Source of the DNA: Tagaea sp.
Lineage (GTDB): Bacteria; Pseudomonadota; Alphaproteobacteria; CACIAM-22H2
Length of the DNA stretch: 64,000 nucleotides
Assembly: GCA_044378015.1 (NCBI GenBank)
Contig: JBILXZ010000008.1
Span: 9,917-73,916 of the forward strand
Direction of reading: 5' to 3'
Part shown: positions 1 through 64,000 of the stretch, piece by piece
Layout of the letters: each line of letters opens with the position of its first letter
Position numbering within the stretch: position 1 is the first letter of the stretch
Program-made: the position numbers and the translations under genes
Notes under the pieces: model-generated
Told to the model about the DNA's origin: nothing
The model's input: the letters and a program-made list of their open reading frames with translations, nothing else
Database searches by the model: none

Positions 1-50
1 ATTTCGACCGGGTCGGGCAGTTTGACGTCGCGATCCGGCTTGTCGGCCAT
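1..50 (-). CDS. 5' end of a gene running off the window, possibly class I PHA synthase (PhaC)
   Basis: ATG at 50 with GGAGAG RBS; reads MADKPDRDVKLPDPVE. Resembles Rhodospirillales PhaC N-termini, and phaC often lies near aminotransferase-hom. Only 16 codons are visible. Confidence 0.4.
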   Translation of the reverse strand, partial: MADKPDRDVKLPDPVE

Positions 51-100
51 TTTGTCTTCTCTCCTTGGCGGCGATTTCGAACTCGATTATAACGGTTTCG

Positions 101-991
101 ATGTTGTTTTTGTCGAAGTCTCGCATCTCTTTGGTAGGATTTGTTTTTCTGGCCCTCGGGGGATGCACCGAGCAAGGCCCGGACCGCGCCGTCTGGCAGG
201 CCGCGAAAGACGCTGCCAGCGCTGTGGGCAATTTCTTTGGCGACGACAAGCCCAAACCGGCTGCCGTCGACGCCCCCGATCCCGGCGATACGCCCTTTCC
301 GAACCTCGCCGTAGTCCCCCGCCGCCCGGCCCGGCCTGATGCGCAAGTGCTGCAGACCGAGCAGGCGCAACTCGCGGATCAACGCCAGGCCGCGCAGAAT
401 TTCGACAGCCAGCTCAGGGCGATCGATCCAGTTTTGAATCCGGCCAGCCGCCCGCCCGAGCCGCCGCCGGTTGCATCGATGCCGGTTCCAGCGCCGGCGC
501 CGTATCCGCTGCCCGTGCCGCCCGCACCGGCTGTCGCAGCCCCGCCGCCGAGCCAGGTTCAAGCGCCGCCTGCCGCTGCGCAAGCCGCGCCGTTGCCGCC
601 GTTCGCGCCGCCGGTTTTGGTACCGGTGACGGTACCGGCCCCCGTACCTGAGAATCGCCCTCCCGCGGCTCGACCGGTGGCACCGGCGGCGCGTCCTGCG
701 CCAAGCACGTTGTGGCTGGTCGGCGAAGTTTCGTTTGCCGACGGCTCGACGCTTCTGAATTCGGATTCGCGTCGGACCTTGCGCGCGGCGGTCGTTGCGG
801 CCAATGAGCAGGGCAGGTCAGTGCGGATTACGCCGATTGCCGAGGGTCTGGCAGGTCCGCAAGACGGTGCGCTGGCGCCGCGCCGCATGGCCGCCCTAGT
901 GGGCGAGTTGGAAGCGCTCGGGCTTCAACGGAGCAGAGTCCGCATCGAAGCCGGCGGGTTCCGTAGAGCGAGTATTGCCGTCGAGTTCTGA
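101..991 (+). CDS. Proline-rich lipoprotein with C-terminal OmpA-like domain
   Basis: Lipobox LALGGC after ATG 101; long Pro/Ala linker; C-terminal VSFADGSTLL...RRMAALVGELEALGL...RRASI resembles OmpA_C. Confidence 0.65.
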   Translation: MLFLSKSRISLVGFVFLALGGCTEQGPDRAVWQAAKDAASAVGNFFGDDKPKPAAVDAPDPGDTPFPNLAVVPRRPARPDAQVLQTEQAQLADQRQAAQNFDSQLRAIDPVLNPASRPPEPPPVASMPVPAPAPYPLPVPPAPAVAAPPPSQVQAPPAAAQAAPLPPFAPPVLVPVTVPAPVPENRPPAARPVAPAARPAPSTLWLVGEVSFADGSTLLNSDSRRTLRAAVVAANEQGRSVRITPIAEGLAGPQDGALAPRRMAALVGELEALGLQRSRVRIEAGGFRRASIAVEF

Positions 992-1287
992 TTCGGCATG
1001 GCGACGCGACTTCGGTGCGATTCCAGTGCAACACCTATGGGCCGTTGACGCGACACAGTCGCAAAATTTACGCAATGATTTTCTGAAGTTTCTCATGCAA
1101 GGCATTGTTTTTAAACATTCTACGTTTCTTCCATGCGACGGTTCTGAAGAATTCTTCGGACGCGACAAACAACAGCGTCAGCACCTGCATTGCCGGGGGT
1201 CTGATTTAACCAGATTTATAAAATTCGCATTTTAAGAAATTAAACTTATTTTATATAAAATATCATAAAATTGATCTCCAGCATTTC

Positions 1288-1779
1288 TTATGCGTCGTCG
1301 AGTTCGGCCTTACGCGCTGCGAAGTCGTAAACGGCCAAGTGTTTGCGCAAGGGCGAGCTGCGCACGCCTTCGGCTGCCAGCAAGGCGGCTTGGCGCTCGA
1401 CCCCGCCGGGCAGCTTTGGATTGAGAAAGCCGCCGCTCTTGAGCACGCGCCACCAGGGCGTGAGCGCTTCGACGGCCACGCCAACGGCGCGGCGCTCTTC
1501 GGCGGCGCGCGCGCACATATTGGCGAAGATCGCCGTCGAGACCGGGCAGGCGACGGCGACTTTGTGGCGCTTGGCAAGGGTCTGGCGCAAATCGTCCAGC
1601 GTTGCGACTTGGCCCGGTTCGATGCGCCGGATCAATGCGTCGATTTCGGCTGGGCTCGAAACGACCATGGCCCCGCCCTTCGCCTCGCGATAGCCAGGCG
1701 CACCCGGCGGGATCTGATGCACGATATGCGGGATGCGCCCGCTTTCCAGATGTTCGATCGCACTGCGTTTTCGCGCCAT
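1288..1779 (-). CDS. Alkyltransferase-like (ATL/MGMT family) DNA-binding protein
   Basis: PWWRV in place of the catalytic PCHRV; QAALLAAEGV C-terminal motif. Confidence 0.75.
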   Translation of the reverse strand: MARKRSAIEHLESGRIPHIVHQIPPGAPGYREAKGGAMVVSSPAEIDALIRRIEPGQVATLDDLRQTLAKRHKVAVACPVSTAIFANMCARAAEERRAVGVAVEALTPWWRVLKSGGFLNPKLPGGVERQAALLAAEGVRSSPLRKHLAVYDFAARKAELDDA

Positions 1780-1957
1780 GACTGCCTCGTATCCGCTACG
1801 ATGTTGGCCGACGCTTAGCGCAACGTCTGGCCCAAGGGGAATAAGGCATGTTTGTTCGCGGGCCGTTCAGCGACGCCAGGGGCGATTGACCGAGGTGTTT
1901 GCGGGTGCAACCTTGCGCGTGGCGCTTCGCGCTGCGGACGGAAAGAGGGAAACGTCA

Positions 1958-2764
1958 ATGCATGGTACGCCAACGCCTTCGTCGCACGGCAATCAGGCGC
2001 GATTTGCAATGCGGCGTGTGGGCGCAGTGCTGGCGATTCTGCTGGCGGGGCCTTTTGCGGTGTTCGTTTCTGGAGCCACGCAAGGCCAGGATTGGCGAAC
2101 CGCGAGCCGTGCCAGCATGGGGATTGCCCCGTCGGCTCAAGATGCGCCGCAGGCGATGGTGCAGGTCTATGGCGCGCGCGCATTGAGTTGGCGCGGCATT
2201 TTCGGCGTCCATACATGGATCGCGATCAAGCCTGCGCAGGCGCCCGAGTGGACGACGTTCGAGCTGATCGGCTGGCGCGCTTTGCGCGGCGGCGACGGTC
2301 TGGTCGTCACGAACGGTCCGCCCGACCGGCGCTGGTTCGGTGCCGAGCCCGAGCTTTACGCCGAGATCGAGGGGTCTGCCGCCGAAGCCGCGATCTCGCG
2401 CATCGTCGCGGCGGCCGAAGCTTATCCTTATCGGCGCAGCTACACTCTGTGGCCAGGGCCGAACTCGAACACTTTTACGGCGATGGTGGCGCGTGCCGCG
2501 CCCGAGCTCCGGCTCGATCTGCCGCCGACCGCGATCGGCAAAGACTATTTGGGTGGCGATGTGTTTGCGGCGTCCATGCCGAGCGGCACGGGTGTCCAAG
2601 TCTCTTTATGGGGGTTGCTCGGGATTGCGGCGGCGCGCGAAGAGGGGCTTGAGATCAATATCGCTGGCCTCACCTTTGGCATCGATCCGCTGGGGTTTGC
2701 CGTAAAACTCCCCGGTATCGGTCGGGTGGGGGCACCGCGCGAACCGCGTCGCGATTCGGAATAG
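1958..2764 (+). CDS. DUF3750 family protein
   Basis: GIFGVHTWI, YTLWPGPNSNTF and LPPTAIGKDY motifs; RBS GAGGG before ATG 1958 (alternative start 2009). Confidence 0.75.
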   Translation: MHGTPTPSSHGNQARFAMRRVGAVLAILLAGPFAVFVSGATQGQDWRTASRASMGIAPSAQDAPQAMVQVYGARALSWRGIFGVHTWIAIKPAQAPEWTTFELIGWRALRGGDGLVVTNGPPDRRWFGAEPELYAEIEGSAAEAAISRIVAAAEAYPYRRSYTLWPGPNSNTFTAMVARAAPELRLDLPPTAIGKDYLGGDVFAASMPSGTGVQVSLWGLLGIAAAREEGLEINIAGLTFGIDPLGFAVKLPGIGRVGAPREPRRDSE

Positions 2765-2784
2765 CCGCGCCATCTCATCGTTAA

Positions 2785-2937
2785 GCGGCCAATGCGGTCG
2801 CGCTCGGGCGTCTGTTCATCTCCAAACCGGATCTCGTGCGGAGTCTGGCCGAGAACCTGCCGCTGGCACCCTACGACCGCAGCACCTTCTAGGGCGGCGG
2901 GGTCAAGAGCTATACCGACTACGGCCAAGCCGCGTAA
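2785..2937 (+). pseudogene. C-terminal remnant of old yellow enzyme / alkene reductase (NemA-like)
   Basis: Translates AANAVALGRLFISKPDLVRSLAENLPLAPYDRSTF*GGGVKSYTDYGQAA*, matching the OYE C-terminus (GRxFIxNPDL...TFYGGG..GYTDY). Internal TAG at 2890-2892; no 5' part. Confidence 0.75.
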
Positions 2938-2989
2938 CCGGCATTTCGGCGGAGAGGGGAGCGTTGTTGCTCTCCTTTTTTCGTGCACG

Positions 2990-3295
2990 CTACCCGAAAA
3001 ACGCACGCAGGCTTGCGACCGCGACGACGCCGGCGATCGCACCCAGAACGTCGTTGCCGGTGAGCTTGGTTGCGATGGCCACGACGCCGAGGGCGGCAAG
3101 TTCGGCGGGGTTGCCGCGTGCCGCCACCGGCGCGCAAATGCCGACCATCACGGCAAGCGGGGTTGCGCGCAAGGCGGCTTCGATCCGCGGGGTGATCGGC
3201 ACGAAGCGCATCAGGAAGAAGCCCGCCGCCCGGCAGAAAAACGCGACCGCCCCGGCGGCCAGCAGCACGGTCAGAATGTCGGGGCGGATCGTCAT
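2990..3295 (-). CDS. azlD: AzlD-family branched-chain amino acid exporter small subunit
   Basis: 101-aa hydrophobic ORF MTIRPDILTV...; ATGA overlap with azlC. Confidence 0.75.
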   Translation of the reverse strand: MTIRPDILTVLLAAGAVAFFCRAAGFFLMRFVPITPRIEAALRATPLAVMVGICAPVAARGNPAELAALGVVAIATKLTGNDVLGAIAGVVAVASLRAFFG

Positions 3296-3996
3296 TCGGC
3301 GGTCGGCGGCTTGAAGCGCACAAAGGCGACGAGCCCGCCGACCAGCCCGGCGGCCACGATCGTCCAACCGCCGGGTGCGAAGCGATCGACGAGCAAGGCG
3401 GTTGCGGCGGCGGCGATCACAACGCTCCAACTCGGCTGCAGCTTGAACATGCCGAGGCCCATTGCGGCAGAAAACGCGACGAGCATGAAATCGAGCCCCA
3501 GCAAAGCCGGGTTGGCGACGAGGCCGGCCGCGACGACGCCCGCGAGCGTGCCGAGCAGCCACGGCAAGAACATCGCGATGCTGGCGCCGAACGGAAAGCC
3601 GCCGTCGCGTTCTCCCCTGGCATAGGCCTGCATCGACAGCACCCAGCTGCCGTCGCCCATGAAAAACAGCATCGGATAGGTCTGGTAGGCGGGCAGGGGC
3701 CCAAGCCATGGGCGGAATGCGGCGCTGTAGAGAAGGTAGCGCGCATTCAACAGCAATACGGCCAGTGCAATCGCAAGCGTTGCGGTGCCGACACCCGTGC
3801 CGAGCGCGCTCACCGTCGCAAGCTGCGCCGTGCCCGAATAGACGAGCGCACTCATCGTCACGGCCTCGGCCAGCGACAGGCTTGCTTCTTGGGCAAGCAG
3901 ACCGAATGCGACGCCATACGCGAACACGCCGACGGCCATCGGCTGGGCGCGGAAAAAGCCGCGCTTGATGCCGTCCCAGGTGTAGGTAACGGGCAA
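3292..3996 (-). CDS. azlC: AzlC-family exporter permease
   Basis: MSALVYSGTAQL and LLNARYLLYS motifs; multiple TM segments. Confidence 0.85.
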   Translation of the reverse strand: MPVTYTWDGIKRGFFRAQPMAVGVFAYGVAFGLLAQEASLSLAEAVTMSALVYSGTAQLATVSALGTGVGTATLAIALAVLLLNARYLLYSAAFRPWLGPLPAYQTYPMLFFMGDGSWVLSMQAYARGERDGGFPFGASIAMFLPWLLGTLAGVVAAGLVANPALLGLDFMLVAFSAAMGLGMFKLQPSWSVVIAAAATALLVDRFAPGGWTIVAAGLVGGLVAFVRFKPPTAE

Positions 3997-4146
3997 GGGA
4001 GCCGAGTTTGCGATGGCGCGACGTATCCTTTTTGGGCGGCAGGTTTTTTTCTAGATTTGCGGTTTCCCTTGTGGCAACCAAACCACTTGCATGCCTTATA
4101 TCCGGTTTTTGCAGGCCCTTCTTTTTTCGTGCCCGAGGCGCGGTCC

Positions 4147-4530
4147 ATGAAAATCCTTGCCGTGAATGCCCAAGACGCTCCGGCCGCGATGGGCGGCTGT
4201 GCACAAGCAATCGACATTGTCGGTGCGCAGCGCTTGCTGATCGTCAGCGGCCAGATCCCGGTTTCGGCCGACGGCCATGTCCCGTCGGATTTCGACGGCC
4301 AATGCCGTCTTGTCTGGGCCAATATCGGGGTGCAATTGCGCACCGCCGGATTGGATTTTGCGCATCTCGTGAAGGTGACGACGTATCTTTCCGACCGACG
4401 TTATGGCGATGCCAACGGTGCGATCCGCCGCGAGATTCTGGGCGCGTACGCGCCCGCCTTGACCGTCGTAATCGCAGGCATCTACGACGAAAAATGGCTG
4501 CCCGAAATCGAGGCGATGGCAGCCGCCTGA
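4147..4530 (+). CDS. RidA/YjgF/UK114 family protein
   Basis: VSGQIP, LVKVTTYL, PALTVV, EIEAMA motifs. Confidence 0.85.
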   Translation: MKILAVNAQDAPAAMGGCAQAIDIVGAQRLLIVSGQIPVSADGHVPSDFDGQCRLVWANIGVQLRTAGLDFAHLVKVTTYLSDRRYGDANGAIRREILGAYAPALTVVIAGIYDEKWLPEIEAMAAA

Positions 4531-4665
4531 AAAGCCGGGCAGCCATGCCGTAAACGCCCGGCTTTTTCCGGATGCGTTTGCAGGGGCTTCGCTGTAGATA
4601 GGGGGCCTGCGAACCGGGCATTTTGGCCCGATTCTGTACCGCTAAGGAAAAGGCCTCGTACCGCT

Positions 4666-5904
4666 ATGCAAGACGATTTCTATCGCATCAAGCGCCTGCC
4701 GCCCTATGTGTTCGCCGAAGTGAACGCGCAGAAGGCCAAGGCCCGCGCCGTCGGCGACGATGTGATCGATCTCGGCATGGGCAACCCCGATTTGCCGACG
4801 CCCGCGCATATCGTGGCGAAGCTTACCGAGGCCGTGCAGGATCCGCGCACGCATCGCTATTCGATGTCGAAGGGCATTCCGGGTCTGCGCCGCGCACACG
4901 CGGCCTATTACGGCCGCCGCTTCGGCGTCGAGCTCGATCCGGAAACCGAGACGATCGTGACGCTCGGCTCGAAGGAAGGCCTCGCCAATTTGGCGCAAGC
5001 GATCACGAGCCCCGGCGACGTGATTCTGGTGCCGAACCCGAGCTATCCGATCCATCCCTACGGATTCATCATGGCGGGCGCGTCGATCCGGCATCTGCCA
5101 ACCGACGTGTCCACGCAAGCCGGCGTCGAAGCGTTTTTCGCGGCGATGGAGCGCGCGGTCAAGCACTCGGTGCCGAAGCCGTTGGCGCTGATCTTGAATT
5201 ATCCGTCGAACCCGACCGCTCAGGTCGTCGACTTGGCGTTCTACGAGCGCTGCGTCTCGTTCTGCCGCGAACACAAGATTTGGATTCTGTCCGATCTCGC
5301 GTATTCGGAGATATATTTCGACGACGTTCCGCCGCCGTCGATCCTGCAAGTGCCGGGGGCCAAGGACGTCGCCATCGAATTCACGTCGATGAGCAAAACC
5401 TATTCGATGGCTGGGTGGCGCGTGGGCTTCGCCGCCGGCAACAAGACGCTGATCAAGGCGCTCGCGCGCATCAAGAGCTATCTCGACTACGGCGCCTTCA
5501 CGCCCGTGCAGGTCGCCGCCGCCGCCGCCCTAAACGGGCCGCAGGACTGCGTCGTCGAAGCGCGCGAGATCTACAAGCAGCGCCGCGACGTGCTGATCCA
5601 GGGTCTGCAGCAGGCCGGATGGGACGTGCCCAATCCGCCCGCCTCTATGTTCGCCTGGGCCCCGATCCCGCCGCAATATGCGGCTCTGGGCTCGCTCGAG
5701 TTCGCGAAGCTTCTGATGCGCGAGGCCAAGGTCGCGGTGTCGCCCGGCATCGGCTTCGGCGAATACGGCGACACGCATGTCCGCCTTGCCTTGGTCGAAA
5801 ACGTTCAGCGCATCCGCCAGGCCGTGCGGGCGATCAAGCAGTTCATGTCGGCGCCCGAACGCCTGCCCGAGCCGCCGACGCAGAAGAAAAAAGCCGCCGT
5901 ATGA
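4666..5904 (+). CDS. PLP-dependent class I/II aminotransferase (AlaC / LL-DAP aminotransferase-like)
   Basis: DLGMGNPD, NYPSNPT, SDLAY, SMSKTYSMAGWRVG motifs. Confidence 0.9.
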   Translation: MQDDFYRIKRLPPYVFAEVNAQKAKARAVGDDVIDLGMGNPDLPTPAHIVAKLTEAVQDPRTHRYSMSKGIPGLRRAHAAYYGRRFGVELDPETETIVTLGSKEGLANLAQAITSPGDVILVPNPSYPIHPYGFIMAGASIRHLPTDVSTQAGVEAFFAAMERAVKHSVPKPLALILNYPSNPTAQVVDLAFYERCVSFCREHKIWILSDLAYSEIYFDDVPPPSILQVPGAKDVAIEFTSMSKTYSMAGWRVGFAAGNKTLIKALARIKSYLDYGAFTPVQVAAAAALNGPQDCVVEAREIYKQRRDVLIQGLQQAGWDVPNPPASMFAWAPIPPQYAALGSLEFAKLLMREAKVAVSPGIGFGEYGDTHVRLALVENVQRIRQAVRAIKQFMSAPERLPEPPTQKKKAAV

Positions 5905-7208
5905 ACGCGCCGCTTCGCCCCGAACCCTTGCGAATCGCAGTCGCAGGCCTCGGCACCGTCGGCGCCGGGGTTTTGCAGCTTCTGGCCAAAAACGGCGCTT
6001 TGATCGCCGAACGCGGCGGGCGGCCGCTCGAGATCGTGGCCGTCAGCGCGCGCGACCGCAAGAAGGGCCGCGGCCTCGATCTTGGCAAGATTGCTTGGTT
6101 CGACGACGCGGCCGCAATGGCGCGCGAAGCGCCGTGCGACGTGGTCGTTGAACTCGTCGGCGGCTCGGAAGGAGTTGCCCGCGCCGTGTGCGAAAACGCG
6201 ATCGCGGCCGGGCGCCACGTCGTGACCGCCAACAAAGCGCTGCTTGCCCACCACGGCACGTCGCTTGCGGCGGCGGCCGAAGCCAAGGGTCTCACCATCG
6301 CCTACGAGGCGGCGGTGGCGGGCGGCATTCCGATCATCAAGGCGATCCGCGAGGGCTTGGCCGCCAACCGGATTTCGCGCGTCTACGGCATTCTGAACGG
6401 GACGTGCAACTACATCCTCACGCAGATGCGCAAGACCGGTGCTCCGTTCGCCGACGTGCTGGCGCAAGCCCAGAAACTCGGCTACGCCGAAGCCGATCCG
6501 AGCTTCGACGTGGACGGCGTGGATGCCGCGCACAAGCTTGCCGTGCTCGCCGGCGTCGCGTTCGGCACCAAGATCGATTTTGCGGGCGTCCATGTCGAAG
6601 GCATTCGCCGCGTGGGCGCCCAGGACATCCAGTTCGCGCGCGAGCTCGGCTACCGCATCAAGCTGCTCGGCATTGCCGAGCTGGGCGCGGACGGTCTCAT
6701 GCAGCTCGTGCATCCGTGCATGGTGCCGTTGGAAACGCCGATCGCGCACGTGGAGGACGTCTACAATGCCGTCGTTGCCGAAGGCGACTTCGTGGGCCGC
6801 CTCGTGTGCGAAGGGCGCGGTGCGGGGGCGGGCCCGACCGCGTCGGCCGTCGTGGCCGATCTCGTCGACATTGCGCACGGACGTCGGCCGATGACCTTCC
6901 AGGTACCGGCGGGCAAGCTCGCCGAGCCCGCGCGCCTCGGCATCTCGGCACGCCGCGGCAGCTACTATATCCGCCTCGACGTGGTCGACCGGCCCGGCGT
7001 GATCGCCGACGTGACCGCCGCCCTGCGCGACGAGGCCGTGAGTCTCGCTTCGATGCTGCAGCGCGGGCGCGCGCCCGACGAGCGGGTCCCCGTCGTGCTC
7101 GTCACGCACGAAACCTCCGAAGCCGCAATGGCCAAGGCTCTCGCGCGGATCGGCGCCTTGGGCGCCGTTCTCGAGCCGCCGGTCGTCGTGCGGATCGAAA
7201 GCCTTTGA
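5901..7208 (+). CDS. hom: Homoserine dehydrogenase with C-terminal ACT domain
   Basis: GLGTVG, VTANKA, EAAVAGGIP, NGTCNYIL, GAGAGPTASAV, DRPGV motifs; ATGA overlap at 5901. Confidence 0.95.
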   Translation: MNAPLRPEPLRIAVAGLGTVGAGVLQLLAKNGALIAERGGRPLEIVAVSARDRKKGRGLDLGKIAWFDDAAAMAREAPCDVVVELVGGSEGVARAVCENAIAAGRHVVTANKALLAHHGTSLAAAAEAKGLTIAYEAAVAGGIPIIKAIREGLAANRISRVYGILNGTCNYILTQMRKTGAPFADVLAQAQKLGYAEADPSFDVDGVDAAHKLAVLAGVAFGTKIDFAGVHVEGIRRVGAQDIQFARELGYRIKLLGIAELGADGLMQLVHPCMVPLETPIAHVEDVYNAVVAEGDFVGRLVCEGRGAGAGPTASAVVADLVDIAHGRRPMTFQVPAGKLAEPARLGISARRGSYYIRLDVVDRPGVIADVTAALRDEAVSLASMLQRGRAPDERVPVVLVTHETSEAAMAKALARIGALGAVLEPPVVVRIESL

Positions 7209-7237
7209 GCAGAACCGAACGCGACGGAGTCCCGACG

Positions 7238-8212
7238 ATGCCCAACACCTCTTTGCACCTCGACCGCAATCTCGCCCTCGAAGTGGTGCGCGTGACCGAA
7301 GCGGCTGCGCTTGCCGCCTCGCGCCTGATGGGGCGCGGCGACGAGAAGGCCGCCGATCAGGCGGCCGTCGATGCGATGCGCAAAGCGCTCAATTCGCTCG
7401 CCATCGACGGCACCGTCGTGATCGGCGAAGGCGAGCGCGACGAAGCGCCGATGCTCTTCATCGGCGAGAAAGTGGGCCAAGGCGGCCCGCGCGTCGACAT
7501 AGCGCTCGACCCGCTCGAAGGCACGACCATCACCGCCAAGGGCGGGCCCAACGCGCTCGCCGTGATCGCGATGGCCGAGCAGGGCGGCTTCCTGAACGCG
7601 CCCGACGTCTACATGGAGAAGATCGCCGTTGGCGGCGGCCTGCCCGAAGGCATTGTCGATCTCGACAACGCGCCCGAGACCAATCTCAGGAACCTCGCCA
7701 AAGCCAAGGGCGTCGAGATCGCCGACCTCGTGACCTGCATACTCGATCGGCCGCGCCATGCCGAGCTTATCGCCAAGGTGCGCGAGGCAGGCGCGCGCAT
7801 CATGCTGATCTCGGACGGCGACGTGTCGGGCGTGATTGCGACGGCAAGCGCCGGTTCGGGCGTCGATCTTTACATGGGCTCGGGCGGTGCGCCCGAAGGC
7901 GTGCTGGCGGCGGCGGCGTTGCGCTGCATCGGCGGCCAGATACAGGGCCGTCTGCTTTTCCGCAACGACGACGAGCGCGGGCGCGCGGCCCGTCTCGGCG
8001 TCAAGGATCTTTCGAAGAAATACACGATTCTCGAACTTGCCAAGGGCGACGTGATGTTCGCGGCCACGGGCGTTACGGACGGCTCGATGCTGAAAGGCAT
8101 TCGCCGCTTTCCGGGCGGTTCGTCCACCCATTCGATCGTGATGCGTTCGAAGACCGGCACGGTGCGCCTCATCGAGGCCACGCACAATCATCGGGTGAAG
8201 CCCGGCCCTTGA
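7238..8212 (+). CDS. glpX: Class II fructose-1,6-bisphosphatase
   Basis: VTEAAA, VVIGEGERDEAPML, DPLEGT, GGAPEGV motifs. Confidence 0.95.
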   Translation: MPNTSLHLDRNLALEVVRVTEAAALAASRLMGRGDEKAADQAAVDAMRKALNSLAIDGTVVIGEGERDEAPMLFIGEKVGQGGPRVDIALDPLEGTTITAKGGPNALAVIAMAEQGGFLNAPDVYMEKIAVGGGLPEGIVDLDNAPETNLRNLAKAKGVEIADLVTCILDRPRHAELIAKVREAGARIMLISDGDVSGVIATASAGSGVDLYMGSGGAPEGVLAAAALRCIGGQIQGRLLFRNDDERGRAARLGVKDLSKKYTILELAKGDVMFAATGVTDGSMLKGIRRFPGGSSTHSIVMRSKTGTVRLIEATHNHRVKPGP

Positions 8213-8222
8213 GTTCGAGGCC

Positions 8223-9968
8223 GTGAGTTTCCGGGGGCTCGAGCGTTCCATTCTTGGACGGCGCTGGCAGCCGCGGCTGGGCGATGCGCGTGCGGCCCTC
8301 GCCCTCGCCCAGCGCGCGGGGCTAAGCGAAACGGTCGCGCGCATCTTGGCGGGGCGCGGCGTGGACGCGGATCGGGCGGCGTCGTTTCTCGACCCGAAGA
8401 TCCGCGATGCGATGCCCGATCCTTCGCATCTCAAAGACATGGACAAGGCTGTCGACCGGCTGATCGCGGCTCTCGACGCGGGCGAGCCGATCGCGATTTT
8501 CGGCGACTACGACGTCGACGGCGCCACGTCGGCAGCGCTGCTGCAAGGCCATCTCGAAGCTCTCGGCGCGCGCGTGCGCCATTACATACCCGACCGCATA
8601 AAGGAAGGCTACGGCCCCAACGCGGCGGCTTTGCTGATGCTCGCGCAAGAGGGCGTGCGCGTCGTCGTGACGGTCGATTGCGGCACGACCGCGCACGCGC
8701 CCTTGGCGGCGGCGGCCGAAGCCAAGCTCGACGTAATCGTCGTCGACCACCATGCGGCTGAGGCGTCGCTGCCGCAGGCCTTTGCGATCGTCAATCCGAA
8801 CCGCGTCGATCAGACGAGCGACCTCGGCCAGCTTGCGGCCGTGGGTGTCGCGTTTCTTCTGCTCGTTGCGCTCAATCGCGCGTTGCGCAAGCGCGGGCGC
8901 GAGGCGCCCGATCTGCTTGACGCGCTCGATTTGGTGGCGCTGGGCACGGTCGCGGATGTGGTGCCGCTGACCGGCCTCAACCGCGCTTTCGTTTCGCAAG
9001 GCCTCAAGGCTATCGCGGCGCGCGGGCGCATCGGCCTGGCCGCGCTTGCCGACGTGGCGGGCTTGGCCGAAACGCCGCAGGCGTTCCACCTGGGTTTTCT
9101 TCTGGGGCCGCGGGTCAATGCCGGCGGGCGCGTGGGAGAAGCGGATTTGGGCGTGCGCTTGTTGACGTCGCGCGACCCCTTGGAGGCCGCCGATCTTGCC
9201 AAGCGGCTCGACGGCCACAATCGCGAGCGCCAGCGCATCGAAGCGGAAGTGCTTGCCGCTGCGCTTGCGCAAGCCGAGGCCGAAGCAGGGCAGGGCGACC
9301 TTACGCTCGTGGCGGGCGAGGGCTGGCATCCGGGCGTGATCGGGATCGTCGCGAGCCGACTCAAGGACCGTTTCGATCGCCCGGCGCTTGTCGTGGCGCT
9401 CGACGGCGGGATCGGAAAAGGCTCGGCGCGCTCGGCCTTCGGCTGGGACATCGGCGCTGCGACCATAGCGGCGCGCCAGGCTGGCCTGCTCGTCAATGGC
9501 GGCGGCCACGCCAACGCCGCCGGCCTCACCGTCGCGCGCGACGCGTTGTCCGCTTTGCGCGCGTTCCTCGAGACGCATCTGGCCGGACATCTGCAGCATG
9601 CATCGCGCGCGACCGTGCTCGACTACGACGATGTCGTGCCTCTGTCGGCTGCACAGCCGGCGTTTCTCGACGAGATCGAGAAGGTCGGCCCGTTCGGCAT
9701 GGGCAATCCCGAGCCCCGCTTCGTGCTCGCGGGCGTGCGCGTCGCCAAAGCCGACATTGTCGGCACGAACCATGTTCGCTGCTTTCTGCAGGATGCGCGC
9801 GGCGCGCGCTTGGCCGCGATCGCGTTCCGCAGCCTCGACAGCGCGCTCGGCACCTTCCTGCTACGCGGCGACGGCGCGCCGATTGATCTGGTTGGCCGCC
9901 TCAAACGCGACAGCTATCGAGGTGCCGTCCGCGTCCAATTCCATATCGAAGACGCTGCTGCGACTTGA
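8223..9968 (+). CDS. recJ: ssDNA-specific exonuclease RecJ
   Basis: GDYDVDG, TVDCG, DHH, GTVADVV, GSARS, GGHA, PFGMGNPEP motifs. Confidence 0.95.
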   Translation: MSFRGLERSILGRRWQPRLGDARAALALAQRAGLSETVARILAGRGVDADRAASFLDPKIRDAMPDPSHLKDMDKAVDRLIAALDAGEPIAIFGDYDVDGATSAALLQGHLEALGARVRHYIPDRIKEGYGPNAAALLMLAQEGVRVVVTVDCGTTAHAPLAAAAEAKLDVIVVDHHAAEASLPQAFAIVNPNRVDQTSDLGQLAAVGVAFLLLVALNRALRKRGREAPDLLDALDLVALGTVADVVPLTGLNRAFVSQGLKAIAARGRIGLAALADVAGLAETPQAFHLGFLLGPRVNAGGRVGEADLGVRLLTSRDPLEAADLAKRLDGHNRERQRIEAEVLAAALAQAEAEAGQGDLTLVAGEGWHPGVIGIVASRLKDRFDRPALVVALDGGIGKGSARSAFGWDIGAATIAARQAGLLVNGGGHANAAGLTVARDALSALRAFLETHLAGHLQHASRATVLDYDDVVPLSAAQPAFLDEIEKVGPFGMGNPEPRFVLAGVRVAKADIVGTNHVRCFLQDARGARLAAIAFRSLDSALGTFLLRGDGAPIDLVGRLKRDSYRGAVRVQFHIEDAAAT

Positions 9969-10517
9969 GCCGTATCGATCGCGAATTATTTGATTTGAAC
10001 TATTCTTGGTTTTTTGTGTTTCTTGGTTCTTATGCTCAGATTTCTGAGAATGCGGCGGGCGTCTACAGTGTTTGACCGCCAACTGAATGGGGCACCGTTC
10101 GTGCTTTCGGTGCGCTTGACCTCGGTAGGAATGTGGATGGCCGTCGATTTTCCTATGAAATCATTCGCAATCTAATTTGGCGCGAATTATATTTTGCCTC
10201 GCAAAATGCAAGGATATTCTGGATAAACTCCTCGACTCAACAGATAGTTTCGTTCGTGTGGCTATCGGCGACATCTGTTGCATTGCATTGACCGATCCTC
10301 ATCGTGTAAAAATTCCAACCGCGTAGTTTTGCCTTGGCATGCGAACCAAGTCCGGTTCGTGTCTTGGCCTGTCGGTCGCGACTATCTTTCTCGAACGGTA
10401 CGGCGGCACTTTGGAAATCGACAGCGGTCCGGTACGAGGAACCACGGCGAGGGCGAATTTTCCCGGCAGGCGTGGCGTATCGGTCGATAAGGTTGCTGCG
10501 AAGAAGCGGGGTTGTCG

Positions 10518-11813
10518 ATGAGCAGCCGAGCCCTCGTTCGTATCGATCGTGCGACTTTGCGCGAGCTTGTCGCGTCGCACGTGCGTTTTCTGCGCCGCGA
10601 TCCGGCCGGTCGACGTGCCAAGCTCGCCTTTTACGATCTGTCGGGCATGGAACTCGACGGGCTCGATCTATCCGGCGCCGACCTGACGGGCGCGCGGCTT
10701 AAAGGCTGTTCGGCGCGCGGCACGAGATTCGTCGGTGCTACGCTGTTCTGCGCCGATCTGCGCTTTGCGCGATTGCAGAGTGCCGACCTTTCGCGCGCCG
10801 ATCTGCGCGGCGTCAATCTGCGCGGCGCCGATCTCAGCGACGCGCGCATGCGCGAAGTCGACATGCGCGTGGGCGAACTTGCCCGCCAGGGGACGGGCGG
10901 CCAAGCCGAAGGCACGCTCGGCGGCGCTGTCGATGCGGCGACTGCGACGCTGAAGGGCGTCGATCTTTCGGGCGCGCGCCTCGTGCAAACCGTCGCGATG
11001 CAGGTCGATCTCAGCGACGCCAAGCTCGTTGGCGCCTCGCTCGACGGCGTGGATTTCCGCAACGCGAATTTCACCGGCGCGGATCTGCGCAAAGCGAATC
11101 TGCGCGACTGCAACATGTCGGGCGCCAATTTGCGCGGGTCCGTGATTTTGGGGGCCGCGTTCGAGGGCGTTGTGCTGGGCGATGCCGACGCGGCCGGCGC
11201 GATTCTCGACGCCAATGCGCGCGCCTCTTTCGCGCGTGCCGGCAATGCCAGCGTCAAGTTTCGCGAGCTGGCGGGATCTGTGGAGGAAGCGCTCGACGAC
11301 CACGCGCGCTGGATCGCGAGCCAAGGGGCTTCTGGCAAGCGGCTCGATCTGTCGAACGTGGATCTGTCCGGTTTCAGCTTCGACGGTAAGGATATGTCGG
11401 GCGCCGTGTTGCGCAATTCGGTCGCCGCGCGCGCGAGTTTCCGCGGGGCCGTGCTGGTGCTGGTCGATTTCGCGTCGTCCGATCTTTCGCACGCCGATTT
11501 CACGGATGCGGATCTGCGCGCAGGCACTTTCAAGCGCGGCTATATGGCCGACGCCAAATTCGCGGGCGCCAATCTCCAGCCGGTTCGCTTCGGCGGCGCG
11601 ACGGGCCAGGTCATGGCCGCGAGTTTCGAGCGCGCGCGTCTCTGGCGCGCCGATCTATCGCGCGCCGTTCTGCGCAAGGCTGAGCTGTCGCACGCCGATT
11701 TCTCGGAGGCGATCCTGAGAGCGGCTGATTTGCGCGAAGCCAATCTCGACGGCGCGCAGTTTTCGCACGCGGACCTGGCCGGGTGCCTGATCGACGGTCC
11801 TTTGCCGAATTGA
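10518..11813 (+). CDS. Pentapeptide-repeat protein (two modules)
   Basis: Extensive A(D/N)LXX repeats; two cap segments, SHVRFL...GRRAKL and DHARWI...GKRLDL. Confidence 0.9.
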   Translation: MSSRALVRIDRATLRELVASHVRFLRRDPAGRRAKLAFYDLSGMELDGLDLSGADLTGARLKGCSARGTRFVGATLFCADLRFARLQSADLSRADLRGVNLRGADLSDARMREVDMRVGELARQGTGGQAEGTLGGAVDAATATLKGVDLSGARLVQTVAMQVDLSDAKLVGASLDGVDFRNANFTGADLRKANLRDCNMSGANLRGSVILGAAFEGVVLGDADAAGAILDANARASFARAGNASVKFRELAGSVEEALDDHARWIASQGASGKRLDLSNVDLSGFSFDGKDMSGAVLRNSVAARASFRGAVLVLVDFASSDLSHADFTDADLRAGTFKRGYMADAKFAGANLQPVRFGGATGQVMAASFERARLWRADLSRAVLRKAELSHADFSEAILRAADLREANLDGAQFSHADLAGCLIDGPLPN

Positions 11814-11833
11814 GCCGTCTTGGATTCGACCGT

Positions 11834-12034
11834 CTAGGCTTTGACGTCGAGCGCTTTGCCGCGTCCGCTGTCGGCTGGCGGCGCAATTGTCGAAACGAGA
11901 TCGACCAGCGCCGATTGCGCATCATTGGCGGCGTTGAATGCCGAGATGGCGGCGGCCTGTTTGACGTCGGAATTGGCGCTGGACAAAGACGAGATCGCTT
12001 TTTCGCCCGCAACCGAGGAAATCGTTAACGACAT
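11834..12034 (-). CDS. Small YjfB-like ('putative motility') protein
   Basis: 66 aa; GGGAGA RBS; ends GRGKALDVKA, like the YjfB C-terminal G..(L/I)D..A. Confidence 0.55.
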   Translation of the reverse strand: MSLTISSVAGEKAISSLSSANSDVKQAAAISAFNAANDAQSALVDLVSTIAPPADSGRGKALDVKA

Positions 12035-12163
12035 AGGGATTCTCCCGAAAAACTGCACCACAACTTTTTCTAATGTAGCACGCAGAACGGCGTGTGTGCG
12101 AGAAACTTTTTATCCTATTGTTTTTGCTGTATTGTCGGCACTTCAATGGAAATACGTTGAACC

Positions 12164-15070
12164 ATGGCGAGCCTGACGCAAGCCCGCCTGCGCCGAACTG
12201 CAGCTGTCGCGTTTACGCTCGTGACCCTGCTCGGCGCTGCCCTCTTGTGGGTGCCAGAGGCGACCTTGAGGTATTCGGTCCGCCAAGGGGCATCGCTTGC
12301 AGGGCTGCAGCTTGCCGGTCTCGAGAAGGCATCGCTTTCGCTTTCGATGCGCGAGGGCGAAATTCTGCTCGGTGCGGTGGAGTTCATGAAACTTCATGCG
12401 GCGGGCACGAAACGGCCAGACACGCAAATGCCGGGCCTGCGCGTCGACGCGATCGATCTGCGCTTCGATTGGCGCAAGCTTCTGGCCGGCCGTTTGGAGC
12501 TGCCGAGCCTTCGCGTGCGGGGGCTCGCCCTCGAGCTCGAGCGCAATCGGGACGGCGGTTTTGCTGTTTCGGGCGTGGCTGTCGGCGGCGGCACCGCGGC
12601 GCCTTCCGAGCCTGCGCGGGGCGCTGGCGAATCGCTCGGCTTCGACTGGCCGATCGGGATCGACGTTGCCGAAATCCTCGATTCGACCCTTGTCTATCGC
12701 GACGGCGATCGCACGCTTGCCTTGAGGATCGAGAGCCTCAGGATCGAGCGCTTCGCATTCGACACGCAACCGCGCAAAGTCCGCTTTGCACTCGACGGCA
12801 CGCTGGCAGACGCTTCCTTTTCGGTGCGCGGCACTGCCGATCTCGGTGCGCCTTCGTTCGAGGGAAATGTCGAGGTCGCCGGGCTGGCGCTGGCGGCGGT
12901 TGCGAGCAAAGTCGGGCTCGAGCTTGGCGGCGTGCTCGCAGCCAAGCTCGACGTTGCCGTGTCGCAGCAGGCCGACGGTCCGATGGTGGCGCTCGTCGGC
13001 ATGGCCAATCTGGAAGGTTTGACCATGCCGGGGACGACCGCGGCCGCCGCGACATGGAACGGCCGCACGAGGTGGCAGGCGGCAAGCGGATTTTCGTTCG
13101 ACGGCGCGCTGACGGTGCGCGATTTCAAGCGCATTGCCGATGCCGGCACGCTGGCAGGCGAAGCAATAACCTATCGCGGGACCGCTGTACTCGGCCCACA
13201 GGGGGCGTTCGAATTGCGCGGCGGTGCCGAGCTTGCTTCGGTCGCGGTCGCCGCAGGCGCCGCCAAATTGCGCGCCGGCACGGTCGCGCTCGCTCGACTC
13301 GATTTGTCGCTGGCGCCGTCCGGCAGGATCCTTTTTGGCGGCAATCCGGCGCTGCGCGACGTCGCGTTCGAGCAAGGGACGATGTCGTTCGCGGCACAGA
13401 GCCTTGCCGCAGACGGGACTGCGTCGCACGACGCGGGCACGCTGCTTTTCGACGGTTCGATCGAGATGGCGGTTGCGAAATTCGACGACGACGAGGTGGG
13501 GGCGACGCTTGCGCAGCTGCGCTATCGCGGCGCCCTGGTGCGGCAGGGCGATGCGGTTTCCAGCAATGGCATGCCGGGCCTCGTTCGCGGATCGGCAAGC
13601 GCCAGCAAGGAAGGCTTGGCGATTTCGTTCGGCGAATTGCGCCACGAAGGGCGTGCTGCCGTGGCCCCTGTTCCGGCCCTCGCCGGTCGCCTTGCAGCAA
13701 GCGACTTCACGCTCGATGCGGCCGACGGCCGCACGCTTGCGGCGATCGGTCGAGTGACGGCTTCCGACCTTGCCGCCGACGCCGTCGGCACGCAGGCGCC
13801 GCGCGTAGAAATCGAGAATCTGCGATTGCTGCGTCGCGTCGCAGCCGGCGCAGGGCAGCCCGCTTTTCCCTGGCGACTCGAGGCCGCGCGCGCGTCTTTG
13901 CGCGATCTGCGTTTGGAGGGAATGCGCGCCGTTGCCGTAAACGCGATCCAGATCGAGCGTCCGCTCCTGCGTCTTACGCGAACCAAAGAAGGTTGGCTTA
14001 GCCTCGATGCCAAGCCCTCGCCGCCCGCATCGGCGCCTTCGTCGGCAGCAACCCCGACGCCGGTCGCGGCACCCGCACCGCTGCGCTATACGGTGGGGCG
14101 CCTGTCGTTCGGCGGCGGGCGCGCGGTCTTCGAGGACCGCGCGCCGCATGCGCCCGTACGTCTTGCCCTCGATCGGATCGAGGCGGATATCGTCGACATC
14201 GACAATATGCGCCCCGAGCGGCCAGTCGCGTTTTCACTGTCGACACGGGTCGGCGGTTTTGGACAGGCAACGGCGCAAGGGACGGCGGCCGTTTTTGCGC
14301 CGTTGTTGTCTTTCGATCTCGAACTTGTTGCAAATGCGATCGATCTGCCGCCGCTGTCCTCGTATGTCGACCAGGCTTTAGGCATCGACCTTCGCACCGG
14401 AACCGCCGACGTGGCCGCGACTTTGAACGCGCGCGACGAGCAGCTTGCGGGAACGACGAAATGGCGCTTCGCCAATCTGCGGATCGACGAACGTGCGCGC
14501 GCCGCCGACGAGCCCGCGCCGAAGCTGCCTGTGGCGACGGTGCTGGGCTTGCTCGCCGATGCAGACGGTACGATCGCGCTCGATATTCCGGTTGCGGGTC
14601 CTTTGCGAGATCCGCAATTCGACACGGCCGATGCGGTGCGCCAAGCCGTGGGCGGCGCGATCGACGGCGCTTTGTCGACGACGTTTTCGGTGCTGTTCCC
14701 GTTCGGCGTCCTCGTTTCGAACGCGATCGAAAGCGAACGGCGCGGCACGTCGGTTGTGCTGCCTGCACTCGCATTCGCGGACGGCAAAAGCGACATCGAA
14801 GCCGCCGCGTCCGAGCAGTTGCAGGCACTCGCGAACTTTCTCGAGAAACGCCCGGCGGCCCAGCTCGAAGTGTGCGGTTTTGCCAAAACGGGCGAGATCG
14901 AAAAGGCCGACGCAGCGGATCTGGAAGCGCTGGCCGGCGCGCGCTCGACGGCGGTGAAAGCGCGGTTGATCGAAGGCGGCAAGGTCGCGGCGACGCGCGT
15001 CTTTGAATGCCGCCCGCTGGTCGACGTAAGCCCCAACGCCAATGCGCGGGTCGAGCTGCGGTTCCTGTAG
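12164..15070 (+). CDS. DUF748 / AsmA-like envelope protein with C-terminal OmpA-like domain
   Basis: N-terminal TM; beta-rich body; LPPLSSY, LLADADGTIALDIPVAGPLRDPQF motif; C-terminal FADGKS...RVELRF. Confidence 0.8.
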   Translation: MASLTQARLRRTAAVAFTLVTLLGAALLWVPEATLRYSVRQGASLAGLQLAGLEKASLSLSMREGEILLGAVEFMKLHAAGTKRPDTQMPGLRVDAIDLRFDWRKLLAGRLELPSLRVRGLALELERNRDGGFAVSGVAVGGGTAAPSEPARGAGESLGFDWPIGIDVAEILDSTLVYRDGDRTLALRIESLRIERFAFDTQPRKVRFALDGTLADASFSVRGTADLGAPSFEGNVEVAGLALAAVASKVGLELGGVLAAKLDVAVSQQADGPMVALVGMANLEGLTMPGTTAAAATWNGRTRWQAASGFSFDGALTVRDFKRIADAGTLAGEAITYRGTAVLGPQGAFELRGGAELASVAVAAGAAKLRAGTVALARLDLSLAPSGRILFGGNPALRDVAFEQGTMSFAAQSLAADGTASHDAGTLLFDGSIEMAVAKFDDDEVGATLAQLRYRGALVRQGDAVSSNGMPGLVRGSASASKEGLAISFGELRHEGRAAVAPVPALAGRLAASDFTLDAADGRTLAAIGRVTASDLAADAVGTQAPRVEIENLRLLRRVAAGAGQPAFPWRLEAARASLRDLRLEGMRAVAVNAIQIERPLLRLTRTKEGWLSLDAKPSPPASAPSSAATPTPVAAPAPLRYTVGRLSFGGGRAVFEDRAPHAPVRLALDRIEADIVDIDNMRPERPVAFSLSTRVGGFGQATAQGTAAVFAPLLSFDLELVANAIDLPPLSSYVDQALGIDLRTGTADVAATLNARDEQLAGTTKWRFANLRIDERARAADEPAPKLPVATVLGLLADADGTIALDIPVAGPLRDPQFDTADAVRQAVGGAIDGALSTTFSVLFPFGVLVSNAIESERRGTSVVLPALAFADGKSDIEAAASEQLQALANFLEKRPAAQLEVCGFAKTGEIEKADAADLEALAGARSTAVKARLIEGGKVAATRVFECRPLVDVSPNANARVELRFL

Positions 15071-15082
15071 GCGCGATGGCGG

Positions 15083-16372
15083 TCAGTCGGGCGCGCGGGC
15101 GGCGACCTGCGGAGGCGCGCCGGTTGCGCCCGTGAAATCGGCGCCGGCGAAATCTGCGCCCGCGACATCGCATTCGCCGATCGAAATCCAGCGCAGATCG
15201 GCATTCGCGAACGACGCATTCGCGAGCTGGCACTGCTGGAATCTCGCGTGTCGCAGCACGGCCGCATCGAAGCGCGCGATCAGCGACCGCCCGGAGGCAA
15301 CGACCAGAGGGGCCAAGTTGCAGCCGTCGAACACAGCGCGCACGAGGTTTGCACCCTTGAGATTTGCGCCGCGCAGTTCGGCGCTTTTGAAGCTCGCGCC
15401 GCGCATGTCGGCGCCCTCGAAGAGGCCTGCTTGCAGCCAGGCGCCGTCGAAGCGCGCGTGGGCGATGCATGCGTCCTTGGCATTGAGCGAGGTGAGCAAC
15501 GCGTGTTCGGGCCATTCGATATCGCGCAAATCGAATCCCGAGATGTCGAGTGCGCGGCCTTTGGCGCCGCCGCTCTCGATCCACGCGGCGTGGTCGCTCA
15601 CGAGAATGTGCAGGGACTCATTGAGCATCGACATCGGCTTGCCGCGCGGCTGGCCGGTCAGCGCGCCCGTTTCGTCGCATCCCGTGCGGTCGGCTGCCGC
15701 CATCGTGGCGCCGTAGAGATTGGCGTTGCGCAAGACCGCCCCGCGCATGTCCGCGCGCGAGAGGTCGGCCCCTTCGAAATCCGCGCCCTCGAAGGTTGCG
15801 TTTCTCAGATCGGCATTGACGAGATTGGCGCCCTTCAGGATCGCGTCGGTGAAGTCGGCCGTCGTTGCGACCGAGCCCGACATTTTGGCTTGGCTGAGAT
15901 TCGCGTTCACCATCCGCGCGCGGGAAAGATCCGTCGGCTCGGCGGGTGCGGCGAGCGTCGCGACGTCGGCGGCGAGCAGTTTCGCGAAAACCGCACCCTC
16001 GCGCATATCGGCGTGGAACATTTCGGCCGACGTGAGGTCGGCCCCTTTGAGGATTGCGCCGCGCATGTCGGCGCGCGTTAGGTTGGCGCGCACGAGTTTG
16101 GCCTTGGTCAAGTTCGCGCAGTACAGAACCGCGCGCCGCAGGTCGGTGCCGCTTATGTCGCAATCGATCATGATGGCGCCGGTGAAATCGGCTTCCGCGA
16201 GGTTCTTGCAGGCGAGGTTGAGCCCCGTCAGGTTTCGGTAGCCGAAATTCGCGCGCTGCCCGCCTGCGCGGTTGCTCGCGAAAAGCTCGTGCTTCCGCAC
16301 CGCAAGATCGCACTCCTGCTGGTCCATGCTTTGGCAATTCTGGGATCGGTCCCGATCGGCCTCCGCGTGCAT
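15083..16372 (-). CDS. Pentapeptide-repeat protein (two modules), paralogue-like to 10518..11813
   Basis: ADL/ANL repeats; caps KHELF...GQRANF and DHAAWIESGGAKGRALDI. Start could be 16327. Confidence 0.9.
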   Translation of the reverse strand: MHAEADRDRSQNCQSMDQQECDLAVRKHELFASNRAGGQRANFGYRNLTGLNLACKNLAEADFTGAIMIDCDISGTDLRRAVLYCANLTKAKLVRANLTRADMRGAILKGADLTSAEMFHADMREGAVFAKLLAADVATLAAPAEPTDLSRARMVNANLSQAKMSGSVATTADFTDAILKGANLVNADLRNATFEGADFEGADLSRADMRGAVLRNANLYGATMAAADRTGCDETGALTGQPRGKPMSMLNESLHILVSDHAAWIESGGAKGRALDISGFDLRDIEWPEHALLTSLNAKDACIAHARFDGAWLQAGLFEGADMRGASFKSAELRGANLKGANLVRAVFDGCNLAPLVVASGRSLIARFDAAVLRHARFQQCQLANASFANADLRWISIGECDVAGADFAGADFTGATGAPPQVAARAPD

Positions 16373-16429
16373 CGCGTTTTCTCCTGGCAGCGCAAATCGC
16401 GTCGCGGCGATATTGCGTCCGTCCGTCCG

Positions 16430-17632
16430 TCAGGGCAAGGGCAGGGCTGCAAAGCGGTCTGGCTCCATGCCAGCGAGCGGGAAGGGACTCGGACGTCCCT
16501 CGACGAGGGCAGCGACGATCTGCGCCGTCAGCGGTGCGAGGGTTATGCCGTCGCCCTCGTGGCCGGCGGCGACGATCGCGTTGCGACGCAAGATCGAGCG
16601 GCCGAGCAAAGGGCGCTTGTCGGGAACGAACGGCCGAAGACCCGCAAAGGCCCGCAGGATCGTCGCCTTTGCGAGGGCCGGCACGCGCTTGGCGCCTTCA
16701 GCCAGAATTGTGCGATAGCCGTCGCCCGACACGCGTCTGTCGAAGCCCGCGAAAACGCGCGTGTTGCCGACGATATGCTGGCCGTGCGGCGTCGTTTCGA
16801 GCGTGAAGCCGTATCCCATGCGTTGAAGCGGGTCGCTCGACGTTTTGGCGGCTTCGGGATCGAGCTTGGCGGTCAAATACCGCGCCGAAACAAGAAAACG
16901 TGTGGCAAGAGGCGTTGCGCGCGCCGTGACGAGCAACTCGCCGCGGCGCGGCACAACCGGCAGCTCGAGCCCGGCAAGGGCGCCCAGTTCGCGGCTCCAG
17001 ATGCCTGCGCAAAAAACGAATTGTTCGGCCGCAAGGTCGATGCGTTCGCCGTCGACGCGCGCGAGGCTGGCGCGGGAAATTCGGTCGCCTGCCAAGTCGA
17101 ATTCCCTGACGGTCGTGTGCCACAGCGTCTGCGCGCCGCTTTCGCGCGCGGCCGCCACGAGCGCGAGCACGACGAGGTAGGGGGTTACTTGCGCCTCGTC
17201 GGGCACGTCGAGCGCGCCGTGAAGTTCGGGCGACAGATTGGGCTCGATCGCCAGCATGGCGGCCCGATCGACGCAGCGCGCGGCGATGCCTGCCTGTTTC
17301 AGCAGCGCGCAATGCGCTGCCATCTTGTCGATCTCGTCGGCCGCTTCGATGAGCATCAGTCCGCCGCAGCGTTTGTAGTCGATGCGCGAAGCGCCGAGCC
17401 GCTCGGCCAAAGCGGGGTAGAGGCTTTGGCTTGCCGCCGCCATCGCCAAGGACGGCCCCGGCGTCTTCGTCGAAACCGATACGTAGCCGTCGCACGCACC
17501 CGAACTGCCCGCATTCGGCAACGCGCTGTCGATCAAGACAACACGATGGCCGCCTTTGGCGAGCGTTTCGGCGCACGCGGCCCCCATGATTCCGGCGCCG
17601 AAAACGGCAATTTCAGTTTCGATGCGGCGCAT
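16430..17632 (-). CDS. FAD-dependent DAAO-family oxidoreductase (HcnC / OoxB / glycine oxidase-like)
   Basis: GAGIMG Rossmann motif, AGSSGAC, FAGLRP, AGHEGDGITLAP. Confidence 0.85.
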   Translation of the reverse strand: MRRIETEIAVFGAGIMGAACAETLAKGGHRVVLIDSALPNAGSSGACDGYVSVSTKTPGPSLAMAAASQSLYPALAERLGASRIDYKRCGGLMLIEAADEIDKMAAHCALLKQAGIAARCVDRAAMLAIEPNLSPELHGALDVPDEAQVTPYLVVLALVAAARESGAQTLWHTTVREFDLAGDRISRASLARVDGERIDLAAEQFVFCAGIWSRELGALAGLELPVVPRRGELLVTARATPLATRFLVSARYLTAKLDPEAAKTSSDPLQRMGYGFTLETTPHGQHIVGNTRVFAGFDRRVSGDGYRTILAEGAKRVPALAKATILRAFAGLRPFVPDKRPLLGRSILRRNAIVAAGHEGDGITLAPLTAQIVAALVEGRPSPFPLAGMEPDRFAALPLP

Positions 17633-17729
17633 AGGCGGCGATTGCTCCTCGAAAGCTTTCGTGACACGGTTCCGTGCAGATTTCAAACGGACTGCCGCCT
17701 TGTTCCGACCGATAGATCCCGCCGCCCAA

Positions 17730-19193
17730 GTGCACTCGTCGCCGCGCAGTCCGCTCGCGCAGGCTTTGCTGCGCGGCCCCCATCCCGCCCTGTGCGCGAT
17801 CGGGCATTGCTTCCAATGTCTGGACGCCGACGGCAAGCGCACCTGCGTATCGCCGCACGCCGATGCTGCCTCGTCGGCAATGCCGACTTGCGAGGCGATC
17901 GTGATCGGCGCGGGACCGGCGGGCTCGGCGTGTGCGCTTGCCCTTGCGGCCGAAGGGGTCGAAACCTTGCTGCTCGACGCCGATGCGGCGCCCGGCGGCA
18001 ATGTCTGGCGCAAGCCGCATGGGCCCGACGACCGTGGCAGCGGCGCGTGGCTGCGCGGCCGCATCCGTGCCGCCAGGCATCTTGCCCATCGGGCAGGTAT
18101 CGAGGTCCTGGATATCCGCGCCGGGCATGAGGTATGGGCGCTTGATGCCGCCGGGCGCGGCCATATTCTTGCCGCCAAGGCCGTAGTGCTGGCGACAGGG
18201 GCGATCGAGCGCAATGTCGCGATCCCGGGCTGGGAGTTGCCGGGCGTGTTCAATCTCGGCGCCTTGCAGGCTTTGGCCAAAGGGCAGGGCGTGGTGCCGC
18301 AAGGACCGACTTTGCTTGGCGGCAGCGGGCCACTGCTCTATCTCGTTGCCGACGAATTGCGCGCGGCGGGCGTCGAACTCGTCGCGGTCGTCGACGCGTC
18401 CGGGCTGCCCTCGCTGCGCGTGCTGAGCGCGTTGGCGTCGGCTCCGGGTCTTTTGGGTCGAGCCGCCGGTTTTGTTCTGCGCTTGATGCGTGCGCGCGTG
18501 CCGATTTTGCGTAAACACGCCTTAGTGCGCGTGGACGGCGACAAGACCGTCGCGTCGGCGATTGTTGCGGCCCTCGACGATCCTGCACGAACCCGCCGTT
18601 TCGACGTGTCGGTCGTCGGCGTCGGATACGGTTTGATGGCGAATATCGATCTCGTCCAGGTCGCCGGTGCGGCCGTCGCTTTCGATGCAGCCCTCGGCGG
18701 CTGGCACGCGCGCGCGGATGGGGTCGGCGAAACGAGCGTGCCCGATCTCTACGCGATCGGCGAAACGCGCGGCGTGCGCGGCGTGGAGGCTGCCTTGTGC
18801 GACGCGCCGGAGACCGCCGCCGCGATCGTCGCACGGCTCGGCCGCACGCCGTCGCAAGAGCTGCTCGAGGCCGTGCGGCGCGCGCGCCTCCGACGCGCAA
18901 GTTTCGAAAAGGCCGCGCGCGCTCTCGGCGCGTGGATGCGCGTCCCGCGGCCGGCGACCGCGCCCGAAACCGTCGTCTGCCGCTGCGAGGCGGTGCGGCA
19001 ACGCGATCTCGATGCGGCGCGCGCCCTCGATCTCGATGCGCCCGCCGCCCTCAAAATGGCGACTCGCCTCGGCATGGGCTTCTGCCAGGGGCGCGTGTGC
19101 GCCGCCGGCACGAGCGATCCTGCGGCCGGACCGCCGCGCGCGCGGTTTCCGATCCGCCCGTGCCCGGCCGACGCTTTCGGTCCGGTCGTCTAG
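17730..19193 (+). CDS. HcnA-HcnB / OoxA-like fusion (short 2Fe-2S segment + FAD/NAD oxidoreductase + BFD-like domain)
   Basis: CAIGHCFQC...RTC, then IGAGPAG, LATGAIER..IPGW.LPGV, C-terminal CRCE...GMGFCQGRVC. GTG 17730 start is uncertain. Confidence 0.75.
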   Translation: MHSSPRSPLAQALLRGPHPALCAIGHCFQCLDADGKRTCVSPHADAASSAMPTCEAIVIGAGPAGSACALALAAEGVETLLLDADAAPGGNVWRKPHGPDDRGSGAWLRGRIRAARHLAHRAGIEVLDIRAGHEVWALDAAGRGHILAAKAVVLATGAIERNVAIPGWELPGVFNLGALQALAKGQGVVPQGPTLLGGSGPLLYLVADELRAAGVELVAVVDASGLPSLRVLSALASAPGLLGRAAGFVLRLMRARVPILRKHALVRVDGDKTVASAIVAALDDPARTRRFDVSVVGVGYGLMANIDLVQVAGAAVAFDAALGGWHARADGVGETSVPDLYAIGETRGVRGVEAALCDAPETAAAIVARLGRTPSQELLEAVRRARLRRASFEKAARALGAWMRVPRPATAPETVVCRCEAVRQRDLDAARALDLDAPAALKMATRLGMGFCQGRVCAAGTSDPAAGPPRARFPIRPCPADAFGPVV

Positions 19194-19325
19194 CGCATCG
19201 GCTTCAGGCAGCGCGCTGCCGCGGCAGAGCCGCGCTGTCTTTGGCGGGGTTCCTGTTCGCGGGCCGATCGACGCGGTTGCGCATGTCGCCGGTCGCCATC
19301 GCGATCTCCTTTGCATTGCGCACGG

Positions 19326-19985
19326 CTACTTGGGCTGCGGCACGATGCGCAGATAGGGCTTGGGCGCCTTCCAGCCGCTCGGATATTTGGCCTTGGCCTG
19401 GTCGTCGGAGACCGAGCCCGCAATGATCACGTCTTCGCCGTTTTTCCAGTTCACCGGTGTGGCGACTTGGTGCTTGGCGGTGAGCTGTATCGAATCGAGC
19501 AGGCGCAGGACTTCGTCGAAATTGCGCCCGGATGTCATCGGATAGATCAGCATGGCTTTTATCTTCTTGTCGGGCCCGATGATGAAGACCGTGCGCACGG
19601 TCGCGTTGTCGGCGGCCGTGCGGCCGTCCGCGGCGCTGCCTTCGGCTTCGGGAAGCATGTCGTACAGCTTCGCGATTTCGAGCGTTGGATCGCCGATCAT
19701 CGGAAAATCGACTTTCGAGCCTTGCGTTTCCTCGATGTCGGCGGCCCAACGTGCGTGGTTGTCGACCGGATCGACGCTGAGGCCGATGACTTTCGTGTTG
19801 CGTTTAACGAATTCGGGCTTGAGGCGCGCGACACAGCCGAGTTTGGTTGTGCAGACGGGCGTGAAATCCTCGGGATGCGAAAACAGCACGGCCAAGCTGT
19901 CGCCGATCTATTCGTGGAAACGAATCGTGCCCTGGGTCGTTGCGGCGGTGAAGTCCGGCGCAACGGCGTTGATGCGTAAGGTCAT
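19326..19985 (-). pseudogene. 1-Cys peroxiredoxin (Prx6) pseudogene
   Basis: MTLRINAVAPDFTAATTQGTIRFHE*IGDS...FSHPEDFTPVCTTKLG: conserved Trp codon is TAG at 19908-19910, with other drift (KDF>EDF, TTEL>TTKL). Confidence 0.8.
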
Positions 19986-20085
19986 CGCTTGGATCTCTTT
20001 TTCGACGGAGTTCGAAGTGCGAGGTTACCGCTCAATAGAGGAATGCCGACAACGGATCGCTGCGAACAGATTTCGAGTATCTTTC

Positions 20086-20167
20086 TGTCAATAATTTGCG
20101 AAAAATTTTATGACAAGTTATGTTTACATAATAGAATACCGTGAATAAATGTATAATTCTAAATAAA
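20086..20167. promoter_or_regulatory. AT-rich puc promoter region with degenerate PpsR/CrtJ-like sites
   Basis: TGA-N12-ACA (20111-20128), TGT-N12-ATA (20121-20138), TGT-N12-AAA (20150-20167); TGTCA...TGACA inverted repeat at 20086-20115. No perfect TGT-N12-ACA. Confidence 0.4.
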
Positions 20168-20351
20168 ACGCAATAACCCCTCATAAACAAACATAAACTG
20201 TCAAATTTCCGCTTGGCGCGATCTCGACTGCTTGGTAAGTTCGGCTGTTCATCGATTCCTCCTTTTGGGTCGATGGCATGTTCTCAAGTAGTAAACCCTG
20301 CGTGCGGGCTCTGCACGTTCTTGAGTCCCAACGAACCCTAGGAGGAACGAC

Positions 20352-20507
20352 ATGTCCGACGATCCCACCAAAGTCTGGCCGACCGGCCTGACGCTGCCGG
20401 AGGCGGAGGAGATCCACCGTCACATCATCGACGGAACGCGCATCTTCGCGCTGGTTTCGCTGGCGGCGCATCTGATGGCGTACATGTTCACGCCCTGGCT
20501 GAAATAG
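20352..20507 (+). CDS. pucB: Light-harvesting LH2 beta chain
   Basis: MSDDPTKVWPTGLTLPEAEEIHRHIIDGTRIFALVSLAAHLMAYMFTPWLK; GGAGG RBS; His40 BChl ligand and Arg at -10. Not in the ORF track. Confidence 0.95.
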   Translation: MSDDPTKVWPTGLTLPEAEEIHRHIIDGTRIFALVSLAAHLMAYMFTPWLK

Positions 20508-20518
20508 GAGAGCGAACC

Positions 20519-20752
20519 ATGTTTTACGGAAGAATGTGGCTGGTTGTGAAACCGTCGATCGGCATCCCCATGGGCGCTGTCGGCATTCTCGGGATCTCGC
20601 TGTTCGTGCATGCTTGCATCCTCACGAACACGACTTGGTTCCCTGCGTTCCTCAACGGCAGCGCCAAGCCGCGCATCGTGTCGGAATTGGTCGTACCCAC
20701 AGGCCAAATGCCGGGCGCGCAAGCGCTCGCGTCCTTGGAACTCCCGAAGTAA
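20519..20752 (+). CDS. pucA: Light-harvesting LH2-family alpha chain
   Basis: GRMWLVVKPSIGIP...VH31...TTW40FPAF44L45NG; directly follows pucB. Confidence 0.93.
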   Translation: MFYGRMWLVVKPSIGIPMGAVGILGISLFVHACILTNTTWFPAFLNGSAKPRIVSELVVPTGQMPGAQALASLELPK

Positions 20753-20778
20753 CGGGAGCCGCTCTGCAGACGACGTCA

Positions 20779-20813
20779 GCGGGCCGGGGTCCTTGCGGGA
20801 TCCCGGCCTGTTT
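20779..20813 (+). terminator. GC-rich hairpin between pucA and pucC (attenuator or mRNA stabiliser)
   Basis: GCGGGCCGGGGTCC-loop-GGATCCCGGCCTGT followed by a short T run. Confidence 0.6.
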
Positions 20814-20891
20814 CGTTGAAAGCTGCCGCAAGCGGGCTGTAGGTCGACGGAGGGATGCTGCCGTGACGTTTTCCGCATCGAGGATCGCGCG

Positions 20892-22316
20892 ATGAGTGGC
20901 GTACGCCAGAAGGCCGTTCTGTTCCTGCTGCGGGCAGGGCCACGTTTCCTGCCGTTCGCCGATGCCGCAACCCCCGATTTGCCGCTCGGACGCTTGCTGC
21001 GACTGTCGCTATTCCAGGTATCGGTCGGCATGGCGCTGGTGTTGCTGGTCGGCACGCTGAACCGCGTGATGATCGTCGAACTCGGCGTCTCGGCCGCCCT
21101 GGTCGGCGTCATGATTTCGTTGCCGTTGATTTTTGCGCCATTCCGCGCGCTGATCGGTTTTCGCTCGGACACGCACAGTTCGGCCCTTGGTTGGCGGCGC
21201 GTGCCTTTCATTTGGCGCGGCACGATGATCCAGTTCGGCGGCCTCGCGATGATGCCGTTTTCGTTGCTGGTGCTGGCGGGCGGCGGCGAGTCCGCCGATG
21301 CGCCGACCTGGATTGGCCAGATCGGAGCGGGTCTTGCGTTTCTGCTGGTCGGGGCGGGGCTGCACATGACGCAGACCGTGGGCCTCGCTTTGGCAACCGA
21401 TCTCGCCCCTGTCGAAACGCAGCCCAAAGTCGTCGGACTCATGTACGTGATGCTGCTTGCCGGAATGGTTTTTTCGGCGCTGCTGTTCGGCTGGCTGCTC
21501 GCCGATTTCTCGCCGCTGCGCCTTGTGCAGGTCATCCAAGGTGCGGCGCTGGCGACGATCGCGCTCAATGTGGTGGCGCTCTGGAAACAGGAACCGCGCA
21601 AGCCGCTCGCGCCTGCAGCGGTCGTGCCTGCAACGCAGCCGTCCTTTGCGGAAGCCTGGGGCCATTTTGCGGCAGGCGACCGTGCGCTGCGTCGCTTGAT
21701 CGCGACCGGTTTCGGCACGATGGCGTTCAGCATGTCCGACGTGCTGCTCGAGCCCTATGGCGGGCAGATTTTGCATATGGCAGTCGGAACCACGACCGCA
21801 CTTACCGCCACGCTCGCGATCGGCGGGTTGTTCGGTTTCGGTTTGGCCTCGCGCGTTCTGGGCCGCGGGGCGGACCCGTTCCGCATGGCAAGCTACGGCG
21901 CGTTGGTCGGCATTCCCGCGTATCTGGCGTTGATCGCGTCCGCGCCGTTCGACGCGCCCGTGCTGTTCGGCTTGGGCACTGCGGCCGTCGGCTTCGGGGC
22001 GGGACTGTTCGGCCATGGAACTTTGACCGCCACGATGAACCTTGCCCCCAAGAGCCAGACCGGCCTGGCGCTCGGCGCCTGGGGCGCCGTGCAGGCATCG
22101 GCCGCCGGGGTCGCGGTTGCGACGGGCGGCATCGTTTACGAAGCCGTCGCTTGGTTCGCCGCTGCGCGCGGGCTCGATCCGGCGACCGGCTACAACGCGG
22201 TCTACGCGCTCGAGATTGCGCTGCTGTTCGCGGCCCTGCTGGCCATGCTGCCGTTGCTGCGGCGTGCCCCCGCACTTGCGCGCGCGAACCCGTCCGCCGG
22301 GGCTGCCGTCTCGTGA
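20892..22316 (+). CDS. pucC: PucC-family MFS protein (LH2 assembly)
   Basis: LPFADAAT.DLPLGRLLRLSLFQ, GTLNRVMIVEL, DVLLEPYGG, LGAWGAVQA motifs. Confidence 0.92.
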   Translation: MSGVRQKAVLFLLRAGPRFLPFADAATPDLPLGRLLRLSLFQVSVGMALVLLVGTLNRVMIVELGVSAALVGVMISLPLIFAPFRALIGFRSDTHSSALGWRRVPFIWRGTMIQFGGLAMMPFSLLVLAGGGESADAPTWIGQIGAGLAFLLVGAGLHMTQTVGLALATDLAPVETQPKVVGLMYVMLLAGMVFSALLFGWLLADFSPLRLVQVIQGAALATIALNVVALWKQEPRKPLAPAAVVPATQPSFAEAWGHFAAGDRALRRLIATGFGTMAFSMSDVLLEPYGGQILHMAVGTTTALTATLAIGGLFGFGLASRVLGRGADPFRMASYGALVGIPAYLALIASAPFDAPVLFGLGTAAVGFGAGLFGHGTLTATMNLAPKSQTGLALGAWGAVQASAAGVAVATGGIVYEAVAWFAAARGLDPATGYNAVYALEIALLFAALLAMLPLLRRAPALARANPSAGAAVS

Positions 22317-22398
22317 CCGCCGCGCCGATATCCAGCTTGCCGCCCGAATTCGCCGCCTCTATCCTTTCATAACTGTCCGCGACCCATCGGAGCCAAAC

Positions 22399-22551
22399 AT
22401 GTCGAAGAAAATCATCCGGACCTACCGCTCTTTGATGTACCTGCTGCCGATCTTCCCCCTGCTGGTTCTGTTCCCGGATTCGGGACCGCTTGGACCGGTT
22501 ATGGCGCTGCTTGCAGTCGTCTTCATATTGTTCAATTGGCTCGATAGCTGA
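22399..22551 (+). CDS. 50-aa hydrophobic small protein
   Basis: GGAG RBS; MSKKIIRTYRSLMYLLPIFPLLVLFPDSGPLGPVMALLAVVFILFNWLDS with two hydrophobic stretches. Confidence 0.5.
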   Translation: MSKKIIRTYRSLMYLLPIFPLLVLFPDSGPLGPVMALLAVVFILFNWLDS

Positions 22552-22590
22552 TCCGACGCGTCGATTTGCCGGGAACGGCATGCATCGCGC

Positions 22591-22959
22591 CTATCGCCCT
22601 CTCGACCGTGCAGGCGTTCGAGCGGGCCGAGCGGACGCGCGCTCGGGCGCGCAGTAAAGCTTGTAAAGCGTTTCGATCACGCGCCTGGCCGCGATGCCGG
22701 CAAGCCTGTAGCGGATCGTTTGGCCGTCCCGGCGCGCGGCCACGAGGCCGAGCGCTCGCATCTTCGACAGATGCTGCGATAGGGCTGCCGGGCTGAGGGC
22801 GACAATCTCGGCCAGCGCGCCGGCCGGTTTTTCCCCTTCCAGCAGGCTGCACAGCGCCATCAGCCGCTTGCCGTTCGCCATTGCGCGCAGCAGGGCAGCT
22901 GCCTCTTCGGCTTTCGATTCCAGGGCGTTGCCGCCGATTTTCGTGCTTTTCGATTCCAT
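22591..22959 (-). CDS. ArsR-family repressor, BigR/SqrR-like
   Basis: ALSQHL HTH; Cys37 (RLMALC) and Cys103 (YKLYC), 66 residues apart as in BigR/SqrR. Confidence 0.85.
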   Translation of the reverse strand: MESKSTKIGGNALESKAEEAAALLRAMANGKRLMALCSLLEGEKPAGALAEIVALSPAALSQHLSKMRALGLVAARRDGQTIRYRLAGIAARRVIETLYKLYCAPERASARPARTPARSRGR

Positions 22960-22963
22960 CTTC

Positions 22964-22996
22964 ATTGTTTTAGTATTTTCGAATATACTTAACAAT
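22964..22996. promoter_or_regulatory. Inverted-repeat operator between the ArsR gene and DUF2892-yeeE genes
   Basis: ATTGTT-TT-AGTAT-TTTCGAAT-ATACT-T-AACAAT nested palindrome in the 71-bp divergent gap. Confidence 0.6.
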
Positions 22997-23030
22997 TAGT
23001 TTACCGTCCTGAAAATCGAAGGAGTTCGCC

Positions 23031-23255
23031 ATGTCCAACGTCGGATCGACCGACCGCATGCTGCGTTTTGCCGTCGGGGCCGCATTGCTTGCGGCACCGG
23101 CTTTGCCGCCGTTCGCCGATTTCTTTGCAGCGATCGGGCTTTGGAAGTTCGCATTTGCGGCTGCGGGCGCGATCCTGATCGGGACCGCGGCATTCCGCTT
23201 CTGTCCCGCCTACCGGCTTGTCGGCATTTCGACCTGCCGCATCCCGTCGCCGTAA
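23031..23255 (+). CDS. DUF2892 (YgaP-like) membrane protein
   Basis: NVGSTDRMLR...FCPAYRLVGISTC. Confidence 0.85.
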   Translation: MSNVGSTDRMLRFAVGAALLAAPALPPFADFFAAIGLWKFAFAAAGAILIGTAAFRFCPAYRLVGISTCRIPSP

Positions 23256-23262
23256 GCGCGCG

Positions 23263-23700
23263 ATGGCGGAAGGTTCTTTTGCCGCCGCGTTGGCGGGCGG
23301 CGCGCTGATCGGTGCGGCGGCCGTGCTGCTGATGCTTTTCGTCGGCCGCATTGCCGGGGTGAGCGGCATTGCGGCACGCCTGCTGCCGCCGTATGCCGAC
23401 GGCGAAACGGCAGTGCGCGACTTCGCGGGCAGGGCCGCCTTCGTTTTGGGGCTGGTGGCTGCGCCAGCCGCGTGGCGCTTGCGCGCCGATGCGATGCCGG
23501 ATCTCGTCGTTGACGCGGGGCCTGCCACGCTTGTCGTTGCGGGGCTGCTGGTCGGCTTCGGCAGCGTTTTGGGCAGCGGCTGCACATCCGGTCACGGCGT
23601 GTGCGGATTGTCGCGTCTGTCCAAACGCTCCTACGTCGCTGTGGCGATCTTCATGGCGACGGCGATCGCAACCGCCGTTTCGGGGCGGCATTTTTTGTGA
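23263..23700 (+). CDS. YeeE/YedE family sulfur transporter (PmpA-like)
   Basis: GRIAGVSGI and GSGCTSGHGVCG motifs. Confidence 0.85.
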   Translation: MAEGSFAAALAGGALIGAAAVLLMLFVGRIAGVSGIAARLLPPYADGETAVRDFAGRAAFVLGLVAAPAAWRLRADAMPDLVVDAGPATLVVAGLLVGFGSVLGSGCTSGHGVCGLSRLSKRSYVAVAIFMATAIATAVSGRHFL

Positions 23701-23708
23701 GGAGCACG

Positions 23709-24170
23709 ATGGCCCTTTTGGCGCAATTCGCGGTAGGCCTTCTGTTCGGGCTCGGGCTGGTCGTTTCGGGCATGTCGAACCCGGCGACGGTGCTCGGTTT
23801 CCTCGATGTTTCTGCCGTCGGATCGGGGACCTGGGATCCGCGCTTGGCATTCGTGCTGGTCGGTGCGGTTAGCGTCGCAGCGCTCGGCTATCGCCTGGTG
23901 CTGCAGCGTCGGCGGCCGGTCCTCGCTGAAGCATTCCATCTGCCGACCGCGACAGCGGTCGATGCGCGCCTTGTTGTCGGAGCGGCGATATTCGGCGTCG
24001 GCTGGGGGCTTGTCGGGTTCTGCCCCGGCCCCGCCTTCGTCGCAGCGGGTACCGGTGCCGCACCGGCTTTCCTGTTTGTCGCCGCAATGCTGGTCGGTAT
24101 GCTGGCCGCGCGCATGTTGGCGAAGCGTCTCAATCTGCCTCGGCCAGGGCCAGCAGCATCCGACGCATGA
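23709..24170 (+). CDS. YeeE/YedE family sulfur transporter (PmpB-like)
   Basis: SGMSNPATVLGFLD, WDPRL, GWGLVGFCPGP motifs. Confidence 0.85.
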   Translation: MALLAQFAVGLLFGLGLVVSGMSNPATVLGFLDVSAVGSGTWDPRLAFVLVGAVSVAALGYRLVLQRRRPVLAEAFHLPTATAVDARLVVGAAIFGVGWGLVGFCPGPAFVAAGTGAAPAFLFVAAMLVGMLAARMLAKRLNLPRPGPAASDA

Positions 24171-25122
24171 TGAGGCCGGGCTTATCCGACGGCATGTGCC
24201 GTTCGGCGGTCGCAAAATCGCGCAATGGCACGTACGGGTCCGTCGCTTCGAGCACGGCCTTGTCTTCGAGCGTGACGGCGCGGTCGAACGCGACGGCTAT
24301 TGCGGTCGGCACATCGGCTTCGCTGTCGTTGCGGTAGGCCCATTGCACAAGCCGCGTATGGCCGTCGTCGACGGGTACGGTTGCGGTCACGATGCGGTGC
24401 GCAACGCCGTTGGGATAGGCGAGGTCGAGCTTGCGCAAGAACGGGACCCAATAGCGATGCATGGTCGTGCGCGTCGTGGTTTCGCCGTTGAGGCCCGAAT
24501 AGGCGGCTCCGATCGCGCGATTGGCGGCACGCTCGACAGCGTGTGCCACGAATCCGTCGCCGAATTCTTCGATGCTGTTTTCGGCCGGGATCGGGTCGCG
24601 CGTGGCGCCGAACGTCGCCTGGTGCACGAACTCGATATGCGCGTTGTCGAACTCGTTTTCCATGAGCCGCAATGCGCCGCAAGCCCAGGTCTCGGCGAAT
24701 TCGGGGATGCGCCGCCAAGCGGGATCGCCGTCCTCGGCGAAATCGGGGATGTCGGCTTGCGGCTTGTCGAGGGCGACCCAGACATGTCCGTAGCGCGCCT
24801 GGGCGTGGAAGGCGGAGATCTTGATATTGCCGGTCGCAGCCGGATCGGCGCGCTGCGGGATGCGTATGCATTTGCCCGTGCGGTCGAACGTCCAGCCGTG
24901 ATAGCCGCATACAATGGCGCCGTTCTCGACGCTGCCGATGGAAAGTTTCGCGGTACGATGGCAGCAGCGGTCGATGGCTGCGGCGGGCGCTCCTGTTTCG
25001 TCGCGCCACAGCACGAGATCGACACCGAGCAGACGTTGTGCCACCGGCTCCGCATCGAGATACTCGACGCGAACGAGCGGGTACCAGAAGCGCCGAAGCG
25101 CCGGAATCTCGGAGAGTTTCAT
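24130..25122 (-). CDS. Rieske non-heme iron oxygenase alpha subunit (VanA/NdmA-like)
   Basis: CCHR...CGYHGW Rieske motif; ENEFDNAHIEFVH mononuclear Fe motif; EDKAVLE. Confidence 0.88.
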   Translation of the reverse strand: MKLSEIPALRRFWYPLVRVEYLDAEPVAQRLLGVDLVLWRDETGAPAAAIDRCCHRTAKLSIGSVENGAIVCGYHGWTFDRTGKCIRIPQRADPAATGNIKISAFHAQARYGHVWVALDKPQADIPDFAEDGDPAWRRIPEFAETWACGALRLMENEFDNAHIEFVHQATFGATRDPIPAENSIEEFGDGFVAHAVERAANRAIGAAYSGLNGETTTRTTMHRYWVPFLRKLDLAYPNGVAHRIVTATVPVDDGHTRLVQWAYRNDSEADVPTAIAVAFDRAVTLEDKAVLEATDPYVPLRDFATAERHMPSDKPGLIMRRMLLALAEAD

Positions 25123-25323
25123 GCGCACCGGTCGAAGCAATTCGGGTGCCAGTGCTCTGGAGTCTTTTCGCCGTGCCGCGCTGAGGCTTATTGAACCGGA
25201 ATCTGCGTTCGCGTTTCGAGGCGCTCTCGGCCGATCCCGAAATCGTCGCAATGCCTTCAATGGCATATGTTTTGCATTCTTTCCTGCGGATTTTTCGTCT
25301 CGTTCGAACCAGGAGTTTTGCGC

Positions 25324-26358
25324 ATGCGGTCGTTTGTTTTCGGGGTCGTTGCTGCCCTTGTTGTCGCTTCGGGGGCCTCGGCCCAGACGCCGGTGCGTTG
25401 GCTCAGTCAGACGCCGACCGTGCAGACACAGTATCCGATCGGATCGGCTGCGATGGCGCGCATCACGTCGGCCGGTGTGGGCCTGCGCGTCGACCGGCAG
25501 GAATTCATGGCGCTCGGCCTTAATCTTGCCGACGCGCTTCGCTTGGTGCGCGGCGGCACGTACGACGTCGTCTCGACGCAGGTCGGCCTCGCGTCGCGCG
25601 ACGACCCGTTCCTCGAAGGCATCGATCTGATCGGCGTGTCGACCAACATGGACGATCTCGAAGCGGCCGTGAAAGCCTACCGGCCGCTGTTCGACAAGCG
25701 CCTCGAGCAGCGCTTCGGCGCGCGCGCGCTTGCGATCTGGCCGTTCGGTCCGCAGGTTTTCTTCTGCAACCAGGCCATCAAGACGCTCGACGATCTCAAA
25801 GGCCAGCGCGTGCGCTCCTTCACGCCGTCGATGTCGAAATTGCTCGAGCAGCTGGGTGCAACGCCTGTCTCGATTGCGTTCCCGGAAGTCTATCCTTCGC
25901 TGCAGCGCGGTGTGGCCAATTGCGGCGTCACGTCGCCGACCTCGGCCAACACCGGCCGTTGGCCTGAGGTGACCTCGCATCTGCTGCCGCTCTCGGTTTC
26001 GGGCTCGGTGCAGGCGCATCTCGTAAATGCGGCGTGGTACGCCAAGCTTTCGGCGCCGCAAAAGGACGTGCTGTCGCTCGAGTTGCGGCGCATGGAAGCC
26101 GAGCTTTGGAACCTCGCGCGCAACACCAACGAGATCGCCACCAACTGCAGCATCGGCAAGGAGCCCTGCACGCCGCCGCACGTCAGCTACAAGATGACGC
26201 TGGTCGACGTGGCGTCGGCCGATCTTGCGCGGGTGCGCAGCATCTCTGCCGAGCAGGTCCTTCCGGAATGGGCCGAGCGCTGCGAGCGGGCCTATCCAAA
26301 TTGCAAGCAAGCCTGGAACGGCAGCATCGGGAAAGCGCGCGGGATCACGATCCGCTAG
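25324..26358 (+). CDS. dctP: TRAP transporter substrate-binding protein
   Basis: Signal peptide; DLKGQRVR and EVYPSLQRGV motifs. Confidence 0.88.
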   Translation: MRSFVFGVVAALVVASGASAQTPVRWLSQTPTVQTQYPIGSAAMARITSAGVGLRVDRQEFMALGLNLADALRLVRGGTYDVVSTQVGLASRDDPFLEGIDLIGVSTNMDDLEAAVKAYRPLFDKRLEQRFGARALAIWPFGPQVFFCNQAIKTLDDLKGQRVRSFTPSMSKLLEQLGATPVSIAFPEVYPSLQRGVANCGVTSPTSANTGRWPEVTSHLLPLSVSGSVQAHLVNAAWYAKLSAPQKDVLSLELRRMEAELWNLARNTNEIATNCSIGKEPCTPPHVSYKMTLVDVASADLARVRSISAEQVLPEWAERCERAYPNCKQAWNGSIGKARGITIR

Positions 26359-26979
26359 ATGGCCGCTGCCGGACCTTACGACAACGAAAATCCCGTCGCG
26401 CGCGCGCTGGGCCCGGTGGTTCGCCGGCTCCAGATCGCGTGCGGATGGGCGTTGATTGCGATCTGTTTTGCCACGCTCTACGACATCGTGGCCCGGCGCA
26501 TGTTCGGCCACTCTGTCCAGGGCGTGAACGAGTTGGGGGCTTATCTGCTGGCCATCGTTTCGGCTTTCGGTTTCTCCTCGGCACTGCTGCAGAAGGCGCA
26601 TTCGCGAGTCGATTTCCTCTATCCCTATCTGCCGAAGCCCGTCGTGTCCGCCTTGAACCTCGCGACGGCGGTGTCGCTTGCCGTCCTTGCGGCGATTTCC
26701 GTATGGCAAGGCTGGCACGTGCTCGACGAAAGCCTTCTGTTCGATAGCCGCGCGGCAACGCCGCTGCAGACGCCGATGTGGATACCGCAAGGTCTTTGGC
26801 TCGCCGGGCTTGCCGTATTCGCCGGCGTGTCGGGCGCATGCGCTGTTCACGCCGCGATCCTCTTCGTGCGCGACCGCAAACGTCTCGACGCGCTCTACGG
26901 TCCGCTGACGGTCGAAGGCCAGATCGAGGTCGAAACGCAAGGGACTTTGCCGATCGAAGCCGAAGGAAAAGCACCGTGA
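26359..26979 (+). CDS. dctQ: TRAP small permease
   Basis: Four TM segments; HSRVDFL and TPMWIPQ motifs. Confidence 0.85.
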   Translation: MAAAGPYDNENPVARALGPVVRRLQIACGWALIAICFATLYDIVARRMFGHSVQGVNELGAYLLAIVSAFGFSSALLQKAHSRVDFLYPYLPKPVVSALNLATAVSLAVLAAISVWQGWHVLDESLLFDSRAATPLQTPMWIPQGLWLAGLAVFAGVSGACAVHAAILFVRDRKRLDALYGPLTVEGQIEVETQGTLPIEAEGKAP

Positions 26980-28289
26980 CGATCGGAATGGCTGCCGTCG
27001 CTCTCGGCTTCCTCGGCATGCTGCTTTTGCTGTTCCTCGGCCTGCATGTCGCAACCGTGCTGTTCCTCACGGCTGCCGTCGCGATCGAGATCTATTTCGA
27101 CGGCACGCTGATGGCGATCTACGGGACGCAGCTGTGGAGCGCCATGGAGGACTACATCCTCCTGTCGATTCCGCTCTACATTCTACTCGGAGAAATTCTC
27201 GTGCGCTGCGGCGCGACCGACAAGATGTACGGCGCCCTCGCGCTTTGGCTCGGGCGTCTTCCGGGCGGGCTGCTGCACACGAATGTCGGCGCTTCGGCGC
27301 TGTTCTCGGCCGTTTCGGGCTCGTCCGTTTCGACCGCCGCAACCATCGCGACCGTGGCATTGCCGTCCTTCCGCCAGCGCGGCTACGACGACCGTCTCGT
27401 GCTCGGATCGATCGCCGCAGGTGCGTCTCTCGGCAACCTCATTCCGCCCGGCATCGCCTTCATCGTCTATGCGGCATTGACGAACAGCTCGGTCGGCCAG
27501 CTCTACGCCGGCGCCATAATCCCGAGCGTGCTGATGACCGCGCTTTTCATGGCGACGATCGTGGCGATCGCACTGGTCCGTCCGGACCTTACCGGCCCTA
27601 AGGAGCCGACGCGCCGTTTGGCCGAGCGCATTCGCGGTCTGGCCGACCTCACCGGGCCGGTCGTCGTTTTCGTCGTCATCATGGGGTCGATCTACACCGG
27701 CTGGGCGACCGTTACAGAATCGGCGGCTCTGTCGGTCCTTGTGGCGCTTGTCATTGCGGCCGCCAACCGTACGCTCAGCATCCGCATGCTGCACGAGAGC
27801 TTCGTTGCGACCGCCAATCTCACCGCGATCACGATGCTCATTCTGGCCGTGGCCTTCTTCCTCAATTTCGCGCTCGGCAGTCTCAACGTCACGCAGACTC
27901 TGAGCGCATTCATCGCCGGCCTCGGACGCTCGCCGACCGAGCTCATGTGGATCCTCGCGGTTTTCTACGTGCTGCTCGGCGTCTTCTTCGAAACGCTGCC
28001 GATGATGGTGGGTACCGTGCCGATCGTGTTCCCGATCATCGTGGCTGCCGGCATCGACCCGATCTGGTTCGGCGTTTTTATGGTGCTGATGTGCGAACTT
28101 TCGCTGCTGACGCCGCCGGTGGGCATGACGCTCTACGTCATCCAGGCCGTGCGCCGTGAAGGCAATATCCGCGACGTGTTCGCCGGCACGATCCCGTTCG
28201 TTGCGGCGATGGTGTTGATGACGGCGATCTTGATCCATTTCCCGTGGATCGCGACCGAACTGCCGCGGCGCATGTTCGCGCCCGACTGA
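26976..28289 (+). CDS. dctM: TRAP large permease
   Basis: SAVSGSS, LGNLIPPGI, DPIWFG, LTPPVGM motifs. Confidence 0.9.
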   Translation: MTIGMAAVALGFLGMLLLLFLGLHVATVLFLTAAVAIEIYFDGTLMAIYGTQLWSAMEDYILLSIPLYILLGEILVRCGATDKMYGALALWLGRLPGGLLHTNVGASALFSAVSGSSVSTAATIATVALPSFRQRGYDDRLVLGSIAAGASLGNLIPPGIAFIVYAALTNSSVGQLYAGAIIPSVLMTALFMATIVAIALVRPDLTGPKEPTRRLAERIRGLADLTGPVVVFVVIMGSIYTGWATVTESAALSVLVALVIAAANRTLSIRMLHESFVATANLTAITMLILAVAFFLNFALGSLNVTQTLSAFIAGLGRSPTELMWILAVFYVLLGVFFETLPMMVGTVPIVFPIIVAAGIDPIWFGVFMVLMCELSLLTPPVGMTLYVIQAVRREGNIRDVFAGTIPFVAAMVLMTAILIHFPWIATELPRRMFAPD

Positions 28290-28402
28290 TTTTCGCCGTC
28301 GAAACACCCGATTGCGTATATCCCGACCCTGCCGACAGGGTCGGCGCTTCGCCATTCTCGATCCTCGGTTTCTTCAGTGCCGCTTCAGATCGGAAAAGCG
28401 CG

Positions 28403-28909
28403 ATGCCAAAATATCTCGTCGTCTACTACTCTTGGACAGGCAACACGGCGAAAGTCGCCAAGCTGATTGCGGTGACGCTTGGCGCCGACATCGAAGAAAT
28501 CCGCGAGGCGAAGCCGCGTCGCGGGTTCTTCGCCTTTACGGCTTCCCTGGTCGCTTCGGTCCTCAAGCGGTCGCCGCCGATTCTGGAATCGATAATAAAT
28601 GTCGTCGACTACGACATCGTTATTCTGGGCTGCCCCGTATGGGGCGCGAACATGGCGACGCCGATGCGCGCCTACTTGACGCGGGAAGGTCCGCGCACGA
28701 AAGAGATCGCGTTGTTCTGTACGTTGGGCGGCAGCGGAGGCAAGGCCACCCTTGCCCGGATGGCAGCGCTTTGCGAGCGCACGTCGCTCGCCGATCTTGC
28801 CTTGAACCAGCCTGCAATTGCCTCCGACGCGTGGCGCAGTTCGGTCGAGCTTTTCGCTCGGCAGATCCAAAAGAGCGACGCGACCCCAAGCGACCGCGCC
28901 GCCGCTTGA
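28403..28909 (+). CDS. Flavodoxin-like protein
   Basis: YYSWTGNTAKVA, LGCPVW, FCTLGG motifs. Confidence 0.85.
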   Translation: MPKYLVVYYSWTGNTAKVAKLIAVTLGADIEEIREAKPRRGFFAFTASLVASVLKRSPPILESIINVVDYDIVILGCPVWGANMATPMRAYLTREGPRTKEIALFCTLGGSGGKATLARMAALCERTSLADLALNQPAIASDAWRSSVELFARQIQKSDATPSDRAAA

Positions 28910-28986
28910 AAGACCGCGCCTTCGCTGCAGACGCTTGGACGACAGACGATTAGCATTTTTCGATTGCGGCGGGGCGGTCTGCCGCG

Positions 28987-29034
28987 TGGCGTTCCCTAGG
29001 GGATTCGAACCCCTGTATCCACCGTGAAAGGGTG
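28987..29034 (-). repeat. att site: duplicated 3' 48 bp of tRNA-Glu
   Basis: TGGCGTTCCCTAGGGGATTCGAACCCCTGTATCCACCGTGAAAGGGTG is identical to 35409-35456. Confidence 0.95.
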
Positions 29035-29137
29035 TAAACTAGTCCTTTCTGGGACATGCTCAGACGGTACGAGATACAAGTATTCCAATAAAATATGAGT
29101 TTTTATATCCCCTTGCGTCCGGCACCGTTCCACCCCA

Positions 29138-29165
29138 TGTTTGCCGTACACTTGCCGTACGGCAC
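29138..29165. repeat. 28-bp direct repeat, putative integrase arm-type site (copy 1; copy 2 at 35340-35367)
   Basis: TGTTTGCCGTACACTTGCCGTACGGCAC occurs near both ends, each with tandem TTGCCGTAC. Confidence 0.8.
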
Positions 29166-29179
29166 GAAGGGGATGAGAA

Positions 29180-30505
29180 ATGGCCCGCACCTCTCGCAGC
29201 GCTCGCATCGAAACGCGCACCAAGCGCCTTAAATTGCCAATACGGCGCGAACCCTATTGGCACTCGATTGAGGCCGGTTTCGCCTTGGGCTATCGGCGCC
29301 TCGCTGGCAACAAGGGCGGCACCTGGATTGCCAAACGCTACGTCAAAGGCGAGCGGCGCGTTTTGAAGGCCCTTGGGACGGCGGATGACTTTACCGACGC
29401 GGACGGCGTGCGCGCTCTTACATTCGCCCAAGCCCAAGCGGGCGCGCGGCAATGGCTTGTAGATTTGGCCATCGCGAAAGCCGGGGGCGTCGATCCATCC
29501 AAGCCCTACACCGTCAGCAACGCTTTGGATGACTACCTCGCGCACTACGTCACCAAGGGCGGACGGGCAGAAATTGCAGCACGGCGCGCAATCGATAATT
29601 TGATCCGGCCCGCGATGGGCAGTATCCCGCTCGCCAATCTCACCTTCGGCCAAGTCGAAAGTTTCCGCGACGGACTTGCGGAAATTGGCCGCCGGTTCCG
29701 AACGAAAAAGGGTACGCCCCACAAGCCCGAAAAACTCCGGGTAAACGACCCCGAGCAACGGCGAAAGCGGCGCGCCACCGCCAATCGCGTATTCACATTC
29801 CTACGGGCGGCCCTCAATCGCGCCTATCAAAAACAAAAAGTCGCATCCGACGCAGCATGGGCGTCGATAAAGCCCTTCGAAAAGGTAGATGCGCCGCGCG
29901 AACGATACCTTACGGATGATGAGGCCGTGCGCCTCGCAAATGCCTGCGCCCCCGACATGCGAGCCCTTGTCACGGCGGCGCTGCTGACGGGGTGCCGCTA
30001 TGGCGAGCTAATCGCGATGCGCGCGGGGCATTTTGACGGCGATAATGGGACGCTCCACATTCCCGAGCCGAAATCCGGCAAGCGGCGCGACGTGGTGCTT
30101 GCCAGTGAAGGCCGCCAATTCTTCGAAGCCGCAACAATGGGGAAGGTTGCTACCGAACTCGTATTTCTGCGGGCCGGTGGCAACGCTTGGAAGCGTGTAG
30201 ATCAGGTCCGCCCGCTTAAAGCCGCATGCAAGGCCGCACGGATTTTCCCAGCGGTGGGCTTCCATATCTTGCGGCATACCTACGCCTCGCGCCTCGCGCG
30301 CGCAAATGTCCCCATGGTGGTTATCGCGAAGCAACTCGGGCATGGCGATTTGCGAATGACAACGCGGCACTACGCGCACCTATCGCCCGGCTACGTCGCG
30401 GACACAGTGCGCGCCGCTTTCGGTTCGATGGGGCTTGTCGATATGAAGCCCGGCAACGTCGCTTCTATGGAAGCGGCACGGGCCAAGAAAGGCGCGCCGC
30501 TCTAG
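29180..30505 (+). CDS. int: Tyrosine recombinase / integrase
   Basis: Catalytic set present: TGCRYGEL (R), PKSGK (K), FHILRHT (HxxR), LGH (H), RHYAH (Y); N-terminal arm-binding-like domain. Confidence 0.93.
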   Translation: MARTSRSARIETRTKRLKLPIRREPYWHSIEAGFALGYRRLAGNKGGTWIAKRYVKGERRVLKALGTADDFTDADGVRALTFAQAQAGARQWLVDLAIAKAGGVDPSKPYTVSNALDDYLAHYVTKGGRAEIAARRAIDNLIRPAMGSIPLANLTFGQVESFRDGLAEIGRRFRTKKGTPHKPEKLRVNDPEQRRKRRATANRVFTFLRAALNRAYQKQKVASDAAWASIKPFEKVDAPRERYLTDDEAVRLANACAPDMRALVTAALLTGCRYGELIAMRAGHFDGDNGTLHIPEPKSGKRRDVVLASEGRQFFEAATMGKVATELVFLRAGGNAWKRVDQVRPLKAACKAARIFPAVGFHILRHTYASRLARANVPMVVIAKQLGHGDLRMTTRHYAHLSPGYVADTVRAAFGSMGLVDMKPGNVASMEAARAKKGAPL

Positions 30506-30536
30506 CGTGCGCGCGCTGGCGTGATACACTCTAGAC

Positions 30537-30591
30537 CGATGGGGATAGGGCGGCCACCCGACAAGCGCAAACCGTATGTGCTTCCCCATCG
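30537..30591 (+). ncRNA. Structured RNA between integrase and alpA-like genes (int-alpA motif-like)
   Basis: Outer stem CGATGGGGA/TCCCCATCG encloses hairpins GGG-CGGCCA-CCC and AAGCGCA/TGTGCTT; extended -10 TGATACACT just upstream. Confidence 0.5.
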
Positions 30592-30621
30592 CAACGATAC
30601 GGACGCCCGGACGGAGGGCGC

Positions 30622-31182
30622 ATGATTCGGCGCAAAAAATCAAAGCCACTCGATACCCCTATTTCAAATCACAACCTGCTGGCCGCCTTGCTAGACAATC
30701 GGGAGCCCACAAAAGCTGAGCTTGAGCAGCATCAACTTAGCGTTGCTCGACAAGAAATTATAAAACTAGATAATCTATTGAGCGAATTTGGAATCGAGCG
30801 AAATAGATTTGAGCTGTTTGTGTATCGTGATCTAGCGCTTGCGCTCGCACGAAAGTATATCGACGGGTTCAAAAATGAATCAGAAATTGGCGGAAAGGTT
30901 GGAAGAAAGCCAAGCTGGACGCCCATAGCGTTAGCTTATCTTCTTGCGATGTTCGAAAAACTACAGGCAGAAACAGGGGCGCAATCCAAAGAGCTTTACT
31001 ATCGCCTTGCCGATGAAATCAAAGCGGTAAATCCAGAGCTTAAGCTGGGTGCGGGGGCAGTTAAAAACAGGCTAACAGAGGCTCGCGCGTTGCGAGACGC
31101 CGGGGAGCTACCCGACACTCCGCACAAAAAGTGGCATCGAAATAAAATCGGTGCCACGCGGCTGTTTGAGAAGGTGAAATAA
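30622..31182 (+). CDS. Hypothetical protein (low GC, possibly DNA-binding)
   Basis: 186-aa ORF with GGAGGG RBS; GRKPSW followed by a helical region. Confidence 0.65.
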   Translation: MIRRKKSKPLDTPISNHNLLAALLDNREPTKAELEQHQLSVARQEIIKLDNLLSEFGIERNRFELFVYRDLALALARKYIDGFKNESEIGGKVGRKPSWTPIALAYLLAMFEKLQAETGAQSKELYYRLADEIKAVNPELKLGAGAVKNRLTEARALRDAGELPDTPHKKWHRNKIGATRLFEKVK

Positions 31183-31256
31183 TCATATTAATGGAAATGC
31201 AGGCACCAGCGGACGCATATCGCGTACGCGCGTGTTCTCTCACAAGGGATGCCTGC

Positions 31257-31448
31257 ATGGAAGCGATTACCCTGACAATCCCCGACGCGGTTAAGGCATC
31301 GGGCGCTAGCCGTACCTCAATTTACGAAGCCTTGCGGCAAGGCAAACTCACCGCTCTAAAACACGGCAAGCGCACGCTCATTCCAGCGGACGCCTTGAAG
31401 GCATGGCTTTCGAGCATGCCCGCCTATCAGCCGTCGCAAGCTGCATAG
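31257..31448 (+). CDS. Excisionase / AlpA-like HTH protein
   Basis: LTIPDAVKASGASRTSIYEALRQGKL...GKRTLI. Confidence 0.85.
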   Translation: MEAITLTIPDAVKASGASRTSIYEALRQGKLTALKHGKRTLIPADALKAWLSSMPAYQPSQAA

Positions 31449-31453
31449 GCATG

Positions 31454-31488
31454 AAAAAGCCCGGAACGCGGTGAGACGCGCCCGGGCT
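31454..31488 (-). terminator. Antisense-oriented intrinsic terminator
   Basis: AAAAAGCCCGG...CCGGGCT gives a hairpin plus U-tract on the minus strand. Confidence 0.6.
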
Positions 31489-31531
31489 GGATCAATTGGC
31501 ACTTAACCCCCTTCGAAAAGAGTTAAGCAAA

Positions 31532-31723
31532 ATGAACCTACACAATCCGCGTATCGCGGGCAACGTTGTCGATTTGCCGCTGTTCCTTTGGGCGGCAACG
31601 CAACAGCCCCGCGATTATCCCACCGCCGCAAAACGGCTTGCGCGTCGGTACGGGCTTCAAATTCCAACGGCGGCGGTTATCGCCTCGCTTGCCGGATTCA
31701 ATGCCAACGAGGTGCGCGCATGA
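31532..31723 (+). CDS. Small hypothetical element protein
   Basis: 63 aa; AKRLARRYGL...IASLAGF; ATGA-coupled to the next gene. Confidence 0.6.
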   Translation: MNLHNPRIAGNVVDLPLFLWAATQQPRDYPTAAKRLARRYGLQIPTAAVIASLAGFNANEVRA

Positions 31724-32028
31724 AACGGCTTACCGTTGAATTCGAGACTTACGAAAACGGCGCGTCCATCGTGCGAGAGGTGCGCGGGCAAACTGCAAAG
31801 GCGCAGGTTGCGCTGGTCGATGCCGGTAGCGAGGGCATAACAGCGCTTGGGTGTGGCGCTTGGGCCTTTCGCCTTGCCGCGTACTGTTTCGACCTTCGCA
31901 AAGAATACGGCTTGGCAGTCCGCACCGACCGCGAAGAACACGAAGGCGGCTGGCACGGGCGGCATGTACTGGAAACGCCGGTTCGTATCGTTCGCATCTT
32001 GGGCGACGAAGAACGGGCGGCGGCATGA
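31720..32028 (+). CDS. Winged-helix domain protein
   Basis: ALVDAGSEGITAL...RLAAYCFDLRKEYGLAVRT.REEH...HGRHVL; translationally coupled. Confidence 0.7.
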   Translation: MKRLTVEFETYENGASIVREVRGQTAKAQVALVDAGSEGITALGCGAWAFRLAAYCFDLRKEYGLAVRTDREEHEGGWHGRHVLETPVRIVRILGDEERAAA

Positions 32029-32339
32029 AGGAACTGCAAACCGCAAAGACGGGGGGCGCGGCGCAAGCCGCGCTTCCCATCGCCCCGCCGGATACGCGGC
32101 TCTTGTGCTGGCGCTACCCAATCGGCTGGGAAAAGTGGGAGGTGCGGCTTGAAGCCCATCAAACCAACGACCCCGCAACTTTCGGGCGCGTGTTCATATC
32201 TGACGAAGAAGACAACCGTGTAGAATTGGATTGGCAGACGTTGCGCGATATGGCCGACAATCTACAAGGTGCGGTCGATACGCTTTGGGACGATAGAGAG
32301 GCGGCACGCAAGGCCAAGGCGAGCGGTGCCGATGGCTAG
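32025..32339 (+). CDS. Hypothetical protein
   Basis: 104 aa; ATGA overlap upstream and 8-bp overlap downstream. Confidence 0.55.
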   Translation: MKELQTAKTGGAAQAALPIAPPDTRLLCWRYPIGWEKWEVRLEAHQTNDPATFGRVFISDEEDNRVELDWQTLRDMADNLQGAVDTLWDDREAARKAKASGADG

Positions 32340-32781
32340 GCGTGGCGGGCGTGTCAATGCGACCGGCCGGAATGAGGGAGGGGCATACGCGCCCCTCTCT
32401 TACCAGCTACTGCAATCGCCCGCGTGGCGTTCGCTGAGTGGTCCGGCCGCCAAGGTTTGGTTAGAGCTACGGACGCGATACAGCGGCGCGAACAACGGAC
32501 GCCTGTCGCTGAGCCGCGACGAAGCCGCACGCATCCTGGGGCTTGGCAAGGCGACGGTAGGGCGTGCGCTCGACGAACTAGAGGCAAAGGGTTTTGTCGA
32601 ACTCAAACGGCGCGGCAAGTGGTACGGCCGCATGGCGAGCGAATGGCTTGTGACGGACAGGGGCACCGACAATGCGCCCCCGTCGAACGCTTGGCGGCAA
32701 TGGCAACCGTCCGGCAACGTACAGCCATCGGTTCTGAGTCGGACCATAAAAACAGAAATCGGTTCTGAGGTGGACCCGTGA
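32332..32781 (+). CDS. HTH protein, putative replication initiator
   Basis: SPAWRSLSGPA...NNGRLSLSRDEAARILGLGKATVGRALDELEAKGFV; iteron-like repeats overlap its 3' end. Confidence 0.7.
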   Translation: MARRGGRVNATGRNEGGAYAPLSYQLLQSPAWRSLSGPAAKVWLELRTRYSGANNGRLSLSRDEAARILGLGKATVGRALDELEAKGFVELKRRGKWYGRMASEWLVTDRGTDNAPPSNAWRQWQPSGNVQPSVLSRTIKTEIGSEVDP

Positions 32782-32883
32782 CACGCACGACGGGTCCGCT
32801 ACAGAACCGAAGGCCAAAAATATGGTCCGCTACAGAACCCGTCAGGGGCATTTTGGGTGCGCCCTTCGGTTCTGAGATGGACC
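32728..32883. repeat. Five 18-bp iteron-like repeats (TCGGTTCTG-N4-GGACC)
   Basis: Direct copies at 32728, 32759 and 32866; inverted copies at 32793 and 32824. Confidence 0.85.
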
Positions 32884-33267
32884 GCTATTATTACCATGGG
32901 GGTACGGGGGAGAGAGGCGCTAGCAGTGACCGGCACCAAGGGGCGGCGGACAGGGACGGCGCGTGCGCCCCCAAGGCGCATGACGCGACGGACCCCGCCA
33001 ACCCGGTCTATCCGTTTCGAAGAACCTTGGACCCGCGAAGCGGGCTTGTAGGAAAGACCATCGCGCACCGGCCCATCGCCAAGCGGCCCAAATTCGCCCG
33101 GCAAGCCGTCCGGCAATCGCGCACATGGTCGCTGCTACCCTGCGAACCCCAAACGCGCCAGCGGCCCGCTAATGGTGTTTGCGCGGCGCTCTATCGAAGA
33201 TTCTGCAATGCCATCAAGGGCGGCAATCGAGATAGCCAAACGATTTAGGAAAATCTGAGAGGCAAAA

Positions 33268-33882
33268 ATGGGCGGATCGAACTCGGGAAGGTCGGGCGGG
33301 CGGCCAACGGCAGAAGCGTGCGGGAGCCTTCGGCTTTCGATGCCCAAATTGCGACCGATTGACGGGGCGCTAATCGAATATCTCTTTCGATACGAGTGCG
33401 ACGGCGAAGAATATCCCGTCCGCGTCACTTTCGACTTTTGCACGCCCGGCAGACCGTTCGCCCTTGTGCGGCACCATGCCCGCACGGGCGACAGCGAAGA
33501 ATTTGAATATCGCGTCGGGCTGGCGCGCTCGCCTTGCAGATTCGGCGGTTGGCGCTGGTGGTGGGAGTGCTCGGCAAATGGGGACCGGGTGTTTAAACTA
33601 TTTCTGCCGAGAGGCGGGCGGCGGTTTCTATCCCGGCGCGCGTATCGCCTGGGCTTCGCCTCGCAACGCATGTCGGCGCTGGACCGAGCCCATCGGGCAA
33701 AAGACAAAATCGAACGGCGCTCGTGGTGGCACGATGACGGCACGCCCTGTCCGGCACCCGGCATGCGGCGGCGGACATTCGAAAAACTGGTCGCACGATG
33801 GGAAGCGGCGGACGAAAGGCTAGAGGTCCAATGGGAGCCCCGGACCCTTCGCCTCTTGGCGCGCATGATGGGTATGCGGTGA
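33268..33882 (+). CDS. Hypothetical protein of phage/integrative elements
   Basis: MGGSNSGR start; CRFGGWRWWWEC, RVFKLF, LGFASQR, PGMRRRTFEKL motifs. Confidence 0.7.
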   Translation: MGGSNSGRSGGRPTAEACGSLRLSMPKLRPIDGALIEYLFRYECDGEEYPVRVTFDFCTPGRPFALVRHHARTGDSEEFEYRVGLARSPCRFGGWRWWWECSANGDRVFKLFLPRGGRRFLSRRAYRLGFASQRMSALDRAHRAKDKIERRSWWHDDGTPCPAPGMRRRTFEKLVARWEAADERLEVQWEPRTLRLLARMMGMR

Positions 33883-33939
33883 ATTTCGAACACAGTACGC
33901 GCGGGCGCGCATCATGGGGTTTTTGAGATAGGAGCGGCA

Positions 33940-34134
33940 ATGCGACAAAAAATAAAATGTGGCGCGCGGACCCGACGCGGGGCGCCCTGCCAGTGCAAAG
34001 CGATTCGGACGAAGCGAGGGGCGATGCGTTGCCGGTTGCACGGTGGGTTATCGAGCGGTCCGAAAACCATTGAAGGCCGGGCGCGAATTTCTGAGGCGAT
34101 GCGCCAGCGGTGGGCGGCACAGTCCGGCAATTAG
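33940..34134 (+). CDS. HGGxSTG-domain protein
   Basis: CGARTRRGAPCQ...RCRLHGGLSSGPKTIEGRARI; GGAG RBS. Confidence 0.85.
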   Translation: MRQKIKCGARTRRGAPCQCKAIRTKRGAMRCRLHGGLSSGPKTIEGRARISEAMRQRWAAQSGN

Positions 34135-34289
34135 GGTTTTCCGACTTTTGACAGGCCATGCGCGCGCGTGCGGGCGTGTCATGGGGTATTGGGACTTTTC
34201 CGGGAGGCATGCCAAAAAGCCCATGAGATATTGCAAGATTGGAAATTGCGCTTAGCATACGCAAAAGTAGGTTAAATGGAGTGGCGCCG

Positions 34290-35105
34290 ATGAAATGGTG
34301 GTTACTTTCTAAAGCCGTTGAAGCGATGGATTCGCCTAACGGTCCTGCCATTCCAAAGGCCAATTGGGCTCGCGGTTTTTTTCGTATTTGGGTCGTCGTG
34401 TCTGCGTTGTGGGCTACCGGCGTAACTCTCGTGGAATATTCCACTTTTGAGGAGGCTTGGGCATATCAATTTGGTGCCCTCGATTACGGGGTGGCTGTAT
34501 ACCCCAGCGACGCAGGGCGTCTTGCAATTCGTGACAATAGGGACTGGCAATCACGATCTCACGAATCCGCACAGCAGGCAGAACAACCCTGGGTAATTTT
34601 CCCCGTTAAATGGCCTTCCGCGAATGTGGTTTTCGCGGACGTGCGGGATGAGCTTCTAAACGGTATTCGAGGCACCCAGGAGGGAGTTGCGGAGCGTCGA
34701 GTCACGTTAAGTTTGTTGGAGGCGGCAACCCGAAAGCTTATTCCCGAGGCCCCGGACCTGAAGAAACTCACCAATGACGAAGTACTGGCAATTCAGCAGA
34801 TTCTATCGACTCCGACGCTCGCTAGCCTAATGGTGAATTTCGACAAGGCCCGAGGCCCAAACGCTCGAGAAAATGCCATACGGGATATAACGTTGCGCCG
34901 TGAGTTTCTCGAGAAGCCCCCGGAGCATTTTGAATTGCTCGCGGGGAGGCTTTTTGATTGGATACTTGAAGACCACGCCAAAATGCGGCGCGCCAAAATT
35001 TGGGGGGTGATTCAAGCCTTTGGATATATGATTAGCTTTCCGCTGCTCACTTTGCTTTTTGGATTGATGATTCGCTGGATTATGCGCGGCTTCTCGCCTG
35101 CATGA
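34290..35105 (+). CDS. Cargo membrane protein of unknown function
   Basis: TM near N-terminus (RGFFRIWVVVSALW) and at C-terminus (FPLLTLLFGLMIRWIMRGF); AT-richer than host genes. Confidence 0.7.
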   Translation: MKWWLLSKAVEAMDSPNGPAIPKANWARGFFRIWVVVSALWATGVTLVEYSTFEEAWAYQFGALDYGVAVYPSDAGRLAIRDNRDWQSRSHESAQQAEQPWVIFPVKWPSANVVFADVRDELLNGIRGTQEGVAERRVTLSLLEAATRKLIPEAPDLKKLTNDEVLAIQQILSTPTLASLMVNFDKARGPNARENAIRDITLRREFLEKPPEHFELLAGRLFDWILEDHAKMRRAKIWGVIQAFGYMISFPLLTLLFGLMIRWIMRGFSPA

Positions 35106-35408
35106 ATTACTTTCAATTTTGGAGTGTCTAGCCCGGCGCGCGGCTTCCGACATAGACAGTAGACAGATATCGCCCAGCCCATCGCTCGAAACAATTTTGC
35201 GACAAATACGCCCGCGCGCATCATGGGGTTTCCGCAGAAATACGCGCCCGCGTCATGGGGTGTTGTGGGGCGCACCCCGATCCGAGAGAAAAAATTTCGC
35301 CGAATCGAAACTGCCGGGCAAAGGGCATTTCCAGCAACGTGTTTGCCGTACACTTGCCGTACGGCACCGTTTAGCGGGGGAGCATGTCTGCTAAGATATT
35401 GAAAAAGC

Positions 35409-35484
35409 TGGCGTTCCCTAGGGGATTCGAACCCCTGTATCCACCGTGAAAGGGTGGTGTCCTAGGCCTCTAGACGAAGGGAAC
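35409..35484 (-). tRNA. tRNA-Glu (TTC)
   Basis: 76-nt cloverleaf GTTCCCTTCG...CCACCCTTTCACGGTGG...GGTTCGAATCCCCTAGGGAACGCCA. Confidence 0.97.
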
Positions 35485-35530
35485 TTGGGCCCGCAGAAGG
35501 AGCTCTATGTAGCGAGGTCGCTTGCGTAAA

Positions 35531-35941
35531 TCAAGCCTCGAAGACGGGCTTGGCGGCAACGAGCGGCAGGCGCACGCAATCGAGGCGGCTTGAATGGCGC
35601 GCGACCGGCAAAAACGCCGCCCAAACGCCGTTTTCTGAGGTTTTTTGGCCCACTAGCACGCGCGCGAGGGCGGTCTCGGCGGCGGCAAAAGCAGCCGGTC
35701 CCTGGCCTTCGAGGCTGGCGGCGAGCGCTGCGGCCGCGGCCTGGCACAGCACGCACCCGCGCACAAAATGGCCGACGCGGCGCACGCTGCCGTCGGCCGC
35801 GCGGTCGACATCGATCGTGACGCGGTCGCCGCACAGCGGATTGTCGCTGGTGTGGCTGTGCGTGGGCGCCTCCAGGCGTCCGGCATGGCGCCGATCCTTG
35901 GCCAATGCGAGAATCGCGTCGTGGTAGAGGGCGTCGCTCAC
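35531..35941 (-). CDS. SufU/IscU-like sulfur-transfer or scaffold protein
   Basis: LYHDAIL, DNPLCGDRV, GCVLCQAAA, RLDCVRL motifs; GTG start overlaps the sufS stop. Confidence 0.85.
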   Translation of the reverse strand: MSDALYHDAILALAKDRRHAGRLEAPTHSHTSDNPLCGDRVTIDVDRAADGSVRRVGHFVRGCVLCQAAAAALAASLEGQGPAAFAAAETALARVLVGQKTSENGVWAAFLPVARHSSRLDCVRLPLVAAKPVFEA

Positions 35942-37134
35942 AAAAGGGTCTTTCTGGCCAGTGCAAGCCCTTCGAAAAACGCGTCGATGTCGCTGTCGTC
36001 GCTGTAGAGGGCGAGCGACGCGCGCGTTGTGCCTGCGAGATCGAATCGCTTGTGCAGGGGCTGCGCGCAATGGTGGCCGCCGCGCAAGGCCACGCCCGCG
36101 CCGTCCATGATCTGGCAGATATCGTGCGGGTGGGTTCCCTCGAGCGCGAACGACACGACCGGAGCCCGCGCTTGCAGGCTCTGCGGCCCCAGCACGCGTA
36201 TCCCCGGCGTCGCCGCCAACCCGTCGAGTAGGCGCTGGCACAGACGCGTCTCGGTGGCCGCAATCTCGGACCAGGGCAAGGTGCCGAGCCATCGGCAGGC
36301 GGCGCCAAGGCCGATCGCCGCTCCGATGGGCGGGGTGCCCGCTTCGAATTTCGCGGGGGCTGCGGCCCAACTGCTGTGCGCAAGTTCGACCTGGGCGATC
36401 ATCTCGCCGCCGCCGAGGAAGGGCGGCATCGCGTCGAGCAATTCGGCGCGCGCCCACAAAACGCCCACGCCGTGGGGCGCAAAAACCTTGTGGCCGCCGA
36501 ACGCGTAGAAATCGACGCCCAAGGCTTTGAGGTCGAGCGGTCCGTGCGGGGCGCGCTGGGCGCCGTCGAGCAGCACGCGCGCGCCCACTTTGGAAGCCGC
36601 CGCAACGACTGCAGCGACGTCGAGCACGGCACCTGTCACGTTCGAAACGTGGGCAAGCGACACGAGCTTGACGCGTTCATCGAGCTTCGTCTCGAGGCCC
36701 GAAAGATCGATGCGGCCCTCGGCATCGACGTCGAGAAACCGCAGTTCCACGCCGCTGCGCGCGGCCAGCATCTGCCAGGGGACGAGATTGGAATGGTGCT
36801 CGAGCCCGCTCAGCAGCACCGCGTTGCCCGGTTTCATCGAGACGCCGAATGCGTGTGCGACGAGATTGAGGGCCGCCGTGCAGCCGCTCGTAAACACGAT
36901 CTCGGACGCGGGCACGCCGAGATAGGAAGCGACGTCGCTGCGTGCGGCGGCATAGGCGTCGGTTGCGGCTTCTGCCAGGCGATGCACGCCGCGTTTGACG
37001 TTGGCACGCGACGTCGTTTCGAACGCGCGCACGGCGTCGAGCACGGTATGCGGCATCTGCGCGGTTGCCGCCGAGTCGAGATAGGCGAGGCCCGGACGGA
37101 GGATCGGGAACTGGTCGCGCAGCGCTTGTGTCAT
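35938..37134 (-). CDS. sufS: SufS-family (group II) cysteine desulfurase
   Basis: YLDSAATAQ, EHHSN, DGAQ, GGHK, FEAGTP, RGGHHCAQP motifs. Confidence 0.9.
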   Translation of the reverse strand: MTQALRDQFPILRPGLAYLDSAATAQMPHTVLDAVRAFETTSRANVKRGVHRLAEAATDAYAAARSDVASYLGVPASEIVFTSGCTAALNLVAHAFGVSMKPGNAVLLSGLEHHSNLVPWQMLAARSGVELRFLDVDAEGRIDLSGLETKLDERVKLVSLAHVSNVTGAVLDVAAVVAAASKVGARVLLDGAQRAPHGPLDLKALGVDFYAFGGHKVFAPHGVGVLWARAELLDAMPPFLGGGEMIAQVELAHSSWAAAPAKFEAGTPPIGAAIGLGAACRWLGTLPWSEIAATETRLCQRLLDGLAATPGIRVLGPQSLQARAPVVSFALEGTHPHDICQIMDGAGVALRGGHHCAQPLHKRFDLAGTTRASLALYSDDSDIDAFFEGLALARKTLL

Positions 37135-38750
37135 GCGCTTTTCCCCAGCGCTGCGCGGTACGCGCCGAGCGCTTCGGGCGTGTCGAGATCGGTCAGCACG
37201 CCGTCGTCCGGCATGTCGACTTCGCACACGGACTCCTCGTGGCGGCGGACGAGGCCGCGCGCACCCTGGTCGCCTTCGAGAGCGGCCATCTCGGCGAAAA
37301 ACCGCTGCGCCCACAGGACCGGATTGCCGCGCTTGCCGTTGCGCGCGGCAACGCAAATCGCCCGACCTTCGAGGGGCGAAAAAGCGGCGATGAGCCGGTC
37401 CACGTGTGCGGACGTCACACCCGGCATATCGGCCAGCAGCACCACGGCTCCTTCGCAATCGGCCGGGACAGCGGCGAGCCCGGCGCGCAGCGAGCTTGCA
37501 AGGCCACTCGCATAGTCGGGATTGTCGACGAGCGTTGCCGCGCGACCCGCGAGGATCGCACGCACGCGGTCGGCTTCGTTGCCGAGCACCACGACCGTCG
37601 TGGCGGCCTGCGAGCCGGTCGCGGCGGCGACCGCGTGCTCGATAAGGCTGCGCCCGTCGATCTGAACAAACAGCTTGTTGGCGGGCGCCATGCGCGAGGA
37701 CTTTCCCGCCGCCAGCACGATCGCGGCGATGCGCGGCGCGGACTGCGTCGCCGTGCCCGCACGCGGCGTCGGGCGGGGAATCTCGGCGAGCAGGCCGCCC
37801 ACACCCATTGCGGCGATGGCTGCCGCATCGACCGGAAGACCGGCTGCAAAACGCTGCAGCACCCAGTCGAACCCGTTGAGCTTCGGCGAACGTGCGCAGC
37901 CCGGCAGGCCGACGACGCGGACCGGACCGATGCTGCCGAGCAGCAGCAGATTGCCGGGATCGACCGGCATGCCGAAACGCTCTATGCGCCCGCCGGCGGC
38001 TTCGATGGCGGCCGGGATCACGTCGTGCCGATCCACGATGGCCGACGCCCCCAGGACCAGGATCGGGTCGAATTGCATGGTTGCTGCGGCGGCGATTTCG
38101 CGCGCGAGCGCGCCGACCTCGTGGGGCGTGCGGCGCATATGCGCAAGCGTGCCGCCCAGCGATGCAAGCCGCACGGCCGTCGCTCCCTCGGTCGAGTCGA
38201 GCACGCTCTTTTTGGTGCCGGGCAGGGTCGTCTGCAAAAGGGCCGCGCGCAACGCGCCGTACGGGACATGCGACACGACGGGTTGCCGTTCGGCGATCGC
38301 GATACAGGCGTCGAGCGCCGCTTTGGGAGCCGCAAACGGGATGATCTTGATCGTGGCGAGCATGCCGCGGGCAGGCGCGGGTGCGAAGTCGGCCAAAGTA
38401 GCGAGCGTAATCGCCTCGTCGATCGCGTTGATCGCGGCGACGGCGGCGGCGTCGACGCGCGCCAAGCCCGGTGCTGCCGCGAACAGGTTGCAGCGCCCCG
38501 TGAAGGGGGCCGCAACGACAACACCCGGCCCTGCGAGCGTCTGCGCCAGAGCGTGCGCCGCTGCGTCTTCCGGAACGTCGCTGTCGTCGAACTGCGCGGC
38601 GACGATTTCGCCAACGCCCGCCGCCCGCAAAGCGGCAATGTCGTCGGCCGACAGGCGTCGGCCCTTGCGCAGGGCGATGCCCGGCCGCTTCAGGCTGTGC
38701 GCGAGGACTGCTCCTTCGGCGCGGTCGAGCGACAAGGTTCCGAACCGCAC
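37131..38750 (-). CDS. Molybdopterin-binding domain + MocA-like cytidylyltransferase fusion
   Basis: GMPVDPGNLL and GLPGCARSPK, then LAAGKSSRM...NK, LADMP, GNPV. Confidence 0.85.
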   Translation of the reverse strand: MRFGTLSLDRAEGAVLAHSLKRPGIALRKGRRLSADDIAALRAAGVGEIVAAQFDDSDVPEDAAAHALAQTLAGPGVVVAAPFTGRCNLFAAAPGLARVDAAAVAAINAIDEAITLATLADFAPAPARGMLATIKIIPFAAPKAALDACIAIAERQPVVSHVPYGALRAALLQTTLPGTKKSVLDSTEGATAVRLASLGGTLAHMRRTPHEVGALAREIAAAATMQFDPILVLGASAIVDRHDVIPAAIEAAGGRIERFGMPVDPGNLLLLGSIGPVRVVGLPGCARSPKLNGFDWVLQRFAAGLPVDAAAIAAMGVGGLLAEIPRPTPRAGTATQSAPRIAAIVLAAGKSSRMAPANKLFVQIDGRSLIEHAVAAATGSQAATTVVVLGNEADRVRAILAGRAATLVDNPDYASGLASSLRAGLAAVPADCEGAVVLLADMPGVTSAHVDRLIAAFSPLEGRAICVAARNGKRGNPVLWAQRFFAEMAALEGDQGARGLVRRHEESVCEVDMPDDGVLTDLDTPEALGAYRAALGKSA

Positions 38751-38755
38751 CGCCG

Positions 38756-39448
38756 TCAGGCTCCGCGCCGAACCTGGGTGATTTCCGCCACGATCGAGAT
38801 CGCGATTTCGGCGGGCGACAATGCGCCGATGGCGAGCCCGACGGGCCCGCGGATGCGCTTGCGCGCGGCCTCGTCGAAACCTTTGGCGGCGAGCCGTTCG
38901 AGGCGTGCCGCATGCGTCTTTCGCGAACCCAAAGCGCCGATGTAGAACGCGTTCGACGCAAGCGCCGCCTCGAGTGCTGGATCGTCGATTTTGGGATCGT
39001 GCGTCAAGGTCACGATGGCGGTGCGCGCATCGGGCTTCAAGGCCGCCATCGCTTCGTCGGGCCAATCCGTGGTCACCGAATAGCCGTCGAATTTCTGCGA
39101 GGCGGCAAAGGCCCGTCGCGGATCGATCAGCGTGGTGCCGTAGCCCGCGAGGCTCGCCATGCGCGCAAGCGGTTCGGCGATGTGCACGGCTCCGACGATC
39201 AGCAGGCGCGGCGGCGGGTTGAAGGAATGCACGAAGATCGCGCCCGCGCCCGTCTGCAGCATGCCGCTTTCGTCGCGTTCGAGCATCTCGACGGCACCGG
39301 CCATCATGTCGATGTCGATGCACAACGGGCCCTCGCTTTCGCCCTTGAACACGAGTTTTTGCGCACCGCTGCGCAAGTTCGTGACGAGGGCCACCGGCCG
39401 CTTGGCTGCACGCGCGGCCTGGAGCTTCGCGAGAATGTCTGGCGTCAT
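38756..39448 (-). CDS. XdhC/CoxF family protein (C-terminal part)
   Basis: IVGAVHIA, LTHDPKIDD, YIGALGS, PVGLAIGA.SPAEIA motifs. Confidence 0.9.
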   Translation of the reverse strand: MTPDILAKLQAARAAKRPVALVTNLRSGAQKLVFKGESEGPLCIDIDMMAGAVEMLERDESGMLQTGAGAIFVHSFNPPPRLLIVGAVHIAEPLARMASLAGYGTTLIDPRRAFAASQKFDGYSVTTDWPDEAMAALKPDARTAIVTLTHDPKIDDPALEAALASNAFYIGALGSRKTHAARLERLAAKGFDEAARKRIRGPVGLAIGALSPAEIAISIVAEITQVRRGA

Positions 39449-39449
39449 C

Positions 39450-39764
39450 TCAGCCGAGCCTTTCCACGAAAACCTGCACCTTGCCGCCGCAGGCAAGGCC
39501 AACGTCCCAAGCCTGTTCGTTCGTCACGCCGAAATCGAGCAGGCGCGGCCGGCCCGTCGCGATCGCGTCGAGCGCCTCTTTGACGACCGCCCCCTCGATG
39601 CACCCGCCCGACACCGAACCCGCGAATTTGCCGCTCGCATCGACCGCAAGCTGCGAGCCGACGGGGCGCGGCGAGGAACCCCAGGTCGAAACGACGGTGG
39701 CGATCGCAACCCCAGTGCCGTTCGCGCGCCAATGTGCGGCTTGTTCGAGAATGTCGTCGCTCAT
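39450..39764 (-). CDS. XdhC/CoxI family protein (N-terminal part)
   Basis: ATVVSTWGSSPRPVG, GSVSGGCIE, GLACGG motifs. Confidence 0.9.
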   Translation of the reverse strand: MSDDILEQAAHWRANGTGVAIATVVSTWGSSPRPVGSQLAVDASGKFAGSVSGGCIEGAVVKEALDAIATGRPRLLDFGVTNEQAWDVGLACGGKVQVFVERLG

Positions 39765-40987
39765 GCGGCTGCTTCTTTCCAATGGAAATGGCCGTGCGCG
39801 CGTGGTGCGGGCGCCTGGGCCAATGCTTCGATCAGGCTCGCAAGGCTTGCCAGATTGTGCACCGGGCGGAATTCGTCGACATGCGGCAGCAAGGCCTTCA
39901 CGCCGAGGGATTTGGGCGCAAAACCCGCATAGCGCAAGAGCGGATTCAGCCAAATAAGACGGCCGCAGGATTTGGCGAGCCGCTCGGCCTCGGCCGCAAG
40001 CCCGGCTCCGGCCTCGCGGTCGAGCCCGTCGGTCACGAGCAGCACGGTCGGGCTGCGCGCCAGCACGCGCCGGCCCCAGCGCCAATTGAACTCGCGCAAA
40101 CAATGGCCGAGCCGCGTGCCGCCCGACCAGTCTTCGACCTGGCCTGCGACTTGCGCCAGTGCGAGGTCGATGTCCTTGCGGCGCAAGGCGCGCGTGACGT
40201 TCGTGAGCCTCGTGCCGAACAAAAAAACATGCACGCGCGCGCGGTCGTTGACCAGCATATGCACGAAATGAAGGAACATGCGCGCATAGCGCTCCATCGA
40301 ACCCGAAATGTCGAGCAGCACCACGAGCGGCGGCGTCTCGATGCGGGGTGCCTTGAACCGCAGCTGGGCAAGATCGCCACCGCTGCGCAGCATCGCGCGC
40401 AGCGTGGCGCGCGGATCGAGCCGATTGCCGCCCGCGCTCGGCCGGGTGCGCCTTGTGCGCCGCGTGGGGAAGGCACCGCCCAATTGCAGCATTGCGCGCT
40501 TGGCGACGGCCATTTCCTCGGCCGACATTTGCTCGAAATCCTTGGACTGCAGAAGCTCGTTGTCCGACCATGTCATGGCCGCGTCGAAATCGGTGCGGTC
40601 TTCGGGGGCCTCGGCTTGCGCGGGCGGCGGCTGACGGTGGAAAGCCTCGGCCACGCGCCGCAGGGTCGGATCGGGCTGCATATCTTCGGCGTCGGCATCG
40701 GCGGCCTGCGGCAACAGCATGCCCATCGCGCGTTCGAGCAGTTTGGGATCGCGCCAGAACAGGCCGAAAGCCTGGTCGAAGATCGGCTGCTGTTCGCGGC
40801 GGTTAACGAGCGTTGCGTGCAGCGCCCAATAGAGATCGCGCTTTTTCTCGATGCCGACGGCGGCGGCGGCGCGGGCGGCTTCGATCGCGCGCCCGGGTCC
40901 GACCGGCAAGCCTGCGGCGCGCAGGAGACGCGTGAAATGCACGATATTGTCGAGCAGCAGACCCGGTGCGGCGGCGGCTTCCGTCAT
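39761..40987 (-). CDS. coxE: CoxE-like VWA domain protein
   Basis: DISGSMERY, FGTRL, DWSGGTRLG, TDGLD, WLNPL motifs. Confidence 0.9.
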   Translation of the reverse strand: MTEAAAAPGLLLDNIVHFTRLLRAAGLPVGPGRAIEAARAAAAVGIEKKRDLYWALHATLVNRREQQPIFDQAFGLFWRDPKLLERAMGMLLPQAADADAEDMQPDPTLRRVAEAFHRQPPPAQAEAPEDRTDFDAAMTWSDNELLQSKDFEQMSAEEMAVAKRAMLQLGGAFPTRRTRRTRPSAGGNRLDPRATLRAMLRSGGDLAQLRFKAPRIETPPLVVLLDISGSMERYARMFLHFVHMLVNDRARVHVFLFGTRLTNVTRALRRKDIDLALAQVAGQVEDWSGGTRLGHCLREFNWRWGRRVLARSPTVLLVTDGLDREAGAGLAAEAERLAKSCGRLIWLNPLLRYAGFAPKSLGVKALLPHVDEFRPVHNLASLASLIEALAQAPAPRAHGHFHWKEAAA

Positions 40988-41886
40988 TGGGCTGCTTCGG
41001 CCTCGACTTCTTTGAGCAGCTTGAGTGCGGTGGTGCCGCGCACTTTGGCGATGTCGTCTTGGTATTTGAGAAGGGCACCCAGCGTGTCGTCTATCGTGGC
41101 GGGGTCGAGTGCGATGCGGTCCAGCACGCCGAGCGCGTTGGTCCAGTCCATCGTTTCGGCGACGCCGGGCAGCTTGAACAACTCTTCGCGCCGCAGCTTC
41201 TGCACGAACGCTACGATCTGCGCCGAGAGCTTTTCGGGCATGCCCGGACATTTGGCGCGGACGATGGCAAGTTCGCGCGCGGCATCCGGGAAATCGACCC
41301 AGGCATAGAAGCAGCGGCGCTTCAACGCGTCGTGCACTTCGCGCGTACGGTTGGAGGTGACAATGCACAAGGGGGCGGCGGGGGCCTTGATGGTGCCGAG
41401 TTCCGGAATCGAGACCTGCCAATCGCCCAACACCTCGAGCAGATAGGCCTCGAACGGTTCGTCGGCGCGGTCGAGTTCGTCGATCAGCAGCACGGGCGGG
41501 CCTGCAGGGTCTGGGGCAAGCGCTTCGAGCAGCGGGCGGCGGATCAAGAAACGCTCGGAGAAGATTTCCGCCTCGAGCCCAGGGGCGGCACCCTTGCCGG
41601 CCTCGGCGAGGCGGATTTCCATCATCTGGCGCGGATAGTTCCATTCGTAGACCGCACTCGCCGCATCGAGACCTTCGTAGCATTGCAGGCGGATCAGCTT
41701 GCGGCCGAGTGCGGCGGCAAGGACCTTGGCGATTTCGGTCTTGCCGGTCCCCGGTTCGCCCTCCAAAAACAGCGGACGACCGAGCTTCAGCGACAAAAAC
41801 AGTGCCGTCGCAAGGCTGCGTTCTGCGACGTAACATTGCGCCGACAAAAGGGCCAGCGTCTGGTCGATATCGGCGGGCAATTGCAT
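40984..41886 (-). CDS. coxD: CoxD-like MoxR AAA+ ATPase
   Basis: GEPGTGKT, LQCYEG, LIDELD, TSNRTREVHDALKRR motifs. Confidence 0.9.
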   Translation of the reverse strand: MQLPADIDQTLALLSAQCYVAERSLATALFLSLKLGRPLFLEGEPGTGKTEIAKVLAAALGRKLIRLQCYEGLDAASAVYEWNYPRQMMEIRLAEAGKGAAPGLEAEIFSERFLIRRPLLEALAPDPAGPPVLLIDELDRADEPFEAYLLEVLGDWQVSIPELGTIKAPAAPLCIVTSNRTREVHDALKRRCFYAWVDFPDAARELAIVRAKCPGMPEKLSAQIVAFVQKLRREELFKLPGVAETMDWTNALGVLDRIALDPATIDDTLGALLKYQDDIAKVRGTTALKLLKEVEAEAAQ

Positions 41887-41949
41887 CGGCAACTCATGGG
41901 GTTGGAGGCTGCCGAGAGCATCGCACAGCCGGGGTATGGCAAGGAAGAG

Positions 41950-42232
41950 GGGAGGTGGCACGGCAAGGGAGCTTGGCGCGACAACCCTCGACAGCTTCGC
42001 TGTCTCGATCGTCGAGCGGCTGTGGCGGACGACCAGATTCGAGGAGGTGTGTCTGCGTGCCTACGACACGGTGAGCGAGGCGCGCGCGTCGCTCGGCCGA
42101 CACATCGAGTTCTACAACGCGCGGCGCCCGCACTCGAGCCTTGACTGGCAGACGCCGGATCGGCCGTGCTTCAACCGGCAGAGGCCCCACTTATAAAACC
42201 CGGAAAACTGTTCAAACAAACCGAGCCAGCTC
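41950..42232 (+). mobile_element. Degenerate IS3-family remnant (OrfB C-terminus and right end)
   Basis: HGKGAWRDN, then after a frameshift IVERLWRT...EEV.LRAY...FYNARRPHSSLD.QTPD; terminal CCACTTA...AAAACTGTTCAAACAAACCGAGCCA. Confidence 0.8.
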
Positions 42233-42535
42233 GATCCGCTGCGCTTTCGCTTTCGCCTGATCGGCGAAGCAGTGCTCGCGGCGCGAGCGCCGGGGCGGCC
42301 CGGGCTCCATGTCGACGAATTGCCGCGCACGGGCACGCAATCCAATCTGCAGGCGAGCCTTGCCGCAGCCGTCGCGAGCCGCGCGCCCAACTGGTATCGC
42401 GGCCCGCCGACCTTGAAGCACCACGCCCATGTGCGCGAACTCGAAGGCGTGATGCTGCCCTTTGCCGCCGACGGGTGCATCGAAACGTTTTTGGGCTCGA
42501 CGCTCTTTCGCTGGCAGAGCGGGCAGGAAACCTGA
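42233..42535 (+). pseudogene. 5'-truncated PAS_5-like domain gene
   Basis: DPLRFRFRLIG...ELEGVMLPF begins right at the IS end, with no clear start or RBS. Confidence 0.55.
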
Positions 42536-42545
42536 TCGGCGGGCG

Positions 42546-43340
42546 TCAGCCTGCCGCCGTCACCGCGCGCTTGGCCATCACGCCCACCAGATGGGCGCGA
42601 TAGTCGGCCGCTGCGTGGATGTCGCTGTTGAGGCCGTCGGGCGCTATTTTGAGCCCTTCGAGCGACGCGGCACCCCAAGCTTTCGACAACGCGGTTTCGG
42701 CGTCTTTCCAGCGGAACACGGCCGAGGCCGCACCGGTCACTGCCACGCGCGCGCCAGCCGAAGTTTTGGCGACCATAACGCCGACAAGCGCATAGCGCGA
42801 GGCGGGCTGGCCGAATTTCGCGTAGGCCGCCTTTTCGGGGATCGGGAAGCTCACCGACACGACGATCTCGCCTGGCGTCAGCGCCGTCTCGAACATGCCG
42901 ACGAAAAACGCGTCGGCAGGAATTTCGCGCGTGTTGGTCTTGATCGTGGCCCCCAAAGCGAGGCATGCCGCCGGGTAGTCGGCCGCCGGATCGTTGTTGG
43001 CGATAGAGCCGCCGATCGTGCCGCGATTGCGCACCTGCGGATCGCCAATGCCCTCGGCAAGGGCCGCTAGGGCGGGCAGGGCCTTCTTGATTTCGGCCGA
43101 AGCCGCGACTTCGCCGTGGCGCGTCATGGCGCCGATCGTGATCTTGCCGCTCGCGACCGCGATCCCGGCCAGATCCTTGATGGCGGAGAGATCGACGACG
43201 GCGCTCGGCTTGGCAAGGCGCTGCTTCAGCGTTGGGATCAGCGTCTGGCCGCCGGCCAGCGCCTTGGCGTCGCCGTCGGCGGCGAGCAGTTTGACTGCAT
43301 CGGCGACCGTGGCAGGTTTGTGATAGGAAAAATCGTACAT
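42546..43340 (-). CDS. coxM: Molybdenum hydroxylase FAD subunit
   Basis: LAGGQTL, VRNRGTIGGS, ADYR motifs. Confidence 0.92.
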   Translation of the reverse strand: MYDFSYHKPATVADAVKLLAADGDAKALAGGQTLIPTLKQRLAKPSAVVDLSAIKDLAGIAVASGKITIGAMTRHGEVAASAEIKKALPALAALAEGIGDPQVRNRGTIGGSIANNDPAADYPAACLALGATIKTNTREIPADAFFVGMFETALTPGEIVVSVSFPIPEKAAYAKFGQPASRYALVGVMVAKTSAGARVAVTGAASAVFRWKDAETALSKAWGAASLEGLKIAPDGLNSDIHAAADYRAHLVGVMAKRAVTAAG

Positions 43341-43360
43341 CGCAAATCTCCTTGTTTGAA

Positions 43361-45733
<2,373 letters not shown>

Positions 45734-45807
45734 TTGCGTTTCTCCCTGCAGCGTTTCGCGTTTGCTTTTTCCAGCAACTCTTGGCGAGACCGTTCGGTGC
45801 GGTTGCC

Positions 45808-46281
45808 CTATTTGGCCGCCGCCATCGCCTGCGCGCCGGCCTGAACAGCCTTGACGATGTTGTGGTAGCCCGTGCAGCGGCAGATATTGCCTTCGAGCCA
45901 TTCGCGCACGTCGTGTTCGCTCGGGTTCGAATTGCGTTTGGCAAGCTCGATGGCGCTCATGACCATGCCGGGCGTGCAAAAGCCGCATTGCAGACCGTGA
46001 TGTTCCTTGAATGCGGCCTGCATCGGGTGAAGCTCGTTGCCGTTGGCAAGTCCCTCGATCGTCGTCACGGCCGTCCCGTCGGCCTGGGCGGCCAGCATCG
46101 TGCACGATTTGACAGACTTGCCCTCGACATGCACCACGCAAGCCCCGCACTGGCTGGTGTCGCAGCCCACATGCGTGCCGGTCATGCCGAGTTTTTCGCG
46201 CAGCACCTGCACCAGCAGCGTGCGCCCTTCGATCTCGGCCGATACCTTCTTGCCGTTCACGGTCAGCGAAATCTTGCCCAT
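45808..46281 (-). CDS. coxS: 2Fe-2S small subunit
   Basis: [24 protein letters not shown] motifs. Confidence 0.93.
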
Positions 46282-46365
46282 TGTTTCTCCCCTCGGTGTT
46301 TTCTTCGACGATTTTTGGCTCGATTGGCGATCAGTGTTGGGGGTGCGTGGGGCTGTCGTCAAGCG

Positions 46366-46959
46366 TCAACCGCGCAACACCATCCACAGCACGACCGCGA
46401 CCGCCGCCACAAGAGCCGCAATCCACACGCCCTGCGGCAAACCGCCTGTTTGCGGCGCGGAAATTTCGGATTCTTGCGAAATCGCGGGTGTCTCTAGCGC
46501 CGCCGCCTCTGCTGCGGGCGGCGCTACCGTTGCAGCGAATTTTCCGAAAAATTCGTCGGCGAGTTTTTTGGCTGTCGCATCGATGAGGCGCGAGCCGAGC
46601 TGTGCCATTTTGCCGCCGACTTGGCTGTCGGCCGTGTAGGTGAGGATCGTGCCGCCGGCCCCGTCCTCGGCGAGCTTCACGACGGCCGAGCCTTTGCCGA
46701 AGCCCGCAACCCCGCCCTGGCCTTCGCCGGCGATCTTGTAGCCGTTGGGCGGGTCGATGTCGGACAAGGTCACTTTGCCCGTGAAACGCGCCGTCATCGG
46801 GCCGATTTTGAGGCCGACCTTGGCCGCGAAGCCATTGTCCTCGGTTTTCGTCAGTTCCTCGCAGCCCGGGATGCATTGTTTGAGGATCTCGGGATCGTTG
46901 AGACCGTCCCAAACCGCGCTCCGGGGCAGGGGAAGCCGGTATTCGCCGCTCAGATTCAT
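46366..46959 (-). CDS. coxG: CoxG / SRPBCC protein with C-terminal membrane anchor
   Basis: [25 protein letters not shown]; C-terminal TM. Confidence 0.9.
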
Positions 46960-47119
46960 GGAGATGCCCGCTCAATTGCGCCAAATGCGCAAAATTTTGG
47001 TGGAAAGACAACGCAAGTTTCCCATATTAACACCACCGAGTACCAGAGTGTTTCGACGCGGCTATCGCGTAAAACAAAACCGCAGGCGCGCAAGCGCTGC
47101 AAAAGGGAGGTTTTCCAAA

Positions 47120-48094
47120 ATGACCATCAATCGTCGTTCCGCACTGGCGATGGGCGCTGCCGCCGTTGGCGTCCTTTCGGCCCCGGCCATTGCCCAAGGG
47201 CGTCGCCGCATCACGGTCGTGACCGGCGGAACGGGCGGCGTGTTCTACCCCTATGGCGGCGGCCTCGCGAAGCTGTTCGCCGAAAAGATGGCTAACACCC
47301 AGGCGACCTCGCAAGTAACCGGCGGCTCGGTCGACAATGTGAAATTGCTGCACACGGGCGACGCCGAGTTGGGCTTCTCGACGATGGACAGCGCCTATGA
47401 CGGCATGATGGGCGAGGGTGCGTACAAGGCCGACGGCAAGCAGGATATCCGGGTCATCGGCATGCTCTACGATTCGTTCCTGCACGTCGTAGCCAGCCAG
47501 TCCTCGAACGTGACCAACATCGCATCGATGCGCGGCAAGCGCATTTCAGTGGGTTCGGCCGGCTCGTCGACCGAGTCGATCGCCGACCGCGTGATCGCTG
47601 CGAGCGGTCTCAACGAAATGCGCGACATCACGCGCGACAATCTCAGCGTCGCGGAATCGGCCGGCGCTATCAAGGACGGCAAGATCGCCGCGTTCTTCTG
47701 GATCGGCGGCATCCCGACGGCGGCGGTGCGCGAGCTTGCGACCGGCGGCCAGCCGCCGATCCGCTTCATTCCGACCACCTCGGAATTCGCCGTGCTCGAC
47801 GCCAAATGGCCGGGCCTCTACCGCCCGTTCAACTTGGCGGCCGGCTCCTACGCCAACCAAACCGAAGCTTTGGGCGGGCTCGGCGTCGCCAACGTGCTGA
47901 TCGTGCCGACCAAGCTGCCCAACGCCATGGTCACCTCTATGCTCGAGACGATCTTCAACAACCTCGCGGAAGTGCAGGGGATCCATCCCGAAGCGCGCAA
48001 GCTCACGCTTCAGAGCGCGGCCGGCAAGTCGGCAGTGCCGTACCATCCGGCGGCCGAGGCCTTCTACCGCTCGAAGGGCATTTCGATGTCCTAA
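47120..48094 (+). CDS. TAXI-family TRAP solute receptor (Tat signal)
   Basis: NRRSAL; TGGTGGVFYPYG, TGGSVDN, GSAGSST, PYHPAA motifs. Confidence 0.9.
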   Translation: MTINRRSALAMGAAAVGVLSAPAIAQGRRRITVVTGGTGGVFYPYGGGLAKLFAEKMANTQATSQVTGGSVDNVKLLHTGDAELGFSTMDSAYDGMMGEGAYKADGKQDIRVIGMLYDSFLHVVASQSSNVTNIASMRGKRISVGSAGSSTESIADRVIAASGLNEMRDITRDNLSVAESAGAIKDGKIAAFFWIGGIPTAAVRELATGGQPPIRFIPTTSEFAVLDAKWPGLYRPFNLAAGSYANQTEALGGLGVANVLIVPTKLPNAMVTSMLETIFNNLAEVQGIHPEARKLTLQSAAGKSAVPYHPAAEAFYRSKGISMS

Positions 48095-48117
48095 CTTTCG
48101 CCAAACCAAGTGGACGT

Positions 48118-48152
48118 CAAAGACCCGGGACCTTTGGTTTCGGGTCTTTTTT
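48118..48152 (+). terminator. Intrinsic terminator / attenuator after the TAXI receptor
   Basis: AAAGACCCGG...TCGGGTCTTTTTT. Confidence 0.75.
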
Positions 48153-48257
48153 TGTTTTCATTCCGTCGTTTCTTCTTCCATAACTATTGTACAGGGAAGA
48201 CGAAGTAGACCCGCCGCAGATGCGGGCTTTCGCCGAACGCAAGGGAAGAAGTTGCCG

Positions 48258-50624
48258 ATGGTCAATCCGAATGCCGCCGACAAGATCGAATTGTCGGCCG
48301 AAGAACTTGAGCGTCTTTCTTCGGACAGCGAAGGGGGCCCCGCCAAGCGTCTGACCGGCTGGCTCGGCTGGTTCACCGGCGCCGTCGCCTTCGGTCTGGG
48401 CGCCTACTCGCTCTACTGGACCCAGTTTTCGGTCAACACGACAGTCTACCGGTCGAGTTTCCTCGGCGTGGCGCTGGCGCTAATCTTCGTGCTTTACCCG
48501 CTGCTACGCGACGCCAAGGACACGCGCCGCGCCACGATCGAGGAATGGTGCGTGGCGCTGCTGGGCGTGGGCGCGATGTACGTGCTCTATCTCGAGGGCC
48601 GCATTTTCGAGCGCAGCCCCTTTGCGGGCGGCCTGCTGATCGTCGTGGCGCTGTGTTTTGCGGCCTATCCGTTGATCGTCTCGAGCCGAATTCTTTCGCG
48701 CACGCAGCTTGTCGACTGGATTTTCGTCGGTTTCGCGTTGTGGACAGCCTGGTATTTGGCCGCCAATATCGAATTCTACAAATCGCGCCCGACGCGGCCC
48801 TCGGCCGACGAGCTGGTGCTCGGCGGCACGCTGATCCTGCTCATTCTGGAAGGCACGCGACGCACGATCGGCTGGATCCTGCCGGCGATCACGATCCTCA
48901 TTCTGCTCTACGGCTATTTCGGGCCGTCGATTCCCGAACCGTTCGACCATCGCGGCTTCTCGATCAACCGCATCATCGGCCAAAACTACCTGACGCTCGA
49001 AGGCATTTTCTCGACTCCGATGGACGTGGCCGCGACCTTCATCATCCTGTTCACGCTCTACGGCGCGGTCCTCGATCGCGGCGGGGCGGGCAAGTTTTTT
49101 ATCGACTGGGCCTTCGCGCTGTTCGGCAAGAAGCCGTCGCCTTCGGCTCCGGGGCGCGCGGTGGTGGCGTCGGGCTTTCTGCTCGGCACCGTTTCGGGTT
49201 CCGGCGTGGCAACGACCGTGACGGTCGCCTCGCTCGCATGGCCGATGCTGCGCCGGGCGGGCTACCCGCCGACCGTGGCGGGCGGCATGCTGTCGGCGGC
49301 CGGGATCGGCGCGACGTTGTCGCCGCCCACACTCGGCGCCGCGGCATTCATCATCGCCGAATATCTCGATATCGAATATCTGGTCGTGCTGATCTACGCG
49401 ACGATCCCGACGATCCTCTACTACGTGTCGTGCTGGCTGATGACCGAGGCCGATTCGCGCAGCCTCAAGATCAAGGCCATCAAAACGTCAGACGCGTCGC
49501 TTTGGCAGCTCACGGTTTCGCAGGGCTACCATTTCCTGTCGCTGGCGGCGATCGCGTTCTTCCTGGTTCTTGGCTTCACCTCGTTTCTCGCGGTGTTCTG
49601 GTCGATCGCGATCGCGTTCATGCTGTCGATGGTGCGCATGGAAAGCCGTCTCGTGACGATGCCTGCCTTCGTCGCGGGTACGGTTGCAGGCGTGCTCGCC
49701 TGGGCCTTCGGCTCGACCGGCATCCCGGAGGCGGTAAATCTCGACGAATTGTTCGACGGACGCATTTCGGCGTCGATCTTCTGGGGCATGGTCGTGGCGA
49801 TCCTCGTGTCGGGCGCGCAGGCTTTGTCGGCCATGCGCGCAGGCCGCGAGCCGGATCCCGCTTCGACACGCATGATCGAGGCGATCATGGACGGCACGCG
49901 CGGCACGCTTGGCATCATCGCGACCTGCGCTTGCGCCGGCCTCATCGTCGGCATCGTCAATCTCACGGGCCTTGGCCTGACGCTGTCCTCGATCATCGTG
50001 GCGGTCGGCGGCGGCGAGCGCTTGCCCGTCATCGGGCTTGCGGCCCTTGCCATGTGGGTGCTCGGGCTCGCGGTCCCGGTCACGGCGAGCTACATCATCG
50101 CGGCCGTGATGCTTGTTCCGGCCCTCGTGAATGTCGGCATTCCGGCACCGGCTGCGCACATGTTCATGTTCTACTATGCCGTCCTAGCCGACGTGTCGCC
50201 GCCGACTGCTTTGGCGCCTTTCGCGGCATCCGCCATCTGCGGCGGGCGGCCATTCCCGACGATGATGCAGGCTTGGAAATACACGCTGCCAGCCTTCCTG
50301 GTGCCGGTGATGTTTTGCCTCACACCCGAGGGGCTGCAGCTGTTGATGCTCACGCCCGACGGCAAATGGCCCGAGGACTTCGCCGAATGGCTCGGCATTT
50401 TCGAGACGACGATCACCTCGTGCCTTGCCCTCGTCGGCTTGTGCGTGGGCATTACGGGCTATGCGCGCCAGCACGCGACGGCGATCGAACGCGTGTTGTC
50501 GCTGCTTGGCGGCATGCTGCTGATCGCCGCCGACGCGCGCGCCGATTTGGCCGGCTTTGTTCTGCTGTCGATCGGCCTCGGCCTCCATTGGGTGAGAACC
50601 CGAAAGACCGCAGCGGCTGCCTGA
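48258..50624 (+). CDS. TRAP 4TM/12TM fused permease
   Basis: GTVSGSGVA, PPTLGAAAFI, ADVSPPTALA motifs. Confidence 0.9.
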   Translation: MVNPNAADKIELSAEELERLSSDSEGGPAKRLTGWLGWFTGAVAFGLGAYSLYWTQFSVNTTVYRSSFLGVALALIFVLYPLLRDAKDTRRATIEEWCVALLGVGAMYVLYLEGRIFERSPFAGGLLIVVALCFAAYPLIVSSRILSRTQLVDWIFVGFALWTAWYLAANIEFYKSRPTRPSADELVLGGTLILLILEGTRRTIGWILPAITILILLYGYFGPSIPEPFDHRGFSINRIIGQNYLTLEGIFSTPMDVAATFIILFTLYGAVLDRGGAGKFFIDWAFALFGKKPSPSAPGRAVVASGFLLGTVSGSGVATTVTVASLAWPMLRRAGYPPTVAGGMLSAAGIGATLSPPTLGAAAFIIAEYLDIEYLVVLIYATIPTILYYVSCWLMTEADSRSLKIKAIKTSDASLWQLTVSQGYHFLSLAAIAFFLVLGFTSFLAVFWSIAIAFMLSMVRMESRLVTMPAFVAGTVAGVLAWAFGSTGIPEAVNLDELFDGRISASIFWGMVVAILVSGAQALSAMRAGREPDPASTRMIEAIMDGTRGTLGIIATCACAGLIVGIVNLTGLGLTLSSIIVAVGGGERLPVIGLAALAMWVLGLAVPVTASYIIAAVMLVPALVNVGIPAPAAHMFMFYYAVLADVSPPTALAPFAASAICGGRPFPTMMQAWKYTLPAFLVPVMFCLTPEGLQLLMLTPDGKWPEDFAEWLGIFETTITSCLALVGLCVGITGYARQHATAIERVLSLLGGMLLIAADARADLAGFVLLSIGLGLHWVRTRKTAAAA

Positions 50625-50628
50625 CGGG

Positions 50629-52122
50629 CTAAGCGGCCCGCCTCTTGGCCATGTAGCTGTAGATGTGCGGGCCCAAGAGGGCGGCAGCGGCCAGGGCCAA
50701 CAGCGTTGCCGACAATGGGCGCGTCAAAAACACGCTCCAGTCGCCCTGGCTGATGGTGAGCGCGCGGCGCAGCTCCTGTTCGGCGAGGGGCCCCAAAATC
50801 ATGCCGATGATGACCGGGGCGGCCGGAAAGTCGAAGCGGCGCATGAAATAGCCCGCAATGCCGACCGCGTAGAGCAGCATCAAGTCGATAACGCTCTGGC
50901 TGATGCCGTAGGTGCCGATCGTGGCGAACAGCAGAATGCCGCCATAGAGCCAGGGCTTCGGCACGGCCAATATCTTCACCCACAGCGGGACGAGCGGCAG
51001 ATTCATGACCAGCAGCATCACGTTTGCGATGTAGAGCGACGCGATGAGGCCCCAGACGAGATTGGCCTGGGTCTGGAAAAGCAACGGCCCGGGCTGGATG
51101 CCGTAGCTCTGGAACGCCGACAGCATGATGGCGGCCGTGGCCGAAGTCGGCAGGCCGAGCGTGAGCATCGGCACCAGAACGCCAGCGGCCGACGCGTTGT
51201 TGGCGGCCTCGGGCCCGGCCACGCCCTCGATGGCGCCGTTGCCGAATTCCTCTGGTTTGATCGAGAGTTTCTTTTCGATGTAGTACGACAGGAAAGTGGG
51301 GATTTCGGCGCCGCCCGCCGGCATCGCGCCGATCGAGAAGCCGAGCCCGGTTCCGCGCAGCCACGGTTTCCAGCTGCGTTTCCACTCCTCGCGCGTCATC
51401 CACAGCGAGCCAGACAGCGGCAGCAATTCGTCCTTGCCGTGCGCGTGGCGCGAGGCCAGCCACAGCGTTTCGCCGACGGCAAATAGTCCGACTGCAACGA
51501 CGATCACGTTGATGCCGTCGAGCAGCTCGATGAGGCCGAACGTGAAGCGCGGCTGGCCGGTCTGCAGGTCGATGCCGATGAGCCCGAGCCAGATGCCGAA
51601 GAAAAGAGACACGAGGCCGCGCACGGTCGAATTGCCGAGCACGGCCGAAACGGTCACGAAGGCAAGCGTCATCAGGCAGAAATACTCGGCTGGACCGAAT
51701 TTGAGGGCGAGTTCCACGACGACTGGTGCGAGGAACGTGATGCCCATCGTGCCGATGGTCCCGGCCACGAACGAGCCGATGGCAGCTGTCGCAAGCGCCG
51801 CCCCGGCGCGCCCGCGCTTGGCCATCCGGTTGCCTTCGAGGGCGGTCACGATGGTCGCGCTCTCGCCCGGCGTGTTCAGCAGGATCGAGGTCGTCGAGCC
51901 GCCGTACATGGCGCCGTAATAGATGCCCGCGAACAGGATGAAGGCGCCGGTCGAATCGACTTTGAAGGTGATCGGCAGCAAAAGCGCGATTGTGAGAGCG
52001 GGCCCGATGCCCGGCAGCACACCAATGGCCGTGCCGAGAAACGTGCCGATCAGCGCGAACATCAGATTGATCGGCGTAAGCGCGACGGCAAAGCCGTTCA
52101 GCAGTTGCGAAAGCGTATCCAT
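50629..52122 (-). CDS. tctA: Tripartite tricarboxylate transporter TctA
   Basis: [29 protein letters not shown] motifs. Confidence 0.92.
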
Positions 52123-52124
52123 GG

Positions 52125-52592
52125 CTAGAACAATGCCTCGATCGGGCCCGCCCCGATATTGATTCCAAGACCTTTGGCGAAGCCGACATAGGCGACGGTC
52201 GCGAGCACGAAGCCCAAGCCGAGATCGACATGCGGCTTGCGGCTTCCAAAGCAGCGGGCCGTGCATATGAACAGCAGGCACGAGGCAATGATGAAGCCGA
52301 GTTGGTCGATCAGCGCCACGTTGAGCGCAAGGCCGAGCAGCAGCCAGCGGAAGCTCTGCCAATCGACCGGCAAGGCGACTTCCGGATCCTCGCCGCTCCA
52401 GCCCCCGCGAAAGCCGGCAACGAGCAGGAAGATGCCGAGAATGCCGAGCGTGAAAGCGGTCGCGTACGGGACGACGGTGGGGCCGACGCGCGCATAGAGC
52501 GGCGACACGGGTATGGCTGTGCTCTGCTGGAACACGATGGCCGCAAAGACCAGGACGGCAACGCCGACCCAGATTTCAGGCACCAGACGCAT
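52125..52592 (-). CDS. tctB: TctB small membrane subunit
   Basis: About four TM segments; lies between tctC and tctA. Confidence 0.85.
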
Positions 52593-52678
52593 GTTATTCC
52601 CCCCCGGAAAGAAAAGAGCGGCGCCGAGAAGCCGCAGGCGGGCTGCTCGGCGCCGTTACCGGAACATTTTAGGCTTGT

Positions 52679-53662
52679 TCAGGTCGCAAGGCCAAGGCCG
52701 CGCAGGATCGCCTCGATCCGCGTGACTTCGCTGACCACATAACGGCCGAAATCGTCGCCCGTCATGTAGATCTGCGTCCAGTCGCGCTTTTCGCACTCTT
52801 CTTTCCACTGGCTCGACTTGACCATCCGGTCGACCAGACCCATCAGCACCGCGCGCTGGGCGGGTGACACGCCGGGGGCCGCGAACACGCCGCGCCAGTT
52901 GGCCAGTTCCACGTCGATGCCCTGTTCCTTGAGCGTCGGCGCATCGATGCCGGGCTGGCGGTCGGGCGAGGAAATAGCAAGGCAGCGCATGCGCCCGGCT
53001 TTGATCTGCTCGGCGAATTCGCCGTAGCCCGAAACGCCGGCTGTGGTCTGTCCGCCGAGGATCGCCGCTTGGGCGGGGCCGCCGCCGGCAAACGCGACGT
53101 AGCTCATTGCCTTGGGCTCCACTTTCAGCGCCTGGCCAATCATGCCGACCAGGATATGGTCCGTACCGCCGGCCGACCCGCCGGCCCACGACACGCCGCC
53201 GGGGCTTGCCTGGATGGCAGCGGCAAGGCTCTTCATGTCGCGATGCGGCGAGTTGGCGGGGACGACGATCGCCTGGAACTCGCCCGTGAGGCGCGCCAGC
53301 GGCGTGGCGTCGGTCATTTTGACGGGGCTCTTGTTGGCGATCAGCGAGCCCACCATCACGAGGCCCGCGACCATCATCACGTCGCCCTGGCCGCGCATGC
53401 CGAGGAAACGCGGCAGGCCCACAGCACCGCCCGCACCCGGCACGTTGTCGAACTGGAAGTTCGTCATGATGCCGGCTGCGCGCATGACCTGCTCGATCGA
53501 GCGGCCGGTCTGGTCCCAGCCGCCGCCGGGTGCTGCCGGAATGTACATGCGCAGGCGGTCGAGCGCCTGGGCCTGGACAACGCCGGGTAGAGACGTGCCG
53601 ACAGCCGCGGCGGCAAGGCCGTATTTCAGCGCATCGCGACGGTTGAGGTCGAAATTCGACAT
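52679..53662 (-). CDS. tctC: TctC/Bug substrate-binding protein (Tat signal)
   Basis: NRRDAL; PAAPGGGWD, NVPGAGG, PTLKEQG, NWRG motifs. Confidence 0.92.
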   Translation of the reverse strand: MSNFDLNRRDALKYGLAAAAVGTSLPGVVQAQALDRLRMYIPAAPGGGWDQTGRSIEQVMRAAGIMTNFQFDNVPGAGGAVGLPRFLGMRGQGDVMMVAGLVMVGSLIANKSPVKMTDATPLARLTGEFQAIVVPANSPHRDMKSLAAAIQASPGGVSWAGGSAGGTDHILVGMIGQALKVEPKAMSYVAFAGGGPAQAAILGGQTTAGVSGYGEFAEQIKAGRMRCLAISSPDRQPGIDAPTLKEQGIDVELANWRGVFAAPGVSPAQRAVLMGLVDRMVKSSQWKEECEKRDWTQIYMTGDDFGRYVVSEVTRIEAILRGLGLAT

Positions 53663-53821
53663 TTGTGGGTACCTCCCAAGAGTTTTGTTGACGACAGTTT
53701 TATTGGCAGAGTTTGGACTGTTTCTGTAGCCGACCCAGCACCTGCGAAGCAAGACCGGCTTGGCGTCGATTATGCGCAGGCAACCCTGGTATCTACAATT
53801 GATAGTGCCTAAATTGTGGAA

Positions 53822-55696
53822 ATGCGTCGCGTCGGCCCTGCAGATCCTCTCCAAGTTTCCGGTGTCCAGGCTGCGGGCGAATCCCGCGCGCTTTTGCGGC
53901 TTTTGCCGTATTTGTGGCCGGCAGGACGTCCCGAAATCCGCGTGCGCGTGCTGTCGGCCGTGGCGCTGCTGGTCGGCGCCAAGCTTGCCACGATCGTCAT
54001 CCCGTTGTTCTACAAACAGGCGGTCGATGCGCTGTCGGGTGCTGGCGGGGCCGAAATCGCTTTGTCGGTGGCTGTCGGATTCGTGCTCGCCTACGGCGGC
54101 GCACGCGTGGTGAGCCAGGTTTTCACCGAACTGCGCGAAATCGTGTTCGCGCGTGTCGCCCACCAGGCGATGCACCAGGTGGCGCTCGAAACCTTCCAGC
54201 ATCTGCATCGGCTTTCGTTGCGCTTCCATCTCGACCGGCAGACGGGGGGCCTCAACCGCGCTATCGAGCGCGGGACTGCCGGCATCGAGAATCTTCTCCA
54301 TTTCATGCTGTTCCAGATCGTGCCGACGATCCTCGAGATCGCGATGGTCTGCGGCATGCTCTGGTATCTCTACGACTGGCGTTTCGCTGCGATCACCTTC
54401 GCCACGATCGTGCTTTACGTGGCCTACACCTTCGCGATCACGGCGTGGCGCTTGCGCTATCGGCGCGCCATGCTCGAGGCCGAGGGCGAGGCTTCGACCA
54501 AAGCGGTCGACAGCCTGTTGAACTACGAAACCGTCAAGTATTTCGGCAACGAGCGCCACGAAGCCCAGCGTTTCGACAAATCGCTCGATGCCTACGAGCG
54601 CGCCGCCGTGCTTTCAAAGACTTCGCTGTCGCTGCTCAATGTCGGACAGGGGTTCGTGATCGCGGTGGGGCTCACAGGCGTCATGTGGCTCGCGGCCCAG
54701 ATGGTCGCGGCACGCGAGATGACCGTGGGCGGCTTCGTTCTCGTCAACGCCTATCTCATACAGCTCTATCTGCCGCTCAATTTTCTCGGGATGGTCTATC
54801 GCGAAGTGCGCCAGGCGCTGATCGACATGCAGTCGATGTTCCGCCTGCTGCATGCGCAGGCCGAAATTCTCGACAAGCCGGGCGCCTCCGACCTTGCCGT
54901 CGCCGGCGGACATGTGCGTTTCGAGAATGTCGGTTTCGGCTACGATGCGCGCCGGCAGATTCTGCACGGGCTCGACATCGACTTGCCCGCCGGCAAGACG
55001 CTCGCCATCGTGGGCTCGAGCGGTGCGGGCAAATCGACGATCTCGCGCCTGCTGTTCCGCTTCTACGACATCGACAGCGGGGCGATCCGCATCGACGGCC
55101 AGAACATCCGCGACGTGACGCAAAGCTCGGTGCGCGCCGCGATCGGCATCGTGCCGCAGGATACGGTGCTGTTCAACGACACGATCTACTACAACATCGC
55201 CTACGGGCGCCCGTCGGCCTCGCGCGCGGAAGTGGAGGAGGCCGCCAAGCTCGCGCGCATCCACGATTTCGTCATGGCGCTGCCCGACGGCTACAAATCG
55301 CGCGTCGGCGAGCGCGGCCTCAAGCTTTCCGGCGGCGAGCGCCAGCGCGTGTCGATCGCGCGAACGATCCTCAAACGCCCGAAGGTGCTGGTGTTCGACG
55401 AGGCCACCAGTGCTCTCGACACGCGCACCGAAAAAGAGATCCAGGATTCCCTGCGCCAGATTTCGGCAGGCGTGACGACCTTGGTCATCGCCCATCGGCT
55501 GTCGACCGTCGTCGACGCCGACCAGATCGTCGTGCTCGACAAAGGCCAAGTCGTCGAACGCGGCACGCATGCCGATCTGCTTGCGGCCGAGGGCGTGTAC
55601 GCGCAGATGTGGCGCCGCCAGCTCGAAACGCGCGAAGCCCAAGCGCGCATCGAAGCGGCGGCGGCGCCCGTCTCGCCCGCCGCAGTCGGCGACTAA
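53822..55696 (+). CDS. Atm1/HMT1-type ABC exporter
   Basis: DSLLNYETVKYF, PLNFLG.VYRE, GSSGAGKS, LSGGERQR motifs. Confidence 0.92.
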   Translation: MRRVGPADPLQVSGVQAAGESRALLRLLPYLWPAGRPEIRVRVLSAVALLVGAKLATIVIPLFYKQAVDALSGAGGAEIALSVAVGFVLAYGGARVVSQVFTELREIVFARVAHQAMHQVALETFQHLHRLSLRFHLDRQTGGLNRAIERGTAGIENLLHFMLFQIVPTILEIAMVCGMLWYLYDWRFAAITFATIVLYVAYTFAITAWRLRYRRAMLEAEGEASTKAVDSLLNYETVKYFGNERHEAQRFDKSLDAYERAAVLSKTSLSLLNVGQGFVIAVGLTGVMWLAAQMVAAREMTVGGFVLVNAYLIQLYLPLNFLGMVYREVRQALIDMQSMFRLLHAQAEILDKPGASDLAVAGGHVRFENVGFGYDARRQILHGLDIDLPAGKTLAIVGSSGAGKSTISRLLFRFYDIDSGAIRIDGQNIRDVTQSSVRAAIGIVPQDTVLFNDTIYYNIAYGRPSASRAEVEEAAKLARIHDFVMALPDGYKSRVGERGLKLSGGERQRVSIARTILKRPKVLVFDEATSALDTRTEKEIQDSLRQISAGVTTLVIAHRLSTVVDADQIVVLDKGQVVERGTHADLLAAEGVYAQMWRRQLETREAQARIEAAAAPVSPAAVGD

Positions 55697-56643
55697 AGCG
55701 CCACCGCGATCTTGTCGAGCGGCGGGACGGCCGCAATCAAACCGTTTTTTGCCATGAATTCGGCGAAGCCCAGTTCGCGCGCGGGATCGAGCGCGGCCGG
55801 ATTGCGCGCGAACAGCGGCACTGTCGCCTTCCACGCCCGCCGATTGAGATCGTTGTCGAGATTGGCGCGGCCTTTGATGAAAAGGCGCCACGCGGCATCG
55901 GGATTGGCGGCTGCGTCGGCTGCGCCGCGCGCGACGGCATCGAGAAACGCGCGCAGCTTCGGATCTCGGCTGCGCGCGCGGTCGCGCTGGGCAGCGAAAA
56001 TCAAAGCGTCGTGCATCGGGATGCCGTGTTCCTCGAGCGGAAACGCGCGGCCCTTGGCGCCTTCGATTTCGAGCTGGAACAGTTCGAAATTGCGGAACGC
56101 GCCGATCACGCCGTCCACGCGCCTGGTCAGCAATGCCGGGCTCAGGGCGAAATTGACGTTGACGGTTTCGTATGCGCCTGCGGGCACGCCTGCGGAGGCC
56201 AACATCGTGCGCAAGAGTGCCAGTTCGACGCCGGAAATCGAATATCCGATTTTGCGGCCGCGGAAATCCGCGAGCGTCTTCACCGGTCCGTCGGCGAGTA
56301 CGGTCACGGTCGAAAGAGGGCTGTCGATCAAGGCGCCGATGCGTGCTGCGGGAATGTCCCGCGACGCCTGGAAGATCTGCGTGTGCGGATAGCTCACGGC
56401 AATGTCGCCGCGACCGGCCGCGATCAGGCGCGGCGGATCGTTGGGGTCGCTCGGCGGCACGATGCGCAGATCGAGCCCGGCGCTGCGGAAATAGCCCATC
56501 TCTTGCGCGACGACGATCGGCCCGTGGTTGGGGTTCACGAACCAATCGAGCAGCAGCGTGAACTCAGTCCCTTGCGCGCGCGCCGTCCCGCCGAGGAAAG
56601 GCGAAGCGGCAAAACCTGCAAGCACATTGCGGCGGCGTATCAT
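55693..56643 (-). CDS. NMT1/THI5-like (ThiY) substrate-binding protein
   Basis: LDWFVNPNH, PSDPNDP, GAFRNFE motifs. Confidence 0.85.
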   Translation of the reverse strand: MIRRRNVLAGFAASPFLGGTARAQGTEFTLLLDWFVNPNHGPIVVAQEMGYFRSAGLDLRIVPPSDPNDPPRLIAAGRGDIAVSYPHTQIFQASRDIPAARIGALIDSPLSTVTVLADGPVKTLADFRGRKIGYSISGVELALLRTMLASAGVPAGAYETVNVNFALSPALLTRRVDGVIGAFRNFELFQLEIEGAKGRAFPLEEHGIPMHDALIFAAQRDRARSRDPKLRAFLDAVARGAADAAANPDAAWRLFIKGRANLDNDLNRRAWKATVPLFARNPAALDPARELGFAEFMAKNGLIAAVPPLDKIAVAL

Positions 56644-57401
56644 GTTCGGTCTCCCGGTCGGGCGTTGGAATAGGTCGGCGGCTGCCACGGCGCGAGACGG
56701 TGCGCGAGGCGATCGACGAGGCGGTAGAAAAAGACGGCAAACGTCGCGAGCACCAGCAGGGCCGCGAACATCAGGTCGGTCTGCATCTGCGCATTGGCTT
56801 GCAGCATGACAAATCCGAGGCCGGCGGCGGCGCCGACCCATTCGCCGATAATGGCGCCGATGGGCGCGACAGCCGCCGCCATGCGCAGGCCCGAGGCGAG
56901 GGCGGGCAGGGCGGCGGGCAGGCGCATGCGCCACAATATCGCGGCGGGTTTTGCGTTCATGACCTGAGCCAAGTCGAGCCAGCCGCGCTCGGTGCGCGCA
57001 AGCCCGTCGTAGAAGACCGAGGCGACTGGAAAGAAGATGACCAAGGCGGCGGCTGCGACTTTCGATGCAAGGCCGAAGCCGAGCCACAGCACCAGCAGCG
57101 GTGCGATCGCGAAGATCGGTATTGCTTGGCTCGCGACGACGAGCGGCAGGAGCCATGCGCGGGCGCCGCGCGAAGCGCTCAACGCAAGGGCCGCAAGACA
57201 GCCGAGGCTCGTGCCTACGAGCATGCCCAACACGATTTCAAGCAACGTCACGAGCGCATTTTCGGCGAGGAAAGACGCGTTGTTTGCCAAAGCGGCCGCG
57301 ACGCGCACCGGTCCCGGTAGGATGAAGGGCGGCACGCCGGTTGTGCGAACAAGCGCCTCCCAGGCGAAGCAGAATCCGGCGAGCAGCAGCAGCGGACGCA
57401 T
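56640..57401 (-). CDS. ABC permease (ThiX-like)
   Basis: LPAALP..ASGLR and GAIIGEWVG motifs. Confidence 0.85.
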   Translation of the reverse strand: MRPLLLLAGFCFAWEALVRTTGVPPFILPGPVRVAAALANNASFLAENALVTLLEIVLGMLVGTSLGCLAALALSASRGARAWLLPLVVASQAIPIFAIAPLLVLWLGFGLASKVAAAALVIFFPVASVFYDGLARTERGWLDLAQVMNAKPAAILWRMRLPAALPALASGLRMAAAVAPIGAIIGEWVGAAAGLGFVMLQANAQMQTDLMFAALLVLATFAVFFYRLVDRLAHRLAPWQPPTYSNARPGDRT

Positions 57402-58138
57402 CAGGCCGCCGTCGCCGCAAGCGCTTCGAGCAGGCGATGCTCGGCCTCGCGCAACGCGTTCGGCGCAAGACCGCGCGGATGCAAAGGCGCGCCGATAGCG
57501 GCCGGGCTTCCCGCCAGCACACGCACCGCATCGCCCATGCGCAACGCTTCGCGCGGATCGTGCGTGACCAGCAGCACTGTGCGGCCTTCGAGCAGCTTCA
57601 GGGCGAGTTCCTGCAGACGCCAGCGCGTTATGGCATCTAGGGCGCCGAAGGGCTCGTCCATCAGCACGAGCGGCCGGTCTTCCATCAACGTGCGCGCAAG
57701 TGCGGCACGCTGGCGCTGCCCGCCGGACAGCGTATTCGGCATCGCGCGCATCTTGTCGCCGAGCCCGACAGCCTCGACCAGGGCGGCCGCGCGCGCGGTG
57801 TCGTATGCCGTGCCGCGCAGGCGCGCGCCCAACGCGACGTTGGCTGCGACATCGAGCCACGGGCAAAGCAGATCGGTCTGGGCCATCCAGGCGACGCGCC
57901 CGGCAAGCGGGCCGCCGTCGTCGGCGCTGATTTGGCCGCTTGCATCTTCGGGTGCAAGACCTGCGATCAGGCGCAGCAGCGTGCTTTTGCCGATCCCCGA
58001 CGGGCCCAGAAGGCACGTGAAGCTGCCGGGGGCGAGATCGAAAGACAGCTCGTCGAACAGAATCGCATCGCCGAACGCGACGCGCGCTTTGCGCACTTGC
58101 AGGCCGAAGCCCGCGACGGCTGGAGAAATCTTGTCCAT
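57401..58138 (-). CDS. ABC ATPase (ThiZ-like)
   Basis: GPSGIGKS, LSGGQRQR, MDEPFGALD, VTHD motifs. Confidence 0.88.
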   Translation of the reverse strand: MDKISPAVAGFGLQVRKARVAFGDAILFDELSFDLAPGSFTCLLGPSGIGKSTLLRLIAGLAPEDASGQISADDGGPLAGRVAWMAQTDLLCPWLDVAANVALGARLRGTAYDTARAAALVEAVGLGDKMRAMPNTLSGGQRQRAALARTLMEDRPLVLMDEPFGALDAITRWRLQELALKLLEGRTVLLVTHDPREALRMGDAVRVLAGSPAAIGAPLHPRGLAPNALREAEHRLLEALAATAA

Positions 58139-58141
58139 CTA

Positions 58142-58222
58142 ACGCAATCCCTACGCCGGCATGACCCGGATCAGGTTCTCGGGTGTGATCTCAGCCGAAA
58201 AAGCTCGGCACCCCGTGCGAAC
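58142..58222 (-). ncRNA. TPP riboswitch
   Basis: Minus strand GGGGTGCC...GGCTGAGA...ACCC.AGAACCTGATCCGGGTCATGCCGGCGTAGGGA directly upstream of the ATG. Confidence 0.93.
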
Positions 58223-58280
58223 GCGGAATTTATAGCGCTCGATTGACGGCGTTTGCAAGCCGCTCTATCTCAATCAAGGC

Positions 58281-59420
58281 ATGGCCGAGCGTCCTCTCTT
58301 CATCGGTTCGGAGATCTACCGGCGTTCGCGCTACGGATCGAACCACCCGCTCGCGATTCCGCGCGTATCGACCTGCATCGATTTGGCGCGCCTGCTTGGC
58401 TGGCTGCCCGACGACGTCTACATCGACAGCCCCACGGCAACACCGGCCGAACTCGAACGCTTCCATGCGCCCGACTATATCGCCGCCTTGCAGGCTGCCG
58501 AAGCCGCGCAAGCGATTTCGGACGGGGACTCGGCGCGCTACAATATCGGGCGCGGCGGAAATCCGGTATTCGGCGAAATCTTCCGCAGGCCTGCGACCGC
58601 TTGCGGAGCCTCGCTTGCCGCCGCCGACATGTTGGCGACAGGCCGAGCGCGGACGGTCTATTCGCCGGCCGGCGGCACGCATCACGGGCAAAAGGCGGCT
58701 GCCAGCGGCTTTTGCTATCTGAACGATCCGGTGCTCGCCATTCTGCGCCTGCTCGACCATGGCGTTGCGCGCGTGGCCTATGTCGATATCGATGCGCATC
58801 ATTGCGACGGGGTGGCGGACGCATTGGGCGACGATCCGCGCGTGCTGCTCGCTTCGATCCACGAGGCCGGACGCTGGCCGCAGACGGGAGCCGTCGATGC
58901 GGGCAGGGCCGTCAACATTCCGGCCCCCGCAGGCCTCAACGATTCGGAATTCGCATTGCTGTTCGAATCCGTCTTGCTGCCGCATGTCGAGGCTTTCGCG
59001 CCCCAGGTGCTGGTGGTGCAGGGCGGGGCCGACGCGTTGGCCGACGACCCGCTGTCGAACCTTGCATTGTCGAACAACGCGCTATGGCGCGCGGGTGCAG
59101 CATTGCAACGGCTCGGGCTGCCGATGCTGATGACCGGGGGCGGAGGCTACAATCCGTGGAGCGTGGCGCGCGCCTGGGTCGGCATGTGGGGGACGCTGAA
59201 CGGCTTCGCGATCCCCAAGCTCTTGCCGTCGGCGGCCGAAAGCCTGCTGCGCAGCCTTGATTGGCACCGGCGCAAAGACCGGCTGCGCCCCGAAGCCTGG
59301 TTTTCGACCTTGCAGGATGCACCCGCCGAGGGGCCGATCCGCGCCGAGGTTTCGGCTTTGGCGGATACCGTCAACCGCCATGCCGAGTCGGTTTTGCGGC
59401 TTCGCTCGCGCGTGCTATAG
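58281..59420 (+). CDS. AcuC / histone deacetylase-family protein
   Basis: HPL, GGTHHG, ASGFCYLND, DIDAHH.DG, QGGAD, GGGGY motifs. Confidence 0.9.
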   Translation: MAERPLFIGSEIYRRSRYGSNHPLAIPRVSTCIDLARLLGWLPDDVYIDSPTATPAELERFHAPDYIAALQAAEAAQAISDGDSARYNIGRGGNPVFGEIFRRPATACGASLAAADMLATGRARTVYSPAGGTHHGQKAAASGFCYLNDPVLAILRLLDHGVARVAYVDIDAHHCDGVADALGDDPRVLLASIHEAGRWPQTGAVDAGRAVNIPAPAGLNDSEFALLFESVLLPHVEAFAPQVLVVQGGADALADDPLSNLALSNNALWRAGAALQRLGLPMLMTGGGGYNPWSVARAWVGMWGTLNGFAIPKLLPSAAESLLRSLDWHRRKDRLRPEAWFSTLQDAPAEGPIRAEVSALADTVNRHAESVLRLRSRVL

Positions 59421-59427
59421 CTTGCGT

Positions 59428-59892
59428 ATGACGCTGACGCGACGCATGGTTTTCGCAATCGGGCTCGCCGCACTTGTGGCCGCACCGGCCGCAGCGCAGT
59501 CCCCGAACGTACGTTTCGAAACCTCGAGCCTTTCGATCGAAAGCGACGCCAAGGTCCATCGTTTCACGGTCGAGGTGGCCGACAACGACGAACGGCGCAC
59601 GGTCGGGCTGATGTTCCGCCGGCAGATGGCTGCCGATGCCGGGATGCTGTTCGATTTCAAACGCGACGCGCCGGTGTCGATGTGGATGCGCAACACGCTG
59701 ATCCCGCTCGACATGCTGTTCGTCGATGCGCGCGGCATCGTGCGCAAGGTGCACGCGCGAGCCGTGCCGTTGTCCGAAGCGATCATCGCCTCGGACGAGC
59801 CCGTGCGCGCGGTGCTCGAGCTGAACGGCGGCACGGCCGCGCGGCTCGGCCTCAAACCGGGCGACCGTCTCGTCCATCCGATGTTCCGCTAG
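59428..59892 (+). CDS. DUF192 family protein
   Basis: GLMFR, GMLF, MWMRNTLIPLDMLF, VLELNGG motifs. Confidence 0.9.
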   Translation: MTLTRRMVFAIGLAALVAAPAAAQSPNVRFETSSLSIESDAKVHRFTVEVADNDERRTVGLMFRRQMAADAGMLFDFKRDAPVSMWMRNTLIPLDMLFVDARGIVRKVHARAVPLSEAIIASDEPVRAVLELNGGTAARLGLKPGDRLVHPMFR

Positions 59893-59932
59893 CCCCGGAG
59901 CGGGTGCATCGTGTACATAGGCGGTCCGGTCG

Positions 59933-60006
59933 CGGAGCGTAGCTCAGCCTGGTAGAGCGCCAGCTTTGGGAGCTGGATGTCGCGAGTTCGAATCCCGCCG
60001 CTCCGA
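59933..60006 (+). tRNA. tRNA-Pro (TGG)
   Basis: CGGAGCG acceptor; anticodon arm CCAGC-TTTGGGA-GCTGG; TTCGAAT loop; followed by CCG rather than CCA. Confidence 0.93.
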
Positions 60007-62124
60007 CCGGATTGCAGATATAATTCAATCTCTGGGAGACTTTCTGCCGTGGCGGTCCAATCGGCAGATATTGACATATGAAGGGCTAGAGCTTGTAAGT
60101 TCGGTTCACACGAGCCGTTGAAGCACATCTTTTTGTCGTTTTCGAACCGCGCATTGCTGTTCCAGAGTCGGCGGAGGTTATACTTGCTAAACTGTTGATA
60201 CTGTTCAAAAAAACGAACCAGTTCTGGGAGATCTGCAAGATCAGTTTTTTTCGTACCTTTCACGATAGGGAGGAGCCGAAAGCACTCCGTTGCGTAGGTC
60301 GTTCAAACCGGGTTTTTCAGGCGAGAGGCCACAGTTCACGGTTGAGAACCCCTTCAACCGCATTCGAAAACAGTCGGGACGGCTCGATGTGCTCTTGTTG
60401 ACCGATCAAAACACGCGAAAGTTGCCTTCGACGTTCGACTGCAGCCGAGCCGTAGCCTATTGCAATTAACTGGCTACAATAGAATATGGTGCTGTCCGGA
60501 TTGTAGAAACTCGAAGGACTGCCGTTGGCAAGAATATTGGAAAGCACGACCGCATGCGACCATTCCTGAACCCGAGCGCCATGGCAGATCTTCTCCATTC
60601 CCGGCGACGGCGGCAACAATGGTTCGTCGGGATAAAGTGCGTCTTCCCCGCTTGAAGCGAGCTGGACGAGTGCCGATGAAAGAGAAGCCCCAACTCTCGT
60701 ATCTCCAAGCATCGATTTGCATGTTGCTAGGCTCGCAAGGCGGCTGAACGAGCGCCGTTCCGCCGCTGCTTGCGTCAAGAGGGCGTCGGCCCTGCGCAGA
60801 GCATCTTGCCGACGTGCTAATGGACTGCCCGCGCGCCGCGCCGCCAACAAAGCCGCGAGACCACGAAGATATGCTTTCGATTCCTCATTCGCGAATGTTC
60901 TGCGCCAGAGGCGCGCAATCTTCGGGTCGCTCTGCGCGGGCGCCATACGCTCGAAGTAGTCAGGAAAAGGCTCAGGCACCTGCCTGCCGGCATCGACAGC
61001 TACATTCGGGGGGATCAGCAGATTGCGGCTTTCGAGCGCCTCGATCCGGCCTGCTGGTAGCGCAAAAACGTTGAGATCGCATGAGTCGTAGCTCAATGCC
61101 GTCGGCACGACGGCATTCAACCCAGGTACAAAGCGATAAAGTGCGTACCCGAGGCGCTCGAGCAACCTTGCAGCTTCCAGTCGGACGATGCCATCGTTGA
61201 TTTCCAAGAGGATCGCCGGGCAATGCCGAGCCAGCGTTTGCTGCCCGTTAAGAAGCGCTGCTTCCTCCGCCCCTTCGATATCCATTTTGATGAAATCAAG
61301 TTTGTCCCATTTCAGATCCGCGAATGCCTCGTCCAATGTTTTGAGGGGTACTTTCAGCGCACTAGGTGCATTCGTAGTCCGCGACAACTCGCTCGACAAG
61401 CCCGGGACGAAACCGATTTCCTGGCCCGCCCCACCGATCGCATATTCCTTTACGGTGATCGGTGCGCCTTTGGAAAGCTTGGCGCTTCGACGAAGTAGTT
61501 CCAAACTCAAAGCGCCGGGGTCAATCGCGGCGACGCGCCCTTCCGTTCCGCAAGATTTGGCGAGCGCAGTCGAGTAGATTCCGATGTTGGCGCCAAGATC
61601 CAGTGCGTACGCTCCTGGAGAAAGTGCCTGCATGCAGAAATCAATATCGCGCTCGAACCATTGCTCCTGCTCCAGAAGCACGAAGCTAGAAAGCGCAAAG
61701 ATATTGTTCTCGATAAATAGCCGAGTGCCATATCTCAACTCTAGCTCGACGCTGTCGCCATGTGAGCGAAAAACATTGTGCCTGTGCATAGAGCTCCCCG
61801 TGCCACAAAAGTTCAAACATCTTCGATTGCGAGAATCCAATGTGTTCTTGATGCGTGTCAATTGCAGCCTAAATGCTAATGAGGTGGCTCGGCAAATCTG
61901 CACAGCGGGATAAGTGAGGTTTCTGCCTGAACACGGCCGAGATGGCAGCGTGACAGGCGAGTGGAGTTCTGTTCCGGAGGGAGGGAGAGGAAATATTAAG
62001 CCATTGAAATTAAATGCTAGTTGTCAAAAAACTTGGAGATTCTGACAACTGATATTGAAGTTATTCAGTGTTTCCGATTTTGGGAGCTGGATGTCGCGAG
62101 TTCGAATCCCGCCGCTCCGACCGG
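59965..62124. mobile_element. ~2.1 kb integrase-less islet at tRNA-Pro
   Basis: 46-bp direct repeat of the tRNA 3' half at 59965-60010 and 62079-62124; lower GC inside. Confidence 0.85.
60317..61789 (-). CDS. FkbM-family methyltransferase with C-terminal extension
   Basis: DLGANIGIYS, TLD, FIKMDIEGAE, ILLE motifs; ATG 61789 chosen as start. Confidence 0.85.
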   Translation of the reverse strand: MHRHNVFRSHGDSVELELRYGTRLFIENNIFALSSFVLLEQEQWFERDIDFCMQALSPGAYALDLGANIGIYSTALAKSCGTEGRVAAIDPGALSLELLRRSAKLSKGAPITVKEYAIGGAGQEIGFVPGLSSELSRTTNAPSALKVPLKTLDEAFADLKWDKLDFIKMDIEGAEEAALLNGQQTLARHCPAILLEINDGIVRLEAARLLERLGYALYRFVPGLNAVVPTALSYDSCDLNVFALPAGRIEALESRNLLIPPNVAVDAGRQVPEPFPDYFERMAPAQSDPKIARLWRRTFANEESKAYLRGLAALLAARRAGSPLARRQDALRRADALLTQAAAERRSFSRLASLATCKSMLGDTRVGASLSSALVQLASSGEDALYPDEPLLPPSPGMEKICHGARVQEWSHAVVLSNILANGSPSSFYNPDSTIFYCSQLIAIGYGSAAVERRRQLSRVLIGQQEHIEPSRLFSNAVEGVLNRELWPLA

Positions 62125-62221
62125 GTGAATCAAAGATTTTTATTGATCGATCTCGCCTATTGGGACGCGCCTAACGTCGCGCGATGGCTGCATCGGTCGG
62201 CACCGTGATTTTGGGGCGTTC

Positions 62222-62239
62222 GTTTCACCAAACCGCAAC
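62222..62239 (+). promoter_or_regulatory. Possible Pho box
   Basis: GTTTCAC-CAAA-CCGCAAC, a degenerate 11-bp-period repeat upstream of a phosphatase-like gene. Confidence 0.3.
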
Positions 62240-62292
62240 AAGACGGGAATATTCTAGACGGGTTCTTTCTCTGAAAACGGTCTGGAGCCAAT

Positions 62293-64000
62293 ATGCGCCG
62301 CGCTTTTCTGCTTGCCCCTGTCCTCCTGGTGCCCTTTCTCGCGCAGGCGCAAGAAGGGCGAATGTTCGACCGCATTTCGACGATCGAAGCGGTGCGAATG
62401 CTGCCGCCCGACCGCGACCGCGCGAAGCGCTCGATTGCCGAGATCGTCGCGGCGAGCGAAGACGGGAACACGCTGGTCTATGTCGACGGCGAGCAGAACG
62501 GCCTCGGCTTCGTCGATATATCGAACCCGGAGACGCCGCGCCCGGCGGGGTTCCTGCCGCTGCCCGGCGAGTTGACGTCCGTCGCCATTCGCGGGCCGCG
62601 CGCCTACACGGTTGTCGACACCTCGCCCAACAAGCGCGAACCTTCGGGTTATGTCGCAGCGGTGGAAGTCGCGTCGCGGCGCGAACTCATGCGTTGCGAT
62701 CTCGGCGGCCAACCGGACTCGACTGCTGTAAGCCGGGACGGCCGGTTTTTGGTCGTCGTCATCGAAAACGAACGCGACGAGCGCCTCGATCGCGGCAACA
62801 TCCCGCAGTTTCCGTCCGGCAATCTGACGATACTGCCATTGACCAATGCCGGGCTCGATTGCGCGGGCTTGCGTCGCGTCGATCTCACCGGCCTTGCCGG
62901 CGTGGCTCCCGAGGACGCGGAGCCAGAGTTCGTCGATGTAAACGCGCGCGGCGAGGCGGTGGTGACGCTGCAGGAGAACAACCACATCGTCATCGTCGAT
63001 ATCGCAAGCGCCCGTGTCCTGACGCACTTCTCCGCCGGTTCGGTCACGCTGGAGCAGGTCGATGCGACGCGCGATGGCGCGATCCGGCCTGTCCAACGCA
63101 TCGAGAACGCCGTGCGCGAGCCCGATGCCGTCAAGTGGCTCGACGACGCGCGGTTTGTGACGGCCAACGAAGGCGATTACCGAAACGGTTCGCGCGGATT
63201 CACGATTTTCCGGCGCGACGGTACGGTGCAGTGGGATTCGGGCAATTTTCTCGAACATCTGGCGATTTCCCTCGGCCACTATCCGGAATTGCGCTCGGGC
63301 AATCGCGGCAACGAGCCGGAAGGCGTCGAGGTCGCGACTTTCGACGGCGAAAGGCTGATATTCGTCGGCTCCGAGCGGGCGTCGATCGTCACAGTGTGGC
63401 GCGACGAAGGCCCCGACCGTGCGCCGACCTTCCTACAGGTATTGCCGGCCGGTGCCGGCCCCGAAGGGCTGGCCGCAATCCCGGCGCGCGGTTTGTTCGT
63501 CGCTGCCGCTGAAGTCGACAATCCGGAGACGGGTTTGCGCTCGACGTTGACGATCTATCGGCGCGGCGCGGGCGTTGCCTCCTATCCGACGATCCGCTCG
63601 GAGAACGGCGCCGACGGCGTTCCGATTGCTTGGGGCGCGCTTTCCGGTCTGGCGGCAGACACGGAGGTTGCCGGGCGCCTTTATGCGGTGACGGACTCGT
63701 TCTATAGCGAAGCGCGCATATTGACGGTCGACGCGACGGGCACGCCTGCGCGCATCGTCGCCGCCGCGACCGTTTCGCGCGACGGCAAAGCCGCCGAAGG
63801 GCTCGATATCGAAGGCATTGCGACGCGCGCAGGCGGCGGCTTCTGGCTCGTGTCGGAGGGCAATCCCGAGCGCCAGGGCGGCGTCCTGCCGGACAAGCTG
63901 CTGCGCGTCGCTGCCAACGGCAATATCGAGGCGGAGTTCGTTCTGCCGACGGCCCTTGCCGAGCACGCCTTGCGTTTCGGCTTCGAGGGCGTTGCAGTCG
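62293..64000 (+). CDS. Secreted beta-propeller / esterase-like activity of phytase family protein (runs off the window)
   Basis: Not in the ORF track (no stop). MRRAFLLAPVLLVPFLAQAQ signal; GGQPDS, EPEFV, TLQENN, TANEGD, GNEPEG, GPEG, WGALSGL, DIEGI motifs. Confidence 0.85.
   Translation, partial: MRRAFLLAPVLLVPFLAQAQEGRMFDRISTIEAVRMLPPDRDRAKRSIAEIVAASEDGNTLVYVDGEQNGLGFVDISNPETPRPAGFLPLPGELTSVAIRGPRAYTVVDTSPNKREPSGYVAAVEVASRRELMRCDLGGQPDSTAVSRDGRFLVVVIENERDERLDRGNIPQFPSGNLTILPLTNAGLDCAGLRRVDLTGLAGVAPEDAEPEFVDVNARGEAVVTLQENNHIVIVDIASARVLTHFSAGSVTLEQVDATRDGAIRPVQRIENAVREPDAVKWLDDARFVTANEGDYRNGSRGFTIFRRDGTVQWDSGNFLEHLAISLGHYPELRSGNRGNEPEGVEVATFDGERLIFVGSERASIVTVWRDEGPDRAPTFLQVLPAGAGPEGLAAIPARGLFVAAAEVDNPETGLRSTLTIYRRGAGVASYPTIRSENGADGVPIAWGALSGLAADTEVAGRLYAVTDSFYSEARILTVDATGTPARIVAAATVSRDGKAAEGLDIEGIATRAGGGFWLVSEGNPERQGGVLPDKLLRVAANGNIEAEFVLPTALAEHALRFGFEGVAV

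What the first reader, a model, noticed from the sequence alone, without database searches (positions are those of the whole stretch)
20352..22316. Stand-alone pucBAC encoding a predicted blue-shifted (LH3 / B800-820-like) antenna
Seen: the alpha chain has His31, Trp40, Phe41, Phe44 and Leu45. Known: Tyr44/Trp45 H-bond the B850 acetyl groups in B800-850 LH2, and Phe44/Leu45 is the B800-820 (LH3) substitution in Rhodoblastus acidophilus. Here position 41 is Phe, so the compensating Tyr41 of LH3 is also missing. Beta Arg(-10) for B800 is retained. Such variants are usually extra copies, whereas this one is the pucC-linked pair, far from any photosynthesis cluster in this window.
Basis: partly seen in the sequence, partly recalled or inferred. 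Interest (0 to 1): 0.7.

Follow-up and report, generated by a model that had tools for sequence, protein, structure and literature searches.

The report
Blue-shifted-type LH2 antenna operon, sole copy
A lake bacterium with a full set of bacteriochlorophyll photosynthesis genes has one peripheral antenna operon, and its alpha chain lacks the residues that normally shift absorption to 850 nm, an arrangement that is common among related environmental bacteria.

Summary
pucB (20352-20507), pucA (20519-20752) and pucC (20892-22316) are real, conserved genes. The alpha chain aligns without gaps to solved LH2/LH3 chains and has His31, Trp40, Phe41, Phe44 and Leu45. The beta chain keeps His40, Arg30 (-10) and His22 (-18).

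The genome (96% complete) has a photosynthesis gene cluster on another contig (pufBALM, bch, crt, ppsR, acsF). This is its only puc pair. BchE and RuBisCO were not found, so the genotype resembles an aerobic anoxygenic phototroph.

Contigs from lake-water RNA libraries match pucBA exactly.

A blue-shifted B800-820/830 antenna is the best-supported reading. The same Phe-Leu change gives B800-826 in Rhodobacter sphaeroides. Solved B800-820 complexes carry WYAAFL or WFPAFQ at these positions.

The claim that this is unusual does not hold:
- Phe-Leu is the commonest pair among 98 parsed family representatives (31, against 25 Tyr-Trp).
- Five of five other Phe-Leu genomes tested also have a single puc pair.
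- A constitutive LH3-type antenna is already described in an aerobic phototroph.

This is a new member of a known kind. The lineage (nearest named record: a Telmatospirillum MAG) is not described as phototrophic in the papers searched.

The parts
20000..20300 (+). AT-rich upstream region of the operon (about 35% GC against about 65% around it). It holds a sigma-70-like site, ATGACA-16-TAGAAT, at 20110-20137, and blocks conserved in relatives: TTTACATA at 20123-20130 and AATTT..CTTGGCG at about 20204-20218.
   Evidence: Composition. Promoter scan, (2 sites found against 0.6 expected in shuffles). Alignment of five upstream regions. There is no exact PpsR-type TGT-N12-ACA here; four sites with one mismatch lie at 20086-20167.
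20277..20351 (+). Leader directly upstream of pucB. It is covered by RNA-library contigs, contains a predicted stem-loop (outer stem 20283-20288 with 20320-20325, inner stem around 20299-20319), and ends in the AGGAGG ribosome-binding site.
   Evidence: Contigs begin at 20277, 20282 and 20283 in three of the four runs laid (contigs cannot prove an RNA start). Fold, (z -0.82, not significant on its own). The sequence is conserved in five genomes.
20352..20507 (+). pucB, LH2 beta polypeptide (51 aa). His40 is the ligand of the dimeric BChl. Arg30 (-10) and His22 (-18) belong to the B800 site.
   Evidence: Pfam LHC 36.8 bits. E 2.4e-22 to the beta chain of 7ZDI, and alignments to other solved LH2 beta chains. 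Identical protein in G003 and G005 despite 4 silent changes.
20519..20752 (+). pucA, LH2 alpha polypeptide (77 aa): Met1, Ser27, His31, Trp40, Phe41, Phe44, Leu45, and a C-terminal extension of about 30 residues.
   Evidence: Pfam LHC 37.1 bits. Ungapped alignments to 8Z81_a, 7PBW, 1IJD_A and 1KZU_A. WFPAFL is kept in all five genus members that have the gene.
20778..20812 (+). Intercistronic hairpin with a 16-pair stem and 3-nt loop, followed by UUUCGUU, between pucA and pucC. It is probably a partial terminator or a stabiliser of the short pucBA mRNA.
   Evidence: Fold of 20750-20895, -69.4 kcal/mol, z -2.27, 4 of 200 shuffles fold as well. The role is inferred by analogy with classical puc operons (recalled).
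20892..22316 (+). pucC, an MFS-type LH2 assembly factor (474 aa).
   Evidence: Pfam PUCC 493.9 bits and MFS_1 63.3 bits. It is one of three PucC-family genes in the genome; the other two lie in the photosynthesis cluster on contig C9.

Best explanation
This is the only peripheral-antenna (LH2) operon of a lake-water alphaproteobacterium whose gene set resembles an aerobic anoxygenic phototroph. pucB and pucA encode the beta/alpha pair that binds one monomeric BChl a (B800) and two coupled BChl a. The B800 site uses alpha Met1, beta His22 and beta Arg30; the coupled pair is held by alpha His31 and beta His40. pucC is the assembly factor. The three alpha positions known to hydrogen-bond the C3-acetyl groups of the coupled BChls (41, 44, 45) are Phe, Phe and Leu. 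The long-wavelength band is therefore expected near 820-830 nm instead of 850 nm, a B800-820/830 or 'LH3-type' LH2. As the only LH2, it would be made whenever LH2 is made, not swapped in under low light. It would pass energy downhill to an ordinary LH1, with little back-transfer. The operon is probably transcribed as an abundant short pucBA message that stops at the hairpin, with some read-through into pucC. Shown here: the genes, the residues, their conservation, the copy number, the genomic context, and the presence of pucBA in RNA libraries. Inferred: the absorption maximum, the ring size (probably nonameric, as in the closest solved complexes), the transcript ends and the aerobic lifestyle.
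For: Genes and residues.

Copy number and genome:
- LHC hits over the cut-off in the 96.2% complete genome number four: one pair beside pufLM on C9 and this pair.
- The C9 cluster holds tspO, dxs, hemA, acsF, puhC, bchH, bchN, ppsR, bchP, pufML, bchZ, bchX, crtD and crtI.
- AcsF scores 474.8 bits. The best BchE hit is 85 bits against a cut-off of 481. No RuBisCO large subunit was found.

Spectral inference:
- In Rba. sphaeroides, Tyr44/Tyr45 to Phe/Leu gives B800-826, and LH3 carries Phe/Leu at these sites (PMC8775250, passages read). That alpha chain has Leu at position 41 (7PBW alignment), so the mutant has no donor at 41, 44 or 45, as here.
- The closest solved alpha chain is 8Z81_a (E 2.4e-15, motif WYPAFF). 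It absorbs at 835 nm, with half of its coupled BChls bonded by Tyr41 (PMC11802735, passages read). Here even Tyr41 is absent.
- 9DWZ_A, deposited as a B-800/820 alpha chain, reads WFPAFQ, so Phe41 occurs in a complex named B800-820.

Selection and expression:
- WFPAFL is kept in five of five genus members that have the gene, and most changes are silent.
- All four lake metatranscriptome runs laid contain contigs with 0 differences that lie within 20277-20774.

Precedent: Pseudohaliea rubra has a constitutive 804/821 nm antenna (PMC3679898). Most LH2 of aerobic phototrophs deviate from 800-850 nm (PMC12654162).
Against: No spectrum exists for this protein or for any close relative.

Absorption also depends on acetyl torsion, exciton coupling and ring size, which sequence does not reveal. 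Other residues (Asn46, Ser48, beta Tyr44, or the 30-residue C-terminal extension) could supply hydrogen bonds in ways not seen in solved complexes.

The RNA data are assembled contigs from RNA libraries. They cannot prove transcription, strand or transcript ends, and the four runs may belong to one sampling campaign.

The genome is a 124-contig draft, so a second puc pair, bchE or RuBisCO could lie in the missing 4% or so.

Among the 98 representatives counted, some may be core-antenna or other ring subunits, not LH2.
Confidence: 0.65

Rival explanations
1. The complex assembles but shows essentially one band near 800-815 nm, an 'LH4'-like or B800-814-type antenna, and not a clear 800/820-830 doublet. 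With no acetyl hydrogen bonds at all, the coupled ring would shift still further to the blue.
For: All three donor positions are empty. The Rps. palustris alpha chain in 7ZE3 reads TTWVAKFM, with Phe-Met at 44/45; I recall, without checking here, that this gene family gives the low-light 800 nm form. A solved complex named B-800/814 exists (9LT4; its residues were not seen). Aerobic phototrophs with monomodal peripheral antennae at about 806 nm are listed in PMC12654162 (passages read).
Against: The same Phe-Leu pair gives 826 nm in Rba. sphaeroides and 820 nm in LH3 (PMC8775250, passages read). 9DWZ, with WFPAFQ, is named B-800/820.
Confidence: 0.15
2. The complex absorbs near 840-850 nm after all. 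Hydrogen bonds or other red-shifting interactions would come from residues outside positions 41, 44 and 45, for example the conserved C-terminal extension or beta Tyr44.
For: The alpha chain has an unusual, conserved extension of about 30 residues. In other LH families, beta-chain Trp residues bond the acetyl groups (PMC11802735, LH1 passages read).
Against: The H-bonding residues named in the passages read for solved nonameric LH2 are alpha 41, 44 and 45 (PMC8775250, PMC11802735). In Hlr. halophila the 22 C-terminal alpha residues are mentioned in a passage that broke off; I did not see what is said about them. Mutating positions 44/45 alone is enough for the shift.
Confidence: 0.12
3. The operon is a silent or decaying relic and makes no antenna.
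For: Six of the 11 pufLM-positive genomes in the family have no puc pair, so LH2 is dispensable in this group. One database variant of this alpha chain carries a frameshifting 52-nt deletion.
Against: All three frames are intact and score over the cut-offs. Substitutions between species are mostly silent. RNA-library contigs identical to pucBA occur in all four runs laid.
Confidence: 0.03

Closest known systems
B800-820 (LH3) of Rhodoblastus acidophilus strain 7050, PDB 1IJD
   Same: The alpha chain aligns without gaps (residues 3-50) and shares His31, Trp40, Phe44 and Leu45. The beta chain shares the His, the Arg at -10 and the PWL end.
   Different: LH3 has Tyr41 (motif WYAAFL) where this alpha chain has Phe41. 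LH3 is one of several puc-encoded complexes and is made under low light or low temperature (PMC3679898, passage read); here there is a single pair. This alpha chain also has a C-terminal extension of about 30 residues.
Rhodobacter sphaeroides LH2 alpha Tyr44Phe/Tyr45Leu mutant (B800-826)
   Same: It has the same Phe-Leu pair at 44/45 and no donor at 41 (Leu41 in 7PBW), so its hydrogen-bond pattern is the closest to this one. It absorbs at 826 nm (PMC8775250, passages read).
   Different: It is an engineered protein, only distantly related in sequence (E 5.2e-12 to 7PBW_AA), and has no C-terminal extension.
Halorhodospira halophila LH2, PDB 8Z81 (B800-835)
   Same: It is the best sequence match among solved alpha chains (E 2.4e-15). 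It is a nonamer with Phe44, a long C-terminal tail, Met1 binding B800 and a beta Arg/His B800 site (PMC11802735, passages read).
   Different: Its motif WYPAFF keeps Tyr41, which bonds half of the coupled BChls. It sits inside an LH1 ring in a purple sulfur bacterium.
Constitutive LH3-type antenna of Pseudohaliea rubra (804/821 nm) and other blue-shifted LH2 of aerobic anoxygenic phototrophs
   Same: It is a peripheral antenna with a blue-shifted second band, made regardless of light, in an aerobic phototroph (PMC3679898, PMC12654162, passages read). This matches the AcsF-only, RuBisCO-less genotype here.
   Different: It belongs to a gammaproteobacterium, and its alpha sequence was not examined here. 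Relatives found in that group carry Phe-Phe, not Phe-Leu.
Phe-Leu puc pairs in Roseococcus, Sediminicoccus and 'Ferrovum'-labelled MAGs
   Same: They share the WFPAFL motif, a long alpha tail and a single puc pair per genome. Alpha identity is 54-67%.
   Different: They belong to other lineages. I found no spectra of their LH2. Roseococcus thiosulfatophilus is listed with no peripheral antenna peak in PMC12654162 (table read).

Membership tests
LH2 peripheral antenna (puc-encoded alpha/beta, Pfam LHC PF00556) | Two short single-helix polypeptides matching the LHC profile, encoded as pucB followed by pucA | tested here: met
   36.8 and 37.1 bits against a cut-off of 23. The best PDB matches are LH2 chains.
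LH2 peripheral antenna (puc-encoded alpha/beta, Pfam LHC PF00556) | His ligands for the coupled BChl pair (alpha His31 and the beta His) | tested here: met
   Alpha His31 and beta His40 align with the ligand His of solved chains.
LH2 peripheral antenna (puc-encoded alpha/beta, Pfam LHC PF00556) | B800 site: alpha N-terminal Met1, beta Arg at -10 and beta His at -18 | tested here: met
   Met1 aligns with the N-termini of solved alpha chains. Beta Arg30 and His22 are present. Their roles are taken from PMC11802735 and PMC8775250 (passages read).
LH2 peripheral antenna (puc-encoded alpha/beta, Pfam LHC PF00556) | Linked pucC assembly gene, with the operon outside the puf/bch cluster | tested here: met
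   PUCC 493.9 bits, directly downstream. The puf/bch cluster is on contig C9.
LH2 peripheral antenna (puc-encoded alpha/beta, Pfam LHC PF00556) | Forms an 8- or 9-membered ring that binds BChl a and a carotenoid | not testable with these tools
   The closest solved relatives are nonamers with 9 chains per entry. This is inference only.
B800-820 / LH3 spectral subtype | Non-hydrogen-bonding residues at alpha 44/45 (Phe-Leu) | tested here: met
   Phe44 and Leu45, in an ungapped alignment to 1IJD_A.
B800-820 / LH3 spectral subtype | Alpha Tyr41 bonding one acetyl group, as in 1IJD | tested here: not met
   Position 41 is Phe. However, 9DWZ_A, named a B-800/820 alpha chain, also has Phe41, so this feature is not universal.
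B800-820 / LH3 spectral subtype | An alternative complex from a multigene puc family, induced by low light or low temperature | tested here: not met
   There is only one puc pair in a 96% complete genome, and the same holds in four relatives.
B800-820 / LH3 spectral subtype | Long-wavelength band near 820 nm | not testable with these tools
   Needs a spectrum.
Aerobic anoxygenic phototroph (lifestyle class) | Photosynthesis gene cluster with the oxygen-dependent cyclase AcsF, and no BchE or RuBisCO | tested here: inconclusive
   AcsF is present. BchE is not over its cut-off and RuBisCO was not found. The genome is a 124-contig draft and lifestyle cannot be read from genes alone.

The most novel reading that the evidence does not exclude
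A clade of lake bacteria (nearest named record: a Telmatospirillum MAG) not described as phototrophic in the papers searched has as its only peripheral antenna a natural 'zero-donor' LH2 (Phe41/Phe44/Leu45). This is the natural counterpart of the engineered B800-826 mutant. Very close relatives carry the alternative Tyr41/Phe44/Phe45 form (predicted near 835 nm, as in 8Z81). The clade would then show spectral tuning of a single-copy antenna by allele replacement between closely related populations, instead of by gene-family switching within one cell.
Probability: 0.3. Interest if true: 0.5.

Novelty: new member of a known kind. Interest (0 to 1): 0.3.

Why it matters
If the prediction holds, this operon is a natural single-copy example of an LH2 with no acetyl hydrogen bonds, and it appears to be expressed in lake water. 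It would be a clean template for studying how far hydrogen bonding alone sets LH2 colour, and what a long alpha C-terminal tail contributes.

It also adds a phototrophic branch to a genus-level group otherwise known, through its named relatives, as chemotrophs. Phototrophy there is patchy: 8 of 21 species searched have pufLM, and 5 of those also have LH2.

The main general point is a corrective. Across environmental sequences, Phe-Leu at alpha 44/45 is at least as common as the textbook Tyr-Trp. The '850 nm' LH2 of model purple bacteria may therefore not be the typical state.

Tried and rejected
- **PpsR operator.** An exact TGT-N12-ACA search found 5 sites in the window, none upstream of pucB (3.96 expected by chance). 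Four sites with one mismatch at 20086-20167 lie in AT-rich DNA and are not evidence.
- **FNR-type site.** Searching TTGAT-N4-ATCAA with up to 2 mismatches found nothing in 19896-20351.
- **Rfam.** No family matched 19800-22700 at E up to 1.
- **Terminator scan.** It did not flag the 20778-20812 hairpin, because the tail has too few T.
- **Leader fold.** The fold of 20150-20360 is not better than shuffles (z -0.82).
- **Synteny in LH1-only relatives.** The neighbouring peroxiredoxin was not found at E<=1e-40 in G011, G015 or G020, so gain versus loss of pucBAC could not be judged.
- **RNA cover of pucC.** No RNA-library contig of this organism lay on pucC or upstream of 20277. One X15 contig touched 20950-21073 with loose ends on both sides and looks foreign. 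Missing cover in contigs shows nothing about pucC expression.
- **Residues of 9LT4 (B-800/814).** It never ranked high enough for its alignment to be printed.
- **Not run.** An alpha/beta LH2 pair would pass by likeness to solved structures, and the models carry no BChl.
- **Bias.** Its 74 loci were retrieved with a pattern containing NTTWFPAF. They are biased towards Phe44 and were not used for frequencies.
Full report
**What is there.** Three + strand ORFs lie at 20352-20507 (51 aa), 20519-20752 (77 aa) and 20892-22316 (474 aa). They match Pfam LHC (36.8 and 37.1 bits, cut-off 23) and PUCC (493.9 bits, cut-off 21). This is a pucB-pucA-pucC operon.

The beta chain has the ligand His40, Arg30 at -10 and His22 at -18. 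It aligns end to end with solved LH2 beta chains (E 2.4e-22 to the beta chain of 7ZDI).

**Real and under selection.**
- Four of 20 other species of the same genus carry an alpha chain 83-92% identical. All five copies read WFPAFL.
- Differences between orthologues are mostly silent. pucB against L017 and L013 has 4 nucleotide and 0 amino-acid differences. pucA against L017 has 29 nucleotide differences, with 20 codons changed silently and 6 residues changed.
- The neighbourhood is collinear with the nearest named record, a MAG labelled Telmatospirillum sp., over 15646-25151 at about 84% DNA identity.

**Genome context.** The window is part of contig C20 of a 3.62 Mb, 124-contig genome that is 96.2% complete.
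- LHC hits over the cut-off number four: this pair, and a pair on C9 next to pufL and pufM.
- The C9 region holds tspO, dxs, hemA, acsF, puhC, bchH, bchN, ppsR, bchP, pufM, pufL, bchZ, bchX, crtD and crtI. The C9 pair has ordinary LH1-type sequences.
- AcsF is present (474.8 bits). The best BchE match is 85 bits against a cut-off of 481. No RuBisCO large subunit was found. This genotype resembles an aerobic anoxygenic phototroph, with the caveat that the genome is a draft.
- In the window itself, 55 ORFs were scanned and none besides the puc genes relates to photosynthesis. The immediate neighbours are a 1-Cys peroxiredoxin (19326-19895, -) and an ArsR-type regulator (22591-22995, -).

**Distribution in relatives.**
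- In the family, 11 of 50 genomes searched (including this one) have pufLM: 8 of 21 in the genus and 3 of 9 in a second genus.
- Five of those 11 have LH1 plus exactly one puc pair. The other six have only the LH1 pair.
- Wherever LH2 exists in this group, it is therefore a single Phe-Leu pair.

**Operon anatomy.**
- Upstream lies an AT-rich region of about 300 bp (35% GC). It holds a sigma-70-like site at 20110-20137 and blocks conserved across five genomes.
- There is no exact PpsR site, although ppsR is in the genome.
- Between pucA and pucC lies a hairpin with a 16-pair stem at 20778-20812 followed by UUUCGUU (z -2.27). This is the classical puc layout, in which a short pucBA message ends at a hairpin and some transcripts read through (the layout is recalled, not tested).

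**Expression.**
- Fourteen lake-water DNA runs hold 97-100% of the sampled words of 20100-22400. Six lake-water RNA-library runs hold only 10-15%.
- Four RNA runs were laid. All four have contigs with zero differences, and all such contigs lie within 20277-20774: pucBA, 75 nt of leader and 22 nt of trailer.
- Three contigs begin at 20277-20283 and two end at 20769-20774.
- These are assembled contigs from RNA libraries. They show presence in those libraries, not strand or true ends. The coinciding ends are only a weak hint.

**Expected absorption.**
- In Rba. sphaeroides, alpha Tyr44 and Tyr45 bond the C3-acetyl groups of the B850 BChls. Changing them to Phe and Leu gives a B800-826 complex. 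The natural LH3 carries Phe and Leu at the same sites (PMC8775250, passages read).
- The Rba. sphaeroides alpha chain has Leu at position 41 (7PBW alignment). That mutant, like this protein, has no donor at 41, 44 or 45.
- The closest solved alpha chain, 8Z81_a from Halorhodospira halophila (E 2.4e-15, motif WYPAFF), absorbs at 835 nm. Tyr41 bonds half of its coupled BChls and Phe44 leaves the rest free. The same paper gives 823 nm for the strain 7050 complex and about 850 nm for fully bonded complexes (PMC11802735, passages read).
- 9DWZ_A, deposited as a B-800/820 alpha chain, reads WFPAFQ. A complex of that name therefore exists without Tyr41.
- These points together make a second band near 820-830 nm the best-supported expectation.
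- The B800 site residues are all kept, so an 800 nm band is expected too.
- None of this has been measured for this protein.

The data say otherwise.
- An exhaustive phmmer search of 1.84 billion cluster representatives gave 105 relatives. I could parse positions 40-45 in 98 of them; 7 did not fit the pattern.
- Phe-Leu is the commonest pair (31). Then come Tyr-Trp (25), Phe-Phe (9), Tyr-Leu (5), Tyr-Tyr (5), and rarer pairs (23 in all).
- Caveats: hits are ranked by likeness to a Phe-Leu query, some representatives may not be LH2, and a few are frameshifted or fused calls.
- Five of five other genomes with a WFPAFL alpha chain (two Roseococcus, one Sediminicoccus, two MAGs labelled Ferrovum) have only an LH1 pair and one puc pair.
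- A 2025 review states that most LH2 of aerobic anoxygenic phototrophs deviate from 800-850 nm and that puc genes normally lie outside the photosynthesis cluster (PMC12654162, passages read).
- A constitutive 804/821 nm antenna was reported for Pseudohaliea rubra in 2013 (PMC3679898, passages read).

**What may be new.**
- Three searches of the paper library found nothing that ties Telmatospirillum to phototrophy. Telmatospirillum with pufM gave 0 papers. Telmatospirillum with anoxygenic, bacteriochlorophyll or phototroph gave only two broad surveys at the top of the listing. Telmatospirillum with words beginning 'photo' gave 28 papers, none about phototrophy by its title (listing only).
- The organism's own name is not known to me. 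The label comes from neighbouring records, some of which are clearly mislabelled.
- Very close database relatives (90% and 74% identical) carry WYPAFF instead of WFPAFL. Two predicted spectral forms therefore exist within one narrow clade.

**Verdict.** The blue-shift interpretation is reasonable and well grounded, but untested. The claim of rarity is not supported. This is a new member of a known kind, of moderate-to-low interest.

Noticed in passing
proteins P0002 and P0006: Database relatives 90% and 74% identical to this alpha chain read WYPAFF (Tyr41, Phe44, Phe45) instead of WFPAFL. This is the motif of the 835 nm Hlr. halophila LH2, so two predicted spectral forms exist within one narrow clade.
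   Followed up: partly
window 20671-20722; protein P0007: One database protein equals this alpha chain from Met6 to Arg52 and then switches frame. A 52-nt deletion between GCGC repeats in the window sequence explains it exactly. It may be a strain variant or an assembly error that removes the C-terminal extension.
   Followed up: yes
window 20250-20275: Inverted repeat CATCGA-N14-TCGATG just upstream of where the RNA-library contigs begin (20277-20283). It is conserved in five genomes, with one paired change on both arms in L019. It could be an operator or an RNA stem.
   Followed up: partly
window 20123-20130 and about 20204-20218: Sequence blocks TTTACATA and AATTT..CTTGGCG are invariant across five upstream regions that otherwise diverge. 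No known regulator motif was matched.
   Followed up: no
window 29180-35484: A lower-GC stretch (57-62%) holds a phage-type integrase (29180-30505) and ends at a tRNA-Glu gene (35409-35484, - strand). It is probably an integrated element.
   Followed up: partly
window 10512-16372: Two long pentapeptide-repeat proteins (433 and 429 aa) flank a 968-aa DUF748/OmpA-domain protein.
   Followed up: no
genomes G011, G015, G020, G042, G045, G046: Six of the 11 pufLM-positive genomes in the family have only the LH1 pair. LH2 is therefore present in some phototrophic members and not found in others.
   Followed up: partly
loci L019, L020, L021: The closest puc loci outside the Telmatospirillum-labelled records sit in MAGs titled Asaia bogorensis and Ferrovum sp. 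These labels fit poorly with a puc operon 67-83% identical to this one. In L020 and L021, pucC lies on the opposite strand.
   Followed up: no
window 41936-42196: A short ORF matches only the C-terminal part of an integrase core domain (rve_3). It is probably a transposase remnant.
   Followed up: no

Follow-up and report, generated by a model that had tools for sequence, protein, structure and literature searches.

A 6.4-kb putative mobile island with an int-alpA-initiator layout, inserted at tRNA-Glu in an alphaproteobacterium from a lake

The phage-inducible chromosomal minimalist islands (PICMI) of Vibrionaceae are described as elements of about 6 kb that combine an integrase, an AlpA/HTH_17-class regulator, and one replication gene with a few unknown genes, and that have neither capsid-remodelling nor packaging genes (PMC10803314). 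By the same account, PICMI integrate next to fis and are induced by a helper phage that packages them as concatemers, and their SatelliteFinder model is built from an integrase (PF00589/PF00239/PF07508), an AlpA protein (PF05930/PF12728), and a primase (PF13148, DUF3987, or PF19263, DUF5906) (PMC10803314). P4-like satellites and Gram-negative PICIs are reported to have an int-alpA-pri architecture (PMC13612085), and virion-encapsidated integrative mobile elements (VEIMEs) of marine bacteria are defined, in the account cited, by their recovery as concatemers from virions (PMC9618062).

Here, we analyzed a putative mobile island of about 6.4 kb that occupies a tRNA-Glu gene in an alphaproteobacterium from a lake (Tagaea sp.); the locus lies in a 64-kb stretch of DNA referred to below as the window. 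Its integration in the Tagaea sp. genome was seen on one metagenome-assembled contig. We favor, with a probability of roughly 0.55, the reading that the island is a small, intact integrative "hitcher" element that excises, replicates in a plasmid-like manner through a Rep protein and iterons, and borrows a helper for its transfer.

Integration site and recombination module

The island is bounded by a perfect 48-nt direct repeat (28987-29034 and 35409-35456) with a start-to-start distance of 6,422 bases. A tRNA-Glu(ttc) gene, called by ARAGORN and by the Rfam tRNA model (59.9 bits), occupies 35409-35484 of the minus strand, and its 3' 48 nt are therefore the right repeat. Between the repeats, ten genes run on the plus strand from 29180 to 35105. 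Both observations agree with a first-pass annotation of the sequence, which had reported perfect att repeats at tRNA-Glu and a single-strand gene run. The features relevant to integration are as follows.

28987-29034, no strand assigned: attL, a copy of the tRNA-Glu 3' 48 nt, in perfect repeat with 35409-35456
29138-29165, plus strand: left 28-nt block, containing TTGCCGTAC twice, 14 nt ahead of the int start
29180-30505, plus strand: int, tyrosine integrase, 441 aa; PF00589 E 2.9e-23, phrog_1 E 1.1e-59
30538-30602, plus strand: int-alpA RNA-like structured element, 33 nt past the int stop and 19 nt ahead of orf2
30622-31182, plus strand: orf2, 186 aa, with the lowest G+C of the element (0.48)
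31257-31448, plus strand: xis, excisionase/AlpA-class HTH_17 protein, 63 aa from an internal ATG
35340-35367, plus strand: right 28-nt block, containing TTGCCGTAC twice, 41 nt ahead of attR
35409-35484, minus strand: tRNA-Glu(ttc), whose 3' 48 nt (35409-35456) are attR

The integrase translation contains the R in TGCRYGEL, the K in SGKRRD, the HxxR in HILRHT, the H in LGHGD, and the Y in RHYAHL, which we take to be the catalytic R-K-H-R-H-Y signature, so that the annotated full set of catalytic residues can be read directly in the protein. The start of xis was placed by its homologue in relative L017 (76% identical), and its product matches PF12728 (E 2e-9) and TIGR01764 (32.5 bits, above its cut-off of 28.8); PF05930, the other AlpA marker, has no match in the element. 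The left and right 28-nt blocks are perfect repeats of each other, and all four exact copies of TTGCCGTAC in the 64-kb window fall inside them. The right block is a candidate arm-type Int site (P arm), and the left block may serve both as the P' arm site and as an int operator. Int and the HTH_17 excisionase would recombine the two 48-bp cores into a 6,422-bp circle, with the paired blocks flanking the core as arm sites, and because one block sits 14 nt before the int start, Int could also regulate its own gene.

The structured element downstream of int aligns to the full RF02996 model (positions 1-71; 31.7 bits, E 0.0013 in a search over 6.8 kb). Like the Rfam int-alpA RNA, it follows int, precedes the regulator genes, and adopts the same predicted fold, and it differs in scoring below the gathering score of 35.8 bits. 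At the matching position, relatives L026, L016, and L027 score 54.2, 44.9, and 39.7 bits, all above the gathering score. The predicted fold in the window is supported by compensatory changes common to these three relatives, which affect six of 13 predicted pairs across the four sequences.

The element is present in one copy in its own genome, and its G+C ranges from 0.48 to 0.63, compared with 0.60-0.66 in the left flank and 0.65-0.71 in the right flank. No circle or empty site was seen in the contigs, which break at the 48-bp repeat, and the depth of the element in the likely source sample is about that of its flanks, a weak measure. Such observations would fit a remnant that arrived by site-specific integration and moves no more. 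This is very unlikely given that the 48-bp repeats and both 28-nt blocks are perfect and that all ten reading frames are open. It is also opposed by the orthologous tRNA-Glu sites of the genus, where two other species (G003 and G004) have neither an integrase nor an att duplication and a third (G005) is occupied by another island, 22.6 kb long, whose integrase is 62% identical and whose repeat measures 51 bp.

Putative replication module and its exchange among relatives

Eight relatives bounded by tRNA repeats, spanning about 6.3-11.4 kb (6,455, 7,438, 7,067, 8,124, 8,348, 8,969, 10,875, and 11,361 bp), were delimited at tRNA-Ser, Lys, Arg, Thr, Glu, and Ala genes with bounding repeats of 14-69 bp. 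All eight keep the gene order int, xis, initiator, orf8, cargo, the outcome of a comparison of homologues at tRNAs in other genomes that the first reading had proposed as a check. In the window element, the central part of this order comprises the following features.

31496-31723, plus strand: orf4, 75 aa, opening a translationally coupled run; homologues in L016, L017, and L018
31720-32028, plus strand: winged-helix protein (HTH_91), 102 aa, start overlapping the orf4 stop (ATGA)
32025-32339, plus strand: orf6, 104 aa, coupled by an ATGA overlap; homologues in L016 and L017
32332-32781, plus strand: winged-helix initiator-like protein ("Rep"), 149 aa
32728-32883, no strand assigned: iteron cluster, 18-bp TCGGTTCTGnnnnGGACC in three direct copies and one inverted copy, with one degenerate inverted copy at 32825-32842

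Successive overlaps of 4, 4, and 8 nt link the three small ORFs with one another and with the Rep-like gene. The HTH_91 protein (PF22324 E 7.8e-18; phrog_25676 E 1.3e-11) is encoded in five of the nine delimited elements. Scans against Pfam, PHROGs, NCBIfam, and PADLOC gave no match to capsid, portal, terminase, primase, helicase, or relaxase families in any of the ten genes or in 12 additional ORFs in other frames or on the opposite strand, as had been claimed from the letters, and orf2 and orf10 matched no family in the same four collections. No DnaA box was found within the element, and no P-like loader gene was recognised in it.

About 100 N-terminal positions of the Rep-like protein match phage initiator profiles (phrog_270, 2.6e-7; phrog_186, 1.3e-6; phrog_678, 3.5e-5; and phrog_345), and these four initiator or loader families are its best PHROG matches. 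The matches are weak (E 1e-7 to 1e-4) and cover solely the N-terminal DNA-binding part of the profiles, corresponding to the origin-binding part of O-like and DnaD-like phage initiators, "replication initiation O-like" being the PHROG family naming. The initiator identity of the protein is thus weakly supported. The iterons straddle the stop codon of its gene, with four matches to the pattern against 0.02 expected by chance and none elsewhere in the 64-kb window, and they are separated by A+T-richer spacers in which the local G+C dips to 0.43-0.53. This arrangement, at least three repeats of 17-22 bp and an A+T-rich stretch adjoining an initiator-like gene, is that of an iteron-type replicon, and the cluster is a candidate origin.

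The Rep-like gene occurs in seven of the nine delimited elements, and its position is held in the other two by Toprim+DUF3631 (L031) and DUF3987 (L032); further loci have DUF927, DUF5906/Pox_D5, or AAA_25 there. The analysis establishes that Rep and primase-helicases are interchangeable at one position, a swap of the initiator module, along with the att structure, gene content, motif statistics, and family synteny. The description of the island as primase-less and iteron-bearing holds for this element, with no primase found and iterons adjoining the winged-helix gene, and does not extend to sister elements that have primase-helicases in that place. The proposal of a separate new type is contradicted by these relatives, with Toprim+DUF3631, DUF3987, DUF927, or DUF5906/D5 at the same position. 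Rfam already lists an RNA motif of this kind (int-alpA, RF02996).

Element-specific repeat clusters lie at the rep 3' end in four of the seven rep-bearing elements (the window element, L016, L017, and L026) and were not found at rep in the other three by the criterion used. The Rep-like protein has sub-threshold matches to MarR_2, Crp-like HTH, IclR HTH, and CRISPR-associated regulators, and sources name its homologues "ArsR family regulator" or "biotin operon repressor." These matches, and an element that has no helicase, primase, or DnaA box, could indicate that the protein is merely a transcription regulator, the 18-bp repeats its operators, and that the element excises and reintegrates with no replication of its own. 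We regard this as distinctly unlikely in view of the initiator and loader families that head the PHROG matches, the frequent presence of PF13730 in homologues, the interchange with primase-helicases, and repeat clusters that change with each rep allele yet remain at its 3' end. In the favored reading of a replicating hitcher, the 149-aa winged-helix protein would bind the 18-bp iterons and start plasmid-like replication with host enzymes, in the role that primase-helicases would have at the corresponding position in sister elements.

The orf8 family, cargo, and the question of transfer

The remaining genes and a recurrent 14-nt box occupy the distal part of the island.

33268-33882, plus strand: orf8, MGGxxSGR protein, 204 aa
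33907-33920, plus strand: 14-nt box GCGYRTCATGGGGT, copy 1, 20 nt ahead of the HGGxSTG gene
33940-34134, plus strand: HGGxSTG-domain protein, 64 aa; NF041373 53.7 bits, phrog_6177 E 1.9e-5
34174-34187, plus strand: 14-nt box, copy 2, upstream of orf10
34239-35105, plus strand: orf10, 288 aa (271 aa if the start is 34290), hydrophobic stretches near both ends
35216-35229 and 35248-35261, plus strand: 14-nt box, copies 3 and 4, which in the circle would point across the att site to int

The MGGxxSGR protein was listed in the first-pass annotation as one gene of the run. A profile search recovered 12,247 cluster representatives at E<=1e-3, and orf8 is the hallmark of a widespread unnamed element family rather than cargo. 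Its predicted layout comprises a disordered conserved N-terminus, a beta domain with a degenerate zinc ribbon, and a C-terminal helical hairpin (AlphaFold pLDDT of 80 overall, rising to 89.8 over residues 16-135); no known fold was recognised for it, and none of 47 members of the family has a Pfam family. The position of orf8 is fixed directly after whichever initiator an element has, be it winged-helix Rep, Toprim+DUF3631, DUF3987, DUF927, or a D5-like protein. We defined the family by an orf8 that immediately follows an initiator, primase, or helicase gene, with a same-strand upstream integrase, at a tRNA, an arrangement that the window element shares. Among 46 near-full orf8 loci, at least 22 have the same-strand upstream integrase, at least 23 have an initiator, primase, or helicase gene upstream (tblastn gave 19 and Pfam four more), and at least 23 have a tRNA within 8 kb. 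Mechanistically, orf8 may act on replicating or excised DNA.

The HGGxSTG protein, which passes the NF041373 cut-off (53.7 against 29 bits), and the membrane protein orf10, whose Atlas record begins at residue 18, are cargo, and the cargo of relatives includes defence genes, namely an MmeI-type restriction enzyme (L035) and an SNase (L030). The four 14-nt boxes, against 0.12 matches expected, all lie within the element on the plus strand, and no exact copy occurs elsewhere in the genome.

A phage-type integrase and excisionase, together with the phrog_6177 match of the HGGxSTG protein, are what a decayed prophage might retain, and this explanation is highly improbable. No phage structural gene family was detected in the window element or the eight delimited relatives of similar size, nor was a lysis or terminase gene, and the compact architecture is conserved across classes. 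Moreover, orf8 has no match among 50,697 phage records, and the larger islands that have related integrases are defence islands instead of prophages. The locus is a small integrative element rather than a decayed prophage, as first proposed.

Relatives of orf8 also occur on 19 plasmid records, three of them Psychrobacter plasmids of 4.5-5.0 kb. On one of these, pA22P3 (4.8 kb), a YagK/YfjJ (inovirus Gp2-type) gene precedes orf8, and a separate RepM lies alongside. A 10-kb Leisingera plasmid combines HTH_17, a 440-aa winged-helix protein, and orf8 with an annotated replication initiator of its own, distinct from these, and ParA, so this module need not be a replicon. These plasmids lend some weight to an integrative mobilizable element that is excised and moved by a conjugative helper, its repeat cluster being an origin of transfer, not of replication, and its winged-helix protein and/or orf8 acting as accessory factors in DNA processing or as a relaxase of a new kind. 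The G005 island, with its related integrase at the same tRNA-Glu, encodes a MobA/MobL relaxase and points the same way. Taken as a whole, this alternative is rather unlikely, since neither the window element nor any of the eight delimited relatives gave a relaxase family match, 16 of the 19 orf8 plasmids are typed non-mobilizable, the conserved residues of orf8 lack an HUH-type motif, and the corresponding position in sister elements belongs to primase-helicases, that is, to replication proteins.

For the self-replicating hitcher that we prefer, a helper would have to be borrowed, because genes for transfer or packaging are missing from the element. Neither a virion copy nor a helper was found. 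Phage particles are the likeliest helper, although taken on its own this part is somewhat less likely than not, and we think that a conjugative system comes next.

Comparison with known satellites and mobile elements

In lambda-type O proteins, an N-terminal winged-helix domain binds the origin, and the iterons lie within or adjoin the initiator gene. The window Rep resembles them in its N-terminal winged helix and in the iterons at its gene, and differs in being merely 149 aa long, with no recognisable partner-recruiting C-terminal domain. A similar layout is seen in the Pseudomonas "phage" vB_Pae_U1 (PP003913.1, 16,187 bp), where an integrase, a cox-type regulator, and a run of small ORFs precede a 155-aa "replication protein O" with 40% identity to the window Rep over residues 12-97; there, in contrast to the window element, a DNA primase comes after the small O-like protein.

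P4 carries the capsid-hijack genes sid, psu, and delta. As P4-like satellites and Gram-negative PICIs are described, the window element shares with them tRNA integration and a one-strand order of tyrosine integrase, small HTH regulator, and replication module, closed off by cargo or defence genes. It differs in that Pfam and PHROGs scans detected no primase-helicase, sid, psu, delta, terS, rpp-type packaging, or capsid genes. The P4-like set of an alpha-type primase-helicase with sid, psu, and delta is thus missing, no primase, helicase, or head-related family being matched in these scans, and of the int-alpA-pri core of the PICIs, int and an alpA-class gene were found and pri was absent.

Set against the published outline of PICMI, the element is alike in its size of about 6 kb, its int and HTH_17 genes (PF00589 E 2.9e-23 and PF12728 E 2e-9), its one putative replication gene, its handful of unknown genes, and its lack of capsid-remodelling or packaging genes. 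It has no PF13148 or PF19263 match in its ten genes or 12 other-frame ORFs, it resides in tRNA-Glu and not next to fis, it has orf8 and a winged-helix initiator-like protein with iterons, and it is known here from sequence alone. The PICMI primase markers do occur in relatives, in L032 (int, HTH_17, and DUF3987, PF13148) and in L089 (DUF5906/D5, PF19263). The suggestion that the island falls outside described families is thus borne out as far as the P4-like, PICI, and PICMI gene sets are concerned, and needs qualifying in that the island is one variant of a large family.

VEIMEs, as far as their description goes, are likewise small and integrative, some are alphaproteobacterial, and some have no known satellite replication genes or have plasmid-like replication (PMC9618062). 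They were recovered from virions (PMC9618062); the window element has been read from an assembled genome. In IMG/VR, scans for relatives of orf8 returned none with the single protein and four distant loci with the profile, a result that speaks to sequence records and not to encapsidation. Overall, the comparison places the locus as an int-alpA-initiator "hitcher" island.

Gene content and cis-acting sites of the element at tRNA-Glu

The att repeats and the single-strand gene run reported from a first reading of the sequence were both confirmed, with a perfect 48-nt direct repeat at 28987-29034 and 35409-35456 (spacing 6,422 bases) and ten genes between the copies, all on the + strand. On the right, the repeat forms the 3' end of a tRNA-Glu(ttc) gene on the minus strand. 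Following the excisionase gene, three small ORFs with overlapping stops and starts lead into the gene for a winged-helix protein (Rep).

Features of the integrated element (coordinates, strand, description)
28987-29034, attL, left copy of the 48-nt repeat
29180-30505, +, int, integrase
30538-30602, full-length match to the int-alpA RNA
30622-31182, +, orf2
31257-31448, +, xis, HTH_17 excisionase
31496-31723, +, orf4
32332-32781, +, rep, 149-aa winged-helix protein
32728-32883, four iterons TCGGTTCTGnnnnGGACC
33268-33882, +, orf8, 204-aa MGGxxSGR protein
33907-33920, +, box GCGYRTCATGGGGT, intergenic, cargo end
33940-34134, +, 64-aa HGGxSTG protein
34174-34187, +, box GCGYRTCATGGGGT, intergenic, cargo end
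34239-35105, +, orf10, 288-aa membrane-type cargo protein
35216-35229, +, box GCGYRTCATGGGGT, intergenic, cargo end
35248-35261, +, box GCGYRTCATGGGGT, intergenic, cargo end
35409-35456, attR, right copy of the 48-nt repeat
35409-35484, -, tRNA-Glu(ttc)

Family scans placed the integrase in PF00589 (2.9e-23), matched the excisionase to PF12728 and, above its cut-off, to TIGR01764, found a PF22324 winged helix among the ten genes, and recognised the HGGxSTG domain by NF041373 (53.7 bits, cut-off 29). None of the ten genes matched capsid, portal, terminase, primase, helicase or relaxase families, as had been anticipated before any database was searched, and the same families were matched by 0 of 12 ORFs in other frames. 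PADLOC assigned no defence family to nine element proteins, except for weak HTH matches of Rep, and in the ESM Atlas orf10, like orf8, matched only unnamed clusters. The element is present as a single copy in its own genome, with a G+C content below that of its flanks. It is a real mobile element and apparently an intact one, its integration being known from a single metagenome-assembled contig; the att/int/xis system is intact, the operon is strand-coherent, the repeats are element-specific, and synteny is conserved with exchangeable modules.

Several repeat classes mark the cis-acting sites. A 28-nt block containing two TTGCCGTAC repeats is found 103 nt inward from attL and 14 nt before the int start, a perfect second copy lies 41 nt inside attR, and the four exact copies of TTGCCGTAC in the 64-kb window all fall within these two blocks, which in an excised circle would flank the core on both sides in the manner of arm-type integrase sites. 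The iterons (three direct copies and one inverted, chance expectation 0.02) span the rep stop codon, with a fifth degenerate copy and A+T-richer spacers between them, and no DnaA box was found within the element. Overlapping the rep stop with its GTG, a 156-aa ORF at 32778-33248 extends through the iterons and a stretch of very high G+C (0.85 at 32940-32979); it matched no family, grouped with none of the ORFs of eight delimited relatives, and may be a non-coding origin region. The 14-nt box GCGYRTCATGGGGT occurs four times (chance expectation 0.12), once before the HGGxSTG gene, once before orf10 and twice before attR, with G+C-rich near-palindromes preceding the boxes; exact copies were absent from the rest of the genome and from relatives. 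In the circle, the two copies nearest attR would be directed towards int across attP.

The int-alpA RNA (Rfam RF02996) match scored 31.7 bits, below the gathering score of 35.8, which was reached at the same position in 3 of the 31 relative loci scanned (L026 with 54.2, L016 with 44.9 and L027 with 39.7 bits). Compensatory changes were present at 6 of 13 predicted pairs when the window sequence was aligned with these three. The term "int-alpA" denotes a gene order, not an RNA, in the available portion of PMC13612085.

Occupants of the tRNA-Glu site and the search for a circle

The site was compared across 30 other genomes, 18 of them of the same genus. Two of these (G003 and G004) carry the flanks and the tRNA-Glu without an integrase and without att duplication, while in a third, G005 (loci L014 and L015, G005:C11:1052000-1084000), a different island of 22.6 kb is bounded by a 51-bp tRNA repeat between the same flanks. 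The integrase of that island is 62% identical to that of the element, and the island also carries a MobA/MobL relaxase, an OLD-type ATPase paired with a UvrD helicase, which we take to be Gabija-like, ABC-3C components (DUF3732, MC3 and CTD7), AbiEi-like, ResIII, methylase and restriction genes, and IS fragments. The genome G013 (loci L020, L021 and L018, G013:C2:336000-378000) joins an int, xis, orf4, winged-helix and rep backbone to type I restriction genes and to genes for a 1,458-aa NACHT-type protein, a BglII-type restriction enzyme accompanied by a C5 methylase, a resolvase and another integrase (DUF6538), and this island of about 31 kb is probably tandem or composite. This tRNA-Glu is a hot spot for defence islands. 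The islands of G005 and G013 are not prophages, which tells against the concern that homologous genes might occur only inside full-size prophages, leaving the element a decayed prophage.

Another locus, L019 (G004:C139, 7,004 bp), was tempting as a circular relative by virtue of an identical 119-bp stretch at both ends, and was rejected because it carries chemotaxis-type genes, judged from ORF translations alone, and a mere 55-aa orf8 fragment; an artefact of assembly or a segment bounded by repeats is the probable explanation.

The stretch is present in 24 lake-water metagenome runs, among which no RNA run is listed. Contigs of four runs over 28400-36000 showed no joints, and so neither a circle junction nor an empty site, but they break at the 48-bp repeat and could not have revealed either. 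Depth, available as one figure per contig, was 7.9-8.6 for the element and 10.3-12.7 for its flanks in run X1, and about 8.3 for the element and 2.8-5.5 for fragmented flanks in run X10. Run X1 also holds a second contig of 139 nt, corresponding to 33463-33601 within orf8, with six differences at roughly half the depth of the main allele, which suggests that a related variant of the element was present in that lake sample. No terminal overlap of at least 15 bp, as expected of circular contigs, was found in the 80 metagenome loci kept from 452 confirmed relatives. The element's own metagenome-assembled genome (96% complete) yielded no PF05065 capsid, PF03354 TerL or PF03135 VirB4, a result not to be equated with the absence of a helper.

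Spread, setting and structure of orf8

Starting from 30 close clusters, a derived orf8 profile retrieved 12,247 cluster representatives with E<=1e-3; at the stricter threshold of E<=1e-10 the number was 5,507. None of 47 diverse members matched Pfam, the window copy, the one member scanned, matched nothing in PHROGs, NCBIfam or PADLOC, and 50,697 phage records held no match. With the single protein as query, IMG/VR returned no relatives of orf8; the single Rep protein returned four loci, dismissed on alignments covering just 27-29 C-terminal residues. Four IMG/VR loci found with the orf8 profile carry prim-pol, D5-type primase or helicase genes before orf8 and integrases alongside. The gene was detected in 18 of 400 other species-representative genomes of the class and in 16 of 400 across the phylum, nine of the latter outside the class; one of the 16 (G774) is flagged as unpublished, and the phylum count depends in part on it.

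Conservation of gene order at tRNAs in other genomes, proposed earlier as a check, was found among relatives bounded by tRNA repeats. Eight such relatives, with repeats of 14-69 bp at six tRNA types, measure 6,455-11,361 bp, and across the nine delimited elements, that of the window included, int is present in all nine, orf8 in eight, the winged-helix Rep in seven and a PF22324 protein in five. Their integrases and excisionases belong to different subfamilies, and the place of Rep is taken by Toprim with DUF3631 in L031 and by DUF3987 in L032. L032 also has six copies of GCGGACCC within 200 bp (element positions 127-320), beside its att site and int start, possibly arm-type sites analogous to the 28-nt blocks. 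Elsewhere, orf8 is preceded by DUF927 (L064, L071), DUF5906/Pox_D5 (L089) or AAA_25 (L086), and by other genes at L033, L034, L038, L040, L061 and L088.

A near-full orf8 is found at 46 of 57 loci examined (L057 and L027 being one place). At least 22 of the 46 have a same-strand integrase within 9 kb upstream of it, at least 23 an upstream gene for an initiator, primase or helicase (19 detected by tblastn and four more by Pfam), and at least 23 a tRNA within 8 kb, all three counts being lower bounds because the query set was small and many contigs were short. Two tandem orf8 paralogues lie side by side at L035 and L056. No fused longer form turned up among 8,000 candidates 603-2,000 aa in length, though the evidence is weak.

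Nineteen plasmid records also carry orf8, and 16 of them are typed non-mobilizable. The Psychrobacter plasmid pA22P3 (L096, 4,811 bp) encodes RepM and a YagK/YfjJ (inovirus Gp2-type) gene overlapping a downstream orf8-like gene, together with a small ORF and a glycosyltransferase, and would be a convenient minimal system for tests of orf8. The arrangement on a 10-kb Leisingera plasmid, where HTH_17, a 440-aa winged-helix protein and orf8 stand beside a separate replication initiator and ParA, shows that the module can occur alongside an ordinary replicon. On a Solidesulfovibrio plasmid, orf8 comes after a winged-helix gene and a helicase-type gene of 1,131 aa. The orf8-like matches on the deltaproteobacterial-type Solidesulfovibrio plasmid H15 (10.5 kb) and on the archaeal Haloferax gibbonsii plasmid H12 (35 kb), with 34-35% identity over about 57% of the query, indicate that the core domain extends well beyond Pseudomonadota.

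AlphaFold models of orf8 reached a pLDDT of 80 over the whole protein and 89.8 over residues 16-135. The N-terminus, MGGxGSGRxGGxPTxE, is disordered yet nearly invariant; it is followed by a beta-rich domain, by a segment FGGxRWWxCPxxGRR...LxLPxGGxxFxSRxAYxLxYxSQR, which reads as a degenerate zinc ribbon because at least one member (P0178) keeps four cysteines there, and by a C-terminal helical hairpin. Foldseek gave nothing at E<=1e-3 for the whole model against PDB and BFVD or for the N-terminal domain against PDB, VIA-align wide gave only generic helical hairpins for the whole protein (best Z 7.0) and reached at most Z 4.3 for the N-terminal domain, and the best profile match in PDB had an E of 0.13. 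No fold neighbour thus emerged from these searches, which does not prove a novel fold.

Proposed life cycle and relation to known elements

Taken together, Int and Xis would cut out a circle of 6,422 bp, on which Rep would bind the iterons and start replication with host enzymes. This step is supported by a match of Rep to the part of O-like and DnaD-like phage initiators that binds the origin, by its 40% identity to a 155-aa "replication protein O" preceding a primase in PP003913 (the Pseudomonas "phage" vB_Pae_U1), and by element-specific repeat clusters at the rep 3' end in four of seven rep-bearing elements; from such sequence comparisons, Rep is a weak candidate for an initiator. The orf8 protein may then act on the same DNA after initiation, and transfer would depend on a helper. 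Satellite status is plausible, and a life as a phage satellite is our tentative choice, at odds short of even; conjugative mobilization is unlikely, and an element with no further mobility highly improbable.

A more far-reaching possibility, to which we give a probability of about 0.3, is that orf8 may serve as the signature gene for a very large class, made up of minimal integrative replicons and small plasmids in several Pseudomonadota classes and other phyla, in which it would link the circle, as it replicates, to a transfer route borrowed from phage capsids or some other helper. If true, these elements would form a new family of hitchers or satellites whose breadth is comparable to that of P4-like elements and PICI and whose integrase and initiator modules are exchanged freely. 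To our knowledge, most genomic islands have no known means of movement. With 6.4 kb, readable cis sites (core, arm blocks and iterons) and ten genes, the element offers a handy minimal model for excision, copying and hitching. The more general result is orf8 itself, conserved across its 12,247 cluster representatives and placed behind initiators of varied kinds; knowing its function would supply an annotation for small islands and plasmids by the thousand, many with defence genes, and could reveal a new satellite or hitcher step beyond the enterobacterial and staphylococcal models.

The literature searched contains no mention of HGGxSTG or pA22P3, and no paper in it names both SatelliteFinder and Alphaproteobacteria. 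Helper-dependent "hitcher" islands are presented as a general concept in the available part of PMC11389934. VEIMEs, as described in the accessible text of PMC9618062, include small alphaproteobacterial elements, some with plasmid-like replication, and are defined by encapsidation. The element works like the int-alpA-initiator islands (PICMI, PICI and P4-like), although membership in the P4-like and PICI groups fails, as it has neither a primase nor hijack or packaging genes. PICMI, as far as the consulted part of PMC10803314 describes them, are closest in size and economy. The first-pass annotation had suggested that the element may lie outside described families, and this stands with respect to PICMI, where assignment fails for lack of a primase and of integration at the fis site; yet the element is not a type on its own but a new variant, with a winged-helix initiator and without a primase, of a large, apparently unnamed family marked by orf8.
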